DNA of 64,000 bases. It comes from a virus. The translations under genes and the position numbers were made by a program. The stretch lies in the IMG/VR virus record IMGVR_UViG_3300025789_000020; one strand, written 5' to 3'. This document shows positions 1-64,000 of the stretch, one piece after another. Positions within the stretch are counted from its first letter, which is position 1, and each line of letters opens with the position of its first letter. The notes beneath the pieces are model-generated. The model made no database searches and had not been told where the DNA came from. It was given only the letters and a program-made list of their open reading frames with translations.

Positions 1-1314
1 TTTACTTTAACTAGCAACACACTTAGCAGTTCAAGTTCAACAATTAATTTATTACCAAGTGGAGTTAATCCTGTAGTTTATCAGGGTAGCTTAACTATTG
101 GTACTCAATTAAACATCACTGGTAATACTATTGCCAGCTTAGGTACAAACACTGACATTAATATTAGTACTACTGGCACAGGTAATATTAATATTAATGC
201 CAATACTACAGTTAACGGCAACTTGCATGTTACTGGAAATATTACAGCTGACGGTGGTAGCGGCGGAAATATTACACTAGGTAATCAAACTACTGATACA
301 ATTACATTCACCGGCGAAGTTAACAGTGATATTTTACCATCTACAACTGGAACATATAATTTAGGTTCTAGTAGTTTACAGTGGAATAACTTATACGTTA
401 ATACTGCTAATTTTACAAACATTACAGTAACTAATCTAGTAGCAACAGATATTAAAACTGCTAATTTAGATATTAGTGGTAACACAATTAGCACATATAC
501 TGCTAATACTGATATCAACTTTACTACTAGCAACAACTATGGGTTACAAACTGGTAACTTAAGATTTTACAACAGTACCGTTACAAACGTTGTATCTAAT
601 GCTATCACAACTATTGGAACAGCACCTGTAGTTGCAAACTTCACCGGAGCAATTGCACTAGGTACAGCCGTAACATTTGTAGGTAATATCAACGGTACAA
701 CACTAAATGTTACATCAGCTCCAACTGGTGCTGGCATTGTTGCTGGTTATATAATTACTGGTAACCAAGTTGCCGCTGGATCATATATTATAGCTAATCT
801 AACAGGCACCGGTACAAGTAGCACTAGCACTTGGACCATATTTCCAGCACAGGTAGTATCTGGAACTACTATAACAGCTACCCCAATTATATTAACTGTA
901 ACAAGTTTTATTGGATCAATTCCAATTGTAAACGGAATGATCATAGCAGATACAGGCAATGCTGTTACAGCAGGAACTTATATTACTGCTCTAGGTTCGG
1001 GGTCAGGCGGCAACGGAACTTACTATGTAACACCAAGCCAAACAGTATCAGCAACAGCAATGACTGCTACTGGTAGCGGCACTGGATATACTAAAATTGC
1101 AGGCACATATGGTATTGTAATACCTAACGGTGGAAGTAGTGCCAGACCATTACAAGCCTATTCTGAACTTGGAATGATTCGTTATAATACCGATCTTCAG
1201 CTAGTTGAAGTTTGGACTGGATCAGCATGGATATCAGTTGCTGGTAGTAGTAGCGGTGTTAACGCACTACAGGCCAATGATATTGGCTTTGCGGCAGCAA
1301 TAACTTTCGGATAA
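1..1314 (+). CDS. Virion structural/fibre protein, 5'-truncated by the window edge
   Basis: Frame 1 is open from position 1 (FTLTSNTLSS...) to TAA at 1314. Thr/Gly/Asn-rich beta repeats and a C-terminal GMIRYNT...EVW motif typical of T4-like fibre/baseplate proteins. Confidence 0.7.
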   Translation, partial: FTLTSNTLSSSSSTINLLPSGVNPVVYQGSLTIGTQLNITGNTIASLGTNTDINISTTGTGNININANTTVNGNLHVTGNITADGGSGGNITLGNQTTDTITFTGEVNSDILPSTTGTYNLGSSSLQWNNLYVNTANFTNITVTNLVATDIKTANLDISGNTISTYTANTDINFTTSNNYGLQTGNLRFYNSTVTNVVSNAITTIGTAPVVANFTGAIALGTAVTFVGNINGTTLNVTSAPTGAGIVAGYIITGNQVAAGSYIIANLTGTGTSSTSTWTIFPAQVVSGTTITATPIILTVTSFIGSIPIVNGMIIADTGNAVTAGTYITALGSGSGGNGTYYVTPSQTVSATAMTATGSGTGYTKIAGTYGIVIPNGGSSARPLQAYSELGMIRYNTDLQLVEVWTGSAWISVAGSSSGVNALQANDIGFAAAITFG

Positions 1315-1318
1315 AAGC

Positions 1319-1648
1319 ATGACAACATATTTTAGAACAACTGTAAAACAAGGCGTAGGCACAACACCTACAGCATTACTAACAACACCTAACACTAGTA
1401 CCTACACTGTTATTGGTATGAACTTGGCTAATACAACAGATGATGATGTTAGCTGTACTTTAACTGTTACTGATACTACTCCTACAACTGTAAACTATAT
1501 AAACTCGCTGATTATTCCGCCGTATACCAGTGCTAAAGTTATTACTAACGGTGAAAAATTAATTCTAGCAGGTAGTTGTAGTATGAGCTTAACTAGTGAT
1601 ACTGCCAGCAGTATTGATGTAACTATAAGTTACGCTGAGATTGTATAA
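1319..1648 (+). CDS. Small beta-rich virion protein (109 aa), similar to 20152..20472
   Basis: Tightly packed after the fibre gene; same size and T.P...T.....N..N pattern as the 106-aa gene. Confidence 0.55.
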   Translation: MTTYFRTTVKQGVGTTPTALLTTPNTSTYTVIGMNLANTTDDDVSCTLTVTDTTPTTVNYINSLIIPPYTSAKVITNGEKLILAGSCSMSLTSDTASSIDVTISYAEIV

Positions 1649-1659
1649 GGGAAAATATT

Positions 1660-2019
1660 ATGGCAGACAATTACTTTTTTGGTAGATCGCAAGATGAAAT
1701 GCTAGGTGATCAACCTAGATATATGTACGCATTACGCAGAACTGATGCCGGCGATTTGTATTTTGCTCGTGTTAATCAACTGAGCAGAACTGATAGTATA
1801 ACTATTAATAATAACGGTGCGTCTGGCGACAACTATCCTGACTTTCAGCCTGGTGTAGATTTTTTAGAAGGTCGAGATGTTAATCATAATTTAACATACG
1901 CAAATTTAAAGTACGAACAATTAAGATGGGATGATCGTAGCATTTATTATTATATTGATAGCCAAGGTAATCTTGTTGCTAGAATTGGTAGTAAGTACGC
2001 ATACCCTACTGGTATATAA
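1660..2019 (+). CDS. Hypothetical virion-module protein (119 aa)
   Basis: SD-like AAGGGA upstream, operonic spacing, phage-typical codon usage. Confidence 0.6.
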   Translation: MADNYFFGRSQDEMLGDQPRYMYALRRTDAGDLYFARVNQLSRTDSITINNNGASGDNYPDFQPGVDFLEGRDVNHNLTYANLKYEQLRWDDRSIYYYIDSQGNLVARIGSKYAYPTGI

Positions 2020-2038
2020 ACAAATATTGAGGTAAGAA

Positions 2039-5000
2039 ATGGCTGATTTTAAAATAAGTAGAATACGATTTACATGGCGCGGTCCTTGGATAACTGGCAC
2101 AGTCTATGCTAAAGATGACGTAATAAACTATGGCGGAAAATCTTACGTATGTGTCTTAGCCAATACTGCTAGTGCAAATTTTTATACAGATTCAGCCAGT
2201 TGGACTTTATGGTTTGATGGTTACACTTGGAAAGGTGTGTGGGCTGTTGGTACATTATACAACATAGGTGATTACGTAACATATGGCGGTGTAATTTATA
2301 TTTGTACTAGTGGACATACATCAGCTGCCACAACTCTATTAGGCCTTGAAGCAAATCAGTCAAGTTGGATTATCTACGCTCTTGCTGACGAATGGAGCAA
2401 ACATTGGCTAGCAAGTACACGATACAAAAAAGGTGACATTGTTCGATACGGACCAAGTCTATATCGTTGTAATACAGGGCACCAGACAGCCGCAACTCTA
2501 GAAGCAAATCAGTCTTACTGGGATGTTGTAAGCTATAGTGAAGATTGGAAAACAGACTGGGTTACTAGTTATCAATACAAACTAGGCGATGTAGTCCGAT
2601 ACGGCGGTATTGTTTATAAATGTCTAACAGGACATACTAGTGCGCCAACCGTTGCTTCTGGATTAGAACAAGATCAAAGCAAATGGGCAGTTCTACACAG
2701 CGGTATTGATTTTAAAACAAACTGGGCAACGGCAACTCGATATAAAGTAAATGATATTGTTAAGTATGGTGCTGACTTGTGGTTCTGTAATATTCCGCAT
2801 ACATCAACTACAACTTTTAGTACTACAAACTTTTCTTTATATGTACCTGGATTAGAATTTTCTAGTACATGGAGTGTTAGTACATCATACGTAGTAGGTG
2901 ATGTAGTAGTATACGGTGGATATCAGTATATCAGTGCAACTACAAATAACCAAGGTAATGTTCCGTCAACTGATTCAACAGATTGGAAACTATTATCTAA
3001 AAGTTATAACATTCGAGGCGACTACACTGCAACAAATTATAAAGTAGGTGATGTTGTTCGTCGTGATGGACAGCTATATGTTGCTATTGCAGACAACAAC
3101 GGAAATGATCCTACAGATACTTCTGCTTGGCAATTATTAATTTCAGGAGTACAGTGGAGAAATATTTGGGCTACACGATCATCTTATGCTCCAGGCGACA
3201 TCGTAACATTCAACGGTACTGCATATGTTTGTAAACAATTACATTCATCTACAACTAATAATAGTCCGCTAGTTGACAACACTTTTACATCGTTAATGAT
3301 TACTGGAGCTACAGGTACAGGAGCATTGACTACACAGACTGGTTCTATCACAGCAACTAGTGGGGTGAACGTTACAGTTAGTTCTTCATCAGGATTACAT
3401 ATAGGCGAGCCATTTGTGGTAGCAGGAACCGGCGGCGGCGGTCTAACTGCTGGGACTTACTATGTTGGAAATATTATTGACGGATCAACTATTTCACTAT
3501 CAGCAACATATCTTGGAGCACTAGGCACTGCTGATATTTCTTTTAGTGTAGCATCATTAACTGGAACTACATTTACAGCAACACCAAGTATTTCAGGACT
3601 TAGTACTGTAACGTTTCCAACACAGAGCAATGCTCCTTATACTCCTGGCGCTTCGATCATTGTATCAAATACAACACCAACAGGGTATAATGGAAAGTAT
3701 ACAGTAATAGTATGCACAAATACCACAGTTAGTTTTCCTAATTTAACTACAGGATTTACTACAGGTGGTTCTGTACAAAATGCGTCAGTGTATTGGGATA
3801 GATATGCCGCAGGTGATCAGTGGGTTTCAATTCAAAACTACGGTGACATCCCTACATATAATAATAACGCATTAAATTCAGCGTTGCCAACAGGCAACAC
3901 TGCAATTTCAATTGGAACAAAAGGACAACTACTACGTTCAAATGCACAAGTTACTAACGGAATTACTAACAATTCAAATGTTATCCCAGCCTGGAATAAT
4001 TTTGGCATCATTGGTAAAGTTTATTATGTTGCTATGAATGGAGTCGATGCTGTCGGCAATGGAACAACAGTTGACACGCCGTGGGCTAGTGTTGCATATG
4101 CTTGTCAAAATGTCATTGGCCCGGCAACTATTTTTATTAAAACAGGAACTTATTCTGAAATCCTTCCAATTAGTTTACCAGCAGGTGTTGCTATTGTTGG
4201 AGACGAGCTAAGGGGGACTGTAATACAACCAGCGGCTGGATATTCTGGTAGCAACATGTTCTATGTTCGTAATGGTTGCGGTATTAGAAATATGACTTTA
4301 CAAGGACTAGTTGGCGGGTTAACTCCAGCAAACCAATACTTAACTTCTCGTCCAACAGGCGGCGCATTTGTAAGTTTGGATCCAGGTGCTGGCCCGAGCG
4401 ACACTAGTGTACAAATTACTACCAAGTCACCATATTGTCAAAACGTTACAATGTTTGGTACTGGATGCACCGGTGTTAAGATTGATGGTACCCTGCATAA
4501 TGCGGGCAATCGTTCTATTGTTGCTAACGACTTTACTACTATTATCAGTGATGGTATTGGTGCATGGTGTACTGGACCTAGTGCGTTAACTGAATTAGTT
4601 TCAGTGTTTAATTATTACGGACACATTGGATATCTAGCAGAAGCTGGCGGCAAAATCCGTGCAACTAATGGTAACAGTTCATACGGTACATATGGTACAG
4701 TTGCCGAAGGATATGATACTACTGAAGTTCCGTTAGCTGGAACTGTTAACAATCGTAGCCAACAAGCACAAATACAAGCAGCCTTTGCTGGACAAGCAAA
4801 TAATAAAATTCTTAGATTAGAATTTGCTAATGCTGGACAAAACTATACAACAGCAACCTACACATTTAGTGGAGCAGGTATAGGTGCAGTTGCGATTGCT
4901 GATGAATTTAGAGATTTAGGAATTTTTGAAGCACGAATTTCAGGTCCTACTGATATAACAGCTGGCGGTACTGGATATCTAACAGCCGGTAACCAGGCAG

Positions 5001-7948
5001 GTGGCGGCACAACTACGTATGTTACACTTGCATCAAATGATCAAAATACTATCACAAACTATTTTGGTATGAGATTAATTGTTACTTCTGGTACAGGTGT
5101 TGGCCAGTACGGCTATATTCAATACTACAACAGCAGTACAAAAGTTGCGTATATCTGTAGAGAAAGTTTCCCTCAAGTAACTACTACTGGATCTAGCTCA
5201 GCTGGAAACACAATATCTTGTTTATCAACTTCTAGTTTGCAAGTTGGCCAGGGGATTATGTTTGCTCCAAGTACTCAAACTACTGCGGCAGTTTCATCAT
5301 CTTCAGTGGATAATACTATCACACTAAGTAGTACTGCGGGCATGTTTGTTGGTGAGAATATTTCATTTGCAGTTAACCCAACGTACTCGATTATCTTTGC
5401 TGGCGTAAGTCCCGGAACAAGTTATTTTATCTATTCAATTAATGGTAATAAAATCCAGCTATCGACTACATTACCTACTACTGCTGGTGGTACTGGTGGT
5501 ATCCTTGGTATTTCTACATATGCTGGTTCTGCTAACATGATTGTTACTGCACAGGGTGTTATTGGTGGAATTGTCTGGGGAACACCTTATTGGGTATTGA
5601 CTAATAATACTACTTCTAATCAGATTACAATTAGTGCAACTGCTCCAGGAACATTTAATGGAACCAGTAATAGCACACAAACTATTAGCGGAGTCACTAG
5701 TACTGTTGGTATTATTGTTGGCGGTGCAGTCACTGGCCCAGGTGTTCCAGCAGGAACTACTGTATTGACTACTGGTATCAACACAGTTACATTAAGTGCC
5801 GCAACTACTACTAGCCAAACAGCTACTTTCACATTTGCCGGCGTAGTAGTTACAGTAATTACTAGTAACGGAAATTCTTTTATAGGGGCTGTTGGCTTTG
5901 ATAATATTCTTCCAGGCCAACCTATTGCCGCAACACTAGATTCAACTACAGTGTATTCTGTTGAACCTCGAGTAACTTTTTCAAATCCTGGATTTACCAC
6001 AGCTCAACAGTCGTTACCTGCAACTAGTACTTGGAGTGCAATGACTTACGCTTTAGGAACTTTTGTTGCAATTGATCAAACGCAACAAGTTGCATTGTCG
6101 ACCGATGGAAAAAATTGGGTTTCAGCTATATCTCCTCCTACTGCCTTAACTGGCGGCGCAACATGGAATGCTATGAGCTTTGGCCAAGGTTTCTTTGTTG
6201 CTGTCGCAGGAGGCTCAAGTCTAAGTAACATAACTTCGATATCAAATACTGGAGCATCATGGTCTGCTGGTGGTAACATGCCAGTAGCCGCTAACTGGTC
6301 AGCATGTACAGCTGGTAACGGTACATTTGTTGCAGTAGCAAGCGGAAGTACATATTCTGCTACCTCTACAAGCGCAACTTCGTGGTCTAACGGAGGCTCA
6401 TTACCAAGTGCATCTAACTGGACTAGTGTTGCATACGGTTCGATTGGTACTTGGGTAGCAGTATCAAGCGGTAGTGCAAATGCAGCCTATTCTACTACTA
6501 ACGGAAGTTTATGGACTGCATGTACATTGCCAGCAAGTAGTACATGGATATCAGTAGCATGGGGTAACGGCAGATTTGTAGCAATAGATCAAACTAACCA
6601 AGTAGCGTACTCCTTTGACGGTATCACATGGACTTTAAACACTTTACCAACTACACAAACTTGGACTAGTTTAACATATGGACAAGGCTTATTCTTTGCA
6701 GTTGCGACAAACACTAGTGTAGCAGTAACTAGTCAAGATGGCCTATACTGGACTATGCAAACTATGCCAGTTAGTTCTACATGGAGTGTAGTAACATTTG
6801 GTAACCCTACAACACTAGCAGGCGCTGTTACACCAATATGGGCGGCAATTTCTAATGCATCATCAAACGTTGCAGCCAGCATACAAACTGGTGCTCAAGC
6901 TATTGGACGAGTTGTAGTAGCAAGTGGTAAACTTAGTTTAGTAAAATTATATGAACCAGGTAGTGGTTATCAAACAACACCAACAGTTACTATATACGAC
7001 CCTAATGCTACACTAGCGGTAACAACTACCTGTAGAACAGCGACCGGAGTATTAGGTAATCCTACATTCTTGAATAGAGGTAATGGCTATCAAACATCAA
7101 CTACTACAGTTGCAGTCAACGGTAACGGATTTGCAGATATACTACAATCTAGTCAATACTTGTATGTTAGCGGACTATCAGCATCACCTACACCAGGTGC
7201 GGCGTTGACTATTAGTGGTAATGGGCTTTTATATCGAGTGGTAGTTATAACTCCGCTAGGTAATGGAAATTATTATTTTCAAATTGCGGCTAGCTTGACT
7301 ATTAGTCTAGCACCGGCACACGGAACAACAATTAGTATTCGATTAAAATACAGTCAGTGTAGAATTACTGGACACGACTTCTTATATATCGGTACTGGTA
7401 ATAAGGCATTAACAAATTACCCGAACGTTAATCCGTTGAACGCGGCTAGTTATAAACAAATTGCTGAAAACAACAGTGGACGAGTATTCCAAACATCAAC
7501 AGACCAAGACGGTAACTTTAAGGTCGGTAACTTGTTTGCGGTTCAGCAAGCATCTGGTATTGTTACAATTTCAGCTAACCAATTTAGTTTAGCTGGTTTA
7601 ACAAAACTAGTAATTGGCGGATTATCAGCAGGTGCAAACTCTGTAACAATTAACAGTTTTTCAACAGACAGTTATTTTGTTGCAAACAGTGACTCAGTAG
7701 TTCCTACTCAAAAGGCAGTTAAAGCATATCTTGCAAGAAATATTGCTGGTGGTGGTTCTAATGCACAAACTGGAGCTGTTATTGCTGGTACAGTTGGAGT
7801 AGGCGGATCACAGAAAATTTATTCAAGCGTAGGACAACAGATATTAATGAGAGCAACTTTAAATATCAAAGGTCCTAATGCTGGTATTAATGGAGTAATG
7901 CTGGCTCATGCAATATTCGCTAGCAGTTTCACTGGTAATGCGGCTTGA
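2039..7948 (+). CDS. Giant tail fibre/spike protein (1969 aa): 8 CBM5/12-like repeats, pectin-lyase-like beta-helix, beta-propeller
   Basis: SD GAGG. W....Y...D.V.YGG..Y.C...H repeats; YVA.NG.D..G...P W ... KTG.Y.E ... IVGDELR beta-helix start; W...AYG.G.FVA propeller blades. Confidence 0.75.
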   Translation: MADFKISRIRFTWRGPWITGTVYAKDDVINYGGKSYVCVLANTASANFYTDSASWTLWFDGYTWKGVWAVGTLYNIGDYVTYGGVIYICTSGHTSAATTLLGLEANQSSWIIYALADEWSKHWLASTRYKKGDIVRYGPSLYRCNTGHQTAATLEANQSYWDVVSYSEDWKTDWVTSYQYKLGDVVRYGGIVYKCLTGHTSAPTVASGLEQDQSKWAVLHSGIDFKTNWATATRYKVNDIVKYGADLWFCNIPHTSTTTFSTTNFSLYVPGLEFSSTWSVSTSYVVGDVVVYGGYQYISATTNNQGNVPSTDSTDWKLLSKSYNIRGDYTATNYKVGDVVRRDGQLYVAIADNNGNDPTDTSAWQLLISGVQWRNIWATRSSYAPGDIVTFNGTAYVCKQLHSSTTNNSPLVDNTFTSLMITGATGTGALTTQTGSITATSGVNVTVSSSSGLHIGEPFVVAGTGGGGLTAGTYYVGNIIDGSTISLSATYLGALGTADISFSVASLTGTTFTATPSISGLSTVTFPTQSNAPYTPGASIIVSNTTPTGYNGKYTVIVCTNTTVSFPNLTTGFTTGGSVQNASVYWDRYAAGDQWVSIQNYGDIPTYNNNALNSALPTGNTAISIGTKGQLLRSNAQVTNGITNNSNVIPAWNNFGIIGKVYYVAMNGVDAVGNGTTVDTPWASVAYACQNVIGPATIFIKTGTYSEILPISLPAGVAIVGDELRGTVIQPAAGYSGSNMFYVRNGCGIRNMTLQGLVGGLTPANQYLTSRPTGGAFVSLDPGAGPSDTSVQITTKSPYCQNVTMFGTGCTGVKIDGTLHNAGNRSIVANDFTTIISDGIGAWCTGPSALTELVSVFNYYGHIGYLAEAGGKIRATNGNSSYGTYGTVAEGYDTTEVPLAGTVNNRSQQAQIQAAFAGQANNKILRLEFANAGQNYTTATYTFSGAGIGAVAIADEFRDLGIFEARISGPTDITAGGTGYLTAGNQAGGGTTTYVTLASNDQNTITNYFGMRLIVTSGTGVGQYGYIQYYNSSTKVAYICRESFPQVTTTGSSSAGNTISCLSTSSLQVGQGIMFAPSTQTTAAVSSSSVDNTITLSSTAGMFVGENISFAVNPTYSIIFAGVSPGTSYFIYSINGNKIQLSTTLPTTAGGTGGILGISTYAGSANMIVTAQGVIGGIVWGTPYWVLTNNTTSNQITISATAPGTFNGTSNSTQTISGVTSTVGIIVGGAVTGPGVPAGTTVLTTGINTVTLSAATTTSQTATFTFAGVVVTVITSNGNSFIGAVGFDNILPGQPIAATLDSTTVYSVEPRVTFSNPGFTTAQQSLPATSTWSAMTYALGTFVAIDQTQQVALSTDGKNWVSAISPPTALTGGATWNAMSFGQGFFVAVAGGSSLSNITSISNTGASWSAGGNMPVAANWSACTAGNGTFVAVASGSTYSATSTSATSWSNGGSLPSASNWTSVAYGSIGTWVAVSSGSANAAYSTTNGSLWTACTLPASSTWISVAWGNGRFVAIDQTNQVAYSFDGITWTLNTLPTTQTWTSLTYGQGLFFAVATNTSVAVTSQDGLYWTMQTMPVSSTWSVVTFGNPTTLAGAVTPIWAAISNASSNVAASIQTGAQAIGRVVVASGKLSLVKLYEPGSGYQTTPTVTIYDPNATLAVTTTCRTATGVLGNPTFLNRGNGYQTSTTTVAVNGNGFADILQSSQYLYVSGLSASPTPGAALTISGNGLLYRVVVITPLGNGNYYFQIAASLTISLAPAHGTTISIRLKYSQCRITGHDFLYIGTGNKALTNYPNVNPLNAASYKQIAENNSGRVFQTSTDQDGNFKVGNLFAVQQASGIVTISANQFSLAGLTKLVIGGLSAGANSVTINSFSTDSYFVANSDSVVPTQKAVKAYLARNIAGGGSNAQTGAVIAGTVGVGGSQKIYSSVGQQILMRATLNIKGPNAGINGVMLAHAIFASSFTGNAA

Positions 7949-7976
7949 TAACTAAAATGAAGATTTTAAGAAAACA

Positions 7977-7982
7977 TAAATA
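7977..7982 (+). promoter_or_regulatory. Late promoter core TAAATA
   Basis: Intergenic; the same core recurs at 29511, 33873, 44480, 46358, 50399, 52705, 54435 and 56042. Confidence 0.6.
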
Positions 7983-8008
7983 CAACATAATGAGAATTGG
8001 AGCATTGA

Positions 8009-11000
8009 ATGGCTGAATTTAAACTAGGTAGAATTAAGTTCGTATGGCAAGGTAATTGGAGCGCATCCACTACCTATGTAAAAGACGACGTGGTACGCTA
8101 TGGCGGCCAAACGTATATGTGTGTCCTTGGACATACTGCAACTTCCAATTTTTATACGGACTTAGCTTCTGGTGATTGGCAAATAGTCAGTGATGGTTCA
8201 ACTTGGACCGGTGCTTGGGTAACTAGCACTTTTTATAAACTACGTGATATAGTTAGTTATGGTGGACGCCTTTATATTTGTAACACTCCGCACACATCTG
8301 CGGCAACTACAATTCTAGGGCTTGAAGCAAATCAAAGTAACTGGGATTTGTATGCCAGTTCTTTCAATTGGGTATCAGCTGGTTGGACTGTTAGTACAAA
8401 ATATAAAGTTAACGATATTGTCAACTACGGTGCTAATACATATATTTGTAATACCGCACACACTTCGGCTAGTACAACAGCACTAGGTCTTGAAAATGAT
8501 ATTTCTAACTGGGATATATGGACTAAAGGATTAGCTTGGACTGGTGCTTGGACTACTTCATATCGTTACAGAGCTAACGATATTGTATTATACGGTGGCA
8601 TTTCTTATGTGTGTAACACAGGGCATACATCTGCGTCTACAGCAACTTTGGGACTTGAAAATGATCAAAGTAAATGGGATTATCTACATAAAGGTATAAC
8701 ATACTTAGGAGCATGGAGTGGTAGTTCTGTTCGATACAAAGCAAACGATGTTGTTAAGTACGGCGCCGACTTGTGGATTTGTGGAACAGCACATACTTCT
8801 TCATCTACTTTTGCAACAGCTAACTGGTCAGTATGGATTGCAGGATTGCAATTTTATAACAGTTGGTCAAACGGCACAACATACCAAAACGGTGACATAG
8901 TAACATACGGTGGATACCAGTATGTATCACTAACTGTTAATACCGGAAGCACCCCATCAGCTACTTCAAGTGATTGGTCAATATTTACAACCGGCTTTAC
9001 TTTGTTAGGCGATTGGGTTAGCGGAACATCATACCAAACAGGTAACGTTGTTCGTCTAGGCGGTTATACTTATGTTGCTACATTAGACAATTCAGTTCAA
9101 ACAGTTACAGCAACAGCTACAACTAATACAACTGCATCAAATACTGGAGCGTTCATTACTGGTACTACAATGACCGCGGCAGGTACTCAGACAGGTACTT
9201 ACAGTGCAGGCATGACTTTAACTGGCGGAGCAGTTGCAGTAGGTACTACTATTACCACAGTTAATACAGCAACAATGGGCAATTCTAGTATTCTAGGACA
9301 GACATTAACAATCAGTGGAACAATTACTGGTACTATCAGTATTGGTATGGTTGTTACAGGCGGCGCAATTACTGCTGGTACATATATTACTGCTGGTAGT
9401 GGAACAAGCTGGACTGTTAACCAAACACAATCTGGAGTCTCATCTATCACTATTACTGGTACAAGTTATACTGTTAGTTCTTCACAATCAGTTTCATCGG
9501 CTAATATTACTGGTAGTATTAATGCTATTACAGTTGGATCAACTGCTAAATTATTACCTAATTTACCATTAGTATTCAGCGGTACAACTTTTGGTAATAT
9601 TGTAGCTAACACAACAACGTACTATGTTGGAACAATCATTAGTCTTACACAGTTTACAGTAAGCACATCATCAGGTGGATTACCATTTACACTAGTAACA
9701 GCTTCCGGCTCAATGACTGGAACAACAAATCCAACCCCTCCATTTACTGGTTACTGGTCAAGATTAAACAGCGGTATTCGTTGGAACCCAACAACACAGA
9801 CTTACTCTGCTATAAGCGGTACTAATGTTATAGGTAGCGGATCTAGTGCAACATTTAACGTTATCGCAAGTAGCACAACGTACACAGTGACCGTTGCTAA
9901 CGGGGGAACCGGTTATGCAAATACTAATACTATCAAGATTTTAGGAACTTCACTAGGTGGAATTAGTCCAGCAAACGATTTATTAATTACTGTTACTAAC
10001 GTATCAGGCGGTGTAATTCAATCAGGCGGAATTTCAACTACTGGTTATGCAGTAAGTTGGGCAACCGCTACTGGATACGTAGCAGGTGATACAGTTACTT
10101 TTGGTTCTAATAGTTATATTTGCGTGGCAGCTCATACCAGTGCAAGCGGAAACAGACCAGATGCAGATGTAACCGGTACCTACTGGAACGTACTAGCAGT
10201 TGGATCAGTGACTAACGTATTGACTACACAAGGCGATACAATTTATTATGGCGGCGCAGGTCCAACACGTTTACCAATTGGTACAGACGGACAAGTACTA
10301 CGCACATCTACAGTTGCTGGACAACTTACCCCTCAATGGGCATACTTTGGCGTTATTAATAATGTAGTGTATGTTGCTCCTACAGGAACTGACGTATTAG
10401 GTAATGGCCAAGGACAAACTCTTGATAAACCATGGCAGACTGTTCGATATGCAGCCTTGCAAGTTGAAAATGGTTACTTAAACACTAGTGCTCAAGCATT
10501 GCTAGCTAAGAACAAACAGTTTATGATGAAAGAAATTACAAACTTCATCATCTATAACTACACTGTTACAATTACAGCCACAACAGGCGGATCTCCAGGC
10601 ACTGGCACTAACAGTACTTTTACTTGTAACTCAACGGCCTACTTGTCATTGTACATGCCAATTGTTTTTAGCGTAACCTCAGTGAACGTTACCGCAGGTG
10701 TTACATATTATATTTCTAACATTGTTGATGCAACACACTTTTCTATCAGTACATCCTACGGTGGAACTACACAGGCGTTAACAGCTACAGGAAATATTGG
10801 ACAAACTGCAACACTAGTTTATAATTCAGCAAAGTGTGAGAGAGATGTTGGATACTTAGTAGATGCCGCTATATTTGATATTGGGCACGGTGGAAATCAA
10901 AAGAATACCTCAGCCGCACAGTCATATTTTAACAGCACCGGCAATCCAATTACTACAAGTTTTGGTTATCAAATTTCACAAAGTGTAACAGCTTATACTT

Positions 11001-14000
11001 ACTTGAAGAACTCATTGTTTGCCGCAGTGTTAGGTAATACTGCTCCTAGTAGCAACTATCAAACATTGAATGGTATTAGTTCAGGCAACCAAGCAAAACA
11101 AATCATTGATGTTAGTTTAACAGCTGAAACAGGTTCATTGACTGCTGTACAAACCAATTTAAGCATTGTTACAAATGCTTTAACAGCAAGTTCTGGCGTT
11201 GTACTAACAGGAGTTGTGATTGCAGGCACTTCTGGACAATTGACAGTTCCAGCCGGTACATACACTGTTGGCGCTAGTATTTTAGTAACAGGTACCAATA
11301 CTGGTACTGGTACTATTAGTAGTAATACCATATATTATATTATGACAGGTGGTACTAATGTATCATCTATTCAAGTAACAAATAGTTATGCTAATGCTAC
11401 ATCTAGTCCAGCAGTTGCAGGTACTGTAACTGCCGCTGGAACAACTACTGGTTTAACTTTTACATTCTTCCCTGGAGTAACAGTTGCAGCCGCTCAATTA
11501 CCACAAACAAGCATTATGGTTAAAACTGGTAATTACAGTGAAATACTTCCAATTGTAGTTCCATCTAATACTGCTATTGTAGGCGATGAACTTCGTGGTA
11601 CAGTAATTCAGCCAGCTGGTGCAGTAGCTAATTTAGTTAATGATAAACCTAAATCAGTGTTGGCATTAACACGTACAAAAGCATTGTTAAGTAATCTAGT
11701 TACAAATACATCAATTACTCCAACAAGCGGTAACACTGCAAGCCAAGTAACTAGCCTTCCAGCTGGTGATACTGGTAGCACTGCTGCCGCAAATACTGTG
11801 ATTAATAGTACAGCGTTAATATCTAACATCTTTACTAACGGTTTAGCAGTTGCGCCAACTTATACATTTACTAATCCAACAAACTATAATACTAGTTTCT
11901 TAGTTGGTTACGGTGATGCTAAAGCACAGATTGTACAAAACTACAATTTTATTAAAGCACAAATTAGCCAATACATTTACAATAACTATCTAAGTGTTTA
12001 TAACGCAATTAACGTGGCAAACTGCCAACGTGACGTTGGTTACATCTTAGATGCGTTACAGTACGATATGACTTATGGTACTAACATGCAGACTAACATT
12101 GCTGGTAGTGCTTATTATTCATATGGTGTGTTAACTGAAGCCGCAACAGAAAAAGTTGCAACTATTGCCGCATACACTCAATTAAAATCAATCATTGGTC
12201 AAGTAGCAACAGCAACATTAGTAACTGCACAAACAGCAACTAATGCAAGTATTACTGGTTATACTATTGGTACAGCCTTGTATGTAAGCTCAACAGTTTC
12301 TGGAACAATTCAAGTCGGGCAAGTGATTACTGGCGCAGGTATTGCATCTAACACAATTGTTACTGCATATAACTCAGTTAGTTCTAACTGGACTATTAGT
12401 ATTAGCCAAACAGTTGGCTCTATTGGTTCACCGATAGCAATTACTGGAGCATATCCAACACAAGTACAAACAGGTACTGCTGGATCGGCAAATGCCGCAA
12501 TATATGCTCAAGCTAGAATTCAAAACATTATTGACTGGATTACTAACAATGCGCAAACAACTACAGTTGTAACTACTACAGGAAGTTCAATTGGACCTTC
12601 TAGTACTACATTAACTATTGGTACACTAGTAAGTGGAACAATTGCTGTAGGACAACTAGTAACTGGTACAGGTGTTGCACCTGGAACTTATATCACTGCC
12701 AACATTAGCGGTAGCGGTAATGGATCTACATGGACTGTAAGTGTTAGCCAGACAGTGGCTAGCAGTGCTATCGGGATGCAAAGTTCATTTACTCCAAGCG
12801 ATGCAGGTACCGTGGGACTAAGCAGTGCTAGTTTACAAACAGCGTTTAACGCATTGGTTGCTAAGAAAACAGAAATTCAAAGTGATACAACAGTTTGGGT
12901 ACAAAAGTATTTCCAATCATTGAACTTCAATACTGCAACTTGTTATAGAGATGCTGGTTATATTGTTGATGCACTATGTTATGACCTAGTGTTAGGAACT
13001 AACTTTAACAGTATTATTGTCGGTAAGTCTTATTATCGTGCAATTACTAGTGCGCAAACAGTATTATTAAATCAAACACAAGCAGAAATTGGAGCAATTG
13101 GATTTATTGGCTACAAGGCAAAATTAATTGCAGCCAGCGGTTCAGCCGCACAAGCAAGTGTGATGATAGATGATATTATTGCTACTATTAACGGACAAGT
13201 AACTACTACTGCAACTGCATTTAATTCTTCAGGTAATGTAATTACACTTGCTACAACAGTTGGTGTTTACGTTGGAATGCCAGTAGTGTTTACATCTGGA
13301 AGTCAAGGTGGTACTCAGCAAAATCAAACATACTGGGTATTAACTGTTAATAATTCAACTAATCAGATTACAATCACAGCTACCTACGCAAGTGCAAGCA
13401 CATTTACATTAACAACTGCGGCTTCTACAAACGTATCAGTTACTATTGGTGCTAACGTACAAACACACGGTACTTTAACATACAACAATACGTTAAGTAC
13501 AATTAATGGTGCAGAAATTATTAGAGCTAATATTAATTTCTTAGCTTATGAGTCAGCCGCTTATATTACTGCAAGCTATGGTGGAACAGTATCTGGTACA
13601 AATAGTACTGGAAATCTTATCACAACTACTGGCAATCATAATTTTGTTGCAGGCGATCCTGTTACATTTACAGGTACTGTTGGAATTAGTAACATCGTTG
13701 CAGGAACTCAATACTATGTATTAGCCGCTGGATTAACCGCTACATCGTTTGCTATTACTGCAACACAATTTAGCCTAACTCCAGTACAAATAACAACCGC
13801 AACACTTGGTAGTTTAACAGTTAGTTATTCTTATAACTTAGCTAAGTGCGTTAGAGATACAACATCATACTTAAATGCAATTATCTATGATTTAAACTTT
13901 ACTGGTAATTATAAATCATTACGTGCCGCACAACTGTATAATAATGCAGTCGGTGGATCAGTAACACAAAACATGTTCTTGTTACGTAACGGTACAGGTC

Positions 14001-17000
14001 TACGAAATATGACTATGACTGGATTGACTGGAACACTAGGTCCTGCAAATGCGTTCGGTACAAAACGTCCAACAGCAGGTGCTTACAGTTCGTTAGATAC
14101 AGGTTTTGGACCAAACGATAGCAATGTATGGATTTATGCTCGTAGCCCATACACACAAAACTGTACAATGTTTGGTTATGGTTGCGTAGGTATGAAAATT
14201 GACGGATCACTACATGCCGGTGGTAACCGTTCTATTGTTGCTAACGACTATACAACTATTCTAAGTGACGGTATTGGTGTATGGTGTACAGGTTCAAGTT
14301 CATTAACTGAGCTAGTTTCTGTGTTCTGTTACTACAGTTATGCTGGTTACCTAGCAGAGCTAGGTGGACGTATGCGTGCCACAAACGGTAACAGTTCATA
14401 TGGTACGTATGGTACATTAGCTGAAGGCGGTGATACTTATGAAGTTCCGGTGACAGCCGCTATCAATAACCGGTCTAGTCAAGCAACAGTTACTAACGTG
14501 TTTACAGATAGTACAAATGCAATCTACCGATTTGAATTCTTCAATGCTGGATCAGGTTATAACTCAGCCACATGGTCGATTGGCGGTACTGGTTATAATG
14601 CCGCAGTTGTTGCTAATGAATTCCGTGATAATGCAGTGTTTGAAGTTCGCCCATTAACAGGCGGCGCAAACTATGTTACACAGTCAAACGTAGCTCAGGC
14701 TGGTACACTATACCAGATCAACTTAGCCGCAACAGACAGTGCTATTAGTGCAGCCTACGTTGGTATGCGAATTAACTTAACTGGTGGTACCGGTAACGGA
14801 CAAACTGGTTATATTGTTAATTACAATTCAGGTACTAAATTAGCAAACGTTGCTAAAGAAAGTTTTGTTCCTATAACATTAACTTTATGCTCTACATCAA
14901 CATTTACTACATCTTCTAATACAAATACATTGTATGCGAACATGCCAATATATTTTAGTGGGTCAAGTACCTTTGGTGGCAATAACATTACTCCACTTAC
15001 TACAGTCTACTGGGTGATTGGTGCAAGTTTATCTAGCGGCGGTACAACATTCTCAGTGGCAGCAAGTAGCGGAAGTTCAACACCTGTAGTACTAACAGCA
15101 GGTAGTGGTACTATGCTAGTTAATGCCGCTGGGTGGGACCATGTTGTTCCTGGTACAGTTAACGCTACAAACTTAGACTTAACAACTACATACATCATTG
15201 AGCCAAGAGTAACAGCTAGTGCTCCTGGATTTACTCCAAGCCTTGGAACTCAAGTGGTTAATGCCGCTGGTTGGGCTGATGTTGCATACGGTGATACTAA
15301 CGTTACATATAACTCTGTATCTGGTACAATTGGATTAGGTACTGGTACATTAAGTAGTGGTACTGGAGCAACATTTACTGTTGTTCGTACAGGAGTTGCA
15401 TATGCTGTAACTATTGCTACTGGTGGTACATTATATACTATTGGTAATACTATAACACTTCCTGGCACAAGTTTGGGCGGTGTAAGTACAACTAACGATA
15501 TTACTATTATCGTTACAAATATAAACACTACTACTGGTGCTATTACTAACTTTACATATACTGGGGTAGGATCAGGTGGGTACTATGTTGCAATTACTTC
15601 TAACGGTAATGCAACACAGTACAGTGCTAACGGTACAACATGGACTGCAGGTGGTACATTATCATCTAGCACAACATGGACAGCTATTGCTTATGGCGGA
15701 GGCACATGGGTTGCTATTGCTAAAGGCGGAACACTTTCAAACTACGCAACGACTCCATTAACATGGACTGCAAGTAGTGCAATGCCTGCTACTGCAAACT
15801 GGAGTGCTATTGCTTACGGTAATGGTAGATTTATGGCAGTTGCATCAGGCAGTGCAAACGCAGCCTATAGTACCAACGGTCAAAACTGGACAAATACTAA
15901 CGCATTGCCATCTAGTTCTACTTGGAACGGTGTAGCATATGGTGGTACAATTTGGGTAGCTATTGCAGGCGGTGTTTCTGGTTCAACAGTAGCCGCTTCG
16001 AGTGCAGATGGTACAACATGGACTGCTAGAACACTTCCAAGTTCACAAAACTGGACTAGTGTATCATTTGGTAAAAACATATTTGTAGCAATTGCGGCTT
16101 CAACAACTGCTACTGCTTACAGTATTGATGGTATTACATGGAAGAGTTCAGGTGCAGGTATGGCTGTTAGCCTACCATGGAGCAAAGTTCGTTATGGTCA
16201 AGGTCTATTCTTGGCAGCACCAGCTTCACAAAACCAAACTATTACAGCAACATCTAGTACTAGTGCAACATTTGCAGGTTATATTAGTGCTGTAACAGGT
16301 ATAAGCGGAACAACTGGTACAGTATTAACAGTAACTGGTTCAGTAGTTGGTACAATTGCAGTTGGTATGAACCTAAGCGGTGGTGGTACACAAAATGGAA
16401 CTTACATTGTTTCAACAGGTACTGGATCAGGTGGTACTGGTACTTACAACGTGAGCATTGCTAACAACGTTGGTACAACTGGATCTCCAGCATCATTTAC
16501 AGGTGTAAACAATTTAATTACAGTAAGTTCAACTACTGGTATTGTTGCAGGTGAAACATTCATTCCCACAGCAGTTACACAAACTCCTACAGCTACAGCT
16601 ACAACAAACGCTACAGCTACAATGACTAGCTCAAGCATTGCTGTAACTACAGGTATTTTAACAGTTGGTACACTATCAACTGGTACAATATATGTTGGTA
16701 TGGTGTTAACTGGCGGTAGTATTGCAGCCGGAGTATATATTACTGCTAACATTAGTGGTACCGGTAACGGGTCAACATGGCAGACTAACACAACTACTGC
16801 ACAGTCTAGTACAACAATTACTGGTACATTAAGTTCAATTACAGTTTCTAGTACTGCTGGATTAGTACCAGGTGAAAGTTTTGTGTCTACATCAAGTACA
16901 CAGTCTACTTCGGTAGTATCAACTGCGGCTTCTAGTGCAAACATTACACTAGCAAACTCAACCGGTATTGCTGTTGGTGAACCAATTGTGTTTACAGCCG

Positions 17001-20000
17001 CAACATTTAACCCTGTATTGCTAGCTGCCGCAACTGGAACTAACTTATTAACAGTAAGTAGCACAAGTAATTTAGTTGTAAATCAATCTATTGTCTTTAC
17101 AGCAGTTACACAAGGTACATCAGCAACAGCTACAACATCAGCTACTGCTACTATGACAGGTAGCACGATTGGTGGAACTGGTGTACTAACAGTTGGCACA
17201 CTAACAGCAGGCACTATATCAGTTGGTATGGTGTTAACTGGTGGTAGCATTGGGTCAAACGTGTACATTACTGCTAACTTATTAGGTAGTGGTAGTGGAT
17301 CAACATGGCAAACTAGTACAACTACACCACAAACTAGTACTACAATTACAGGAACATTAAGTTCAGTAACAGTTGGTTCTACAACTGGCATGGTTGTTGG
17401 CGAAACATTTAACGCTGTAGCAGTTACAGCTTCTACAACAGCTACTCAAACAACTACAACAAGTGCTACAATGCTTAACAGCAGTATCACTAGTGGTATT
17501 TTAACAGTTGGTACTGTATCAAGCGGTATTGTTACAATTGGTATGGCACTAAGTGGATCTGGTGTAACAGCTGGAGCATACATTGTTGCTAACATCAGCG
17601 GTAACGGTACTAGTGCTGGTAGTCAATGGGCTGTAAGTTCTGTACAAACAACAAACGTTAGTACAACAACTATTACTGGTACAAGTTATGTTGTAACTGT
17701 AGCTAGCAATAGTAATATGGTTGTCGGTGAATCATTTGCTACAGGATCATCTGGCGCATTTGGTAACTTAGCTAACAGTGCAACTTACTATATTTTAACA
17801 ATTAACAGTACATATATTACAATCAGTTCTACTCCAGGTGGTGCACCTTTTGTATTAACCAATGCAACTGGTACAGTTACAATTACAGCTGGTGCGGCAT
17901 TAGGCGGATTAACTAGCGGAAGCACATACTATATCTTAACAATCCCAACTTCAAGTACAGTTACATTAGGTTCTAACTTTGGTACAAACCCAGTAAGTTT
18001 AATTAACGGTGTAGGTAACTGGACTGTAACAACTGGACAAACATTTAGTTCTGTTACAGCTGGTGTAACTTATTACATAACTCAAGTTAATAGCGGTAGT
18101 AGCACTATCCAAATTTCTGCTACTGTTGGCGGCTCAACTCTAAACTTAACTACTGCGGCTGCAGGAGCATGGACTTCTGTTGCTGGCGGAGTTTTAGGCG
18201 GTATTGTTTCCGCTACCCAAACTTATTATGTATTATCTAACAATACAGGTACTAACGTAATTACTGTAGCTACCAGCTATAACGGTTCAGCAGTAACATG
18301 GGTACTAGGTGGTGGTTCATGGGCCGCAAGTGCTGGTGTAAGTTTAGGTGGTCCTGTAGCAACAGTCGGTCAAGTAACCACAGTTGCCGCAGGAACTGGT
18401 GTAATTACTACAACACAAACTGTATCAGCTCTAGGTATTAGTGTTGGTTCTATGATTTACTTCACTAACGGTACTGGTACAGTGTTTGGCGGACCAACTG
18501 CTAACACAATTTACTATGTAAACTCTGCAAGCACTAATAGTGTAACAGTAGCTACATACTCAGGCGGCGCTGGAACTGGAACAGCTTATACAACATGGGC
18601 TGGCGGTTCAGGTACTATGAATATTAACGTTGTTAGCACTGGTCTAGTAACAGGTATTCCATACTATATCTTAACAGTTGGTTCTGGATATGTTACAGTT
18701 GGTTCAAGTTTTGGCGGTGCTCCGATTCCATTAACTTCAAGCACTGGTGATTCTTGGTCTACAGCATGTGGTACAATATTTGGCGGGTTAGTATCAACTA
18801 GCACATATTATATCCAACAGGTATTCTCTGGAACTAGTCAGCTACAAGTTAGCCAGACATTAACTGGAGCATCGTATACATTGACAAGTGGTGCAGGATC
18901 TTGGACTTCGACAGCAGGTGCCGCAACACAGATATCTACGTCAAATGACGGTATTAATTGGGTTGCACAAAACTTAACGTCAGTAGCTTCATGGCCTGCA
19001 ATTGCATTTGGCAATCCAAGTTCAACACCGTTGTGGGTTGCATGCTCATTGAATACTGCAATATTCAATACAGTTGTTACTGGTGCTACTGCAACACTAC
19101 GTTGTAAAGTAAGTGCAGGTGCAATTAGTGAATATCGTATGATAGAGCCAGGTAGCGGATATCTAAATTTACCATCAATTACTATAGTTGATCCTAACCA
19201 AACTAGTAGTGCTACACAAAATCCTCGAATTGGTATAGGCGCACTGGCAAATCCGATGTGGACTAACAGAGGATTGCAGTATGCAACTGGTACTGCTACA
19301 GTTACAGGTAATGGTTATGCTGATGAATATCAGACTACATCTTATATTAACGTATCAGGATTATATACTACACCTACAGCTGGCGCAAATATTCAAATTG
19401 CAGGTAACGGAAGTTACTATAAATTAGTACAAGTTACTAACTTATTAGGAACTGGTCCCGGACTTGCACCGTATACTGCGATTTTCCAAATTAGTCCAGC
19501 ATTTATTTCTGCTAATGCACCGGTGCATGGATCAGCAATGACGCTGAAATTGAAATATAGCCAAGTACGTTTAACAGGACATGACTTCTTAAGTATCGGT
19601 ACTGGTAATCAAACTACAACGAACTACCCAGGTACACCGTTACAAGCACCACAACCAACCCTACAAACTGTAGGAAATGGCGGCGGTCGAGTGTTCTATA
19701 CAAGTACTGACCAGGACGGTAACTTCCAAGTTGGTACATTATTCAGTGTTCAACAGGCAACTGGTGTAGCAAGTATTAACGCTGATGCGTTTAACTTGGC
19801 AGGATTGAACTCATTGACCCTGGGTTCTATATCGTTAGGTTCTAGTAATGCAACTATTACTCAGTTCTCAACAGACCCGTACTTTACAGCCAATAGTGAC
19901 AACATTGTGCCAACACAAAAAGCTATTAAATCATACATTAGTAGCCAAATTGGTGGTGGTTCTAGTGCTTTGAACGTAAATACACTTACAGCAGGTGTAA

Positions 20001-20131
20001 TTTATATCGCAGGAAACTCAATTTCAACTTCAACACAAGTTCAAATTTTAGTACCTGCAACTATGAATTTCACCGGAGCAAATGCAGGTATCAACGGGAT
20101 ACCGCTAGCAATGAACTTTTTATTACAATAA
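8009..20131 (+). CDS. Giant tail fibre/spike protein (4040 aa), paralogue of the 1969-aa protein with large insertions
   Basis: SD GGAG. Collinear conserved blocks shared with the 1969-aa protein (MA.FK..RI.F.W, IVGDELRGTVIQP, RATNGNSSYGTYGT, TGHDFL.IGTGN, TSTDQDGNF.VG, VPTQKA). Confidence 0.8.
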   Translation: MAEFKLGRIKFVWQGNWSASTTYVKDDVVRYGGQTYMCVLGHTATSNFYTDLASGDWQIVSDGSTWTGAWVTSTFYKLRDIVSYGGRLYICNTPHTSAATTILGLEANQSNWDLYASSFNWVSAGWTVSTKYKVNDIVNYGANTYICNTAHTSASTTALGLENDISNWDIWTKGLAWTGAWTTSYRYRANDIVLYGGISYVCNTGHTSASTATLGLENDQSKWDYLHKGITYLGAWSGSSVRYKANDVVKYGADLWICGTAHTSSSTFATANWSVWIAGLQFYNSWSNGTTYQNGDIVTYGGYQYVSLTVNTGSTPSATSSDWSIFTTGFTLLGDWVSGTSYQTGNVVRLGGYTYVATLDNSVQTVTATATTNTTASNTGAFITGTTMTAAGTQTGTYSAGMTLTGGAVAVGTTITTVNTATMGNSSILGQTLTISGTITGTISIGMVVTGGAITAGTYITAGSGTSWTVNQTQSGVSSITITGTSYTVSSSQSVSSANITGSINAITVGSTAKLLPNLPLVFSGTTFGNIVANTTTYYVGTIISLTQFTVSTSSGGLPFTLVTASGSMTGTTNPTPPFTGYWSRLNSGIRWNPTTQTYSAISGTNVIGSGSSATFNVIASSTTYTVTVANGGTGYANTNTIKILGTSLGGISPANDLLITVTNVSGGVIQSGGISTTGYAVSWATATGYVAGDTVTFGSNSYICVAAHTSASGNRPDADVTGTYWNVLAVGSVTNVLTTQGDTIYYGGAGPTRLPIGTDGQVLRTSTVAGQLTPQWAYFGVINNVVYVAPTGTDVLGNGQGQTLDKPWQTVRYAALQVENGYLNTSAQALLAKNKQFMMKEITNFIIYNYTVTITATTGGSPGTGTNSTFTCNSTAYLSLYMPIVFSVTSVNVTAGVTYYISNIVDATHFSISTSYGGTTQALTATGNIGQTATLVYNSAKCERDVGYLVDAAIFDIGHGGNQKNTSAAQSYFNSTGNPITTSFGYQISQSVTAYTYLKNSLFAAVLGNTAPSSNYQTLNGISSGNQAKQIIDVSLTAETGSLTAVQTNLSIVTNALTASSGVVLTGVVIAGTSGQLTVPAGTYTVGASILVTGTNTGTGTISSNTIYYIMTGGTNVSSIQVTNSYANATSSPAVAGTVTAAGTTTGLTFTFFPGVTVAAAQLPQTSIMVKTGNYSEILPIVVPSNTAIVGDELRGTVIQPAGAVANLVNDKPKSVLALTRTKALLSNLVTNTSITPTSGNTASQVTSLPAGDTGSTAAANTVINSTALISNIFTNGLAVAPTYTFTNPTNYNTSFLVGYGDAKAQIVQNYNFIKAQISQYIYNNYLSVYNAINVANCQRDVGYILDALQYDMTYGTNMQTNIAGSAYYSYGVLTEAATEKVATIAAYTQLKSIIGQVATATLVTAQTATNASITGYTIGTALYVSSTVSGTIQVGQVITGAGIASNTIVTAYNSVSSNWTISISQTVGSIGSPIAITGAYPTQVQTGTAGSANAAIYAQARIQNIIDWITNNAQTTTVVTTTGSSIGPSSTTLTIGTLVSGTIAVGQLVTGTGVAPGTYITANISGSGNGSTWTVSVSQTVASSAIGMQSSFTPSDAGTVGLSSASLQTAFNALVAKKTEIQSDTTVWVQKYFQSLNFNTATCYRDAGYIVDALCYDLVLGTNFNSIIVGKSYYRAITSAQTVLLNQTQAEIGAIGFIGYKAKLIAASGSAAQASVMIDDIIATINGQVTTTATAFNSSGNVITLATTVGVYVGMPVVFTSGSQGGTQQNQTYWVLTVNNSTNQITITATYASASTFTLTTAASTNVSVTIGANVQTHGTLTYNNTLSTINGAEIIRANINFLAYESAAYITASYGGTVSGTNSTGNLITTTGNHNFVAGDPVTFTGTVGISNIVAGTQYYVLAAGLTATSFAITATQFSLTPVQITTATLGSLTVSYSYNLAKCVRDTTSYLNAIIYDLNFTGNYKSLRAAQLYNNAVGGSVTQNMFLLRNGTGLRNMTMTGLTGTLGPANAFGTKRPTAGAYSSLDTGFGPNDSNVWIYARSPYTQNCTMFGYGCVGMKIDGSLHAGGNRSIVANDYTTILSDGIGVWCTGSSSLTELVSVFCYYSYAGYLAELGGRMRATNGNSSYGTYGTLAEGGDTYEVPVTAAINNRSSQATVTNVFTDSTNAIYRFEFFNAGSGYNSATWSIGGTGYNAAVVANEFRDNAVFEVRPLTGGANYVTQSNVAQAGTLYQINLAATDSAISAAYVGMRINLTGGTGNGQTGYIVNYNSGTKLANVAKESFVPITLTLCSTSTFTTSSNTNTLYANMPIYFSGSSTFGGNNITPLTTVYWVIGASLSSGGTTFSVAASSGSSTPVVLTAGSGTMLVNAAGWDHVVPGTVNATNLDLTTTYIIEPRVTASAPGFTPSLGTQVVNAAGWADVAYGDTNVTYNSVSGTIGLGTGTLSSGTGATFTVVRTGVAYAVTIATGGTLYTIGNTITLPGTSLGGVSTTNDITIIVTNINTTTGAITNFTYTGVGSGGYYVAITSNGNATQYSANGTTWTAGGTLSSSTTWTAIAYGGGTWVAIAKGGTLSNYATTPLTWTASSAMPATANWSAIAYGNGRFMAVASGSANAAYSTNGQNWTNTNALPSSSTWNGVAYGGTIWVAIAGGVSGSTVAASSADGTTWTARTLPSSQNWTSVSFGKNIFVAIAASTTATAYSIDGITWKSSGAGMAVSLPWSKVRYGQGLFLAAPASQNQTITATSSTSATFAGYISAVTGISGTTGTVLTVTGSVVGTIAVGMNLSGGGTQNGTYIVSTGTGSGGTGTYNVSIANNVGTTGSPASFTGVNNLITVSSTTGIVAGETFIPTAVTQTPTATATTNATATMTSSSIAVTTGILTVGTLSTGTIYVGMVLTGGSIAAGVYITANISGTGNGSTWQTNTTTAQSSTTITGTLSSITVSSTAGLVPGESFVSTSSTQSTSVVSTAASSANITLANSTGIAVGEPIVFTAATFNPVLLAAATGTNLLTVSSTSNLVVNQSIVFTAVTQGTSATATTSATATMTGSTIGGTGVLTVGTLTAGTISVGMVLTGGSIGSNVYITANLLGSGSGSTWQTSTTTPQTSTTITGTLSSVTVGSTTGMVVGETFNAVAVTASTTATQTTTTSATMLNSSITSGILTVGTVSSGIVTIGMALSGSGVTAGAYIVANISGNGTSAGSQWAVSSVQTTNVSTTTITGTSYVVTVASNSNMVVGESFATGSSGAFGNLANSATYYILTINSTYITISSTPGGAPFVLTNATGTVTITAGAALGGLTSGSTYYILTIPTSSTVTLGSNFGTNPVSLINGVGNWTVTTGQTFSSVTAGVTYYITQVNSGSSTIQISATVGGSTLNLTTAAAGAWTSVAGGVLGGIVSATQTYYVLSNNTGTNVITVATSYNGSAVTWVLGGGSWAASAGVSLGGPVATVGQVTTVAAGTGVITTTQTVSALGISVGSMIYFTNGTGTVFGGPTANTIYYVNSASTNSVTVATYSGGAGTGTAYTTWAGGSGTMNINVVSTGLVTGIPYYILTVGSGYVTVGSSFGGAPIPLTSSTGDSWSTACGTIFGGLVSTSTYYIQQVFSGTSQLQVSQTLTGASYTLTSGAGSWTSTAGAATQISTSNDGINWVAQNLTSVASWPAIAFGNPSSTPLWVACSLNTAIFNTVVTGATATLRCKVSAGAISEYRMIEPGSGYLNLPSITIVDPNQTSSATQNPRIGIGALANPMWTNRGLQYATGTATVTGNGYADEYQTTSYINVSGLYTTPTAGANIQIAGNGSYYKLVQVTNLLGTGPGLAPYTAIFQISPAFISANAPVHGSAMTLKLKYSQVRLTGHDFLSIGTGNQTTTNYPGTPLQAPQPTLQTVGNGGGRVFYTSTDQDGNFQVGTLFSVQQATGVASINADAFNLAGLNSLTLGSISLGSSNATITQFSTDPYFTANSDNIVPTQKAIKSYISSQIGGGSSALNVNTLTAGVIYIAGNSISTSTQVQILVPATMNFTGANAGINGIPLAMNFLLQ

Positions 20132-20151
20132 AATTAACGGAGAAATAAAAC

Positions 20152-20472
20152 ATGGCAACAGGAAGATTAGGATACGCAGACCTTTCAGCGGTTACCTGGA
20201 CCGTAGTATACACAGTTCCAACAAACACGTTTACAGTAGCTACTTTAAACATTGTTAATAGGAGCAATTCGGCAGTTTCAGTGTCTGTGGCATTATCCAC
20301 TTCCACTACGCCAGCAGCCGGTGAATATCTTGAATACCAGTGTGAAGTTTTAGCACACGGGGTCTTGCAATTAACAGGATTGGTGTTAAATGCTGGTTTA
20401 AACCTATTAGCATACTCAACCACCGCAAACGTTGGCGCAATGGCATTCGGCATTGAGACTTCAACGGTATAA
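20152..20472 (+). CDS. Small beta-rich virion protein (106 aa)
   Basis: SD GGAG; similar to 1319..1648. Confidence 0.55.
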   Translation: MATGRLGYADLSAVTWTVVYTVPTNTFTVATLNIVNRSNSAVSVSVALSTSTTPAAGEYLEYQCEVLAHGVLQLTGLVLNAGLNLLAYSTTANVGAMAFGIETSTV

Positions 20473-20475
20473 ATA
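20468..20475 (+). promoter_or_regulatory. T4-type late promoter TATAAATA
   Basis: Exact T4 consensus ahead of the adhesin/chaperone cassette. Confidence 0.7.
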
Positions 20476-20496
20476 CACTGATAAAGGAATATTCAC

Positions 20497-20820
20497 ATGG
20501 GACGATATATCACAACAACTGGAACAGCTGGATCTGTAGTTAGGATTAATGCTGGTACCAACTACCAAGCATTAGTTAACGACAGAATTCTATGCACAGC
20601 TGGTGGACAAACAATTACACTACCTTCTTATACAACTAGCTTAGACGGCGACACTGTACAGGTTATTGATGTAGGTGGAAATTTTGCCTCTTCAAACTGC
20701 ACGATTGGTAGAAACGGTTCAACTATCCAAAGTTTAGGCCAAGATTTAACAGTTAACGTAGCTTATGTTACAGTAACATTGGTTTATAGTACAGCGGCTG
20801 GTTGGATCATCATTAAATAA
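20497..20820 (+). CDS. Small fibre adaptor-like protein (107 aa)
   Basis: TITLP...GD.VQVID..GNF...IGRNG..I...DL...LVY....W pattern seen in T4-like fibre connector domains; preceded by TATAAATA and SD AAGGA. Confidence 0.5.
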   Translation: MGRYITTTGTAGSVVRINAGTNYQALVNDRILCTAGGQTITLPSYTTSLDGDTVQVIDVGGNFASSNCTIGRNGSTIQSLGQDLTVNVAYVTVTLVYSTAAGWIIIK

Positions 20821-20832
20821 AAGAGAAGCAAT

Positions 20833-21588
20833 ATGTCAAATTTAAGAGACTTGCTTCCTTCAAGTGCGCCTAATACAGCCTACAAACAGCAGGTGATTAG
20901 TGTGTATAACACTAACATTGACTCTGTTTCAAATGGCGGTGCATGCTGTTGCTGGGTAGTGCCAACTGGCGTTACTTGGGCAGTATTTGAAACATGGAGC
21001 GGCGGCGGAGACGGTGCAGGTGCATGTTGTTGTATGGGTCCGTATTGGGGACCTGGAGGCGGCAACTACAGTAAAAAATATCTACCAGTAACATCTGGCA
21101 CTTACTTTATCCTATGCGGCGGTGGCTCAGGCTGTTGCGCACAGCAGTGTTGTGGTACATGTGGATTATCAAGTTTCGCACTTTGCGCAAACAACACAAA
21201 CGTAGCATATTCATGCGGCGGATACATGGGATGTGTATTGTGTTTTAGAACATACATGGGCTGTACTGGTATTTGTATACCTAGTTGCTCATATGGTTGC
21301 TACTCATTAAACTACGATCTTACAATGCCTTCAGTATCAAGCCCAAACAAAGTAAGTAATTACTGCTGGAGTAACCAATGGGAATGGTCACATGGAGTTT
21401 CAAAATACGGTAATTACATTCGTCAAGGTATGGATTACTGCTTAGTTAGTTTAACAATTTCAGGCCGCAATATGATGTGCGGCGCAAAATGGCCAGGCGG
21501 CGCAGGTAATAGCGCAACTGCTTGCGGCGGCGGATGCTGTTGGGGTGGTTGGGGTGCAGGCGGCTTAGCCATGGTAACATACGGATAA
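20833..21588 (+). CDS. Cys/Gly-rich putative fibre-tip adhesin, paralogue 1 (26 Cys)
   Basis: W.VP.G...FE.W.GGG.G.GACCC ... WPGG ... CCWGGWG.GGL..VTY. Confidence 0.55.
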   Translation: MSNLRDLLPSSAPNTAYKQQVISVYNTNIDSVSNGGACCCWVVPTGVTWAVFETWSGGGDGAGACCCMGPYWGPGGGNYSKKYLPVTSGTYFILCGGGSGCCAQQCCGTCGLSSFALCANNTNVAYSCGGYMGCVLCFRTYMGCTGICIPSCSYGCYSLNYDLTMPSVSSPNKVSNYCWSNQWEWSHGVSKYGNYIRQGMDYCLVSLTISGRNMMCGAKWPGGAGNSATACGGGCCWGGWGAGGLAMVTYG

Positions 21589-21601
21589 AAAGGATATAAA
21601 A

Positions 21602-22297
21602 ATGGATCAACAAGAAAAAGAGAATTTTGAGAATCCCCGAGTTGAGGTAACATTTACCTATGACATCGCTGATCAATATCTCTATCAAACAAATACACTA
21701 AAGAAAACTGCGCAATGGACTTATAAAGGTCCAGAGCATCTATGGATCTTTATTGACAAAGCTACTATGAAAATTTCTAGTCGTTTCCACTATACACTAC
21801 GTGACGATGGTCACCTAGTACCATGTCCAGAAGATATGATCAAAGTAGAGCTGGATGCTAAGAAGTGGCCATGTATTGCTAGTCTAATACACAATGAATA
21901 CACATATGGTGAATTGCCTCATACTTTAGAACAATTACCTGATGGTGCAACATACGGTCACCCAGATCCTATTCCACCAGACCACACATATGAACTAATT
22001 GAAATTGTATGGGATGCTGACAAACAAGACTTTGTTACTCCATATCCATGGAAAAAGCCACATATGGATTGGGATACATTAACAGCCGCACGTGATGCAA
22101 TTCTAAAGAATACAGATCAACCTTATCATCAAGCAATTGATCCAGTTATTAAACAAAAATTATCAGAGTACCGTCAAAAGTTACGTGATCTTCCAAAGAC
22201 ATTTGCAGGTATTGACCCATGGAAAGTTCCATTCCCGACAGATCCAGTTGCTGTGGTAATGCCAACTACTCCAGGCGATCTTGGTCCTAAAGTATAA
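21602..22297 (+). CDS. Tail fibre assembly chaperone-like (Tfa-type) protein 1
   Basis: C-terminal R...L..TD ... EYRQKLRDLP motif; lies directly after a fibre-tip gene. Confidence 0.65.
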   Translation: MDQQEKENFENPRVEVTFTYDIADQYLYQTNTLKKTAQWTYKGPEHLWIFIDKATMKISSRFHYTLRDDGHLVPCPEDMIKVELDAKKWPCIASLIHNEYTYGELPHTLEQLPDGATYGHPDPIPPDHTYELIEIVWDADKQDFVTPYPWKKPHMDWDTLTAARDAILKNTDQPYHQAIDPVIKQKLSEYRQKLRDLPKTFAGIDPWKVPFPTDPVAVVMPTTPGDLGPKV

Positions 22298-22315
22298 TCT
22301 GGAGAATATTATAAT

Positions 22316-23071
22316 ATGAGTAGCTTAACACAGTTTTTTCCAGACAGTAGATATATATTTAATATCCCACAAACCTACGGTAACTTGTATGTATACAACG
22401 GTAACACTGGTGCCGCAGTTCAGGACGGTGGAAAATGCTGTTTATGGGTTGTTCCAGCTGGGGTAGCCTGGGCTAAATTTGAAGTCTGGGGAGCAGGCGG
22501 TGATGGAGGTGGCGCATGTTGCTGTCAACAACCTTCACAAGGTGGAGGTTCAGGTACTTACTCACGTAAGACTATTCGTGTAGTTCCAGGACAATGCTAC
22601 TTAATCTGTGCAGGTGGGTCAGGATGTTGTGCCCAAGATGCTCACGGTACTGCTGGTTTCCCAAGTTTTGCACAAGGTGCAGGTACAGTTACCTATTCAC
22701 TAAACTTGTGTTCAAGTGGCGGATACGGTGGTCAAAGTTGTTGCTGGGCGGCAATTGGTGGTAACTACCACTGTGCAACTAACGTATGCGGATGCGCATG
22801 CGGATATGACTTAGCAATTTGCGGAGTTACTGGTGCATCACACGAAGGTTGGTGCGGATATGACTCATGGCACATGATGGGATCTCCAACATATATTGGT
22901 GCAGGTACACGTACATCATTCACAGAATGTGGTGAATCATGGATGGGATGTGCAATGAGCGGCAACTTTAATGCTTGGCCAGGTGGTGGCGGTGGAACTG
23001 CAATCAGTTATGGCGGGTGTTGTTGGGGCGGTTGGGGCTCAGGCGGCCTAGTCCAAGTAACTTACAGATAA
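22316..23071 (+). CDS. Cys/Gly-rich putative fibre-tip adhesin, paralogue 2 (22 Cys)
   Basis: Same motif framework as 20833..21588; SD GGAG. Confidence 0.55.
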   Translation: MSSLTQFFPDSRYIFNIPQTYGNLYVYNGNTGAAVQDGGKCCLWVVPAGVAWAKFEVWGAGGDGGGACCCQQPSQGGGSGTYSRKTIRVVPGQCYLICAGGSGCCAQDAHGTAGFPSFAQGAGTVTYSLNLCSSGGYGGQSCCWAAIGGNYHCATNVCGCACGYDLAICGVTGASHEGWCGYDSWHMMGSPTYIGAGTRTSFTECGESWMGCAMSGNFNAWPGGGGGTAISYGGCCWGGWGSGGLVQVTYR

Positions 23072-23084
23072 GGCGCAAATAACT

Positions 23085-23846
23085 ATGTCAGATTTAAGAT
23101 CATTAATGTACACGCTAAATTATTCAGCTGGTACAAACTATCCTACAGAATTACTAGTATACAATACTAGTTATAACTCAGGAGCAAACGGCGGACAATG
23201 CTGTAACTTCGTAGTGCCAGCTGGCGCATCTTTTGTCACATTTGAAATGTGGGGTGGAGGCGGTGGTGGCTCTGGAGCATGTTGCTGTATGCAATCATGG
23301 CCAGGTGGTGGCGCAAGTTATTCTGTAAAAACTGTGTATAGTTCAGCCCTTGCAGGATGCTCATACACAGTATGTGCCGCAGGTACAACGTATCAATCAG
23401 TTAACTGTATTGGCTGCGGTGGCAATACTAGTTATGTTACAGGTTATGGCTTAAGTAACTTCTGTGCTAACGGTGGTAGTTATGGAAACGCTACTTGCTG
23501 GTTGTATTTCTCATGCTATACATGTTCAACAGAAATGCCATATTGCTGTTGCGCATACGGTGGCGACGTAAATATCCACGGTATTCAAAGTGGGTATACT
23601 GGTAGTACATGGTGCGCACAGTACGGACAACAACACGCTCAAACTGCTCCGGCAGCACAATCAGGTCCATTCTATGGCCCAGGTGGCTGTATTAACGGAA
23701 GTCAACAAGGTAACTTAGGTTGCTCTGGTTGGTTTGGTTATACTCCATTCCCAGGCGGTGGTGGCCTAAGTGCGCAAGCCTACGGCGGTAGCTGTTGGTG
23801 TGGCGGCATGGGCGGCGGCGGTTTAGTTTCAATTACATACGGATAA
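23085..23846 (+). CDS. Cys/Gly-rich putative fibre-tip adhesin, paralogue 3 (21 Cys)
   Basis: Same motif framework (GACCC, FPGGGG, GGLVSITYG). Confidence 0.55.
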   Translation: MSDLRSLMYTLNYSAGTNYPTELLVYNTSYNSGANGGQCCNFVVPAGASFVTFEMWGGGGGGSGACCCMQSWPGGGASYSVKTVYSSALAGCSYTVCAAGTTYQSVNCIGCGGNTSYVTGYGLSNFCANGGSYGNATCWLYFSCYTCSTEMPYCCCAYGGDVNIHGIQSGYTGSTWCAQYGQQHAQTAPAAQSGPFYGPGGCINGSQQGNLGCSGWFGYTPFPGGGGLSAQAYGGSCWCGGMGGGGLVSITYG

Positions 23847-23850
23847 AAAA

Positions 23851-24783
23851 ATGGCAGATTTAACAACAAATACAATTATTGAAAAAACATTTACGTATGA
23901 TGTGCCAGATGACTATCTAAGTACAGAGCGTACTTTAAATAAAACAGCAACTCATACGTATAAAGGCCCAAACAAAATTTGGGTATTTGTAGACAAAGAA
24001 ACAAATAAGTATGCAGGTCCGTGGCTTACCGAAGCAGAAGACGGCGCTGATGTTCCAGAACCATTGCACAAAACTAAAGTAATGGTTGACTGCGAAACAA
24101 ATCCTATTATCTGTCAAATTATCGGTGCTGATATTTTACATCGTACACCATATGACGAGCTTGAGCAACTTTCAGAAACATTACCAGACGGCAGTGTATA
24201 TACTCGTGTGAAAGATACCCCTCCAGATCATACTCACGATCACACTGAATTAACTTGGAATCCTACAACTAGTACGTGGGTACTACCTGCATTTAGAGAG
24301 CCACATGTTACATGGCACGATCTTAGAAAATGGCGTAACAACTCATTAACTACAACTGATGCATTAGTAGCAGATGATACTCCTGACAGTCATAAAGCTT
24401 CTTGGGAAGAATTCCGTCAAAAACTACGCGATATGCCACAAGTACACGGTGCAGTTAATGTAGAGCATGATGCTGATGTTACAGCAACAGCTCCTGTTAA
24501 CACACCACATCAATTTGTTATTCAATTAACTGATGTCACTGGTATTATAGCTGATATGTGGGTAAGTAATACAGATTGGACATTGCAAAATGGGTTATTT
24601 GACCCAGGTGCAATTACTTCAGTAGTAAGTGTTGACGCTGTTACAAAACAAGTTACATTAAGTACTCCAATTATTCGTCAAGTTGAAGATACAAACAAGG
24701 CAATTAAGTTTCACGGTGAACCAACTACTAAACCTTGGAAGTGGCAACCTATAAAAAGTCCAGACGGCACATACGGTGCTTAA
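23851..24783 (+). CDS. Tail fibre assembly chaperone-like protein 2
   Basis: Paralogue of 21602..22297 (FTYD..D.YL, YKGP..W, LPDG..Y, PPDHT, FRQKLRDMP). Confidence 0.65.
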   Translation: MADLTTNTIIEKTFTYDVPDDYLSTERTLNKTATHTYKGPNKIWVFVDKETNKYAGPWLTEAEDGADVPEPLHKTKVMVDCETNPIICQIIGADILHRTPYDELEQLSETLPDGSVYTRVKDTPPDHTHDHTELTWNPTTSTWVLPAFREPHVTWHDLRKWRNNSLTTTDALVADDTPDSHKASWEEFRQKLRDMPQVHGAVNVEHDADVTATAPVNTPHQFVIQLTDVTGIIADMWVSNTDWTLQNGLFDPGAITSVVSVDAVTKQVTLSTPIIRQVEDTNKAIKFHGEPTTKPWKWQPIKSPDGTYGA

Positions 24784-24792
24784 TATGACAAC

Positions 24793-24820
24793 AAAAAAGC
24801 ACCCTAGGGTGCTTTTTTTT
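24793..24820. terminator. Bidirectional intrinsic terminator
   Basis: AAAAAA-GCACCCTAGGGTGC-TTTTTTTT between convergent operons. Confidence 0.85.
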
Positions 24821-26609
24821 AGTTTGCTATTTTAATTAGCTTACCTAATTCTGGCAAATACAAATATTCAATATCACTACGTACTAGTGTATCGACCGCA
24901 TCGTCTAGAGTTTCAACTAACGGATCACCACCTAGATTAAAACTTGTGTTAAACAAGATAGGAACTCCTGTACGATCGTAGAACGCTTTAATTAAAGCGT
25001 AGTAGTGATTGTTTTCTTCTTGAGTAACTGTTTGGATACGGCAAGTTCCGTCAACGTGAATAATACTTGGGATCTTTTCAGCAACTCCATCTTGACAGTT
25101 TACAGCGTACATCATGTAAGGACTGTCTTCCATACCGCGTAGATCAAACCACTCGTGTACGTGTTCTTGTAGAATACTACCAGCAAATGGTCGGAAATAT
25201 TCACGGTGTTTAACTTCGTTAACAAAATCCTTACCATCTTCATAAGTTGGATTAAACAAGATACTACGATTGCCTAATGCACGTGGTCCGTTTTCTGAAC
25301 GACCTTGATAAAAACAAACAATATTTTTGTTTAGTAGTAGTTCAACAATATCTTCGTTAGTTGCATCTGTGATTTCTGCACCATTGTCAGCGTACTTAGA
25401 CAAGTCATCAGCAGTATAGTCATACTTAAATCCTAGATATAATCTATTTTTAGTATAGTCAATGTTGCTGTCTTGATCAATGATATCTTTATAGTACAAT
25501 AATCCAGCACCGATTGCAGTACCAGCATCATTACTAATTGGTTCTACATAAATTTCAATACCTTCATCTTTCAACGCATCTAGATAATGGTAGTTAGCAA
25601 CGCAGTTCAAACCATACCCACCACTAATAACAACTTTCTTTTGACCGGTTTTTTCAACAGCCATGCGGATCAAACGAACAACTTGTTCTTGAGTCTGTGT
25701 CTGGCATGCATATGCTAAATCTCTACGATTTTCTAATTGTGTAATATCTTTATCAAATCCGTCTAAGTAAGGAAACAGTCCATAATTAACTTGGGCACCA
25801 TTTGGATATGTTGGCACAATAAGGTTACGATTGGCTAAAGGAAAGATACTTGAGTCATCAAACAACTTAGGAATGTTTGAATTCTCTTTACCATATGGGA
25901 ACAATCCCATAGTTTTACCAGCTTCAATAGAATCCCAACCGCAGTATCTAGTAACAGCTTCGTATACTTTTGTAATACCGGCACGATCAGTAATCAATGC
26001 TTCGTGAGTGTACCCTGGTTCGTCTTGCGGAGTGCTGTCAAAGTTTTCGATAAACGTGCCTGGCATAGGTCCACGTAACCCAATATGCTTATAAACAGTT
26101 GTAAACTTTGCAGGATAAGAACAATTATAAATTGATTCAGTTTCCCAACCAATAACTTGTTCATTATTAATCATCAATGGAATAAATGTTCCTGCACCAT
26201 CGACAATTAACGCTACCGCTTCGTCAAATCCTGAACGATAAAATGCACATGCCGCATGTAATTTGTGATGAATATGACTCATGTCAACAACTTGTGGATG
26301 ATCATACGGATTTTCGTGACGGCTAATAAGCCCTAATTTTCTAGCTAGACCTGTATAAATGTCATCGCCACTAAAATCAATTTTACCAGCAGTATCTTTT
26401 AGACCCTGAGTATGTGCAATTACTAGATAATCAATCTTATCAGTGTAATCTAAAATTTTCAACATAGCAGCCAATGGTCCGCCATCGTATTTTTTACGGC
26501 TTAGACGCTCTTCTTCAATACTGAAAATAATTTCACCATTTTTAAGCAAGCATACACTGCCGTTGTGACCGCGGGCGACAGCGGCAATCCAAATATCTTT
26601 ATCTTTCAT
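24819..26609 (-). CDS. O-carbamoyltransferase, NodU/CmcH/TobZ family
   Basis: EEERLSR.K, HHKLHA, DGAG, GKTMGL, SGG.GLN..AN, NDAG, GPRALGNRS, RPFA, HVDGT.R.QT and NTSFN motifs. Confidence 0.92.
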   Translation of the reverse strand: MKDKDIWIAAVARGHNGSVCLLKNGEIIFSIEEERLSRKKYDGGPLAAMLKILDYTDKIDYLVIAHTQGLKDTAGKIDFSGDDIYTGLARKLGLISRHENPYDHPQVVDMSHIHHKLHAACAFYRSGFDEAVALIVDGAGTFIPLMINNEQVIGWETESIYNCSYPAKFTTVYKHIGLRGPMPGTFIENFDSTPQDEPGYTHEALITDRAGITKVYEAVTRYCGWDSIEAGKTMGLFPYGKENSNIPKLFDDSSIFPLANRNLIVPTYPNGAQVNYGLFPYLDGFDKDITQLENRRDLAYACQTQTQEQVVRLIRMAVEKTGQKKVVISGGYGLNCVANYHYLDALKDEGIEIYVEPISNDAGTAIGAGLLYYKDIIDQDSNIDYTKNRLYLGFKYDYTADDLSKYADNGAEITDATNEDIVELLLNKNIVCFYQGRSENGPRALGNRSILFNPTYEDGKDFVNEVKHREYFRPFAGSILQEHVHEWFDLRGMEDSPYMMYAVNCQDGVAEKIPSIIHVDGTCRIQTVTQEENNHYYALIKAFYDRTGVPILFNTSFNLGGDPLVETLDDAVDTLVRSDIEYLYLPELGKLIKIAN

Positions 26610-26622
26610 AATTAATCCTTGT

Positions 26623-27546
26623 TTAAAAACCTTCTAGAGGAAACGGCCATCTAAGTTTATGGTGTGCCGAGTCCGGAAATCCCATTTTCTTCGATAAGTT
26701 AAGTTCGAATAAATTCTTATTAAATCTAAACTTCTTTTGTAATGCATCTACACTATCAGCAATTTCCCAAGAAGTTTTCATAGTTGCATCACTTAATTGT
26801 AACTTCTCTTTCAACTGGTTGTCAAGCCATAAGGCATGTTGTCTTGTACTAGGATGCGTATCATAAAATACAGCATCTTTTTTTCGAGTATCATCAAATT
26901 GAAAAGTTAGTTCAGCATGTTTTTGCGCAAATATCTCTAACGGTTCTAACCAATGGTCTGCATTATCAGTCCATATGGCATTTTCATACACACGCATTTC
27001 TGGAATTTTAACCCACAACACATTTTTAATGTCCTTGTCACCTGGTTTCAGGAAACCGCTATCTTCGCCAATACCGTCGTTGGCCCTAATATCAGCACCT
27101 ATGTTTCTAATGTCACCGATACTGGTCATATACCAAGTGCATCCAGTTGATTTTAATAAACCTTGTGTTAGCAACACATGATTAAGTGTATGCATAATCC
27201 ACGCAGGTTCAAAAAAGAATGTTTTAATCCACTCTAGGCTATATATTTTTTCATTAATGTAGTTAAAAATACTGCCACAAGTTTGCCATCCAGGAAATTT
27301 GCTAACTGTTGGTTTTTGATGCCACCAATCGTTACGCAAGTGACTAGACCATTGTACAATAACTGTATCTTCTGGACCAAACTTGTATTTGGCATGTGCT
27401 TCTGCAACACGTTCTGCAATAGCACGATTACCTAATCCACTCATGCCCCAATTTTTATGTAACTTATAATTCATACCAGCAAGATCTGCCCACGTAGGCC
27501 AACTGTAGCTAGTATAACTGCAACCGAATGTAAAAAGTCTTGACAT
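26623..27546 (-). CDS. SGNH/GDSL-like protein (putative acyltransferase/esterase), paralogue A
   Basis: N-terminal FGCSYT, G.SGLGN block, C-terminal DTHP. Confidence 0.5.
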   Translation of the reverse strand: MSRLFTFGCSYTSYSWPTWADLAGMNYKLHKNWGMSGLGNRAIAERVAEAHAKYKFGPEDTVIVQWSSHLRNDWWHQKPTVSKFPGWQTCGSIFNYINEKIYSLEWIKTFFFEPAWIMHTLNHVLLTQGLLKSTGCTWYMTSIGDIRNIGADIRANDGIGEDSGFLKPGDKDIKNVLWVKIPEMRVYENAIWTDNADHWLEPLEIFAQKHAELTFQFDDTRKKDAVFYDTHPSTRQHALWLDNQLKEKLQLSDATMKTSWEIADSVDALQKKFRFNKNLFELNLSKKMGFPDSAHHKLRWPFPLEGF

Positions 27547-27547
27547 G

Positions 27548-28444
27548 TTAAATTCCCATATATGGTAAATTCCAGTACTGTGCTAACATGCTATCGCATG
27601 TTTTAAGATCTGGTGCTAACTCTTTAGCTTTATCTGTTAGATCGAACCATGGTGAATAAAGGTCAGACGTATCACTTGTAAGATTTAACTTAGGTCTAAT
27701 AACATCTGCAACATAAGCCGCATGTTGTCTTGGACTAGGATGCAATTCAGGAAACACTAATCGTGGACTGTTTGGATCTTTGAAACTCCACTGTAAGTCT
27801 GGAAAGTTTTTCCATACATACGGTCCTAGGCTAGGTAACCAATTATCGGAGTTGTTATCCCAGATAGCAGTTTTATAATCCCATAATGATTCATATTTTG
27901 AATCTTGCCATACGCTGTATCCAGTAGAAGCTTTGTTAATATTCTCGCCATGCAAGACACCAATATCTGTGCCTAACGCATCTAAATCAGCCATGCTAGT
28001 CATATACCATTTAACGCCAGTTGATTTTAGTAATCCTTGAGTCAACGAAATATTATTAAGTGTGTGTAGAAAATATGACTTTTCATCGAAAAACTGATTA
28101 ATCCATTGTGTATCATACACTGTATTATTAATGTAGTTAAACATACTGCCGCCAGTTTTCCATCCGCCTTGTCCTACAAATGGACCAGACTGATGATAAT
28201 TTATACGTCTACGTTCAGTATGATAATCATTCCGCAGGTGACTAGACCATTGTACAATTACTACGTCATCTGGTGTAAATTTATTTTTAACATTACACTC
28301 AGCAACACGCTCTGCAATAGCACGATTTCCTAATCCAAGATATCCCCAGTTTTCATGTTGGGTAAATTCAAGTCCTAAGAAATCTGCCCAGCTAGGCCAG
28401 GCATAATGGGTGTAACTACACCCAAAAGTGAACAGTCTACTCAT
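27548..28444 (-). CDS. SGNH/GDSL-like protein, paralogue B
   Basis: Identical start MSRLFTFGCSYT; shared GLGNRAIAERVAE and QWSSHLRND; ELHP. Confidence 0.5.
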   Translation of the reverse strand: MSRLFTFGCSYTHYAWPSWADFLGLEFTQHENWGYLGLGNRAIAERVAECNVKNKFTPDDVVIVQWSSHLRNDYHTERRRINYHQSGPFVGQGGWKTGGSMFNYINNTVYDTQWINQFFDEKSYFLHTLNNISLTQGLLKSTGVKWYMTSMADLDALGTDIGVLHGENINKASTGYSVWQDSKYESLWDYKTAIWDNNSDNWLPSLGPYVWKNFPDLQWSFKDPNSPRLVFPELHPSPRQHAAYVADVIRPKLNLTSDTSDLYSPWFDLTDKAKELAPDLKTCDSMLAQYWNLPYMGI

Positions 28445-29439
28445 GCTTCTTTTTTGCTTACAATTTGCTTAACTTCAACTGGACCTTTAATTGATTCACG
28501 ACTCCAAGTTTTAATGCCATTCTCAACTGATTGTACAATAGCTTCTTCGACCTTATCGTTCATTCGCATAATTCCGTCATTGCCTCGGTCAGCAACTTCG
28601 TCCATAGTAATTCTAATTGGACTATATCTACGAACATCACCGCCCATATCAAGAATATCAAATTTGCTGTAATTAGGATAACTTACGTTAATATCAAATG
28701 TAGAACCTAGTACAACTGTAGCTGGTCGATCAAGTGTATAGGCTAAATGTTGTCCTACACTATCGCATCCTAAGAAATAGTCAGCATTACCGATAACTGA
28801 ACACCATTGGCGTAGGCTGACATTTTGTGGATGAGCTACTGGATCTTTACAACCGTGTTTCTGGAAGTCGATACCAATTTCGCTCATCATAATGATGCCG
28901 TAACGTTTTTGTAATTTTTTAACAATATTGATTACATGCTCGCCTTCAAAACTTCTACCAGAAGTGTCATATATAACACCACCTTCGGAATGAGTTCCTC
29001 GACCAAAAGGTTGGAAAACAATAATTTTTTCCTTTTTAGTCTTTTCGCGAACTTCTTTAACAAGACTATGCCCTAAAAATAGTTCTTCATTTGATAGTCT
29101 AACATTAGGTTTTTGTAATTCTCGAATACCTTTGTTGTTAATAGCAATGTCAAATGCCTGTGCAATTGAGCATTTTTGATTATAGTATTCCCAAACACGA
29201 TATGGCTCTGGAGTTACTAACTCCATATTAACTAGCTTTTCTTCGAATAAGTTTTTATGCCAATGATCGTAGGCTCTAGGGTGTAGTAGCGGATGTCCTT
29301 TATAAAAGTCAGTTCCGCCTTCGCAAACAATGATAAAATCATTGCCGTTTTCTTCAGCGTATTTTTCAAGTGCTGGGATTGAACAGAGTGTTCTGCCTGC
29401 GCCCCCATTAATAAAAAAGGCCTTTGCTCTTTGAGTCAT
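28441..29439 (-). CDS. Glycosyltransferase, GT9/heptosyltransferase-like GT-B fold
   Basis: N-terminal GG.G.......PAL, central FQPFG, C-terminal ADYFLGCDSVGQHLA...RPATVVLGST. Confidence 0.7.
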   Translation of the reverse strand: MTQRAKAFFINGGAGRTLCSIPALEKYAEENGNDFIIVCEGGTDFYKGHPLLHPRAYDHWHKNLFEEKLVNMELVTPEPYRVWEYYNQKCSIAQAFDIAINNKGIRELQKPNVRLSNEELFLGHSLVKEVREKTKKEKIIVFQPFGRGTHSEGGVIYDTSGRSFEGEHVINIVKKLQKRYGIIMMSEIGIDFQKHGCKDPVAHPQNVSLRQWCSVIGNADYFLGCDSVGQHLAYTLDRPATVVLGSTFDINVSYPNYSKFDILDMGGDVRRYSPIRITMDEVADRGNDGIMRMNDKVEEAIVQSVENGIKTWSRESIKGPVEVKQIVSKKEA

Positions 29440-29554
29440 AGTTAGTCCTATAGTGAAATATACAGTAATTTAGCATATTTTGCGTTCAAGAGCAAGAGTT
29501 TTGAAATAGCTAAATATATAAAATGGCTAAAAGCATGTACATTCTGGTTAAACT

Positions 29555-30568
29555 ATGTTAAATCTAACTACTTATTTTTCTCGGGGACCGCAACATTCGT
29601 TGTCGTTATTACCTGGAACTAACTTCTCTTATAAGGGAAATAGAACACTACTTCCCTCAGTAGCAACTGCTATTGAAATTGATCGTTGGTACGTGGGAAA
29701 TTTTGCTAGTGCCACGTATTTTTTACATGCAGAAGCAGACAGTAATAACAAAGAAAGTATGCATGTGTTAGTTACTGCTCGCCCCGAAGGAGCCGCATTT
29801 ACAATTTTTGGTAGAACTACTCTTACCAATCAAATTGTTACTTTATCTGCCACAGTTAATGACAGCTATTTGATTTTATATGCAACTCCAAACGCTGGGT
29901 TTGCTGGAGCTAAAGTTAGTTTTGCAGTAACATATGCTGAAACTATTTTTCCACTACAAATTCCCACACAAATAACTTCAAGTCCTTCAAGTAGTGGAGG
30001 TGCAGGTGCAGGTGCAGGTAGTGGCGGGTCTGTTCTAATCCCTGCAACAACTACAACACTCGGTGGAGTTATTGTAGACGGGACAACAATTACAGTTGAT
30101 GTAACTGGTAAAATTAGTACAGTGACCAGTTCAATACAGGCAGCGGCAGCGGCTATGCTTACTGGTGGAACACAAACTGGAATAACATTTACATATAATG
30201 CTGGTACAGGTCTTATGACTAGTACCGTAAGTGGCGGTGCTGGCGGTGCTGGAATTACAGGAGTAACTGTACAAAATTCAGGTATAACTAACGGCGCAAC
30301 AGCCGCAGTTACTACTTTAAATTTTACAGGGTCAGGAGTGACTACTACTGTAGCTGGTAGTGTTGCAACTATAGCTATTTCAGGTGGAAGTGGATCAGGT
30401 GGAAGTGGAGCAACATTAAGTGATACTGCTCCTTCTACACCCGGTAGTGGAAATTTATGGCTTAACACTACTACTGGTCAACTATTCATATATACCGGAA
30501 GCCAGTGGGTGCAACCTGTAGATTCAATATCTATAAGTAGCATCGATGGCGGAGCAGCCGCTGGATAA
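29555..30568 (+). CDS. Virion fibre/decoration protein
   Basis: TAAATA upstream; PAT...LGG..VDG repeat, G.LW.NT..G.L.IY.G.QW motif, IDGG.A end. Confidence 0.6.
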   Translation: MLNLTTYFSRGPQHSLSLLPGTNFSYKGNRTLLPSVATAIEIDRWYVGNFASATYFLHAEADSNNKESMHVLVTARPEGAAFTIFGRTTLTNQIVTLSATVNDSYLILYATPNAGFAGAKVSFAVTYAETIFPLQIPTQITSSPSSSGGAGAGAGSGGSVLIPATTTTLGGVIVDGTTITVDVTGKISTVTSSIQAAAAAMLTGGTQTGITFTYNAGTGLMTSTVSGGAGGAGITGVTVQNSGITNGATAAVTTLNFTGSGVTTTVAGSVATIAISGGSGSGGSGATLSDTAPSTPGSGNLWLNTTTGQLFIYTGSQWVQPVDSISISSIDGGAAAG

Positions 30569-30583
30569 AAATTAGGAGATAAC

Positions 30584-31087
30584 ATGTCAGTACAAATTAA
30601 ATTAAGAAGAGACACAGCCGCAAACTGGGCCAGTGTAAACCCTACATTAGCCGCTGGTGAACCTGGTCTTGAAACAGATACATTAAAAGTAAAATACGGT
30701 AACGGTAGTAGTGCATGGAACAGTTTAAATTATGCTAGTAATCCAACAGGTAACAGTTATACATTGCCTACAGCTACTACTAGCATCCTCGGCGGTGTTA
30801 AAATTGACGGAACGAGTATTACTATCAATGGTAGCGGTGTTATCACAGCTAACAATACATACACATTACCAACCGCAGGCATTAGCTCATTAGGTGTTTT
30901 AGGCGGAGTTAAAGTAGACGGTTCAACAATTACAATTAATAATGGTGTTATTAGTGCTAATGCAATTTCTGCACCAGCTACTGCAACTAGCACCGGAGTA
31001 CAAGGACAAATTGCATATGACAGTACGCACATATACATATGCATTGCAACTAACAGTTGGATTAGAGCTAGCGCGGCTGCCTGGTAA
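30584..31087 (+). CDS. Fibre protein with Mtd_N/hyaluronidase-N-like anchor domain
   Basis: IKLRRDTAANW...NPTLAAGEPGLETDT...K.GNG...WN.L.Y; C-terminal G..GQIAYD...Y.C.ATNSW.R. Confidence 0.75.
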   Translation: MSVQIKLRRDTAANWASVNPTLAAGEPGLETDTLKVKYGNGSSAWNSLNYASNPTGNSYTLPTATTSILGGVKIDGTSITINGSGVITANNTYTLPTAGISSLGVLGGVKVDGSTITINNGVISANAISAPATATSTGVQGQIAYDSTHIYICIATNSWIRASAAAW

Positions 31088-31102
31088 TCATAGGAATATT
31101 TT

Positions 31103-32233
31103 ATGAGTTTTAGTTTTCCATTAAGTCCATCATTAAATCAAACGTACTCATATGGCGGTACTACATGGATCTATAATGGATCAGCTTGGGGTGTTCAAGC
31201 TAGTTCAGCCGGCAGTTTGCTCAGTGCAGATGGAACTAGTATTATTAATACTAGTAATGTACTAAGTGCAAGTTCTAGCAATATAAAAGCCATTGCCGCT
31301 AATTTACTTACAAGCGGAACTTCAACTGGTATAACATTTAGCTATAATAGCGGAACTGGTTTATTAACTAGTACTGTTACAGGCACACAACAACAAGCAG
31401 GTATATCGGGAGTAACTGTACAAAATGCAGGAACTACTCAAGGGTCTGCAAGTGCAGTCACTACTTTAAATTTTACAGGTACTGGAGTATCGTCAGCCAG
31501 CGTATCTGGAAGTGTTGCAACTATCACAGTTAACAGTACTGCGTATACATTACCAACTGCAAGCATATTTACACTAGGCGGTGTTAAAGTAGATGGTACA
31601 ACTATTACAGTTAATGGTAGTGGAGTAATTAGTGCAGTTAACAGTTATACATTGCCTACAGCTACAACTAGTGCATTAGGTGGTGTTAAAGTAGACGGTA
31701 CAAGTATTACAATTAACAACAGTGTAATTAGCGCATTACAATACAGTCTTCCAATAGCAACTACTAACACATTAGGTGGTGTTAAAGTAGACGGTACAAG
31801 TATTACAATTAACAATGGTATAATTAGTTCATCCGGAGGAGCATCTAGCGGATTATCTAGTAGAAAATCTATAAGTGTTTCATCAATAACATTGCCAGCT
31901 GGCACTAGTGGAACTTACACAGTTACTGGGTTTAAAGGCTATGCATTGTACAGTGTGCAAACTTCATCAGCGGCCTGGGTTGTAATCTATAATAGTCTAG
32001 CATCTATGGCGGCAGATGCTAGTCGAAGCATTACTACAGATCCTACATCTAGTAGTGGAGTTGTTGCAGAAATTATAACAACATCTGGAACTACACAAAC
32101 TTATACGCCGGCGGCAGTTGGATTTAGTGCAGAGTCTACACCAACAACTACTATTCCTTTAAAAATATACAACAACGGTTCGAGCAGTGCCATAATAACT
32201 GTTACACTAACATTAGTTCAGTTGGAGGTTTAA
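31103..32233 (+). CDS. Virion fibre protein
   Basis: N-terminal FP.SP......W.YNG.AW; three YTLP.A...LGGVKVDG repeats. Confidence 0.65.
   Translation: MSFSFPLSPSLNQTYSYGGTTWIYNGSAWGVQASSAGSLLSADGTSIINTSNVLSASSSNIKAIAANLLTSGTSTGITFSYNSGTGLLTSTVTGTQQQAGISGVTVQNAGTTQGSASAVTTLNFTGTGVSSASVSGSVATITVNSTAYTLPTASIFTLGGVKVDGTTITVNGSGVISAVNSYTLPTATTSALGGVKVDGTSITINNSVISALQYSLPIATTNTLGGVKVDGTSITINNGIISSSGGASSGLSSRKSISVSSITLPAGTSGTYTVTGFKGYALYSVQTSSAAWVVIYNSLASMAADASRSITTDPTSSSGVVAEIITTSGTTQTYTPAAVGFSAESTPTTTIPLKIYNNGSSSAIITVTLTLVQLEV
31674..31815 (+). repeat. 46-bp perfect direct repeat (31674-31719 and 31770-31815) within the LGGVKVDGT repeats
   Basis: cattaggtggtgttaaagtagacggtacaagtattacaattaacaa occurs twice, 96 bp apart. 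Confidence 0.85.
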
Positions 32234-32234
32234 G

Positions 32235-33848
32235 ATGGCTACAGTTAATAAGAATACTAACGACATTATAATGATTAGTCTGTATCTAGTAAGAGATACA
32301 CATGACAACGGAATGACCTTACAAGAATATGCAGATGGCGTACTAGTCGGAGACCAACCAATATTAGGGCATGAAGAATTTGTTTATCAATTTGGAGCAA
32401 CTGATGCTAACCTGCAATTTGTAATAGCTTGGGCTCAATCAAACGATCTTATTATATACGAAGCTCATCATGGACAAAGTGTTGTAAAAGTTGAAGGCAC
32501 TGTTGGCACATTTAACAGATTGTTTAATATTGTACTGCAAGATGTTACTGATGCTGATAGAACTTATATGATGCCTAATGTTGCGCCGACAATCCCTGCA
32601 CAACTTATTGGAATTGTTGAAAGTGTTCCAGGGTTTGATCAAAGTTTTTTAGCAGTTAAACATTTAAAAATTGCAGACGCAGAAATTGCTAATCCAGACA
32701 CAGCAGTAACTCCGGTACAAATGGCGACTGCTTATAATATTCCGGGGAGCAATGCCTTCGGAGCCTGCATTGGAATCTTTGAATTAACCTATAGTGGAAG
32801 TCCAGAAGGGTGGCAACAACCTGATGTTACTGCTAGTTTTAATCGTATTGGTGCAGTAGCTCCTACTATCGTTACAATTAATGTAGATTCAGCAGTAGTA
32901 AATTCAACATCAACTGCAGAAACTATGCTGGACATATATTGTGCAGGAGCAGTAGCACAAAAAGCAAAAATAGCATACTATATTGCTCCAAATGGCGGAA
33001 CACAATACATTATAGATTGTATTAATGCTACGGCAAATGATACAACTAACAATCCATCTGCTTTAGGTATTAGTTGGGGACTTGGAGATACTACCGCATA
33101 CGATTCAGCATTTCAAGCCTGCGTTGCAAAAGGAATAACAGTTTTTGTTAGTAGCGGAGACAGTGGTGCAGACAATCTAAGTGTGTCGGCAAGTTGCACT
33201 AGTCAATACATAGTTAGTGCTGGCGGCACAACTATAACGTTGAACAGCAGTAATCAAATTACAAATGAAGTTGCATGGAGTGGGAGTGGCGGTGGAATTA
33301 GTACCGTAGTTAGTTTACCGAGTTGGCAAACTGGCTTAAAAGCATCTACTAAAACAGTTAGTACAACCGGTACTCCTACTGTAATTACTAAGCGAGGAAT
33401 TCCGGATATAAGTGCTCCTGCTGATCCTAACTCGGGATATCAGTTTTACATTGGCGGTACTAGTAGTGCTCAAGGTAGTTTCGTACAATATGGCGGAACA
33501 AGCGCGGCAGCGCCTTTACTTGCAGGTATATGGGCTAGATTAAACCAACAATTAGGTAAGCGTATTCCATTTAATATGTCTACGTGGTATACTTACAGCA
33601 CACAACAGTCGGGAACAGTTCCTACTCCAAACTTGTTTAATGATATTACTAGCGGTGATAACAGAGACGGGTATACAACCGGGTATGCAACAACCGTTGG
33701 ATGGGATCCAGTTACTGGTGTAGGTAGTCCTAAGGTAGATCAAATCTATCAATATTTTCATACAGGACCAACATTTCCTAAACAAAACTACGGATTTAGA
33801 CCAGCGGCAGGAGCAACATATCCAAGACGTAGTTCAGGAGTAAGGTAA
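32235..33848 (+). CDS. S53 family serine-carboxyl peptidase (sedolisin/kumamolisin) with pro-domain
   Basis: E-x3-D (ETMLD), ISWG, SSGDSG, PDISA.AD, GGTSAAAP, and the Ca-site DITSGDN...GWDPVTG.GSP; N-terminal pro-kumamolisin-like region. Confidence 0.9.
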   Translation: MATVNKNTNDIIMISLYLVRDTHDNGMTLQEYADGVLVGDQPILGHEEFVYQFGATDANLQFVIAWAQSNDLIIYEAHHGQSVVKVEGTVGTFNRLFNIVLQDVTDADRTYMMPNVAPTIPAQLIGIVESVPGFDQSFLAVKHLKIADAEIANPDTAVTPVQMATAYNIPGSNAFGACIGIFELTYSGSPEGWQQPDVTASFNRIGAVAPTIVTINVDSAVVNSTSTAETMLDIYCAGAVAQKAKIAYYIAPNGGTQYIIDCINATANDTTNNPSALGISWGLGDTTAYDSAFQACVAKGITVFVSSGDSGADNLSVSASCTSQYIVSAGGTTITLNSSNQITNEVAWSGSGGGISTVVSLPSWQTGLKASTKTVSTTGTPTVITKRGIPDISAPADPNSGYQFYIGGTSSAQGSFVQYGGTSAAAPLLAGIWARLNQQLGKRIPFNMSTWYTYSTQQSGTVPTPNLFNDITSGDNRDGYTTGYATTVGWDPVTGVGSPKVDQIYQYFHTGPTFPKQNYGFRPAAGATYPRRSSGVR

Positions 33849-33897
33849 TAATCGTGTGCTTTAAAGTTCGGGTAAATACATACTAATAGGAACAGAG

Positions 33898-34416
33898 ATG
33901 ACATTTGTTGTAAATCAAAAATATCTAAGATCAGAGTCTGGATTTGAAAGTCCAGGATTTACTGTCGATTCTGCTGGCAATGTTAATACATTGTCAAGTT
34001 TTCTAATATCGGGAAATTCTGTTATTAGTAGTAATACGCTTGGTAGCGGCATCCTAAACAGTAGCCTAACTAAGCTAGGAACTTTATCTAGTTTATTAGT
34101 TGGCGGTAACGCACAAATTTCTGGCGGTAGTGCAGTAACTATTAGTGCAACTGGTGTAGTTGCTATAAGTGCAGGAACAAATTTAAATTTATCAGGCACA
34201 ACTGTTGCAATTTCTTCAGGTAGTACTGGTACAATTAATAACATAGCAATCGGAAATAGTGTTCCAGCCGCAGGCACATTTACATCACTAACAACAACAT
34301 CAATGATAGCAACTGGGACTGTTACAGTTCCAACCCCTACAGCGTCTACCCAGGCAACAAACAAAAAATACGTAGATAGTAAAGCATCTGCGCTAGCAAT
34401 TGCGCTAGGTGCATAA
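33898..34416 (+). CDS. Virion structural protein (172 aa)
   Basis: TAAATA upstream; SSLT.LGTL..L, A.NKKYVD and terminal AIALG motifs. Confidence 0.6.
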   Translation: MTFVVNQKYLRSESGFESPGFTVDSAGNVNTLSSFLISGNSVISSNTLGSGILNSSLTKLGTLSSLLVGGNAQISGGSAVTISATGVVAISAGTNLNLSGTTVAISSGSTGTINNIAIGNSVPAAGTFTSLTTTSMIATGTVTVPTPTASTQATNKKYVDSKASALAIALGA

Positions 34417-34429
34417 CGGAGAATTATGA

Positions 34430-37400
34430 ATGGCTAAGAAGAGAATACAGAATTATGTTTTTTTACCAGGAGTTGCAAGCAGTAGTAATGCTTATCCAAA
34501 TGCATACTCGTTAATAAACAGTAATTTAAATTTTATTACGAATGAAGCAACAGCATGGATTGCTAACCAAGTAACAACAAATTCTGCACTAAGCGTTTAT
34601 CCAAATGCAGTTGCATTATTAAAAAATAATCAAACGTTTATTGTACAAGAAATATCTGCTTGGATTACAGCTCAAATCGCAGGCGCAGGCGTTGGCACTA
34701 CATTTTATGGATACAGCTATACTTCGACAATTATTGCAAAGTGTTTACGAGATACTGGTTATCTAGTTACAGCATTGATACAAGATGTACAGTGGGGCGG
34801 GAACGAAAATGTTAGTTATGTTGCTAGCCAATATTACCTAAGTGGCGTTCTTCAAATTGTTAATACCCCAGTTGAACTTGCAATACAAACTCAATTATGG
34901 AATATTATTAGTAATTATATTCTTAAAAAAGTAGCATATACTAGTCAACAAAATCCTGTAACAAGTACACAAAATCTTACAGGCACCGTTGCAGAAACAG
35001 CCGCTCAAACTCAAGTTACTGGTCTTTCAACTTATATTAGCAATGTAATTACAGGTGGCCTAAGCACACTACCATCGATTGTATACCCAACATACCCATT
35101 TACAAATTATATTTACGATAGTGCTAAATGTCAGCGAGACATTGGATTTGTATTAGGTGCTTACTTAAATGATTTGCGTTATGGCGGAAACTATCAAATT
35201 AGTTTAATCGCTAGCAGATATTGGAGTAAAGGTTACCCTCAAATTACTGGCGATCGTAGAGCAGAAATATTAACGCATCAATTTATTGCTACATTAATTA
35301 ATAATTATATTATTACTCAATCAGCATACCCTTCACCTTACCAAACAGCTTATCCTATCCAACAAAATGCTAACATAGTTGGAGAAGTTGCTGCCGAGAC
35401 TGTAATTACTACGCTGTCAGGAATATTAACTAGTGTAATAACTAATGGTACAACAGCATTGCCTACACTAGTTAATGGTGTTACTACTGTTAAAGTTCAA
35501 GGAAAATATAAACTCGATACTATATTGTTAATTACTAATACTACTAACAACACAATTTTATATAACTTTGCAGACAATTCACATTCAGCTAGAGTTTCAT
35601 ATTCAGGAACATACGACAGCAATGGTACATTCCCAGATTTAGATTTTCCTCAGTTTATTCAAACAGCCGACTACGTAACTACAATTGCATTTGACATTAA
35701 CACGTCAACATATTCTAGTACTGATGATGTGCAGATATTTGTTGAAGATCCGGTAACTCGTACACGCCCGTATGACTTTGGAACAGATGCTATTGAACGC
35801 CAACGTACAGCTAACCCGCAATCAATGATTGATGCTGACTTTGAGTACGGACTACAACCTACCAAGTGGCAAGCTCTTGGAATAGCAAGAGGATATCCGT
35901 CAATTTATGAATTGCCTGGAACAGATATTGCTGTTAGCACAGTCCAAACAGATGCATCAACAGGTACTAGTGGTGTTGGTGCAAGTTTAATTACTGTAAC
36001 CACTGTAAGTGCGCACGGACTAACAGTAGGTCAACCATTTACAATTTCAGCATTTGCTAACTCAGTAGCAGGTTTTGCTCGTGCAGAAGGATCATTTATT
36101 GTATTTGCTACACCTACAATAACTACATTTACCTATTATGCTACATCAAAAGTAGGTGCAAACAACGGCGATGTTCTAAGTAGTACCTATACTCAATTAC
36201 GCAAAGGTCAATTTTATACTGGAGCTTCAATCGGATCTCCAACATTCAGTGTGTACTCAAATGGTACTACTGGTACAATAACTAGCAAATTTATTACATC
36301 CACAGGCACTCAACAGATAGCATACACTGGAACATTACCACCAGCAGGTGTGCCAATAACTGGAACTGGAATACCATCTGGGGTTCAGGTTAGCGGTACC
36401 ATAGGATCAGGTGGCTTAGTTACTACTGCCACTGTACTTACAGATACAAACATTGGTGATAACAACTTTACAGTTGTTGACCCAACTGGTATTATAGAAG
36501 GACTTGGTATTGATAATGGTTCTGGAACTGCGGTGTTTGTCAACGCGGTAATCGGTAGCACAATTTATGTTAATAATCCGTTAACTACTGCAAGAATTGG
36601 GTCTGTGGCAACATTTACCAACGTAGGTGGAACTAATATTGTAGGTGTCGGTTCAGGTGCAGTATTTACAGTTACACGTACCTCTGGAGCATACGGATCA
36701 GTAACTCCAACTACAGCTGGTACAGGATATGTTGTTGGTAAACAAATTATTATACTTGGTACAAGTTTAGGTGGGACTAGTCCTGCTAATGATATTACTG
36801 TAGTTGTTGCAACTATTGATGGCAGCGGCGGAGTAGCAACATTAACTTATAGTGGAACTAGTATCAGTGGTGAATTGTCATTTACCAATGTTGGACAAAG
36901 TAGTACTACTGGTTCAGGTATAAATGCTAAATTTTCAATTAGCACCAGCGCAACAACTTATAATGTTTTAGAAAGTGCCATTGGTTCTGGTTATGTACTA
37001 AATGAAGTACTTACTATATTAGGTACAAGTTTAGGCGGAACTACTCCAGGAAATGATTTATCAATTACAGTTACTTCAATAAATGGCGCAGGCGCAATTA
37101 CAAGTTTTTCATCATCCGGCGTTGCCATTAGTCCTAATGCAACATTTACTAATATAACTAGTACTAGTTCTGTAGGCACTGGCACAGGTGCTACATTTGA
37201 CATTACTAGAACTAGCGGAGTGTATTCAGCTGTACAAAATCAAACTGGTACTAATTATCAAATTGGCGATAGAATTAAAGTTTTAGGAACTGTACTCGAC
37301 GGAGCTACAACTGCTAATGATGTGACAATTACTATTACTGCGGTCACAGGCACAGCAGTAGGCGGCTTTACAATATCAGGAACAGCTACTAGCGGATCTA

Positions 37401-40400
37401 GTGTTGCATTTTATTCTAGTGTTTCATTAAGTGATTTTACAACAGCAAATATTCCAGATAGTACTACACTAACTACAGCGGCAATTTCAAAGATTCAAAT
37501 CGCATTTGCTAGTAATCATGGACTTGTTCCTGGAACTAGTATGTTAATTAATATTAGTTCAACTGGTACTAATCACACATTTGCTAAAGGTCCATTCTTT
37601 GTTGAACAAGTACCTACACCAACGACTATAATTTATACTGCTAGAACCGCAGGAGCAATTGACACTGGAACAACATTAATTGGTTCAGTATATGCTCGAC
37701 CAAACAGCTTCTTTACACACAGACCATTTGATGGCGGTGTACAATTAGGTACTGGCGGTCCGCAACACTCTGCGCAAGCAATTCGTATGAGTAAGAAATA
37801 TATTCGTTATCAGTCTGGTAAAGGTATTATGTTTACTACAGGTGCATTGTTTGCACCTAGCTTTGATATTCAATCTTTAACGGCAACTGGGACAGCAGTT
37901 GGATCATTTATTAGTTTAACAACAGATGATACTGACCACGGTTGTCAAACAGGCGGATATATTAAAATTGTTGGAGTTGATACTCCAGGTTACAACGGGA
38001 CATATATTGTTGATAGCATAACTAGCGAACGTGTATTAGTCGTTAGAGCTATTACTGTATTAAGTAATGTCTATGCAACCATTACTACTAGTGCGCAAAT
38101 GACTGTATTAAGATGGTCAGGCGCAACTGTACGTTCAGGAACATTTGATGACCAAAATGGATTATTTTGGCAGTACGATGGACAGTATCTAAGCGTTGTG
38201 AAACGATCTAGTACATTTAAATTAGCTGGTACAGTTAATATTTCCCCTGACAGTAATCTAGTAACTGGATTGAATACTCGATTTAGAGATCAAACTAAAG
38301 CCGGCGATAGAATTACAATTAAAGGCATGACGCACGTAGTAACTAACGTACAGAGTCAGACTTCAATGACTGTTGCTCCTGACTATCGAGGTAACACTGC
38401 TTGCGTTTCTGGTAAAGCATGTTTGATAGTAGACACTATTGTACAACAGAGTCAATTTAATATGGATCGAATGGACGGCACAGGTCCTAGTGGATATAAC
38501 GTTGACATTGGTAAAATGCAGATGATTGGGCTACAATGGTCATGGTACGGCGCTGGATTTATTGACTTTATGATGCGAGGTAGTGATGGCAATTTTATTT
38601 TTGCGCACCGTATTCGTAACAGTAACGTAAACACCGAAGCTTATATGCGTACAGGTAACATGCCTGTGCGTTATGAAGTTATCAACGAAAGTGCTATAGG
38701 TAAACTGGCCAGTAGTATTACTGCTTCACAAACAACAATCCCATTATTGGATGCTACTTACTTTCCAACTGGTGCTGGTCAAGTGTATATTGACAATGAA
38801 CTGATATCATTTAGTGGAAAATCAGGCAATACATTAATTGGCTGTAATCGTGCAAGTGCTATGTTAAACTTTGTTGGCGGCGATAACAGAACTTTTACAG
38901 CTGGCCCTGCAACTACGCACGAAGTTAGTACTGGGGTCATATTAGTTAGTAATACAATTAGTCCAAACATTAGTCACTGGGGTAGTGCGTTTGTAACAGA
39001 CGGCGGCTTTGACTTTGATCGAGGATATTTGTTCAGTTATGCTTCGACAGGTATTGCAGTGTCAACTACTGTAGCCACTGCGTTCTTAATGAGACTAGCA
39101 CCTAGCGTTAGTGATGCTATTGTTGGAGACTTAGGCGATAGAGAGCTACTCAATCGTGCGCAGTTATTATTAAAACAGATTCGAGTTACATCTGACTCAG
39201 GAACTGGTGGTATCGTTATTCAAGGTATTATTAATCCTAGCAATTACCCAACTGACCCAGGATCCGTTACATGGGCTAGCTTGTCATCTCAGGCTGCTGG
39301 CGGACAACCTAGTTTTACTCAAGTAGCACCAGGTGGTTCTGTTAACTGGGCAGGTGGTGGATCAACTACTACTAGTACGGCTACTGTAATATCAGCACCA
39401 ACCGGTAATGTAACTATGCCATCTAGTGCATTGTTTAATCAAACTATTGGATCATATACGGTGTACGTGTCTAAAACTAGTTGGGATACATTAGGAGCGC
39501 AAGCTGGTTATTCTTTATCATCAGCTGAAGCTAAATTTCCATCTGGTACAACAATATCTACAGTGGTTGCAAACCCAAGCTCAATCGCTACAACATTGAC
39601 TCAAATTACTGGCTCGGCAACAATACCTACTAGTGCATATTTTAAAACAGCAGTTGGAGCAACAACCATAGCAATGCTACAAACTAGTTGGACAACCTTA
39701 GGCGGTAGTGTTGGAGTTGGCGTTTACAGTTCAGATTTTCCAGCTAATACAACTGTAACAGGTGTCACTGGTCCGTTTAGCTCGGCTGGATATTCTTATT
39801 ACAACGTAGCGTTTAGTGCTGGCGCTTCAACAGCTCATAATCCGGTAGTAACTACGTTAACAATTACTTCAATAGTTTATTCTAATCCAACAGTGACATT
39901 TGGATTTACCGCACAAACTTATACACCTTACAGTAACGGCGATAGTATTACTGTATCAGGACTAACAGGTACTGCGGCAGGTTATAATGGTACGTACACG
40001 GTAGTATCTTGTTCTACAACAACAGTACAAGTAAATCAAGCAACTAACTATGGTACTACTGTAGCTGGCACACCTCGAGTTGTTAACAATAATAGTCTAA
40101 GTACAATTACATTTGCAGTAGGCGGCACAGCCGCAAGTACAACTAGTACATTGATTTTTACGCAGGCTTCGTGGAATTCACTACCAATCGGTACAGCAGT
40201 TGTTGGCAACACAGTTAACGATCCGTTTAAACTTTCTGCCGGTACTGTAATTAGTACAATTAGTAATATTCAAACATTTAATAACGTTAGCTACTACACA
40301 GTAACATTTAGTAATCCATTATTGATAAATGTACCCGGTGGAACTGCTGTAACATTTACCTACATACCTTACTATACGTTAACTATGAGTAAACCATCAA

Positions 40401-41110
40401 GCGTTGCAGTTACCTATGCTACAGCATCAAGTTGTAGTTTTTCAGGAACTACATTAACTTTAGGTGGAACTGTTGTGGGCACGTTCTCAATAGGAATGAC
40501 ATTAACAGGTTCTGGGGTTTCAACTGGCGCAGTTATAACTGCAGGTAGCGGAACAACTTGGACTGTATCGCCAAGTCAGTCTACACTGTCAGGGGTTGCA
40601 ATTACAGCTACTCCATATTTGTCAGTAACACCTGCAATTGTGTCATCAACATCAAGTTTCCAATACTTTTCTCAAACTACTTGGGAAACATTAGTTGCAA
40701 GTTATGGTGCAACTGTTGGTACACTAGTTGTAACCCCTACATACTTTCCAGCTAACACTACTATATCAAGTGTAAGCTCATTAAGTTCATTTGGTGGTAC
40801 TAATTATTATAGACTTAACTTTACACAGAGTGCGTTAAGTACTATACCAAACAGCACTGCAATTACATTCTCCTTTGGTTTACCGGCATATGCACAGCCG
40901 GGAGAAACAGTATTTCAGTACATTGCGGCGCCTGGTACAGAAGCGGTGTTAGATTTAAATGAATTGAAAGAATTAACTAATACTACGTTAGGCGGTAGAG
41001 GATGTTTCCCAAATGGTCCAGACGTTCTATGTATTAACTTGTATCGACCATCAGGTTCTGGAACTATTAATGCCAACGTGTTAATACGTTGGGGTGAAGC
41101 ACAGGCTTAA
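34430..41110 (+). CDS. Large virion structural protein (2226 aa) with two CxRD helical modules and a probable lectin/ConA-like core
   Basis: SD GGAG; ADFEYGLQPTKW, YIRYQSGKG, WSWYGAG motifs; Thr/Gly-rich repeats. Confidence 0.65.
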   Translation: MAKKRIQNYVFLPGVASSSNAYPNAYSLINSNLNFITNEATAWIANQVTTNSALSVYPNAVALLKNNQTFIVQEISAWITAQIAGAGVGTTFYGYSYTSTIIAKCLRDTGYLVTALIQDVQWGGNENVSYVASQYYLSGVLQIVNTPVELAIQTQLWNIISNYILKKVAYTSQQNPVTSTQNLTGTVAETAAQTQVTGLSTYISNVITGGLSTLPSIVYPTYPFTNYIYDSAKCQRDIGFVLGAYLNDLRYGGNYQISLIASRYWSKGYPQITGDRRAEILTHQFIATLINNYIITQSAYPSPYQTAYPIQQNANIVGEVAAETVITTLSGILTSVITNGTTALPTLVNGVTTVKVQGKYKLDTILLITNTTNNTILYNFADNSHSARVSYSGTYDSNGTFPDLDFPQFIQTADYVTTIAFDINTSTYSSTDDVQIFVEDPVTRTRPYDFGTDAIERQRTANPQSMIDADFEYGLQPTKWQALGIARGYPSIYELPGTDIAVSTVQTDASTGTSGVGASLITVTTVSAHGLTVGQPFTISAFANSVAGFARAEGSFIVFATPTITTFTYYATSKVGANNGDVLSSTYTQLRKGQFYTGASIGSPTFSVYSNGTTGTITSKFITSTGTQQIAYTGTLPPAGVPITGTGIPSGVQVSGTIGSGGLVTTATVLTDTNIGDNNFTVVDPTGIIEGLGIDNGSGTAVFVNAVIGSTIYVNNPLTTARIGSVATFTNVGGTNIVGVGSGAVFTVTRTSGAYGSVTPTTAGTGYVVGKQIIILGTSLGGTSPANDITVVVATIDGSGGVATLTYSGTSISGELSFTNVGQSSTTGSGINAKFSISTSATTYNVLESAIGSGYVLNEVLTILGTSLGGTTPGNDLSITVTSINGAGAITSFSSSGVAISPNATFTNITSTSSVGTGTGATFDITRTSGVYSAVQNQTGTNYQIGDRIKVLGTVLDGATTANDVTITITAVTGTAVGGFTISGTATSGSSVAFYSSVSLSDFTTANIPDSTTLTTAAISKIQIAFASNHGLVPGTSMLINISSTGTNHTFAKGPFFVEQVPTPTTIIYTARTAGAIDTGTTLIGSVYARPNSFFTHRPFDGGVQLGTGGPQHSAQAIRMSKKYIRYQSGKGIMFTTGALFAPSFDIQSLTATGTAVGSFISLTTDDTDHGCQTGGYIKIVGVDTPGYNGTYIVDSITSERVLVVRAITVLSNVYATITTSAQMTVLRWSGATVRSGTFDDQNGLFWQYDGQYLSVVKRSSTFKLAGTVNISPDSNLVTGLNTRFRDQTKAGDRITIKGMTHVVTNVQSQTSMTVAPDYRGNTACVSGKACLIVDTIVQQSQFNMDRMDGTGPSGYNVDIGKMQMIGLQWSWYGAGFIDFMMRGSDGNFIFAHRIRNSNVNTEAYMRTGNMPVRYEVINESAIGKLASSITASQTTIPLLDATYFPTGAGQVYIDNELISFSGKSGNTLIGCNRASAMLNFVGGDNRTFTAGPATTHEVSTGVILVSNTISPNISHWGSAFVTDGGFDFDRGYLFSYASTGIAVSTTVATAFLMRLAPSVSDAIVGDLGDRELLNRAQLLLKQIRVTSDSGTGGIVIQGIINPSNYPTDPGSVTWASLSSQAAGGQPSFTQVAPGGSVNWAGGGSTTTSTATVISAPTGNVTMPSSALFNQTIGSYTVYVSKTSWDTLGAQAGYSLSSAEAKFPSGTTISTVVANPSSIATTLTQITGSATIPTSAYFKTAVGATTIAMLQTSWTTLGGSVGVGVYSSDFPANTTVTGVTGPFSSAGYSYYNVAFSAGASTAHNPVVTTLTITSIVYSNPTVTFGFTAQTYTPYSNGDSITVSGLTGTAAGYNGTYTVVSCSTTTVQVNQATNYGTTVAGTPRVVNNNSLSTITFAVGGTAASTTSTLIFTQASWNSLPIGTAVVGNTVNDPFKLSAGTVISTISNIQTFNNVSYYTVTFSNPLLINVPGGTAVTFTYIPYYTLTMSKPSSVAVTYATASSCSFSGTTLTLGGTVVGTFSIGMTLTGSGVSTGAVITAGSGTTWTVSPSQSTLSGVAITATPYLSVTPAIVSSTSSFQYFSQTTWETLVASYGATVGTLVVTPTYFPANTTISSVSSLSSFGGTNYYRLNFTQSALSTIPNSTAITFSFGLPAYAQPGETVFQYIAAPGTEAVLDLNELKELTNTTLGGRGCFPNGPDVLCINLYRPSGSGTINANVLIRWGEAQA

Positions 41111-41556
41111 ATTAAAGCTATCAAATCAAAAACTGTTTGCAACTTTGTTCGAATGGTCTTATTTGAAAAACTATTTCTTAAACCTTGATGTAAGGGCTTA
41201 GGTGCATGGTCAATTCCAGACCATGCCCAAGCACAGTGCTCATCACTTAATGTAGGAATAAACTCATCTTCAATTACACACAAATACGTGTGGAAATTAA
41301 ACACATTATCATTTGATACAAATGTTTCTAGAGGAATTGTTTTAATAATAGGAGGCATATGTCCTATTTCTTCTTGGACTTCTCGTTGTAGTCCCTGCCA
41401 TGGGGTTTCACCGCTAACTGTTGTACCGCCTACTAGTCCCCATGTACCAGTATGCTTGCCGTGAGCTTTTTGTAAGAGTAAAAAACGTCGTGTAGATTTA
41501 GCATATAGTAGTGCTCCGCTACATACAATCTGTTCTTTTATAGTTCTATTCTCCAT
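41107..41556 (-). CDS. Nudix hydrolase
   Basis: Canonical box G-x5-E-x7-REVQEEIG. Confidence 0.9.
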   Translation of the reverse strand: MENRTIKEQIVCSGALLYAKSTRRFLLLQKAHGKHTGTWGLVGGTTVSGETPWQGLQREVQEEIGHMPPIIKTIPLETFVSNDNVFNFHTYLCVIEDEFIPTLSDEHCAWAWSGIDHAPKPLHQGLRNSFSNKTIRTKLQTVFDLIALI

Positions 41557-43028
41557 GATCCTGGCCCGTAATCACCTTCAAAGCTCTTGACCCAGGAAAC
41601 TCCGTTCCATAAGTATTGAACTCCAGTGTATATATTCGTCTGCCATATCATGGTGTTGCTTTCCTGAGTGCTGTGAAATATAACGTTCCATACAGATCCT
41701 GTATATTCAATGATATCATTAGTATTAGCAATTAATGGACCCCATGCACTAGCATAGGTACTGTCAGTATTGTTTATTGCTGACCCAATGTCTTCTATAA
41801 TTAAAAATCTTGTTCCTGCCGCAATTGCTTGATCTGTTTCTTCAGTACCAGTTGGACGTTTAGGATTATATGTTTGTGGATTTACAATGGCGTCGATAGT
41901 ACCAGGACTTCTTGCTCGATAACTGCCTGCTCCGTTATACTGTTGATCAGTATCTAATAATCCAGTGCTATCAATGCCAGTATTAGTTACTAGCGTATCT
42001 ACGTTCCAATTAACATGTAAAATAGAATGATCTAGAGGGTCAACTGCGATAGTTCCAATTACATCAGTGCCATTAGGTTGTGTTAAAAATATTCTACTCG
42101 ACCCAGCAGTATATTGTCCTGGGTATAAATTAAAAATACTATCCCAGTTAATTGCAGGTCCATTACGGATTGCAATATCTAAAGTAGGTTCTCGAGGTAT
42201 AACATTTTCAGTTGGCGTCATTAAGTACGCTTTACCGGCATATACTTGTATTTGATAATCGGTAATGGTTATAACATCTCTAGTAAGAATATTTGACAAA
42301 GTAACATCAGGATCTGCAAGATCATTGCCCAGCCCTTCGATGTAACCGGTATTAGCAACTGATGATCCAGAATACATACTGGTAATAATTTTTGTGATAA
42401 CTCCTAGGTGTTTAACTTTAGCTGGAGGACTAATCCATATTGGAGTTTCTAAAGTTAGAGTGCCAATCTCAATAGGTGTATCAGTGCCTACTGGAACAGT
42501 TCTACTTGACCATGAAATGTCATTTAAATTTAATACAGTTAAGCTAGTCCAATCTACAAAATTGTCAGTAGTCTGTAACTCTAAACTAGGATTAAACAAT
42601 ACTAATACTTGCTCTAGAATTTGTAATTTTTGTTCAGTACTTGAACTCCATATATCTACTTTCATAGTAAGTTTAAACGGAGTTGGCATTATGCGCTCAA
42701 CTGTATAGTTTCTACCTGAAGTTTGATTATATGCACCACTGTCATCAATACCGCGTTCTCTAACATTTACCTTGCCAATGTATGTACTATCACTTAGACG
42801 ATCTCTGTCTAAAGCTAGTGCTGTAACATATACTGAAATGCGAGGTACAGAATTTACTTTATTCTCGCTGTTGTTACGTATAATACTAGCCACTTGTCGA
42901 TCAGCATCTCCATACATAACTGGAATACGATGCAAACTTCCATCACCGTATCGCACTACAAAATTGCTGAATACACGCACTACTTGTGTAATGTATCGTC
43001 TGATTTGACCATCATAGAAGAACTGCAT
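41538..43028 (-). CDS. gp15: Tail sheath stabiliser/terminator (T4 gp15-like) with C-terminal extension
   Basis: FFYD.QIRRY...F...IPV.YG; P.P....; QILEQVL..FNP; adjacent to the neck genes. Confidence 0.75.
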   Translation of the reverse strand: MQFFYDGQIRRYITQVVRVFSNFVVRYGDGSLHRIPVMYGDADRQVASIIRNNSENKVNSVPRISVYVTALALDRDRLSDSTYIGKVNVRERGIDDSGAYNQTSGRNYTVERIMPTPFKLTMKVDIWSSSTEQKLQILEQVLVLFNPSLELQTTDNFVDWTSLTVLNLNDISWSSRTVPVGTDTPIEIGTLTLETPIWISPPAKVKHLGVITKIITSMYSGSSVANTGYIEGLGNDLADPDVTLSNILTRDVITITDYQIQVYAGKAYLMTPTENVIPREPTLDIAIRNGPAINWDSIFNLYPGQYTAGSSRIFLTQPNGTDVIGTIAVDPLDHSILHVNWNVDTLVTNTGIDSTGLLDTDQQYNGAGSYRARSPGTIDAIVNPQTYNPKRPTGTEETDQAIAAGTRFLIIEDIGSAINNTDSTYASAWGPLIANTNDIIEYTGSVWNVIFHSTQESNTMIWQTNIYTGVQYLWNGVSWVKSFEGDYGPGSWRIEL

Positions 43029-44458
43029 TATAGATCCGCCTTTGGTTTAAGAGCATTTGACAAACTTTGTCGTTGTTCTTCTCTATAGTTGTACAAAGTA
43101 ATAGTCCAAGATCCATCAGCTGGTAATACTTGTTGTACACTGTTTATTATAGGTAGTGTTATTCTTAAGCACGAACTCATTACACCAATAGGACTAGTAT
43201 AGTTGTATGAACTTATCATTGACGGATAGTCAGCTAATGCGTAATCAACGATTGTTGTATTTTGTTTTAGTACAATATACAAGGCAGTTGTATAACTAAT
43301 TCTTGTATTGATTACAGATGTTCCTTGGGTAAGTGTTAAAATATCCACAGCAACTTCTTCGTTGTATGTATAAGTTGTATTGTTAATAAACCCAGTTTTT
43401 AAAGTACTTCTAGTATCATTATTAGTCATGTTCATTCTAACGGCATCTTCAACCATTACCCATCGGGTGTTGTCAAAGCGGTACAGTCTATTAGGTAAAA
43501 AATCTGTTCGTAAAAAGAAATCATTGGTTGCCGGAGCCGCCGGGAATTGAATGCCATGACCAAATTGATATCCGTTAACTGGATATCCGTCTCCGACTAA
43601 GTATCCGCTATACCCAGATCTTACTGGAACACCGTCAACATCACCTGCATTTAAATTAGTATCACTGGCAAGGTTAGGACTTTCTGTAGTTTCTAAAACA
43701 GGTTTACCATTACTGTCAACAGCCAAACTCCAGAATTGTCTAGTTTCGTATCCACTCTTCGGAGCATCTGCTTCAGCTTGAGCAACTACTGCATCGTTAA
43801 TTTGCAATTCTTGATTACGAGTACTTAATAAATCTCTTAGTGTAGTATCTAAAACAGGATCGCCATTAGAATCTAATGCCGGTTGATTTAGTATGTCGGC
43901 AAACTGTTGACTGTCAGTTACTTTTTTGCATTTCAATCTGTACAAATGCGGGAACCAAGTTACTGAAAATCCTTCACTAGCACGACCTACATCTTCAATT
44001 ACATAGTATCTAGGCAAGCTAAAGTCAAAATCATTAAGAGCAAAGTCATCACGTAGGTGTGGGAGTTCAAACACATCACCACTTATAGGTTTACGTCCGA
44101 TAGTATTGATAATATCATTGATATGCACAGTTAGATAAATTGTATCATTATCAATAAAAAGACCAAATTGACTTAGATTAAAATCAATATTTGCAACATT
44201 ATACATACCTCGAAGTCTATAAATCTCAGTGTCATATTTTCTATCGCGATTTTCTAAAAACAATAAATCTTGAATATTTGTTGGACTTAATGCACCGTAA
44301 ACTGGTTGATCAGCAGTCCCTGAGGTTTTAAGTGTTGGCCCCATATATTTGTGCAAATACACATCTGTACCGCCAGCTTGAAACATCTCGCTAGCTTGGC
44401 GATCAATGAACTTATAGTCATTGCCTTTTTCTGGTTTATATAGACTTAATCTTGGCAT
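43028..44458 (-). CDS. gp14: Neck/head-closure protein (T4 gp14-like); start corrected to MPRLSLY at 44458
   Basis: LSQFGL....D; GR.P..GD; FW/W..H..L.C pattern; position between gp13 and gp15. Confidence 0.65.
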   Translation of the reverse strand: MPRLSLYKPEKGNDYKFIDRQASEMFQAGGTDVYLHKYMGPTLKTSGTADQPVYGALSPTNIQDLLFLENRDRKYDTEIYRLRGMYNVANIDFNLSQFGLFIDNDTIYLTVHINDIINTIGRKPISGDVFELPHLRDDFALNDFDFSLPRYYVIEDVGRASEGFSVTWFPHLYRLKCKKVTDSQQFADILNQPALDSNGDPVLDTTLRDLLSTRNQELQINDAVVAQAEADAPKSGYETRQFWSLAVDSNGKPVLETTESPNLASDTNLNAGDVDGVPVRSGYSGYLVGDGYPVNGYQFGHGIQFPAAPATNDFFLRTDFLPNRLYRFDNTRWVMVEDAVRMNMTNNDTRSTLKTGFINNTTYTYNEEVAVDILTLTQGTSVINTRISYTTALYIVLKQNTTIVDYALADYPSMISSYNYTSPIGVMSSCLRITLPIINSVQQVLPADGSWTITLYNYREEQRQSLSNALKPKADL

Positions 44459-44465
44459 AGTAACA

Positions 44466-44485
44466 TATTTATCGATAGCTAAATA
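44466..44485. promoter_or_regulatory. Back-to-back divergent late promoters (TATTTA-N8-TAAATA)
   Basis: tatttatcgatagctaaata between divergent gp14 and gp13. Confidence 0.7.
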
Positions 44486-44502
44486 TACTAGGAGAGTAAA
44501 AT

Positions 44503-45288
44503 ATGGACGATTTACCATCAAGTACGCAGAGCAATTCTACTATAGAACGAAATAAGGTTTTTGAATACATAAAAACCATGCTTGGTGACGGCATGATTGA
44601 TGTTGAGCTTGACCCTAAGCACTATGAAAATGCGCTAGATCGTGCATTAATTCGTTATCGCCAAAAAAGCTCAAACGCTGTAGAAGAAAGTTATAGCTTT
44701 CTAGAACTTATACAGGATCAAAATGAATACAGATTACCTGATGAAATTATCACAGTCCGTCAAGTTTTTCGTAGAGCTATTGGCTCAAGAACTGGTATGG
44801 GTGCAGGTGGTACTTTATTTGAGCCGTTTAACCTAGCATACACAAACACCTATTTGATGTCAGGTAGCATGATGGGTGGCCTAGCAACATATGACATGTT
44901 TGCAGGATATCAAAAGTTAGTAGGACGTATGTTCGGTAGTTATATAGAATTTAACTGGAAACCAACTACTCACATTTTAAATATTTTACAACGTCCGTTT
45001 GCACAAGGCGAGCAGATCCTAATTCAAAGTTACAATTTCCGTCCAGACTGGGTATTGCTACAAGATATCTATGCCAAACAATGGCTTAAAGATTATGCCT
45101 TAGCTACTGCTAAAATGTCTCTAGGACAAGCACGTAGCAAGTTTGGTAGTATTGCTGGCCCTGGATCACCTATTACGCTTAATGGTACTGCATTAATTGG
45201 TGAAGCTAAAGAAGAACTAGTAAACTTAGATAAAGAATTAGATAACTTAACAGCAGGCGGCACCGGGTATTACTTTATAATTGGTTAA
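44503..45288 (+). CDS. gp13: Neck protein / head-tail adaptor (T4 gp13-like)
   Basis: LG...IDVEL; W.KDYA.A..K..LG..RSKF; ITLNG..L..EA..E...L; terminal F.IG. Confidence 0.85.
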   Translation: MDDLPSSTQSNSTIERNKVFEYIKTMLGDGMIDVELDPKHYENALDRALIRYRQKSSNAVEESYSFLELIQDQNEYRLPDEIITVRQVFRRAIGSRTGMGAGGTLFEPFNLAYTNTYLMSGSMMGGLATYDMFAGYQKLVGRMFGSYIEFNWKPTTHILNILQRPFAQGEQILIQSYNFRPDWVLLQDIYAKQWLKDYALATAKMSLGQARSKFGSIAGPGSPITLNGTALIGEAKEELVNLDKELDNLTAGGTGYYFIIG

Positions 45289-45295
45289 AAATATT

Positions 45296-45324
45296 TTGAC
45301 CTTGTAACAAAACTGTTATATAAT
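45296..45324 (+). promoter_or_regulatory. Sigma70-type promoter
   Basis: TTGACC-N17-TATAAT upstream of dNMP kinase. Confidence 0.8.
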
Positions 45325-45345
45325 AGCATATCGTTAGGAGATGCT

Positions 45346-46002
45346 ATGATTATAGGTGTGTGCGGTTTTATTGGTTCTGGCAAAGATACTATTGCCGATT
45401 ATCTTACTAACTTTCATGGATACCGACGAGAGTCATTTGCTAACAGTTTAAAAGACGCCGTTAGTGCAGTATTTGGCTGGGATCGCACTATGCTAGAAGG
45501 TCGTACAACACAAGCTCGAGCATGGCGAGAAGAAGTTGATGCTTGGTGGGCAGAACGCTTGAACATGCCTAATCTAACTCCACGCTACATCTTACAATAC
45601 TGGGGTACAGAAGTATGCCGTAATGGATTCCACGATGATATGTGGATTGCCAGCTTAGAGAATAAACTACGCACTAGCAAAGACGATATTGTTATTAGCG
45701 ACTGCCGATTTCCTAATGAAATTAAAAGTATTCGAGATGCAGGCGGCATTGTTATTCGTGTAAAACGTGGTGCTGAACCTGAATGGTATCGAGATGCCGC
45801 TGATATGAACGCCGGCGATAAATGCATGAATTGGATGTTGGCTAAAACTCGTATGGAAAAACTAGGAATTCATGCTAGTGAAACAGCATGGGTTGGAACC
45901 AAGTTTGACTATGTATTAGAAAATAACAGTACTATTGACGATTTGTATACACAGGTATTGTCAGTTATAGGTCAGGGACAAGATCTCCCTGTCTCCACTT
46001 AA
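45346..46002 (+). CDS. Deoxynucleoside monophosphate kinase (T4 gp1-like)
   Basis: IIG..G.IGSGKDT, FA..LK, TPR..LQ.WGTE..R, ISDCRF.NE, HASE. Confidence 0.9.
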   Translation: MIIGVCGFIGSGKDTIADYLTNFHGYRRESFANSLKDAVSAVFGWDRTMLEGRTTQARAWREEVDAWWAERLNMPNLTPRYILQYWGTEVCRNGFHDDMWIASLENKLRTSKDDIVISDCRFPNEIKSIRDAGGIVIRVKRGAEPEWYRDAADMNAGDKCMNWMLAKTRMEKLGIHASETAWVGTKFDYVLENNSTIDDLYTQVLSVIGQGQDLPVST

Positions 46003-46291
46003 CTCCTTCTTTGTGTAGGACTCGTGTGCAGTTAGCACAAACTGTTTTTAAATTTGTATGACGGCAATTGTTTAGATCCCCGTCCACGTGAAACACTGAA
46101 AACACATCGGCATGCGGGCTTCTAAACCCGCATTTATCACACGCTGATTTCATTCTATAACCACTAGTAAACCACCGTGGTAGCTTAACTCCTCTATTAC
46201 ATGCACCGCATTGGCTTCTGTAATAGGGATTTCCATTTTTATAGTAGTTAACAGCAACAGGGTTGCGCCCGCACGAACATAAAGGTCTCAT
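45965..46291 (-). CDS. Zn-ribbon/HNH-like protein
   Basis: CSCG, CGAC, CDKCGF, FHVDG..NN...NL..VCANC. Confidence 0.65.
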   Translation of the reverse strand: MRPLCSCGRNPVAVNYYKNGNPYYRSQCGACNRGVKLPRWFTSGYRMKSACDKCGFRSPHADVFSVFHVDGDLNNCRHTNLKTVCANCTRVLHKEGVKWRQGDLVPDL

Positions 46292-46397
46292 ATTTTATTT
46301 AAGCCTTTTTACAGCCTTTTCAAATAGGTGTATTAGCTATAAATTATCCAAAACCACTAAATACATACAAGAACATGTACTCATTGGAGATAAAAAT

Positions 46398-49300
46398 ATG
46401 GCTCAATTAAGTTCACCAGGCGTAAGCGTAACAGTTATAGATGAATCATTCTATACCCCAGCAGCCCCAGGTACCGTACCACTACTAGTAGTTGCTTCAG
46501 CAGAAAGCAAAATGAATGGCGCAGGTACTGGTATTGCACCGGGCACATTAAAAGCAAATGCTGGTAAAGTTTATTTACTAACAAGTCAAATGGACTTGTC
46601 AAACACATTCGGTATTCCAAAGTTTTATACCGATGCAAACAATAACCCAATCCATGCTGGCGAACAGAATGAATACGGTTTAGAAGCTGCCTATAGCTTT
46701 TTAGGTGTAAGCAATCGAGCATATGTAGTACGTGCAGATTTAGATGTATCACAATTAACAGGCGAAACATCTGCTCCAGCAGGATTGCCAGCAGATGGCA
46801 CATTCTGGTTTGACACAGCTGACAGTAAGTTTGGTGTGTTTGAGTGGAATTCAGCTGCCGCTACAGTAACTGGTGGCCAGACATTCCAAGAACAACAAAG
46901 CGTTGGCAGTCTATCTGTGATTACAGATAGCACTAAAATTAATAGTGGCACTGGTGCTCCTTTAACTAGTTACGGTGCAGTCGGTGAGTATGCTATCGTA
47001 GCAACTACTACATTAAACAAATTATGGTTGAAAAAGTATCAAACAGATACAGCTGCCGGCACATGGGTTGCTGTTGGTTCTAGCGCATGGGCCGCAAGCT
47101 GGCCAGCTGCCACAGGTACTACATCAAGCCCAACATTGCTAACCAGCGATGCTATGGTAATCAATGGTTACTCTGTGACAGGTGCTACATCTTTAGCTAC
47201 GTTTGTTACAGCAGTTGCCTCTCATGTAACTGGCGTTACTGCCGCAGTGATTAATGGTTACTTAAATCTTTATTCAACAGGTGTTGATATTGTTATTAGT
47301 GGTTCAACTTGTGCTAAAGTAGGTTTAACAGTTGGTACATATAAAGCTCCAGCAGTTACGTTAGCTCCACACTTTAACGTTCCATTATATCGTGCAAGCG
47401 ATGTTCCATCGTCTGTTAACGGATACCCAACTGGATCAATTTGGGTTAAGACTACAGCAGTTAACAATGGTGCAGATTGGTTCATTAAGAAATACAATTC
47501 AGCAACTAGTTCTTGGATTCAACAAACTGTTAAAATGTATGCTAACGGCCAAAGCGCATTGGCAGCATTAGATCCAACAGGCGGTGGTTTAAACCTAGCA
47601 GTTGGTGCAACTTATGTAAAATACAATGACGATGAACAAAGTCCAGCTTATGCTGATTTTAAGATTTATGGTCGTAGCGGCGTTGGCCCTACAAACATTA
47701 CATCGTCTCCAATCGGAACTGGTACATTTACAGCAGGGTCTAACAGCTTTACTATACAAGAAAGTCTAGTAGGAAGCAGTACATTAAACAATGCAATTAC
47801 TGTAACATTTACAGCAGCCGGTACTACAGCAGACGTTAACACAATTTTAGGTGCAATTAACAGTGCGCTTGACTCAAGTGGTAACCCATTTGCTAATATT
47901 ATTGCTACTAGCAATGCATCTGGTCAAATTACAATTACACATACTAAAGGTGGTGATTTCCGTATAGTAGACGGTGCAAATATGCCAATTGGTAAAGTGT
48001 TTAGCATTGGTGTTACAGCTAACTTGTACGCTAATCCAGCTGGTACATCAAACGCATATGTAGCTAGTTTATGGACTCCAACAGTTAATGGTAGCGCATT
48101 TGCAGCCGCAAGTGATACACCTCCAACAACAACTCCAGCAAATGGCGTGTTGTGGTTTAACAGCTATCTTGATGATATTGATATCATGGTTAACAATGGT
48201 ACTACATGGGTTGGTTACTTAAATTATAATCAGACATTAGGTAGTCAAAGTACAACCACTGATCCAATGGGACCAATGGTAACAGCTACACAACCAACAG
48301 TACAAAGCGATGGCACACCATTAGCTAATGGCGATCTATGGATTGACCCTAGCGATACTGAAAATTATCCACGCATTTACAAGTTTAACTTCTTGACTAA
48401 GAAATGGGTATTGTTAGACAACAGCGATCAAACTACAGAAAACGGCGTATTGTTCCATGATGCACGTTGGAGTGTAGATGGTACAACTGGAACCCCAGCT
48501 AGTATCGTTAGCTTGCTATCAACTAACTTTGTAGATTTTGACGCTCCAGATCCTGCATTATATCCAAAAGGTATGTTGCTATGGAACCTACGTCGTTCAG
48601 GTAACAACGTATTGCGTTATGTATCTGGTTATGTTGATGTAACTGCACGTAACTTACGTTTTGGTAATGCATTGATGAACACATACTATCCAGATCGTTG
48701 GGTTAGCGATGCCGCTAATCAACCAAACGGTGCTGGTACATTTGGTCGTAAAGCACAACGTCAAGTTGTTCTACAAGCTCTTGGTGCAACAATTCAAAGC
48801 AACCAGCAGATTCGCGACACTGACAGCAGAATATTCAACTTAATTTCATGCCCTGGATATCCAGAAATGATGGCCGATTTAGTTGGATTGAATACTGATC
48901 GTGGCGAGACAGCATTTATTGTAGGTGACAGTCCTGCACGTTTAACACCAGATGCAACTTCATTAAGCAACTGGGGTAACAACGTTAACTCAGCAGTAGG
49001 TGACGGAGATCAAGGTTTAGTTACAACTAACGCATACTTAGGTGTTTACTATCCATGGGGTTACACAACTGATTTGATCGGTAATAACATTGTTGTTCCT
49101 CCAAGTCACATCATGTTACGTACAATCGCATTAAGCGACAACGTTTCTTATCCATGGTTTGCACCAGCTGGTGTACGTCGTGGTGGAATTACAAATGCGG
49201 CTTCAGTAGGTTATGTTGATCCAGTAACTGGCGAATTTAATTCAACAGCATTGAACATTGGCCAACGTGATACATTAGCTAGCATCCATGTTAATCCATT

Positions 49301-49694
49301 AACATATATTGGCGGAACTGGATTAGTATGTTACGGACAATACACACGCCAATTAGTGGCAAGTTCATTAGATCGTATTAACGTAGCACGTTTAGTAGTA
49401 TATCTACGTAGACAGTTAGCACAACTAGCTAAACCATACGTATTTGAACCAAACGACACAATTACACGTAATGAAATTAAACAAGCGGCAGAGGCATTAC
49501 TATTAGAACTAGTAGGTCAACGTGCATTATATGACTTTATCGTAGTATGCGATACTTCAAATAACACACCAGACAGAATCGACCGCAACGAGCTATATCT
49601 AGATATAGCGATTGAACCAGTTAAGTCAGTAGAATTTATTTACATTCCACTACGCTTAGAAAACACCGGCGCAATCAAAGGCCTTGGAAAATAA
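46398..49694 (+). CDS. gp18: Contractile tail sheath protein (1098 aa); start corrected to MAQLSSPGV at 46398
   Basis: SPGVSVT..DES, YYPW, VPPS, PWFAPAG..RG, DRINV.RL, FEPND..TR, P.KS.EFI; SD GGAG and TAAATA upstream. Confidence 0.93.
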   Translation: MAQLSSPGVSVTVIDESFYTPAAPGTVPLLVVASAESKMNGAGTGIAPGTLKANAGKVYLLTSQMDLSNTFGIPKFYTDANNNPIHAGEQNEYGLEAAYSFLGVSNRAYVVRADLDVSQLTGETSAPAGLPADGTFWFDTADSKFGVFEWNSAAATVTGGQTFQEQQSVGSLSVITDSTKINSGTGAPLTSYGAVGEYAIVATTTLNKLWLKKYQTDTAAGTWVAVGSSAWAASWPAATGTTSSPTLLTSDAMVINGYSVTGATSLATFVTAVASHVTGVTAAVINGYLNLYSTGVDIVISGSTCAKVGLTVGTYKAPAVTLAPHFNVPLYRASDVPSSVNGYPTGSIWVKTTAVNNGADWFIKKYNSATSSWIQQTVKMYANGQSALAALDPTGGGLNLAVGATYVKYNDDEQSPAYADFKIYGRSGVGPTNITSSPIGTGTFTAGSNSFTIQESLVGSSTLNNAITVTFTAAGTTADVNTILGAINSALDSSGNPFANIIATSNASGQITITHTKGGDFRIVDGANMPIGKVFSIGVTANLYANPAGTSNAYVASLWTPTVNGSAFAAASDTPPTTTPANGVLWFNSYLDDIDIMVNNGTTWVGYLNYNQTLGSQSTTTDPMGPMVTATQPTVQSDGTPLANGDLWIDPSDTENYPRIYKFNFLTKKWVLLDNSDQTTENGVLFHDARWSVDGTTGTPASIVSLLSTNFVDFDAPDPALYPKGMLLWNLRRSGNNVLRYVSGYVDVTARNLRFGNALMNTYYPDRWVSDAANQPNGAGTFGRKAQRQVVLQALGATIQSNQQIRDTDSRIFNLISCPGYPEMMADLVGLNTDRGETAFIVGDSPARLTPDATSLSNWGNNVNSAVGDGDQGLVTTNAYLGVYYPWGYTTDLIGNNIVVPPSHIMLRTIALSDNVSYPWFAPAGVRRGGITNAASVGYVDPVTGEFNSTALNIGQRDTLASIHVNPLTYIGGTGLVCYGQYTRQLVASSLDRINVARLVVYLRRQLAQLAKPYVFEPNDTITRNEIKQAAEALLLELVGQRALYDFIVVCDTSNNTPDRIDRNELYLDIAIEPVKSVEFIYIPLRLENTGAIKGLGK

Positions 49695-49708
49695 TTAGGA
49701 GATATTAA

Positions 49709-50332
49709 ATGTCAATCGCAGCCTTATCAAGATTTACAGTACCATTAGCGTCTGATCAAAGCGCCGCTTCACAAGGCCAATTAATGCCTAAGTTGAAGTA
49801 TCGCTTTAGATTAAACTTTGAAAACTTTGGTGTAAGTGGTAGCACAACAGAGATGACTAAGCAAGTTGCAGAAGCGGCTCGCCCAAGTGTTGAGTTTGAA
49901 AATCAAACCATTGATGTCTATAACAGCAGAATTTACTATGCTGGTAAGACTAAATGGGGTCCAATTACTATTAAACTACGTGACGATGTATTAGGTAACG
50001 TTAGTAAATTAGTTGGCGAACAAAATCAACGACAGTTTGACTTCTTTGAACAATCTAGTGCGGCATCTGGTGGTGACTATAAGTTTACACTACGTATTGA
50101 AATGCTAGACGGCGGTAATGGTGCCGAAGCTCCTAACGTATTAGAAACATGGGAACTATATGGTTGCTATCTACAGAAAACTAACTGGAATGATATTAAG
50201 TATTCTGATCAAACTCCAGTAATGATTGACCTAACTATTCAGTATGACAATGCTGTTCAGAAGGGTGCAACAGCTGGTTTAGGTACCCCAGGATTTGTAC
50301 AAACACGTGGCACAAACTCACTAGGTTCTTAA
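49709..50332 (+). CDS. gp19: Tail tube protein
   Basis: Follows the sheath; PKLKYRFR, YAGK..W..I, W.L.GC, LTIQYD. Confidence 0.85.
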   Translation: MSIAALSRFTVPLASDQSAASQGQLMPKLKYRFRLNFENFGVSGSTTEMTKQVAEAARPSVEFENQTIDVYNSRIYYAGKTKWGPITIKLRDDVLGNVSKLVGEQNQRQFDFFEQSSAASGGDYKFTLRIEMLDGGNGAEAPNVLETWELYGCYLQKTNWNDIKYSDQTPVMIDLTIQYDNAVQKGATAGLGTPGFVQTRGTNSLGS

Positions 50333-50364
50333 TAATAAAAACCCACTTAGGTGGGTTTTATTAT
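50332..50364 (+). terminator. Intrinsic terminator after the tail tube gene
   Basis: ataataaaaacccac-ttag-gtgggttttattat. Confidence 0.8.
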
Positions 50365-50409
50365 AGATGATCATTAAGTACGTAGTTTATTTTTTTAATA
50401 AATATTATT

Positions 50410-51402
50410 ATGGCCTTTACCGCAACTAATAATTTAAAATCTGATCCTGTTATCAATCTTAGAGATTGGCAACATGCTGCCAAACTGTTTGCTGATAATC
50501 AGTTTAGGCTTGCCCCTAAACTTGACTTTCAGTTCCATGTAGCATTTAGTGTAAACAAAGCGGCACTAAGAAATCCAGAGCTTGTACAAAGATATTCTAA
50601 CGAAATTAATATGTTGGTTAAGAATGTAACTTTACCTAAATTTTCAGTTAGTGTAGATAGTGTAAATCAATATAATAGAAAAAAGAACGCACAATTTCAT
50701 ATTAATCCCGAAGATGTTACTATTGCATTTCACGATGATAACATGGGATTAATTAATCAGTTGTGGCAAAATTACTATACCTATTACTACGCAGATCCAA
50801 CTAGTGCATCAACAGCAGGAGCATATAATCGAAATGCTACTCGTAGCAGTGATTATATTACTACACCCTATGGCTTAGATAATAAAAGTACAAATCCATT
50901 TTTTAATTACATTACAATTTATCAAATGGCAAGACACGAGTATATTAGCCTTAAATTAATTAATCCTATTATTAAAACTTGGAATGGAAACAGTTTAGAT
51001 TATTCTAAAACTACTACACACGATTTTACCATGCAACTTGCATATGAAGCAGTAACTTATGGTAATGGTGTTGTGACTGCAGGAGATCCAGAAGGATTTG
51101 GTTTAGAACACTATGACACTACTCCTAGTCCATTGCAAGGTATTAATCCTGACCCAACAATAATTCATCCAAGTTTTGTTAATAATTTAAATTCAACAAG
51201 TGTAGCAGTATCAACCCTTAATAATACTATTAACACTATAAACAGCTATCAAAATACACAAGTTCCCCCAACTGCAGGAACTCCCGGACTAACAACTGCC
51301 TCTCAATTGCAAACTATTAGCGGTGTGCCTGGCGTAGTTTTTCCAGTAGCAAGTAATTCTACAAATACAACAGTAGCCACACCTACAAAATTAGGGGCAT
51401 AA
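50410..51402 (+). CDS. Tail-tube-fold baseplate/tube initiator protein (gp48/gp54-like)
   Basis: K...LPK, NQYNRK, V...FHDDN, L.NP.I, LDY, YE pattern of tube paralogues; follows the tube gene. Confidence 0.55.
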   Translation: MAFTATNNLKSDPVINLRDWQHAAKLFADNQFRLAPKLDFQFHVAFSVNKAALRNPELVQRYSNEINMLVKNVTLPKFSVSVDSVNQYNRKKNAQFHINPEDVTIAFHDDNMGLINQLWQNYYTYYYADPTSASTAGAYNRNATRSSDYITTPYGLDNKSTNPFFNYITIYQMARHEYISLKLINPIIKTWNGNSLDYSKTTTHDFTMQLAYEAVTYGNGVVTAGDPEGFGLEHYDTTPSPLQGINPDPTIIHPSFVNNLNSTSVAVSTLNNTINTINSYQNTQVPPTAGTPGLTTASQLQTISGVPGVVFPVASNSTNTTVATPTKLGA

Positions 51403-51405
51403 CAC

Positions 51406-51777
51406 ATGAGCATTAGTATAAATTTACCTCCACCACAAAATACAACAGTTCAAGATGTAAGAACATTTTTTGATAATTATTTTGTTGCGCCTGTTAGTTT
51501 TCCAGCAAATGAAATTGACAGCACAGTTGCATTTTTTACTAAACGAGGATTTGATAAGTCAAGCGCATCTAGTACAACTATTGTAATGTTAAATCAAGCA
51601 AGGATTGACGGAGTTAGTGTATTTCAATTGTTAGACATGTTGAAGTCATTAACTGATATTCAGCTTGGGCAAGTAGTAGCACAAATTTTAAATAGCTATA
51701 GAGAAAAAACAAGTATCCTTGGTTACAAGATAGCAACTGTTGAAAATAGTTACGAAGCACGTAATATTTTAGTATAA
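51406..51777 (+). CDS. Hypothetical morphogenesis protein
   Basis: Operonic position and codon usage. Confidence 0.5.
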   Translation: MSISINLPPPQNTTVQDVRTFFDNYFVAPVSFPANEIDSTVAFFTKRGFDKSSASSTTIVMLNQARIDGVSVFQLLDMLKSLTDIQLGQVVAQILNSYREKTSILGYKIATVENSYEARNILV

Positions 51778-51778
51778 C

Positions 51779-52207
51779 ATGGCTAAGTTTGCACGGGGAA
51801 AGTTTGTGATGAAAAACCCAGCAAAGTATGTTGGGACAAAACTTCCTACATACCGAAGCAGTTGGGAGTGGACATTTATGAGATTCTGCGATGAAAATGA
51901 TAGAGTACATAAATGGGCAAGTGAAGCTATACAAATACCCTATAGAGATCCGTTAACTGGTCGTCAAACGATATACGTTCCTGATTTTTTCATACAATAT
52001 CTTGACAAGTTTAACAAATTAATTGTTGAATTAATTGAGATTAAACCTGCTAGCCAAACTATTTTAGAACGTGTAGGCAAGAACAAATACAACCAAGCTC
52101 AGTTTGTCAAGAATCAAGCTAAATGGGCTGCCGCTAATATATGGTGTAAACAGCAAGGCATCAAGTTTCGTATTCTTAATGAAAATGATATATTCAGCCA
52201 AACGTAA
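51779..52207 (+). CDS. gp4: Head completion nuclease (T4 gp4-like, TnsA-type PD-(D/E)xK)
   Basis: NP.KY.G, YRSSWE..FM..CD, W.SE...IPY, Y.PDF, EIKP, N.AKW.AA. Confidence 0.9.
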   Translation: MAKFARGKFVMKNPAKYVGTKLPTYRSSWEWTFMRFCDENDRVHKWASEAIQIPYRDPLTGRQTIYVPDFFIQYLDKFNKLIVELIEIKPASQTILERVGKNKYNQAQFVKNQAKWAAANIWCKQQGIKFRILNENDIFSQT

Positions 52208-52221
52208 GGCTAAGTAATGTT

Positions 52222-52707
52222 ATGACTAAGAAACTTGAAGAACTATTAAATCTTCCTGCTAGTAAAGAAGTTATTAAGCAAGAAGAAAAAAAGAAGAAAA
52301 AAGAGCTAGTTGATGCACAGCCGTTGCTTCGCGACATTAGCGAATTTGATAAAATATCTGCTGCCTTACCTGCTGTAAAAGGGTTAGGTGATATGGCTGA
52401 CAGCGAGCTTGATGATCTAGCTAAACGTGCGGTAGATGCCTACGAAGATATTATGGATCTAGGTATGAACGTAGAAGCTAGATACAGTGGACGATTGTTT
52501 GAAGTAGCCGCAAGTATGCTAGGTAATGCTATTACTGCCAAGACTGCTAAATTAGACAAAAAACTAAAAATGATTGATCTACAGCTGAAAAAACAGAAAT
52601 TAGATCAGGATGCCGCAGGTATAGATGATAGTGTTAACATTCATGGTGATGGTGTTATTATTACTGATCGTAACAGCTTGTTGGAAAAATTAAAGAATTT
52701 AAAATAA
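52222..52707 (+). CDS. Probable terminase small subunit
   Basis: Helical; R.FEVA..ML, coiled coil and DRN.LL..L tail like T4 gp16; upstream of TerL. Confidence 0.5.
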   Translation: MTKKLEELLNLPASKEVIKQEEKKKKKELVDAQPLLRDISEFDKISAALPAVKGLGDMADSELDDLAKRAVDAYEDIMDLGMNVEARYSGRLFEVAASMLGNAITAKTAKLDKKLKMIDLQLKKQKLDQDAAGIDDSVNIHGDGVIITDRNSLLEKLKNLK

Positions 52708-52728
52708 ATACTACATCAGGAATTGACT

Positions 52729-53391
52729 ATGAAATCATTTAAACAATACTTAACAGAAAATCAAAAACGCTACGAATTTAAGATTAAAATTGCTTGCGAT
52801 TGCCCTAAGGATTGCCCTAGCAAGATCAAAGGAGCACTAGCAGAGTTTGGCGTACAATCTGTATCTAGTGGCAAGTCATCTCCTATCCAAGCAATGCACA
52901 CTGAATTTCCAGAACATAAAAATATTTCTGTAACAATTTTTGATGCTGTTACTAGCTACCCTGCAACTAGCAAACAAGTGCATGATAAAGTAGCTCATTT
53001 ATTAAATATTCCGCAAAGTGATATACGTGTTCATAACGAACAAGAGCAAGCAGAGATTGAACTTAATCATGCAAATGACGAACCAACAGGCGATGCAGTT
53101 GTTGGTACTGATTACGAAAAAGTTAATCATCAAGATTTAGTAGGCGAGAAAAGAAAGTTTAGTTTGTTAAAAGACTTAGGCAAAGCAAGACACTTACCTG
53201 AGCAGTACAAAGGGGTTAATGATCCTCTGTTCCCAAAAGCAAAAAAATCTAAAGAACAACCAGAACAACCAAAAGTTACACAAAAACAAGGAATGACAAG
53301 TCCTGTTGGAACTAAAAAGGTTAAATTAACCCCATACGCTGACAGCGTACATAACAGCTTAAATGTCGCTGCCAAAGGAAAAGTAAAATGA
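52729..53391 (+). CDS. Putative internal head protein; start corrected to MKSFKQYLTE at 52729
   Basis: SD AGGA; N-terminus resembles the T4 capsid-targeting sequence. Confidence 0.5.
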   Translation: MKSFKQYLTENQKRYEFKIKIACDCPKDCPSKIKGALAEFGVQSVSSGKSSPIQAMHTEFPEHKNISVTIFDAVTSYPATSKQVHDKVAHLLNIPQSDIRVHNEQEQAEIELNHANDEPTGDAVVGTDYEKVNHQDLVGEKRKFSLLKDLGKARHLPEQYKGVNDPLFPKAKKSKEQPEQPKVTQKQGMTSPVGTKKVKLTPYADSVHNSLNVAAKGKVK

Positions 53392-54368
53392 ACTTTACAG
53401 ACTTATATGCAAAAATTCGTGCGTTAGATGAGAATTTAACAGTACATCCAGTACCAGCTGGAGCAAGCAGTCCAGAAGAAGCTAAACGCCTAGGCGCCTT
53501 AGAACCTCAATCTGCAGAAACTCCTCCTAAAGCTCCTGAGCATACTGACGGACAGCCTGCTCAAGAAGAAATTATCAGCTTAGGCGGCCCAATGCCAAGC
53601 GGAATGATGGGAATGCCACATCATCAAGAAGATTCGGTGACAATGAATGTAAGTATGAACGGAAGTGGCCCCGGCGGCATTAGTGACTTGATGAAAATTT
53701 TGCGCAATATCGAAAGCGGTGAAGAGCATGGTCATGAACCAATTGTTAGCGAGCCACATTCAGCAGATGGCGAAGTTGACATTGAACTAGATGAACAGCA
53801 CGGTGATGCTATTGATGCGGACAAAGGTACTCGTATTAAAAATAGACCACATCGTGTTACCTATGGCATTGATGCTGTTACTAAACATGGTAACGACATG
53901 CATAGCAAAGGTGATATTAGAAGCCGAAAAGTTAATGGCGGTGAAAACCCAATGCACGAGTCATTAGTAAATCGTCTATCACAAATGTATGCCGCTATTA
54001 AAGAAGAGCGTACAGAAGAAAAAGACGAACACGGTAATGTTACAAAGTGGAAAGAAGAAACTCCATGGCGCAAAGCACAAGACAAAGACGGTCGCGGTAA
54101 AGTAACTAATATGAGCGATAAAGCTCGTCGTGAAAGTGAAAAAATGGCCAAGAAAGATGTAAAAGAAAACGCTCATCACGATGATGATGAAGAGAAAAAG
54201 ATTCGTCACCTAATGCGAAAATACGGCTGGAGTCGTCAAGAGGCATTAGAGTACTTCCACTATGAAAAACATGACCCTAAAGATTATGAAAATATGGAAG
54301 AATCATCTGAAAAACGTACTATAACTCGTGCCGCCAAAGGTGTTATGAAGTATAACAAATATGATTAA
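53388..54368 (+). CDS. Charged low-complexity putative internal head/core protein
   Basis: ATGA overlap; E/K/H-rich, many hydrophobic-x-E sites. Confidence 0.45.
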   Translation: MNFTDLYAKIRALDENLTVHPVPAGASSPEEAKRLGALEPQSAETPPKAPEHTDGQPAQEEIISLGGPMPSGMMGMPHHQEDSVTMNVSMNGSGPGGISDLMKILRNIESGEEHGHEPIVSEPHSADGEVDIELDEQHGDAIDADKGTRIKNRPHRVTYGIDAVTKHGNDMHSKGDIRSRKVNGGENPMHESLVNRLSQMYAAIKEERTEEKDEHGNVTKWKEETPWRKAQDKDGRGKVTNMSDKARRESEKMAKKDVKENAHHDDDEEKKIRHLMRKYGWSRQEALEYFHYEKHDPKDYENMEESSEKRTITRAAKGVMKYNKYD

Positions 54369-54403
54369 GTTTCGTCGCAGTTAGCACTCTGTCCGATAGT
54401 GCC

Positions 54404-54431
54404 AAATAGACCCTCCGGGGTCTATTTTTTT
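54404..54431 (+). terminator. Intrinsic terminator upstream of terL
   Basis: aaatagaccc-tccg-gggtctattt followed by a T-run. Confidence 0.8.
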
Positions 54432-54445
54432 GAGTAAATAACATT

Positions 54446-56041
54446 ATGGCAAAATCACTAGACGGCGTCTTAACTAAAAAGGCGCACACTAAAGAATCGT
54501 TCACTGAAGAACAAGTACAGCACTTGTTAGCGTGTGCTGACCCCGCCACGGGGTACTTGCACTTTGCCCAAAACTTCTTTTACATACAGCATCCTGTTAA
54601 AGGCAAAATGTTGTTTGAGCCTTATGAATATCAAATAGGGCTACTTAACAGTTATCATGATTTTCGATTCAATGTAAACATGCTACCGCGTCAAAGTGGT
54701 AAGACAACTTGTGCTTCAGCATATTTGCTATGGTATGCTATGTTTCATCCAGATCAAACTATTCTAGTTGCCGCACACAAATACACAGGCTCACAAGAAA
54801 TTATGCAACGTATCCGTTACGGATATGAACTATGTCCTGATTATATACGGTCGGGCGTGGTTAACTATAACAAAGGGAGTATTGAATTTGACAACGGATC
54901 TAGAATTGTATCAGCTACTACTACTGGTAATACCGGTCGTGGTATGTCCATATCCTTATTATATTGTGACGAGTTTGCCTTCGTACAGCCTAACATTGCT
55001 GAAGAGTTTTGGACTTCAATATCACCAACACTAGCAACTGGTGGACGAGCAATTATTACTTCAACACCTAACTCAGACGAAGATACGTTTGCTATTATCT
55101 GGAAAGAGTCACAGGATTTGTTTGACGAGTTTGGTAACGAAAATAAAGAAGGAACTGGGCGTAATGGATTCCACGGTTATCGTGCCGAGTGGGGCGATCA
55201 TCCAGATCGTGATGAAGCATGGAAGAAAGTTGAATTAGGTCGTATCGGAGAAGAACGTTTCCGTCGTGAATACGGCTGCGAATTCTTGGTATACGATGAA
55301 ACACTGATCAACAGTATTAAACTTGCAGAGCTTGTAGGAAAAGAACCATCATTCCGTATGGGGCAAGTACGATGGTATAAAAAACCCACACCTGGAAACT
55401 TGTATGTAGCGGCACTTGATCCTAGTTTAGGCACAGGTGGAGATTATGCGGCAATTGAAGTATTTGAATTACCCAGTATGATACAGGTAGCAGAATGGCA
55501 ACATAATTTAACAATCATACAAGATCAAGTAAAAATATTTAAAGATTTATTAAAATACATTCAAGACGAGCTTGGTCAAGATCACCCTAACAGCATTTAT
55601 TGGTCTTGTGAAAATAACACAGTTGGTGAGGCGGCACTAGTTGTTATTAAGGATTTAGGAGAAGAAAACTTCCCTGGATTGTTTGTATCAGAACCTGTGC
55701 GTAAAGGGCATGTTCGTAAATTCCGTAAAGGATTTAACACTACATTTGGTAATAAAATATCAGCATGTTCGAGAGTAAAGTACTTAATTGAGGAAGATAA
55801 GATGAAAATTCACAGTCGACCTTTACTAAGTGAACTTAAAACATTTATTGCTTCGGGTACTAGTTTTAAAGCAAAAACAGGGCAACATGATGACCTAGTT
55901 TCAGCGTTATTGCTAGTTATACGCATGACTGTAGTATTATCAGAATGGGATCCTAGAGTATTTGAAACTCTCAGCATAAATTCACACTTAGAAGAAGATT
56001 GGGAAGCTCCGCTCCCGATATTTGTTTCTAGTAATATCTAA
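54446..56041 (+). CDS. terL: Terminase large subunit (T4 gp17-like)
   Basis: Walker A PRQSGKTT, Walker B LLYCDEFAF, TSTPN, F.REY.CEF, nuclease ALDPS...DY and HDDLV. Confidence 0.95.
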   Translation: MAKSLDGVLTKKAHTKESFTEEQVQHLLACADPATGYLHFAQNFFYIQHPVKGKMLFEPYEYQIGLLNSYHDFRFNVNMLPRQSGKTTCASAYLLWYAMFHPDQTILVAAHKYTGSQEIMQRIRYGYELCPDYIRSGVVNYNKGSIEFDNGSRIVSATTTGNTGRGMSISLLYCDEFAFVQPNIAEEFWTSISPTLATGGRAIITSTPNSDEDTFAIIWKESQDLFDEFGNENKEGTGRNGFHGYRAEWGDHPDRDEAWKKVELGRIGEERFRREYGCEFLVYDETLINSIKLAELVGKEPSFRMGQVRWYKKPTPGNLYVAALDPSLGTGGDYAAIEVFELPSMIQVAEWQHNLTIIQDQVKIFKDLLKYIQDELGQDHPNSIYWSCENNTVGEAALVVIKDLGEENFPGLFVSEPVRKGHVRKFRKGFNTTFGNKISACSRVKYLIEEDKMKIHSRPLLSELKTFIASGTSFKAKTGQHDDLVSALLLVIRMTVVLSEWDPRVFETLSINSHLEEDWEAPLPIFVSSNI

Positions 56042-56051
56042 TAAATATAAG

Positions 56052-58691
56052 ATGGACATTAACTTAGACAAAATCGCACAAGAATTATACGGTAAAATCT
56101 GTACCCGTTTTTCTGACGTCACTTTTGGTGATGAAGCAGGTAAAATATTAAGCCGTGAAGAAGATATCCCCGATGCACGATTCTTTGAATTTGAATACAA
56201 AGAACAAGGCGAAGTGTTAGGTACTATTACTATTACACTTAGTCAAAAGAAGGGTGTATTTGTACAGTTAAGCGGAGACTTAGTTGACTCTAAGCATCCC
56301 AGAGCTTTTAAATTTATACGTTCTTTGAGAGATTTTGCTCGATCAAGATTGTTGAATTATGATGAAATAAATATAGGGAAGAATAATTTAGATAAACGAG
56401 ATTATCATTTCCAGACCAAATCCAAGGAAGAACCTATGATGGAAAGTAAAATGTACGGTACTGCTAAAATCAGTTACCAAGATTTAGGCGAAGCCCGACT
56501 TGTTATTAAACACAGTCAGCCAGTTAACACTGATTTAGCCGCTGGACGTACAATGCATATTGAAAGCATTTATGTTGAAAACGCCGCAGGTGAACGTTTC
56601 AAATATCCATTCAAACATTTAAGTGGTGCTAGAGCATTAGCAGAACATTTAAAACATGGCGGTATTCCTTATGATGCTATTGGTAAACACATTACAAGTC
56701 TAAGTGAAGAACTAGCACAACTACGTAAGTTTAAAGGTTATGTTGGTCGTAATGAATCTTTAGCAGAAGCTATGGGCGAAATCACAAATAAAGTATTTGA
56801 ACGTATTGAGCAAGTTAAAAAAGAAGTAGCAAGCCTTTCACGTAAATCATATTATGAGCAATTTGCAGAAGCATTTGAAGATCGTGAAGATCAAATGATT
56901 CCTGAAGACATTATGAGTGACTGGATTGATCGATTAACAATCCGTACATTTAATGAAGATTTAAAAACAGCATTTCCTTATATCTTCCGTTTAGTTGATG
57001 AAACTAGTATACCGACTAAAGAATTAGGTCCTGATGATATCCTAAGTGATGCATATAATCCAAACAATGTAAGCGCACAGCACGAAAGAGAAATGAGAGC
57101 AGGCCATAAGGCAGAGCTTAAGAAGAAAGCAGATGCAGGTGACGAAAGTGCTAAAAAACGTTTACAAGCGATACACGATAAAGAAGAAGCTCGCCGTGAT
57201 GAATTTAATGCTCGTATGGAACGTGAAAGCTACGATCCTATCAACGCATTTGAAAATTTCATGGACAGCATAGTAAACGAGGACGACGAATCAGAACCTC
57301 GTGATAATTTGTTTAGTGACAATTTAACAGTACAGAAACAAGCAGTAGAAGATTTAAATGCAATCATGGGTGCTGAATTAAAAGTTGGCACAAACGGTGA
57401 CGATGTTATTGGCAGTTTGACTAACAAGCATATTATTGATGATCCAGAATTTTTAAGTACATTTAAAGAATTAGATCCAGACTTAGATGCACGAGCAATT
57501 ATACAACAATATGTATTACAGCGTGATCCTAGTCTTGAAAACCAATTAGATTTTAGCGGTGACGGACAAGTTGGTGGCGCAGATACTGCACCTCCAGCAG
57601 AAACTCCGCCTCCAGCACCTGCTCCAGAAGCACCTCCAGCACCTGCTCCAGAAGCACCTCCAGCACCTGCTCCAGAAGCTGGTGCCCCACCAGTAGCACC
57701 TCCTGAGGCAGCGCCTGCTCCTGTAGCAGAAAGTTCTGGTGCGCCTCATCCTAAAGCTAAAATGATTAGAGCAATTCATAAAGCTAAAGAAGCCGGTGCT
57801 AAATTAGATACTAAATTAGACTTCGGCCATAAAGAAATGACCTTGCATGATTGTATTCGAGAGTGCGGAATGGATCCGCAAGAATTTGGGTTTGATCATG
57901 AAGAGCACGAAGATCCAGTTCACGGTATATTAAAATCAATCAGCGGTTTTTGGAACCCACAAGAAAAGAACTTTACTCTAGGTGGTACACGCACTAAGAT
58001 TAAAGTATTGAAAGATTTTAAAGATGGTGCATTTCCGGGCGCAAGACCTGAACACGTTAAACACGTAATGGACATGATTGAAAAAATGGATCCAAGTAGT
58101 AGTGTTCACCAAGAGATGGATCATATTACACGTCTAGCCGGTGTGCATCATGATCATACTATTGACGAAGCTGGACAAGATGATGCTAAACAAGATTTTA
58201 ATGCACTAATGCAACAGTTTATGCAAAATCATCAGGGCGCTGATCCAGCGGCAATGTTACAACAATATCAGAAAGATAATCCAAACGCTACAGTTACACA
58301 AAACCATACAAGCACAGGATCAATTGACGGCAAGCCTGCTAGTTATGATGATGCTATGGCTAAAACTAAAGGCATGCATCTTAAATTGCCAGCTATGGGT
58401 GATGGCGACACTGAAGATGAAATGGACTTTTCAAACCCACAAGCTATGTTTCAAAAGATACAAGGTAAAGTAGGTAAGATGGCTGGAAATATGCCTAATC
58501 AAACAGTTAGTATGCCTGGTGCTACTATGAATCCAAAAGACATGATGAATGGTATTATGAGCAAGATGCCACAGGGTGCAGGTCAAGGTGGAATGCCAGA
58601 TATGGGTGCTATGATGAAAGGCATGAATATGCCTGGAATGAATGAAGACGCTGAACTAATGGCTATGCTTAAAATTGCAGGACTAAGATAA
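56052..58691 (+). CDS. Large putative internal virion protein; start corrected to MDINL at 56052
   Basis: TAAATA immediately upstream; globular N-terminal half, Pro/Ala linker, Met/Gly-rich tail. Confidence 0.55.
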   Translation: MDINLDKIAQELYGKICTRFSDVTFGDEAGKILSREEDIPDARFFEFEYKEQGEVLGTITITLSQKKGVFVQLSGDLVDSKHPRAFKFIRSLRDFARSRLLNYDEINIGKNNLDKRDYHFQTKSKEEPMMESKMYGTAKISYQDLGEARLVIKHSQPVNTDLAAGRTMHIESIYVENAAGERFKYPFKHLSGARALAEHLKHGGIPYDAIGKHITSLSEELAQLRKFKGYVGRNESLAEAMGEITNKVFERIEQVKKEVASLSRKSYYEQFAEAFEDREDQMIPEDIMSDWIDRLTIRTFNEDLKTAFPYIFRLVDETSIPTKELGPDDILSDAYNPNNVSAQHEREMRAGHKAELKKKADAGDESAKKRLQAIHDKEEARRDEFNARMERESYDPINAFENFMDSIVNEDDESEPRDNLFSDNLTVQKQAVEDLNAIMGAELKVGTNGDDVIGSLTNKHIIDDPEFLSTFKELDPDLDARAIIQQYVLQRDPSLENQLDFSGDGQVGGADTAPPAETPPPAPAPEAPPAPAPEAPPAPAPEAGAPPVAPPEAAPAPVAESSGAPHPKAKMIRAIHKAKEAGAKLDTKLDFGHKEMTLHDCIRECGMDPQEFGFDHEEHEDPVHGILKSISGFWNPQEKNFTLGGTRTKIKVLKDFKDGAFPGARPEHVKHVMDMIEKMDPSSSVHQEMDHITRLAGVHHDHTIDEAGQDDAKQDFNALMQQFMQNHQGADPAAMLQQYQKDNPNATVTQNHTSTGSIDGKPASYDDAMAKTKGMHLKLPAMGDGDTEDEMDFSNPQAMFQKIQGKVGKMAGNMPNQTVSMPGATMNPKDMMNGIMSKMPQGAGQGGMPDMGAMMKGMNMPGMNEDAELMAMLKIAGLR
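57609..57680 (+). repeat. 24-bp tandem repeat x3 (PPAPAPEA)
   Basis: cctccagcacctgctccagaagc(a/t) x3. Confidence 0.9.
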
Positions 58692-58700
58692 GGAATTATT

Positions 58701-59705
58701 ATGAAAAAAATGATCAATGAAACAGAATTAAGAAACCGTGTAAATGGTTTACGTGAGTATCTAGCTATTGTTGAACAACAAAACGAAGATGCTCAATCAG
58801 CTGGACAAGCAATTGGCAACGCCATTGGAACAGTTGGCAATTATGGCAAACAAGCTGTAAATGCAGTTGGTAATGCTGCCGGAGCAGTTGGTAATGCTGT
58901 TGGTAATGCCGCAAGTGCAGTTGGTAATGCGGCTAGTGGCGCAGTCCAAGGTGTTAAAAACTTTGCAGGTGGTGTAGCACAAGGTGCTCAACAAGCATAT
59001 GCGGGTCAACCAGCAGGAGGTGCAGGTGCATCACCTACAAAACCAGCGGCTAAATCAGATCCAGCTGTTATGAAAATTCAACAAGACTTAATTGCTAAAG
59101 GTGCAAAAATTAAAGCTGATGGTATTATGGGGCCAGCTACTCAAGCGGCTCAGAAACAATTTGCGGCAGCACCGGCAGCGGCAGCACCGGCAGCGGCACC
59201 AGCAGGCGATGCGGCAAAAAATCCTGTTGGTACTACAAATGCGGCAACCGCTATCCCAACAGGCGGACTAGAGAATCCAGCTAATCAAGCAAAACCTGCG
59301 GCAACACCTGCGGCGGCTCCAGCCGGCGCACCTGCAAATGTTACAGCACAAGGTTCTGAATTTGGAACTGATGCGACATTTGCCAAACCAGAGGCAACAC
59401 CTGCGACAGGCCAAGCGGCACAAAAACGAGTTTATAATGGTCCGCGTGACACAGTTGGACATATGGCGACGGCACCTGCGGCAGCACCTGCGGCAGCACC
59501 TGCGGCAGCACCTGCGGCAGCACCTGCGGCCGGCCAGGGTGCATCTCCAGCGGCAGCACCTGCGGCTTTTGATCCTACTGGAAAAACTCCAGCAGAAATA
59601 CAAGATGCTCGTAATAAGGGACTAATTGATGAATCAACTAGCAACCATGTAGTATTTGGTCAAGAAGAAAGTTTGGCTAGAATTATCAGTTTAGCAAGAG
59701 GTTAA
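58701..59705 (+). CDS. Ala/Pro-rich protein with a PG_binding_1-like domain
   Basis: DPAV..IQQ.L...G..I.ADGIMGPATQAA.KQF. Confidence 0.7.
   Translation: MKKMINETELRNRVNGLREYLAIVEQQNEDAQSAGQAIGNAIGTVGNYGKQAVNAVGNAAGAVGNAVGNAASAVGNAASGAVQGVKNFAGGVAQGAQQAYAGQPAGGAGASPTKPAAKSDPAVMKIQQDLIAKGAKIKADGIMGPATQAAQKQFAAAPAAAAPAAAPAGDAAKNPVGTTNAATAIPTGGLENPANQAKPAATPAAAPAGAPANVTAQGSEFGTDATFAKPEATPATGQAAQKRVYNGPRDTVGHMATAPAAAPAAAPAAAPAAAPAAGQGASPAAAPAAFDPTGKTPAEIQDARNKGLIDESTSNHVVFGQEESLARIISLARG
59472..59530 (+). repeat. 12-bp tandem repeat x5 (APAA)
   Basis: gcacctgcggca x5 (last copy 11 bp). Confidence 0.9.
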
Positions 59706-59706
59706 C

Positions 59707-60528
59707 GTGAAACTAATTGACGTACTATATGAAGAAGGTGAGATAACAACAAAATCGTTATCTCCTGAAGAATACACAAAATGGTATGCCGATCACGGAC
59801 TCACTCCTCCTAGTACGCCTGGAGGATATGCAACTCCAACTGACAACAGATATGCGGCTGGAGAAGCAGAATACCAAAAATTAGTCAAAGGTGGACAGGG
59901 AGCAAGTCCTACACCTAAACCAGCGGCTAAATCAGATCCTAAAGTATTAGCATTGCAACAAAAATTAATTGCGTTAGGTGCAAAAATTAAAGCTGACGGC
60001 ATCATGGGACCAGCTACACAAGCCGCAATGAAACAATATGGTTTAGATATCAATGGTAATAGTACTGCTAAGAATGTTGCGGCCGATGGCCAACCTCCAG
60101 CAACATTGATGAAAGATACACCTGCTGGTCAATTACAAACACAAGCCGCACAACAAGCTAAAGCCGCTTCGGATAGAAGTGCTACAACAACCGATCCAGG
60201 ACGAACAAGTTTAAATGCAAATATTACCGTGGCACAGCCGACAGGACCTATTGCTCCAACAGCAATTAATAATGGTAGCGGAGTTGGTAAAAATGCAACC
60301 TTAGATCCGGCACAAGCAAGTGCGGCTAAAGATGCAATGAGCGATCCAAATGTTAGTGCAAGAGATAAGGCATTTTTAGCTCAAATGCAAGGAAACACAC
60401 AAGCGGCCGCACCTACTGCACCTACTGCACCTGTTAGTGCTAAGGCACAAGCTAGAGCAAGAGGACAAGCGCAACCTGTTCAAGAAAGTTTAGACAGAAT
60501 TATCGATTTGGCAAAATATCTGAAATAA
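59707..60528 (+). CDS. Protein with a PG_binding_1-like domain (GTG start)
   Basis: DPKV..LQQ.L...G..I.ADGIMGPATQAA.KQY. Confidence 0.7.
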   Translation: MKLIDVLYEEGEITTKSLSPEEYTKWYADHGLTPPSTPGGYATPTDNRYAAGEAEYQKLVKGGQGASPTPKPAAKSDPKVLALQQKLIALGAKIKADGIMGPATQAAMKQYGLDINGNSTAKNVAADGQPPATLMKDTPAGQLQTQAAQQAKAASDRSATTTDPGRTSLNANITVAQPTGPIAPTAINNGSGVGKNATLDPAQASAAKDAMSDPNVSARDKAFLAQMQGNTQAAAPTAPTAPVSAKAQARARGQAQPVQESLDRIIDLAKYLK

Positions 60529-60553
60529 TATCACATTTAGAGCAAGAAATCTC

Positions 60554-60582
60554 TTGCAATGATAAATAAAAGCGTATACAAT
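60554..60582 (+). promoter_or_regulatory. Sigma70-type promoter for gp32 with an embedded TAAATA
   Basis: TTGCAA-N17-TACAAT; TAAATA at 60563-60568. Confidence 0.7.
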
Positions 60583-60600
60583 AACATGTATGCGCTTTTT
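60568..60600 (+). terminator. Terminator-like hairpin overlapping the -10 element
   Basis: aaaagcgtataca-ataaca-tgtatgcgcttttt. Confidence 0.6.
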
Positions 60601-60680
60601 CTTTAAGTAGATCTTAAAGGAATACAGGCAAATAAAAACGCAGAAATGCAAACACAAAGGCTATTAATAGGAGAACAATT

Positions 60681-61676
60681 ATGGCATCTTTAGCAGAAAT
60701 CAGAGCAAAACTTAAGGCAGCAGAATCAAAAGGTTCAGACAACAACAGAACAGGTGGAGACAATTCCATTTATCCGTTCTGGAATCTAAAAGAAGGCGAT
60801 GAATCCGTACTGCGATTCTTACCAGATGGTAACGCCGATAACACATTTTTCTGGGTAGAACGTGCAATGATCAAATTGCCATTCGCCGGAATCAAAGGTG
60901 AGTCAGAAAGCAAACAAACTATTGTACAAGTACCATGCGTAGAAATGTATGGCGATACTTGCCCAATCCTATCTGAAGTCCGTGCATGGTTCAAAGATCC
61001 AGCACTAGAAGATATGGGTCGTAAATACTGGAAAAAGCGTAGTTACATTTTCCAAGGATTCGTTGTTGAAGACGGTCTAAAAGAAAAAGAAACTCCAGCA
61101 AATCCAATCCGTAGATTTATCATCGGACCTCAAATCTTTACAAGCATTCGTGCCGCGTTGGTTGATCCAGAGTTGGAGGATTTGCCAACTGACTTTGTAC
61201 ATGGCTTAGACTATCGTATGAAGAAAGGTTCAAAAGGCGGATATGCTGACTACTCAACATCAAGTTGGGCACGTCGTGAGCGTCCACTAAGTGACGAAGA
61301 AAACGCGGCAATTAAAGAACATGGCTTGTTTAACTTGTCAGACTTCTTGCCTAAGAAACCAGGCGAAGTTGAATTGAAAGTTATGAAAGAAATGTTTGAA
61401 GCGTCAGTTGACGGCGAGCCATATGACATGGAACGTTGGGGTCAGTACTTCAAGCCTGCAGGCATGAGCCAAAACACTGGCGACCCACAAAAAACATCAT
61501 CTCCTAAGGCAGCACCTGCACCAGTACCAGCGGCAAGTGATGACTATGATGACGAACCAGCTCCAGTAGCTAAGACAGCACCTGCCCCAAAAGCTGAAGC
61601 AAGCACAGATGCACCAGCAGGCGACAGCCGTGCTCAAGACATCTTGGCAATGATTCGTAACCGCCAAAAAGCGTAA
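60681..61676 (+). CDS. gp32: Single-stranded DNA-binding protein (T4 gp32-like)
   Basis: LRFLP, C.E..G..CP, YWKK..Y, GYADY..S, acidic tail; upstream of uvsX. Confidence 0.85.
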   Translation: MASLAEIRAKLKAAESKGSDNNRTGGDNSIYPFWNLKEGDESVLRFLPDGNADNTFFWVERAMIKLPFAGIKGESESKQTIVQVPCVEMYGDTCPILSEVRAWFKDPALEDMGRKYWKKRSYIFQGFVVEDGLKEKETPANPIRRFIIGPQIFTSIRAALVDPELEDLPTDFVHGLDYRMKKGSKGGYADYSTSSWARRERPLSDEENAAIKEHGLFNLSDFLPKKPGEVELKVMKEMFEASVDGEPYDMERWGQYFKPAGMSQNTGDPQKTSSPKAAPAPVPAASDDYDDEPAPVAKTAPAPKAEASTDAPAGDSRAQDILAMIRNRQKA

Positions 61677-61746
61677 TTAAAAACACGGCTCGGGCCTCTA
61701 TGACTTAGTCATACGCCCGGGTTATCTATAATTTAGGAGAAATAAA

Positions 61747-61938
61747 ATGAGTAAATTAAGCAAACTAGCAAAAGTAAACGAGTCAATCACTATCAATCGT
61801 TATGACAACGGCTATATGGTCGAAGTTGGCGGACGTGATGAAGAAAGCGAATGGAAAACCGCTAAGATTCTTTGTAACTCTGAACAAGATATGCTTGACG
61901 TAGTACAAGAATGGACTACAATGGACTTGGATAACTAA
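61747..61938 (+). CDS. Small acidic hypothetical protein (63 aa)
   Basis: Strong SD AGGAG; abuts uvsX. Confidence 0.65.
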   Translation: MSKLSKLAKVNESITINRYDNGYMVEVGGRDEESEWKTAKILCNSEQDMLDVVQEWTTMDLDN

Positions 61939-61939
61939 T

Positions 61940-62995
61940 ATGGCTACTAAAGCGTTTGATTTATCAAAGTTTAGAAAAACTTTGACCAAGTCTATTGACG
62001 GCTTAGGTATTGGGTTTAATGACCCAACAGATTGGGTTAGTACAGGTAACTTTGCGTTGAACTACCTAATTAGCGGCGATTTTAATAAAGGTATTCCGCT
62101 TGGTAAAGTTACTGTATTTGCTGGAGAATCAGGTGCCGGCAAGTCGTATATCTGTTCAGGCAATATTGTTAAGAACGCACAAGAGCAGGGTATCTATGTT
62201 ATCCTTGTAGACAGTGAAAATGCGTTAGATGAAAAATGGTTACACGCACTAGGTGTAGATACTAGTGAAGAAAAACTTCTCAAGTTGAACATGGCTATGA
62301 TTGATGACGTGGCAAAAACAATCCACGAATTCATGACAGAATACAAAGCTATGGAACAACGTCCTAAGGTTTTATTTGTCATAGACTCATTGGGTATGTT
62401 GCTTACCCCTACCGACATCAACCAGTTTGAAGCGGGAGATCTTAAGGGCGACATGGGTCGTAAACCTAAAGCATTGACAGCATTGGTTCGTAACTGTGTA
62501 AACATGTTTGGTAACTATAACGTAGGTATGGTTTGTACTAATCATACATACGCTAGTCAAGACATGTTTGATCCAGATGATAAAATCTCCGGTGGACAAG
62601 GTTTCGTTTATGCAAGTTCTATCGTAGTTGCTATGAAGAAGTTGAAATTAAAAGAAGACGAAGACGGTAACAAAGTTTCAGAAGTCAACGGTATTCGTGC
62701 CGCTTGTAAGATTATGAAAACTCGTTACGCAAAGCCTTTTGAAACATTACAAGTTAAGATTCCATACGAAACAGGTATGAATCCTTACAGCGGTCTAGTT
62801 GACTTGTGCGAAAAAGCCGGCTTGTTAAAGCAAGAAGGTAATAGACTCAAGTGGGTTGACCCAGAGACAGGTGAAGAGTTCAAATTCTACCGAAAAGAAT
62901 GGAAAGATGATAAATTAGATATGTTAATGAGTAAATTTCATATCAAACCTTTAACAACAACCATTCCTGAGGAGACAGAAGAAAATGCTGAATGA
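61940..62995 (+). CDS. uvsX: RecA-like recombinase UvsX
   Basis: STG..ALN..ISG, Walker A GESGAGKS, DSENA, VIDSLG, GDMG, NHTY, SGG. Confidence 0.93.
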   Translation: MATKAFDLSKFRKTLTKSIDGLGIGFNDPTDWVSTGNFALNYLISGDFNKGIPLGKVTVFAGESGAGKSYICSGNIVKNAQEQGIYVILVDSENALDEKWLHALGVDTSEEKLLKLNMAMIDDVAKTIHEFMTEYKAMEQRPKVLFVIDSLGMLLTPTDINQFEAGDLKGDMGRKPKALTALVRNCVNMFGNYNVGMVCTNHTYASQDMFDPDDKISGGQGFVYASSIVVAMKKLKLKEDEDGNKVSEVNGIRAACKIMKTRYAKPFETLQVKIPYETGMNPYSGLVDLCEKAGLLKQEGNRLKWVDPETGEEFKFYRKEWKDDKLDMLMSKFHIKPLTTTIPEETEENAE

Positions 62996-63227
62996 AACCC
63001 AAGTAGGCGACATCTGGTTAAATTTTGTTGAGTATATTGACAAAAAACAATTAGAAACTGTTGCAGAACGATACATCGATTTACTTGCAGATTTTGGAGT
63101 AACTGACCGTGTATTGCAGGCAGCCACTGGCGTTGACGAAATTCTTGACCAAGCAATTTCATATTACTTAAACGAAGATGAAGACGCTGAACCAGAAGAT
63201 GAAGACTTTAGGGAACTAGACTTTTAA
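62985..63227 (+). CDS. Small acidic hypothetical protein (80 aa)
   Basis: SD GAGGAG; overlaps both flanking genes. Confidence 0.65.
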   Translation: MLNETQVGDIWLNFVEYIDKKQLETVAERYIDLLADFGVTDRVLQAATGVDEILDQAISYYLNEDEDAEPEDEDFRELDF

Positions 63228-63679
63228 TGTGGTATAATAAAATAGCCAAGGATATTTCTTATATCCCCGAAGCCGTTGAGTTCTATAATGCTGAACTAGA
63301 TGAAGCAAGATTAGAATGTCGGATCGTTGGGAATATTGAAAAAGCCTCCGCATCAATGCCAGGAGTTGTTGAACAACGATTTAGCCAACTCCAAGAAATT
63401 GAGGCTATTTTAGAATATTTAAATATTGAACTTCGACGCCTAAAAAGCCAACATTTTCGAAAATATTTAGAGAACTATCAACGTGCTCTAAGTAGTCGAG
63501 ACTGTGAACGATATTGTGAAGGTGAAGCAGACGTAGTTGACTTTGAAAAAATTATCAACGAGTTTGCTTTACTTCGCAACAAGTGGTTAGGTATTACTAA
63601 AGCCCTTGATCAGAAACAATGGCAACTTACTAACATTGTAAAATTGCGTGTTGCCGGTATGGAAGACGCAACCTTATAA
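63227..63679 (+). CDS. uvsY: Recombination mediator UvsY-like
   Basis: 150-aa helical protein; Y..Y...LS..D...Y..G..D; K.L..K.WQL.NIVKLR; near uvsX. Confidence 0.75.
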   Translation: MWYNKIAKDISYIPEAVEFYNAELDEARLECRIVGNIEKASASMPGVVEQRFSQLQEIEAILEYLNIELRRLKSQHFRKYLENYQRALSSRDCERYCEGEADVVDFEKIINEFALLRNKWLGITKALDQKQWQLTNIVKLRVAGMEDATL

Positions 63680-63703
63680 CTAATTTTGCCAAAAGGTAGA
63701 CTG

Positions 63704-63736
63704 TAGGCCTTAAATAATATTGAGGCCTATTTTTTT
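63704..63736 (+). terminator. Intrinsic terminator after uvsY
   Basis: taggcct...aggccta followed by T7. Confidence 0.8.
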
Positions 63737-63746
63737 GTCTAAAAGG

Positions 63747-63775
63747 TTGATTTATAAAATACATTAGTGTATACT
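63747..63775 (+). promoter_or_regulatory. Sigma70-type promoter
   Basis: TTGATT-N17-TATACT, 7 nt before the ATG at 63783. Confidence 0.7.
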
Positions 63776-63782
63776 TACTACT

Positions 63783-64000
63783 ATGATAACTGTTGATAAT
63801 CTTCTATTACAAATTGTAAATTGTTCTAGCCCATCTGTTGACTCTTTAGTTTCTAAAAAAGATTTTAAAGTACTAACAAGCCTAGCATCTTCATCAAACA
63901 GCTTTCTGTTTATAACAGAATCACAATCTAATTTATTATTAAAAATACTCAATGATAATAAGGAAAAATTAGTAGCAATAGAAACTGATATTTCTAAAAT
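63783..64000 (+). CDS. Hypothetical protein, 3'-truncated (MITVDNLLLQIV...)
   Basis: Open from ATG 63783 to the window end, directly behind a promoter; absent from the ORF track. Confidence 0.6.
   Translation, partial: MITVDNLLLQIVNCSSPSVDSLVSKKDFKVLTSLASSSNSFLFITESQSNLLLKILNDNKEKLVAIETDISK

Follow-up and report, generated by a model that had tools for sequence, protein, structure and literature searches.

Predicted phycobiliprotein-like globin modules with a conserved Cys-x-Arg-Asp site in giant virion proteins of an uncultured jumbo phage

Rockwell, Martin and Lagarias 2023 (PMC10151467) describe the Cys-x-Arg-Asp (CXRD) motif as the mark of a covalently attached bilin, both in phycobiliproteins and in BBAG-1 and BBAG-3, which are self-attaching bilin biosynthesis-associated globins (BBAGs) of heterotrophic bacteria and some cyanobacteria. 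According to that paper, BBAGs attach bilins without a lyase, the BBAG-2/photoglobin clade has no CXRD motif, and the precise origin of phycobiliproteins is unclear. A 2024 study gave the purpose of bilin genes in phages as unknown and suggested a phytochrome or a BBAG as the acceptor (PMC11480375). The cyanophages S-PM2, P-HM1 and P-HM2 need light for adsorption, and P-SSM2 and P-SSP7 adsorb in the dark, as stated in another report (PMC6628666).

We analyzed one strand of viral DNA of 64,000 nucleotides (IMG/VR virus record IMGVR_UViG_3300025789_000020), referred to below in its entirety as the window; its source is an uncultured jumbo phage. The ORFs and module parts considered here are the following.

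2039..7948, + strand: P0002, a 1969-aa paralogue of P0001 with zero modules (phrog_9851 match, E 3e-159)
8009..20131, + strand: P0001, a 4040-aa tail-fibre-like ORF (phrog_9851 tail fiber match, E 3.8e-159)
10481..10564, + strand: module 1, helices A/B (aa 825-852; module profile positions 15-42, iE 0.024)
10805..11170, + strand: module 1, Cys-bearing core, helices E to H (aa 933-1054; profile 41-149, iE 3.2e-21)
11636..11809, + strand: orphan G/H-like half module (aa 1210-1267; profile 91-148, iE 6.4e-06)
11873..12298, + strand: module 2 (aa 1289-1430; module profile iE 5.6e-35)
12821..13246, + strand: module 3 (aa 1605-1746; module profile iE 3.9e-35)
13478..13582, + strand: module 4, helices A/B (aa 1824-1858; profile 8-42, iE 0.081)
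13820..13951, + strand: module 4, Cys helix and next helix only (aa 1938-1981; profile 42-85, iE 3.5e-08)
34430..41110, + strand: 2226-aa ORF, carrier of modules 5 and 6 (phrog_5838 virion structural protein)
34577..35026, + strand: module 5, in the 2226-aa ORF (module profile iE 1.4e-17)
35099..35428, + strand: module 6, in the 2226-aa ORF (module profile iE 2.7e-15)

The significant match of P0001 to the phrog_9851 profile makes it a member of this tail fibre family, in line with the giant fibre proposed in the first-pass annotation of the window. P0001 begins with CBM_5_12 repeats (six stretches), followed by a domain shared with its paralogue, which is broken by two large insertions, and by a long beta-rich repeat region. 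With P0002 as the uninterrupted reference, the insertions were located at approximately aa 823-1168 and aa 1205-1987; both split the stretch corresponding to P0002 aa 690-745. Exactly four C-x-R-D motifs are found in P0001, against 0.0044 per protein expected from composition. These are AKCERDVGY (module 1, Cys943, codon at nt 10835), ANCQRDVGY (module 2, Cys1339, nt 12023), ATCYRDAGY (module 3, Cys1645, nt 12941) and AKCVRDTTSY (module 4, Cys1947, nt 13847). All four are in the two insertions, and P0002 contains zero occurrences of the motif and no match to the module profile. The four codons, their peptides and their location in insertions missing from the paralogue are exactly as first annotated. 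The module size of about 100 aa given there is too small, the true unit having about 140-150 aa and six helices, and the count of four modules holds for the P0001 motifs but overlooks two further complete modules, which are N-terminal in the 2226-aa ORF: module 5 (Cys105, codon at nt 34742, AKCLRDTGY) and module 6 (Cys234, codon at nt 35129, AKCQRDIGF).

Modules 1 and 4 are each divided by a nested beta-rich insert, located at aa 853-932 between the A/B helices and the Cys-bearing core of module 1 and at aa 1859-1937 in module 4, and module 3 is the sole complete P0001 module without a nested insert. Insertion 2 opens with the orphan half module; at its other end module 4 stops after the helix downstream of the Cys helix, and the chain directly re-enters the paralogue-shared domain. 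The residues C, R, D, D(+14), N(+20) and Y(+30) are retained in all six window modules.

Homology to phycobiliproteins (PF00502) was detected in five of ten relatives: P0010 scored 25.9 bits, above the curated cut-off of 22.2, over profile positions 72-154 of 155, and the four others scored 13.1-19.6 bits, the highest being P0004 (19.6 bits, profile 33-151). PF00502 was also the only family matched by more than one of 51 single modules (five matches, best E 1.9e-5). The window modules do not reach the gathering cut-off of 22.2 bits; the stretch with module 2 scored 13.3 bits (E 0.08), and module 3 by itself had no PF00502 match. When profile A1 was compared with 177,635 PDB sequences, all 31 matches at E<=10 were phycobiliproteins, the best one being CpcA 8iml_A (E 9e-4) with the module Cys on Cys84; for profile A2, 29 of 30 matches were alpha-phycocyanins (best E 0.006). 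Both E-values are borderline, and the deeper profile gave no improvement. The HMM alignments to PDB chains, strongest across only 25-70 residues, match the Cys-x-Arg-Asp of the modules to the KCARDIGYY stretch in CpcA chains and reveal a G-G-[TN] turn after the Cys helix, common to modules and phycobiliproteins and at equal spacing.

The AF2 model of window aa 1592-1745 (module 3; pLDDT 77.6, pTM 0.73) consists of six helices. In a Foldseek comparison with PDB, 38 of the 39 matches listed were phycobiliproteins, with TMq 0.52-0.63 over all 39 and no match at E<=0.001. In the structural alignments, model residues 14-139 correspond to residues 33-164 of phycobiliprotein chains, and helix order and lengths agree from A to H. 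The globin-like core helices A, B, E, F, G and H are present in the model, and the N-terminal X-Y helical hairpin (alpha/beta pairing) is absent, the alignment beginning at model residue 14 versus chain residue 33; the repeat unit of about 145 aa is too short to hold one. Two independent aligners rank bilin-binding globins above every other helical fold; the motif may bias the model, and helical bundles score high by chance. Three independent lines, namely PF00502 matches in relatives, profiles against PDB sequences and the predicted fold, thus place the modules in the phycobiliprotein/bilin-binding-globin fold as far as sequence and modelling can tell, with their Cys aligned to the bilin-attachment Cys84.

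The modules constitute a large virus-only family of tandem repeats. A profile search of 1.84 billion representatives identified 1473 proteins at E<=0.001, of which 632 reach E<=1e-30, these members being representatives of clusters at 50% identity; up to 37 modules are found in one protein (6382 aa). When 185,579 prokaryote genomes were scanned with a degenerate form of the motif, only seven stretches were obtained, all on metagenome-bin contigs, and no model in Pfam and NCBIfam covers the module. An unannotated domain family of 1473 clusters is noteworthy even without bound pigment.

The C-x-R-D site is strongly conserved, and its residues are lost in concert. At a mean identity of about 27%, 1640 modules retain C in 95%, R in 95%, D in 99%, D(+14) in 100% and Y(+30) in 98% of cases. 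Exactly one Cys is present in 1333 of the 1640, which leaves no partner for an intramodule disulfide. In the 88 Cys-less modules the conservation decreases to 53% for R, 73% for D, 65% for Y and 41% for T(+46), and in 38 of them an aromatic residue (F, Y or W) stands at the Cys position; D(+14) and N(+20) remain conserved, indicating that part of the conservation is structural.

These results go further than the first-pass annotation, which had compared only the Cys84 site of alpha-phycocyanin with the motif and warned that the match was short and could be convergent: the likeness spans the whole globin core, and the extent of the PF00502 alignments in relatives (33-151 and 72-154), the profile matches in the PDB and the predicted fold argue that it is not due to chance. 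The contrary outcomes considered there, a non-globin helical bundle and a poorly conserved or disulfide-paired Cys, were not observed. The companion genes it had named did not turn up in the window, where none of the 42 ORFs matches the heme oxygenase, bilin reductase (FDBR) or CpeT families.

PF05996, PF06206, PF01126 and a CpeS-type lyase were likewise not found in the records of five relatives (27-60% complete), and no bilin genes were seen in the closest relative of the window (60% complete). Heme oxygenase and bilin reductase genes adjoin each other in three of seven module-bearing records at least 60% complete, a small and phylogenetically confounded sample scored over module-bearing records. 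Two of three complete module-bearing jumbo genomes, G018 (271 kb) and G023 (364 kb), encode both enzymes, at more than 100 kb from the modules, and lack psbA. G023 is the nearest complete relative of the window (TerL 64% identical), and all five contigs of at least 100 kb with a G023-type reductase also bear modules. No heme oxygenase or reductase was found in the complete genome G052 (284 kb, one module). In Pelagibacter phage Mosig the two bilin genes are located 6 kb away from the fibre genes, yet the whole genome is devoid of modules.

A tblastn comparison with 50,697 records of cultured phages gave 84 matches, each of them to a cyanophage or marine record. S-PM2 has ten modules and P-HM1 and P-HM2 have four each, those of P-HM1 being located in the gp7 baseplate wedge and one tail fibre protein. 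Modules were thus present in three of three light-dependent adsorbers checked and absent from two of two dark adsorbers checked (P-SSM2 and P-SSP7), a correlation comprising five phylogenetically confounded phages. P-SSM2, whose genome is module-free, is known for its bilin genes.

We tentatively suggest, with a probability of about 0.4, that the modules are diverged bilin-binding globins of jumbo-phage virion proteins, which would take bilin on their Cys and give rise to pigmented appendages. On this view each module, a six-helix globin core that lacks the N-terminal X-Y hairpin, is a diverged member of the superfamily to which phycobiliproteins and their BBAG paralogues belong. Modules and nested beta-rich decorations are inserted into two loops of one domain, the carrier being a giant tail-fibre or baseplate-type protein of a jumbo T4-like myovirus. 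The family, the predicted fold, the alignment of C-x-R-D to Cys84-Arg86-Asp87 and the coupled conservation of this site are results of the analysis, whereas the pigment is inferred from homology and conservation. Bilin binding is supported indirectly by the heme oxygenase and bilin reductase genes of G018 and G023, by the confinement of the module to cyanophages within cultured phages, and by the adsorption pattern; the lack of detected bilin genes in the window, in its closest relative and in G052, and the module-free phages Mosig and P-SSM2, count against it. In the infected cell, the Cys of each module would take up a linear tetrapyrrole, either biliverdin or a reduced bilin, supplied by the host or by heme oxygenase and bilin reductase of the phage; the attachment could be autocatalytic, as in BBAGs, or lyase-assisted, and the finished virion would then bear pigmented appendages. 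Virus particles may, in other words, carry light-absorbing pigment via fibre modules, most likely for light-dependent control of adsorption or baseplate triggering, with photoprotection as the second choice. To our knowledge, pigmented phage particles have never been reported.

It is also conceivable, if somewhat unlikely, that the modules are apo structural elements, the globin fold serving as a rigid block or spacer of the fibre or baseplate with no ligand. The C-x-R-D, D and Y residues would then belong to a polar network inside the module that serves only its folding or the packing of modules against one another. Such a role fits the long arrays, with as many as 37 modules in one protein, which resemble shaft repeats, the presence of modules alongside other, beta-type decorations in a hot spot of insertion (in other relatives this site has beta inserts but no module), the failure to find bilin genes in G052 or in the lineage of the window, and the retention of D(+14) and N(+20) in Cys-less modules. 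It hardly accounts for a single Cys in 95% of 1640 modules so diverged in sequence; the joint loss of Cys, Arg, Asp, Tyr and Thr, with bulky aromatics replacing Cys, would rather be expected of a decaying ligand pocket, and the motif is a covalent bilin site in both related families where tested, as described in PMC10151467.

The same fold and pocket could have acquired another chemistry, with a different tetrapyrrole or cofactor (such as heme, a metal or a corrinoid fragment) or with a reactive Cys that bonds covalently to a host surface molecule or cross-links the fibre, and the many conserved polar residues lining the Cys helix and the many module-bearing phages without detected bilin genes agree with that. 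We consider it improbable, as the best sequence and structure matches are bilin-binding members and not heme globins, the top residues listed for profile columns 41-140 include no conserved His, and no cross-link partner residue is indicated in a family where single-Cys modules prevail. Convergence, that is, an unrelated helical bundle sharing C-x-R-D-x-G-Y whose AlphaFold model was pulled towards phycobiliproteins by the motif, would explain the short span of the strongest HMM alignments, the marginal E-values and structural scores that helical bundles reach by chance; yet the PF00502 alignments in relatives cover helices B to H, helix order and lengths match from A to H, two independent aligners rank bilin-binding globins on top, and the G-G-[TN] turn is shared at equal spacing past the Cys helix, all of which make it very improbable.

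That photoreceptor or pigment modules with bound bilin are built into the baseplates and fibres of many aquatic myoviruses is, as a general statement, unlikely. If true, it would mean that phage heme oxygenase, PcyX/PebS/PcyA, AlaS and CpeT serve at least partly to chromophorylate the virion, which would bear the first virion-borne photoreceptor; it would also explain why cyanophages such as S-PM2 and P-HM1/P-HM2 need light to adsorb, and phages of non-photosynthetic hosts would have the bilin acceptor that has been missing from them. The modules make three questions directly testable: why phages, some of them thought to infect non-photosynthetic bacteria, encode heme oxygenase, bilin reductase and ALA synthase, the module being a candidate bilin acceptor encoded by phages themselves; what causes the light-dependent, host-photosynthesis-independent adsorption of some cyanophages; and how phycobiliproteins originated, on which the viral family could bear, a very large virus-only CXRD globin lineage being a new branch to place in their tree.

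Compared with known systems, the modules have their best sequence and structure matches among phycobiliproteins (PF00502; especially alpha-phycocyanin and the bilin-binding domain of ApcE, the core-membrane linker, PDB 4xxi), with which they share the predicted globin-type helices A to H, the Cys-x-Arg-Asp with which the E helix begins and which falls on Cys84/Arg86/Asp87 in the alignments, and the G-G-[TN] turn that follows this helix. Unlike phycobiliproteins, which are subunits of 160-180 aa, the modules are virus-only, form tandem arrays or are inserted in giant virion proteins, lack the X-Y hairpin and therefore any obvious alpha/beta pairing, and have two additional invariant positions, D(+14) and Y(+30); those of the window, moreover, are under the Pfam cut-off. 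They resemble BBAG-1/3 in the CXRD motif and BBAGs in general as distant phycobiliprotein paralogues outside photosynthetic light harvesting, both by the description of BBAGs in PMC10151467. Some module-bearing genomes, too, encode heme oxygenase and FDBR, and lyase-free bilin attachment would be a further common trait, proposed for the modules by analogy. BBAGs are single-domain cellular proteins adjoining bilin genes, whereas the modules are parts of virion proteins, and clustering of the BBAG type with heme oxygenase and FDBR was seen neither in the window (0 of 42 ORFs) nor in G018 and G023 (genes more than 100 kb off). The globin domains of photocobilin/photoglobin (PDB 8j2y, 8j2w) are fused to B12-binding domains, whereas the modules are in fibres. 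Finally, the module carrier is a member of the fibres with decorating insertion domains (phrog_9851 fibres with CBM_5_12), and the module loop accepts other inserts in relatives. Our literature search found no description of a globin-type putative cofactor domain at such a fibre position; the known fibre decorations are beta-rich carbohydrate-binding or Ig-like domains, whereas the modules are globin-type putative cofactor domains.

The 4040-aa tail-fibre-like protein P0001 (ORF 8009..20131, +) contains exactly four C-x-R-D motifs, at aa 943, 1339, 1645 and 1947, compared with 0.0044 expected from a composition estimate, while its 1969-aa paralogue P0002 (2039..7948, +) contains none. The Cys codons are exactly those reported in the first-pass annotation (nt 10835, 12023, 12941 and 13847) and, as it had stated, the motifs lie in insertions absent from the paralogue: there are two of them (about aa 823-1168 and about aa 1205-1987), both splitting in P0001 a stretch that is continuous around aa 690-745 of P0002. 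The four modules listed there stand, and two more (Cys codons at nt 34742 and 35129) had been overlooked at the start of ORF 34430..41110.

Modules (~145-aa six-helix units) in the window; those of P0001 were delimited by a module-profile search
P0001 aa 825-852 and 933-1054 (+): module 1, with a nested beta-rich insert between its parts
P0001 aa 1210-1267, nt 11636-11809 (+): orphan G/H-like half module at the start of insertion 2
P0001 aa 1289-1430 (+): module 2
P0001 aa 1605-1746 (+): module 3, the sole complete, uninterrupted module of P0001
P0001 aa 1824-1858 and 1938-1981, nt 13478-13951 (+): module 4, split and truncated
34577-35026 and 35099-35428 (+): two tandem uninterrupted modules at the N-terminus of a 2226-aa virion structural ORF (34430-41110, phrog_5838)

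All six modules retain the Cys, Arg and Asp of the motif as well as D(+14), N(+20) and Y(+30). Insertion 2 opens with the G/H-like half module (11636-11809) and closes with an A/B+E+F half module (13478-13951), and the two might pair into one composite globin domain. The second insertion site (window 11620-11640 and 13950-13975) is the loop after '...ELRGTVIQPA'; the short-paralogue orthologues of three relatives (L006:1381-1901, L009 and L014) have a beta-rich insert of ~170 aa at this site, without a module, and the site is a hot spot. The carrier domain may be a beta-helix, as suggested by its sequence pattern and by a weak DUF1565 match in the related protein P0006; aa 640-1000 of P0002 had no match in the PDB by phmmer and a single weak surface-protein match in NCBIfam, and their AlphaFold2 model (17-row alignment A4) had a pLDDT of 32.4.

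The window corresponds to the structural-gene region of a T4-like myovirus, with sheath, tube, large terminase, gp32, UvsX and UvsY genes identified using PHROGs and Pfam. Since its closest record, G001 (TerL 92% identical), comprises 223 kb at an estimated completeness of 60%, the phage is a jumbo phage of roughly 370 kb; the closest cultured phages by TerL are Pseudomonas phage PA5oct (54%) and Sinorhizobium phage Phosso (51%). P0001 and P0002 both match the tail-fibre family phrog_9851 (E about 1e-159) and both start with CBM_5_12 repeats.

Other features of the window
20833-24783 (+): five tandem small ORFs, phrog_4205 alternating with phrog_9740, the latter with chaperone domains for tail-fibre assembly (PF16778); apparently a cassette in which alternative fibre tips come with their chaperones
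24819-29439 (-): opposite-strand block breaking up the structural genes, with a Nol-like carbamoyltransferase and three family-less ORFs; possibly modifies a sugar or some component of the virion
32235-33848 (+): subtilase with a pro-kumamolisin activation domain, within the fibre gene cluster
51779-52204 (+): TnsA-like endonuclease ORF, located between tail tube and packaging genes

Ten long hypothetical proteins packed with the C-x-R-D module came up in a word-indexed search that used module 2 as the query. Profile A1, built from 14 modules, matched 1473 of 1.84 billion cluster representatives at E<=0.001 (1079 at E<=1e-10 and 632 at E<=1e-30), with up to 37 modules per protein, and 161 of the 162 family proteins examined had modules, giving 1729 aligned domains. 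Among the 1640 domains that span the motif region, on which conservation was counted, the motif residues are found in 95% (C), 95% (R) and 99% (D), D(+14) in 100% and Y(+30) in 98%; exactly one Cys is present in 1333. Related loci were located with a single-protein query and a degenerate DNA motif, and the latter occurred in at least 138 stretches in IMG/VR and in seven stretches in 185,579 prokaryote species genomes, all seven on metagenome-bin contigs. Pfam and NCBIfam have no model for the module, and its structural neighbours in BFVD belong to cyanophages and uncultured phages and are labelled "tail protein" or "structural protein", with no domain name.

The sole recurring Pfam family was that of phycobiliproteins (PF00502), matched in five of the ten relatives: P0010 exceeded the cut-off of 22.2 bits, with 25.9 bits over profile positions 72-154 of 155, and P0004 scored 19.6 bits over positions 33-151. 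Five of 51 isolated modules also matched (best E 1.9e-5), and the stretch of module 2 in the window scored 13.3 bits, under the cut-off. All 31 matches of profile A1 among PDB sequences at E<=10 were phycobiliproteins (30 of them alpha-phycocyanins, the other a phycoerythrocyanin beta; best E 9e-4), as were 29 of the 30 matches of A2, an alignment of 51 modules with a mean column identity of about 27% (all 29 alpha-phycocyanins, the other a pilin; best E 0.006). A phmmer search of PDB sequences with the 1434-aa region found only two antibody chains (E 0.9), and the ESM Atlas gave no usable match. An AlphaFold2 model of aa 1592-1745, made with A2, has six helices (pLDDT 77.6, pTM 0.73), and phycobiliproteins occupied 38 of the 39 PDB rows listed by Foldseek, in line with the resemblance raised in the first-pass annotation, though at marginal E-values (TMq 0.52-0.63, E 0.011-0.053 over all 39 rows, none <=0.001), with a prediction possibly steered by the motif and with scores of about 13 within the reach of helical bundles by chance. 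We regard a phycobiliprotein or bilin-binding-globin fold as well supported by the profile comparisons and the predicted model, and as very probable.

The first-pass annotation had also proposed looking for bilin genes elsewhere in the genome. The heme oxygenase, bilin reductase (FDBR) and CpeT families had no match among the 42 window ORFs, and FDBR, CpeT, heme oxygenase, psbA, NblA, hli and CpeS were each found in none of the records of the five closest relatives (27-60% complete). G001, itself 60% complete, lacks the HSP70 region found alongside the bilin genes in G023. An adjacent heme oxygenase-FDBR pair was found in three of the 56 module-bearing IMG/VR records, G018 (271 kb, 100% complete), G023 (364 kb, 100%) and G039 (134 kb, 70%), that is, in two of three complete records and three of seven at least 60% complete, the other records being 12-45% fragments; psbA was not found in G018 or G023. 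G023, the nearest complete relative of the window (TerL 64%), has 11 modules in three giant ORFs. Its pair (G023:C1:280000-296000, L168) lies amid genes for ClpS, HSP20, HSP70, MazG, curli CsgG/CsgF, FecR and an autotransporter beta-domain, an accessory-gene island unusual for a phage that hints at a Gram-negative host.

Relatives of the G023-type FDBR are encoded on 474 viral contigs. Among the best 80 of these, modules were found in seven of the 17 largest, including all five contigs of at least 100 kb; these come from a single clade and do not count as independent cases. As a counter-example, Pelagibacter phage Mosig (L251, record 39650-50525) has heme oxygenase, FDBR and putative ferrochelatase genes 6 kb from its fibre genes and no module anywhere in its genome; a Mosig fibre gene is 47% identical to the carrier domain of the window fibre. 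Judged from the module-bearing records and the FDBR-bearing contigs, the enrichment of modules with bilin genes is suggestive.

In cultured phages, a tblastn search with the two-module relative P0009 matched 84 of 50,697 records, all cyanophage or marine (Synechococcus 64, Cyanophage 13, Prochlorococcus 6 and Marine 1), in genes annotated as "short tail fiber", "tail protein", "baseplate wedge" or "structural". Liu et al. (2019, PMC6628666) report dark adsorption for P-SSM2 and P-SSP7 and none for P-HM1 and P-HM2, and describe the light-dependent adsorption of S-PM2 as independent of photosynthesis. The A2 profile identified ten modules in S-PM2, four each in P-HM1 and P-HM2 (in P-HM1, in the gp7 baseplate wedge and a tail fibre protein), none in P-SSM2 and P-SSP7, and three weak ones in P-SSM4. 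Module presence is thus consistent with light-dependent adsorption in five of five phages; since two of the five, P-HM1 and P-HM2, are almost identical to each other and P-SSP7 belongs to the podoviruses, this correlation is a lead, not a test. One module-bearing giant ORF of S-PM2 is preceded, 1.5 kb upstream, by a cpeT gene. A giant 'short tail fiber' CDS of S-PM2 (NC_006820, L001, record 165928-177267) has many tRNA genes annotated within it that share its locus tag, which looks like an annotation or coordinate problem of the RefSeq record.

The fibre and baseplate proteins of these phages display modules of the bilin-binding-globin type with a conserved, coupled Cys-Arg-Asp-Tyr-Thr site. 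In the infected cell, biliverdin or a reduced bilin would be covalently attached to the module, and the attached bilins would make the virion appendages pigmented; the likeliest use would be light-gated adsorption or triggering, the alternative being photoprotection. For this whole chain we estimate a probability of about 40%. Its main rival, a structural module that holds no ligand, would suit G052 (284 kb, complete, one module), in which no bilin genes were found, and is rated somewhat less likely. Against it stand the Cys-less modules, 88 of the 1640: in these Arg drops to 53% (from 97%), Asp to 73% (from 100%), Tyr(+30) to 65% (from 99%) and Thr(+46) to 41% (from 86%), there is no fall in D(+14) (97%) and N(+20) (83%), and Phe, Tyr or Trp replaces the Cys in 38 of the 88. 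Such coupled loss is the pattern of a ligand site decaying as a unit with its cavity filled, unlike that of independent structural residues.

Another ligand or another chemistry of the Cys we consider distinctly improbable. CXRD is the motif of the covalent bilin carrier in phycobiliproteins, and the bilin biosynthesis-associated globins BBAG-1 and BBAG-3 have it in common and need no lyase for bilin attachment (Rockwell et al. 2023, PMC10151467). Convergence, in which the short match would have arisen independently, appears the least probable of all: the profile alignments place the module Cys-x-Arg-Asp-x-Gly-Tyr on KCARDIGYY around Cys84 of phycocyanin, with the helix before the Cys site and the G-G turn after it also in register. 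Common ancestry of the modules and phycobiliproteins is likely, and the precise origin of the latter is stated to be unclear (PMC10151467).

In the full-text literature searched, phage virion proteins are nowhere described as having phycobiliprotein-like domains. A 2024 paper explicitly leaves the purpose of phage tetrapyrrole genes open and suggests a phytochrome or a BBAG as the acceptor (PMC11480375). The structural alignments start at phycobiliprotein residue 33, and therefore the viral module corresponds to the globin core alone, whereas phycobiliproteins also have the X-Y hairpin. We rate the fold and the site as known, and the lineage, the architecture and the biological setting as new.

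Follow-up and report, generated by a model that had tools for sequence, protein, structure and literature searches.

How can some 900 residues be accommodated within a single repeat of a phage tail fibre, and what structure do they build there? The question is raised by P0001, a 4040-aa tail fibre protein encoded by a gene of an uncultured freshwater T4-like jumbo phage, located in the window analysed here (the whole 64,000-nt stretch of DNA from IMG/VR record IMGVR_UViG_3300025789_000020). The insert is most likely a self-nested array of one ~70-aa beta-barrel that has been inserted recursively. This reading is carried by the order of the modules, the balanced counts in relatives, the predicted pairing of half-domains, and the barrel fold of the unit.

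The Fibre Protein and Its Insertion Site

P0001 and its upstream paralogue, P0002, both match the phrog_9851 'tail fiber protein' profile (E 3.8e-159 and 3e-159, respectively). This profile describes the giant tail fibres of the cyanophage type, and the match spans the conserved N- and C-terminal regions. The conserved fibre C-terminus of P0001 shares 37-57% identity with tail-fibre proteins annotated in Synechococcus phages S-CAM1 and S-CAM3 and in Pelagibacter phage Mosig. At the N-terminus, outside the insert, there are six CBM5/12 repeats (Pfam CBM_5_12, PF02839, E 4e-34), which score 116.8 bits against a Pfam gathering cut-off of 26.2.

The region that hosts the insert consists of six to seven repeats of ~42 aa (W...YG.G.FVA...S.DG..W), recognised by eye, which carry an Asp-box-like S-x-D-G-x-x-W motif. 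These repeats have no significant match in Pfam (DUF6242 and EPTP are sub-threshold only) and no match among PDB sequences. The ~42-aa Asp-box-like pattern is suggestive of a beta-propeller, and the host is referred to here as propeller-like.

When P0001 is aligned with P0002 by BLASTP, the alignment stops at P0001 aa ~2737 (YGQGLFLA) and restarts at aa ~3636 (ATQISTSNDG), and both break points adjoin in P0002, at aa 1556/1557. An insertion of about 900 aa at 16235-18925 had been proposed in a first-pass annotation; measured against P0002, it comprises 898 aa at nt ~16220-18913. The insert sits at one hairpin turn of one propeller-like repeat, and the same point holds 0-13 residues in P0002 and in most of 80 IMG/VR homologues.

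Order of the Modules

Half-domain HMMs were built for the first halves (openers) and the second halves (closers) and were run on P0001. Opener matches of 25-30 bits (i-E 1e-9 to 3e-8) lie at aa 2835, 2942, 2977, 3012, 3118, and 3227, and closer matches of 47-57 bits (i-E 7e-15 to 4e-18) lie at aa 3251, 3298, 3346, 3396, 3545, and 3591. These matches coincide with the six first halves and the six second halves following them that had been listed in the first-pass annotation. With O for opener and C for closer, the module word of the whole of P0001 reads OC OC OC OC OC OOOOOO CCCCCC. The insert thus has the order of multi-level balanced brackets, in which all openers stand ahead of all closers (one of the 924 possible orderings of six and six modules), and balanced words are also encountered in relatives.

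The opener has the consensus I-T-V-x-S-T-x-G-L-x-x-G-E/P-x-I/F, and the closer F-G-G-L ... T-Y-Y-V ... I-T-I-S ... G-S-W. Opener and closer are contiguous at 9527-9680 (aa 507-574), which had correctly been taken for an intact small beta domain, and in more than 130 non-identical homologue domains. Closers have an opener directly upstream in 131 of 140 non-identical upstream contexts. In the insert, opener 6 is separated from closer 1 by ~2 residues, and the linkers between consecutive closers are ~7 aa long.

Intact side domains had been described as interspersed among the halves. Such domains are indeed present, but four of them (A-type modules) belong to another family, and only one is an intact barrel of the same family (Table 1). 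A-type domain 3 together with opener 5 repeats A-type domain 2 together with opener 2 at the DNA level (260 nt, 72% identical).

Table 1. Positions of the fibre genes, the insertion site, and the modules of the insert in the window.
Feature	Position (nt)	Residues (aa)	Strand	Basis
Upstream paralogue P0002, 1969 aa	2039-7948			Position from ORF; compared with P0001 by BLASTP
Two-level nest in P0002 (opener, opener, closer, closer)	5213..5728	~1059-1230	+	HMM; translation read
Tail-fibre gene P0001	8009..20131		+	ORF list; Pfam and phrog_9851 matches
Host strand YGQGLFLAA, sixth propeller-like repeat, just before insertion point	16193..16219	2729-2737	+	BLASTP to paralogue; flank mapping, 80 homologous loci
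Insert, 898 aa	16220..18913	2738-3635	+	BLASTP to P0002; flank mapping
A-type side domain 1, base, ahead of opener 1	16292..16516	2762-2836	+	Alignment
Opener 1, proposed first half of outermost barrel, partner closer 6	16517..16582	2837-2858	+	HMM 29.3 bits; interface chain 1 residues 2-33
A-type side domain 2	16616..16837	2870-2943	+	Alignment; few predicted contacts to closer limb
Opener 2, proposed partner closer 5	16838..16903	2944-2965	+	HMM 28.3 bits; interface chain 1 residues 107-131
Opener 3, predicted partner closer 4	16943..17008	2979-3000	+	HMM 29.6 bits; chain 1 residues 158-162 on chain 2 residues 149-192, ~1 Å expected error
Opener 4, predicted partner closer 3	17048..17113	3014-3035	+	HMM 29.8 bits; chain 1 residues 193-197 on chain 2 residues 104-142, ~1 Å expected error
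A-type side domain 3	17141..17365	3045-3119	+	Alignment
Opener 5, proposed partner closer 2	17366..17431	3120-3141	+	HMM 25.3 bits; interface chain 1 residues 282-316
A-type side domain 4, beside tip	17456..17692	3150-3228	+	Alignment
Innermost contiguous barrel, proposed stalk tip: opener 6 (3229-3250) and closer 1 (3251-3297)	17693..17899	3229-3297	+	HMM; AlphaFold2 unit model
Closer 2	17900..18043	3298-3345	+	HMM 52.6 bits; in predicted interface
Closer 3, predicted to pair with opener 4	18044..18193	3346-3395	+	HMM 51.3 bits; contact pairs
Closer 4, predicted to pair with opener 3	18194..18343	3396-3445	+	HMM 49.7 bits; contact pairs
Intact same-family side barrel, returning limb, between closers 4 and 5	18416..18637	~3470-3543	+	By eye and alignment; closer half found at lenient thresholds
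Closer 5	18638..18778	3544-3590	+	HMM 47.2 bits; interface chain 2 residues 294-341
Closer 6, proposed to complete outermost barrel, chain back to host repeat	18779..18922	3591-3638	+	HMM 57.4 bits; interface chain 2 residues 344-387

Fold of the Unit

AlphaFold2 predicts a small beta-barrel for aa 3225-3300 (149-row alignment; pLDDT 77.3, pTM 0.65). The solved structures that best match the unit model are phage virion proteins, in which the matched barrels are accessory or inserted: 9jlf_E (Z 6.1, rmsd 2.6, 66 aligned), 9n71_B (Z 6.0), and 4hiz_A (Z 4.7). The alignment to 4hiz_A, a modest one by its score, covers residues 268-341 (rmsd 2.5, 62 aligned, 8% identity), a segment that we take to be the barrel inserted in the endosialidase propeller. 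In BFVD, the unit model matches many fibre-like proteins of uncultured phages (TMq 0.7-0.84). The best sequence-profile match in the PDB, the P22 coat I-domain (2m5s_A, E 0.023), is below significance, and the top PDB rows in Foldseek are the P22 capsid entries 8i1v and 8i1t (E 0.23-0.6, TMq ~0.5; for 8i1v_D, E 0.23, TMq 0.51, and rmsd 8.3). No SBHM domain or RNA polymerase chain is found among the top 50 rows of either Foldseek or VIA-align, where all scores are modest (Z at most 6.1) and leave room for a distant relationship.

Predicted Pairing of the Two Limbs

If the barrels are nested, opener n should pair with closer 7-n, as the first-pass annotation had proposed; independent folding of the halves, with no long-range anti-diagonal contacts, would speak against it. 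ESMFold2 was given two artificial chains, one for the opener half (aa 2835-3250) and one for the closer half (aa 3251-3640), together with our own 3-row alignments. The two halves reach an ipSAE of 0.63, while the best of three controls reaches 0.00. Of 80 solved complexes, 58 reach the ipSAE mark, as do 2 of 110 mismatched pairs; these counts are approximate owing to the 3-row alignments. The halves make ~1040 contacts; at least 94% of contacts are shared between the two-chain runs, and the partner pLDDT is at least 78. It is unlikely that the halves pass because of a remembered solved complex, since the insert has no sequence relative in the PDB at E<=10.

The predicted interface includes every opener and every orphan closer and extends from end to end of the limbs. 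Chain 1 residues 118-210 lie in it unbroken, with the linkers of both limbs included. The intact side barrel (chain 2 residues 201-293) has no confident contact with the opener limb. The lowest-error pairs join opener 4 to closer 3 and opener 3 to closer 4. Explicit residue pairs are given for levels 3 and 4, and the pairing of the other levels is taken from the interface residue lists. The two-chain model is thus consistent with the anti-diagonal rule, explicitly so at levels 3 and 4, and it does not display the independent folding that would contradict it. The predicted architecture follows the nested order A1-B1-C-B2-A2, in which a complete domain interrupts a host domain, and the two pieces of the host would make up one fold.

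Nests in Relatives

The balance of openers and closers was judged by eye in about ten proteins, and the counts are equal in every nest inspected (2/2, 6/6, 7/7, and 13/13). The comparison of nesting depth across homologues that the first-pass annotation had called for thus shows both numbers rising and falling together. L001 and P0003, which are 51-55% identical to the insert, share with the window a 6/6 nest and one intact side barrel. L021 and P0005 have 7/7 nests in the same repeat as P0001, and P0075 has one at a different site. Two-level nests are found in P0002, P0003, P0004, L086 (twice), and L087; the site of the one in P0002 is occupied by a single intact barrel in P0001 (aa 2298-2370). 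The deepest nest, 13/13, is encountered in P0004, exactly at the site of one intact barrel in P0001. It has no side domains and is built of regular units of 34-35 aa and 47-49 aa. An assembly artefact is not the explanation, since the units are just 29-71% identical.

Some relatives have nests that branch, or one limb that carries very large side inserts (330-600 aa). In L038 and P0077 there is an apparent surplus of one closer, and the absent opener was located more than 600 aa upstream, where it directly follows the host strand. Once it is added, the word reads O OOOO CC OO CCCCC, which is balanced and branched. The opener lies where nesting predicts it, and the surplus is resolved. In many homologues, the automatically derived words do not balance; openers, being short, are difficult to recognise.

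The co-evolution of paired halves was also considered, in tests that are weak. In the window, mirror pairing ranks 108 of 720. In the 13-level nest, the correlation is r=0.45 (p=0.013), but it drops to r=0.15 (p=0.23) when the outermost and innermost levels are left out.

A Proposed Two-Limbed Side Arm

In the proposed mechanism, the opener would supply strands 1-2 of the barrel and the closer the remaining strands, and a complete barrel copy would have been inserted repeatedly at the opener/closer junction of the preceding copy. The chain would exit the hairpin turn of the sixth propeller-like repeat, lay down openers 1 to 6, turn at the sole contiguous barrel (opener 6 and closer 1), and return via closers 2 to 6, completing barrels 5, 4, 3, 2, and 1 in that order. 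The product would be a zipped arm of two limbs and six stacked barrels, with four A-type modules along the outgoing limb and, on the way back, one extra barrel. Since the arm emerges from the flank of a propeller-like repeat, it branches off to the side and does not lengthen the fibre axis, as the first-pass annotation had supposed it to do. It may serve to keep accessory modules, which probably bind glycans or surfaces, at a distance from the fibre, with the reach set by nesting depth.

Comparison with Known Systems

Recursive insertion is already known; what appears to be new here is the fold, the setting, and the depth, which reaches 13 levels in a relative. Among known cases, the nearest is Si3 of the cyanobacterial RNA polymerase beta' subunit, a solved array of recursively inserted SBHM domains. 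It forms a well-ordered single-chain rod of 150 x 50 Å with seven solved SBHM domains, and among the examples that a survey of 2.7 million classified domains highlighted, its nesting, reported as six-level, is the deepest (PMC10895346, PMC13114784). In Si3, as proposed for the insert, one small beta domain family is inserted into its own copies, a number of domains bring together stretches that lie far apart in the chain, and the array leaves and re-enters a hairpin-like host element (the trigger loop in Si3). However, the fold appears to be different, since the unit of the insert is a small closed barrel nearest to phage accessory barrels (with modest scores), and the host is an enzyme in Si3 and a virion fibre here. 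The insert also differs in its strict regularity, its foreign side modules, and the 13 levels of its relative. Si3 is a solved structure, whereas the insert is known from sequence and prediction.

In the RTX adhesins AhLap and MpIBP, split domains project ligand-binding domains sideways (PMC12077191). As in the insert, a stalk domain is interrupted, the guest buds off the fibre axis, and the N and C termini of the guest are adjacent; carbohydrate- or other ligand-binding modules are thereby presented off the shaft. The likeness is one of mechanism, not membership. These adhesins usually have one or two levels, Ig-like hosts, and unrelated guests, and they are secreted bacterial proteins that carry RTX nonapeptide repeats and a type I secretion signal, whereas the insert has a same-family guest, six times, in a phage fibre. 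No RTX family was detected in a Pfam scan of the whole of P0001.

The phi92 endosialidase tailspike (PDB 4hiz) is also a phage receptor-binding protein with a small beta-barrel budding from a propeller, but this barrel is single and un-nested, and the protein is a trimeric enzyme. The P22 coat I-domain (PDB 2m5s) resembles the unit in being a six-stranded accessory beta-barrel at the virion surface that is itself an insertion in a host fold. In contrast to the unit, it is larger (~120 aa), occurs once, and belongs to a capsid protein; the matches to it are those below significance.

Possible Shape of the Arm and Closure of the Barrels

By analogy with the 150 Å rod of Si3, the arm may be an elongated rod of roughly 15 nm. 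There is a small chance that the nest instead forms a compact or flexible, bottle-brush-like lobe beside the propeller, which would mainly be a scaffold for the display of A-type modules and would not set a length. Against such a lobe, the linkers of both limbs lie in the predicted interface throughout, which suggests a zipped two-limb structure, even though the A-type modules touch the opposite limb at a few predicted points. The branched nests and long side inserts of some relatives would suit a lobe, but the 13-level nest of P0004, with its very regular units and no side domains, is difficult to account for other than as a spacer or rod. Si3 provides an argument for either shape: it shares the topology and is well ordered as a rod, but its head is mobile in cryo-EM (PMC10895346).

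A two-limbed nest could also arise, though this is quite improbable, by domain swapping, where the opener run of one chain completes barrels with the closer run of its neighbour and gives an intertwined dimeric or trimeric arm. Many phage fibres are trimers, balanced counts would be needed under an inter-subunit model as well, and the sole confident prediction used the limbs as separate chains, where pairing in cis and in trans looks the same. However, the insert is anchored at both ends in a single hairpin turn within one repeat, opener 6 runs on into closer 1 to give a contiguous barrel, as in the intact units, and successive closers are close together. Closure within one chain is the simplest arrangement because of this shared anchor, the contiguous tip barrel, and the short closer linkers, and we infer that the halves pair in this way. 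The CBM repeats and the propeller-like array also seem typical of single-chain, beads-on-a-string designs.

It is hardly credible that openers and closers are unrelated tandem arrays that fold independently in sequence (e.g., a hairpin stack and then a string of small domains) with equal counts by coincidence. In favour of such arrays, an AlphaFold2 model of the whole insert shows no long-range structure with confidence (6-row alignment, mean pLDDT 31), automatic words are often unbalanced, and an A-type and opener block is duplicated on the outgoing limb alone. Against them, a 20-aa opener cannot fold by itself, the two modules are halves of one contiguous barrel elsewhere, the counts match in all inspected nests (2, 6, 7, 7, 7, 13), and the prediction, unlike the controls, has the limbs interlocking through an interface that takes in every module.

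Nesting as a Possible Route to Fibre Arms

The insert most likely folds as an out-and-back, two-limbed stalk of nested barrels, an uncommon means of making a long single-chain projection, for which Si3 is a solved precedent. The chances are about even that phages obtain single-chain fibre arms of adjustable length by a general and evolvable route, the self-nesting of one small barrel. If so, depth would shift by one whole barrel at a time, arms could fork, and either limb could carry cargo domains. No recursive domain insertion described would then be deeper than the 13-level nest of P0004, which would have about double the six levels highlighted for RNA polymerase. Such a nest would also be a challenge to fold, as its outermost barrel would close only ~1000 residues later.

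A Large Insertion in One of Two Adjacent Fibre Genes

The gene content of the window is that of a myovirus structural region (tail sheath, a sheath-related protein, terminase large subunit and virion structural proteins); a nucleotide search found no match to it among the INPHARED phages. Two adjacent genes encode the paralogous giant fibre proteins P0002 and P0001. Both match phrog_9851 ('tail fiber protein', E ~1e-159) and have CBM5/12 repeats at the N-terminus (Pfam), and over the C-terminal ~130-180 aa they share 37-57% identity with annotated tail-fibre proteins of Synechococcus phages S-CAM1 and S-CAM3 and Pelagibacter phage Mosig. The region 3' of the fibre gene (20833-24783) encodes several ~250-aa proteins (phrog_4205) and a protein weakly similar to tail-fibre-assembly proteins (phrog_4912, phrog_8716). 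The contig of P0004, a related fibre protein, has an arrangement that matches this region, including a weak Gly_rich_2 match, and shares its gene order with the window.

When the C-terminal halves of the paralogues are compared by BLASTP, the alignment runs to P0001 aa ~2737 (YGQGLFLA) and P0002 aa 1556, and resumes at P0001 aa ~3636 and P0002 aa 1557. In almost all of 80 homologous IMG/VR loci in which the flanks were mapped, they are separated by only 0-13 residues. A large insert occurs only in the window, its close relatives L001, L002 and L083 (893 aa), L021 (flanking motifs ~1470 aa apart) and L038 (~1500 aa). The insertion of ~900 aa relative to the paralogue, proposed in the first-pass annotation, is thus borne out by both comparisons. 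The host region has six or seven ~42-aa repeats (W...YG.G.FVA...S.DG..W), and the insert interrupts the sixth, between two segments that resemble strands. The same annotation took the host to be a blade of a beta-propeller; the repeats are present, Pfam and PDB searches with them gave no significant match, and a propeller is a reasonable reading of their pattern. A barrel inserted in a propeller is known from endosialidase tailspikes (4hiz).

Two Halves of a Small Barrel

The insert is built largely from two kinds of half-domain, openers and closers, whose HMM matches are strong for their length (25-30 bits for openers, 47-57 bits for closers). Over the whole of P0001 they read OC OC OC OC OC, then OOOOOO CCCCCC, and the six first halves followed by six second halves lie exactly at the positions originally reported. 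Each closer in the 80 loci was checked for an opener within 30 residues upstream. Of 140 non-identical cases, 131 had one, and in most of the others the closer stands behind another closer. An opener and a closer together make up a single domain.

AlphaFold2 models the innermost contiguous unit (aa 3225-3300; alignment A6, 149 rows) as a small beta-barrel (pLDDT 77.3, pTM 0.65). Among solved structures, the model is closest to barrels that are accessory to, or inserted in, virion proteins of phages, namely the FCWL1 head-to-tail protein (9jlf_E, Z 6.1), the Mystique tail-tube (9n71_B, Z 6.0) and phi92 endosialidase (4hiz_A 268-341, Z 4.7), followed in the structural ranking by translation-factor domain-II-type barrels. 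The top Foldseek match is the P22 coat protein (E 0.23), and the best PDB match of the sequence profile is the P22 I-domain (2m5s, E 0.023); none of these structural or profile matches reaches significance for family membership. Pfam and PDB sequence searches with the insert, the barrel unit and the A-type module described below likewise gave nothing significant. In BFVD, the unit matches many fibre-like proteins of uncultured phages (TMq 0.7-0.84) and is thus a common phage fibre module that has no Pfam family.

Intact side domains were also said to be interspersed in the insert. Such domains are present; four of them are copies of a second, unrelated module, here called A-type (G-x-L-T-V-G-T-L..G-T-I.V-G-M.L-T-G-G ... 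S-T-W), and just one, between closers 4 and 5, is an intact barrel. The A-type module is also fused to Phage_cement (capsid decoration) and ConA-like lectin domains in short proteins. This occurrence fits a role as an exposed, perhaps adhesive, accessory, and the module may be a mobile one of the virion surface.

Opener and Closer Counts across Homologues

Independent repeat arrays need not agree in number, and matching counts of openers and closers are therefore a test of nesting. When depth was compared across homologues, the two counts were equal in every nest inspected by eye, at 2, 6, 7 and 13 levels (see table). Inspection by eye covered a subset of the proteins; openers are only ~20 aa long, diverged ones escape the opener HMMs, and for many proteins the words read automatically are unbalanced. 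Merging the openers into one ungapped HMM mixed the registers and lowered performance, and this HMM was discarded.

The 13 levels are those of P0004 (3616 aa; encoded on a 24-kb ENA metagenome contig), where aa 832-1893 comprise 13 openers and then 13 closers with no side domains. To our knowledge, this would be the deepest recursive domain insertion known. Its openers (34-35 aa) and closers (47-49 aa) are only 29-71% identical among themselves, so that the array is no assembly artefact. That explanation was also rejected for the architecture in general, which is kept at 51-84% identity in independent metagenomes and has diverged repeat units.

Two proteins, from locus L038 (ORF aa 1338-2883) and the database protein P0077 (aa ~1150-2650), were first read as six openers and seven closers, an apparent counter-example. 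An outermost opener directly after the host strand, as nesting predicts, was then found (13.7 bits in L038); the next opener lies more than 600 aa further downstream. In both proteins, ~600 aa of other domains separate these two openers, and the word is balanced and branched (O OOOO CC OO CCCCC) in the same host repeat as in the window. This arrangement suggests a forked arm.

In L021 (ORF aa 2430-2556) and P0005 (aa 2567-2693), one closer is interrupted by an A-type module after the T-Y-Y-I strand and before the next strand, so that the barrel tolerates insertions at a second loop. The outer closer of the two-level nest in P0002 also appears to contain an A-like module (aa ~1205-1260).

Features of the fibre genes and half-domain nests in the window and in homologous proteins
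Feature	Position or site	Strand	Openers/closers	Remark
P0002	ORF 2039-7948	+		1969 aa, giant fibre, paralogue of adjacent P0001
P0001	ORF 8009-20131	+		4040 aa, giant fibre
A-type modules, four copies	16292-16516, 16616-16837, 17141-17365, 17456-17692			amid the half-domains; unrelated to the barrel
Further A-type module	9143-9484			P0001 aa ~380-492
Direct repeat, 260 nt	16649-16908, 17177-17436			72% DNA identity; A-type module and following opener
Two-level nest (OOCC)	5213-5728		2/2	P0002 aa ~1059-1230; single barrel in P0001
Nest in window, L001, P0003	sixth propeller-like repeat		6/6	51-55% identical; one intact side barrel
Nest in L021, P0005	same repeat as window insert		7/7	one closer with inserted A-type module
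Nest in P0075	different site		7/7
Nest in P0004	site of one intact barrel in P0001 (aa 1743-1812)		13/13	flanks conserved
Nests in P0002, P0003, P0004, L086 (twice), L087	sites of a single intact barrel in other homologues		2/2

Structural Test of Opener-Closer Pairing

For the whole insert (923 aa; alignment A3, 6 rows), AlphaFold2 gave a model with a mean pLDDT of 31 and a pTM of 0.23, which is uninformative either way. Proteins with this insert number ~10 in 5.8 billion clusters, and there are 68 matches at E<=1e-3 among 1.84 billion representatives; a deep alignment cannot be built because so few are known.

The insert was therefore split at its apex, and the opener limb (aa 2835-3250) and closer limb (aa 3251-3640) were submitted to ESMFold2 as two chains. 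The limb-limb score was 0.63, compared with 0.00 for the best of three controls; the mark for this test is reached by 58 of 80 solved complexes and 2 of 110 mismatched pairs, counts that are approximate since own alignments were used. Contacts agreed between runs by at least 94%, the partner pLDDT was at least 78, and there were ~1040 inter-chain contacts. The confident interface holds all six openers with their linkers and all six orphan closers, while the intact side barrel (chain 2 residues 201-293) lies outside it and few of its residues come from the A-type modules. The first-pass annotation had predicted anti-diagonal contacts, and the lowest-error pairs agree with this. One joins opener 4 (chain 1 residues 193-197, the S-I-V-F-T strand) to closer 3 (chain 2 residues 104-142, strands T-Y-Y-I, I-Q-I-S and the final A-W-T-S-V), and the other joins opener 3 (chain 1 residues 158-162) to closer 4 (chain 2 residues 149-192). 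Recall of a known complex is unlikely, since there is no solved relative by sequence.

Since the chains are halves of one natural chain, their pairing shows complementarity rather than binding in trans. A domain-swapped arrangement, with limbs of different fibre subunits complementing each other, is improbable. That the insert is nested, with the chain going out and coming back, is in our judgement likely.

Proposed Architecture and Comparison with Known Systems

In the nested arrangement, the chain would leave a hairpin turn of the host repeat, climb through six openers, turn at the contiguous tip barrel (opener 6 and closer 1), and complete each barrel during its descent through the closers. 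This would give an arm of six barrels, made from one chain and having two limbs, that projects to the side of the fibre in its distal part. The earlier proposal that the stalk lengthens the fibre is therefore not upheld, as the fibre axis itself would not be extended. The geometry and the function of the arm are inferred; our best guess is that it displays A-type modules to the host surface at an adjustable reach. A pure spacer is suggested by the nest of P0004, whose 13 levels lack side domains.

For fibrous virion proteins, the usual explanation is either tandem repeats or trimeric beta-helices and coiled coils. A self-inserted stalk would add a third principle of construction. The arm begins and ends at a single point of the host fold, so that an arm of any length fits a loop and leaves the host undisturbed; its length would change in steps of whole barrels, and each level offers two limbs for cargo.

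Recursive domain insertion is an established phenomenon, so far illustrated mainly by Si3 of cyanobacterial RNA polymerase, in which a survey of 2.7 million domains highlighted six-level nesting (PMC13114784). The crystal structure of Si3 is a well-ordered, elongated rod of 150 x 50 A with four discontinuous SBHM domains (PMC10895346), and its insertion logic is the same as that of the fibre insert. In RTX adhesins, split domains project ligand-binding domains from the fibre (PMC12077191). The phage insert differs from the known cases in its unit fold and virion-fibre setting, in the strict order of all openers before all closers with cargo modules on the limbs, and in its depth of six levels (13 in P0004). 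A literature search on nested or recursive insertion of domains found no description of it for phage fibres. Should the prediction hold, these fibres would be the richest natural example of the phenomenon, a natural series of 1, 2, 6, 7 and 13 levels for studying co-translational folding of discontinuous domains, and a possible scaffold for engineered projections of defined reach.

Evolution of the Nests

Across homologues, orthologous sites hold a single barrel, a nest of two levels or one of 13 levels. Duplicating a whole barrel in tandem gives OCOC and not OOCC, and the simplest route to a nest is thus the insertion of a whole unit at the opener/closer junction. When the outer halves of two- and 13-level nests were compared with the single barrel at the corresponding site of P0001, orthology was clear for the openers of three of four two-level nests and mixed for the closers.

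The 260-nt direct repeat in the insert marks an old segmental duplication on the outgoing limb only. The two openers it duplicated, 5 and 2, have closers 2 and 5 as their proposed partners, and these closers share a distinctive motif, V-T-[LV]-G-S-x-F-G. From this shared motif, both barrel halves seem to have been copied together, an observation that does not discriminate between mirror and parallel pairing. Co-similarity of paired halves is too weak to support mirror pairing. Among the 720 permutations in the window, the mirror arrangement comes 108th. For P0004, with its 13 levels, r is 0.45 (p=0.013) under mirror pairing, 0.34 (p=0.055) under parallel pairing and ~0 in shifted registers, and the mirror value falls to r=0.15 (p=0.23) when the outermost and innermost levels are removed.

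The lesson for annotation is to count and pair half-domains that occur in long runs before naming them as novel repeats. Four further database proteins (P0007, P0008, P0011 and P0014, 1278-2842 aa) are made of the same barrel, with dozens of copies in plain tandem (OCOCOC...) and an occasional OOCC; the same module thus serves both as tandem beads and as nests.
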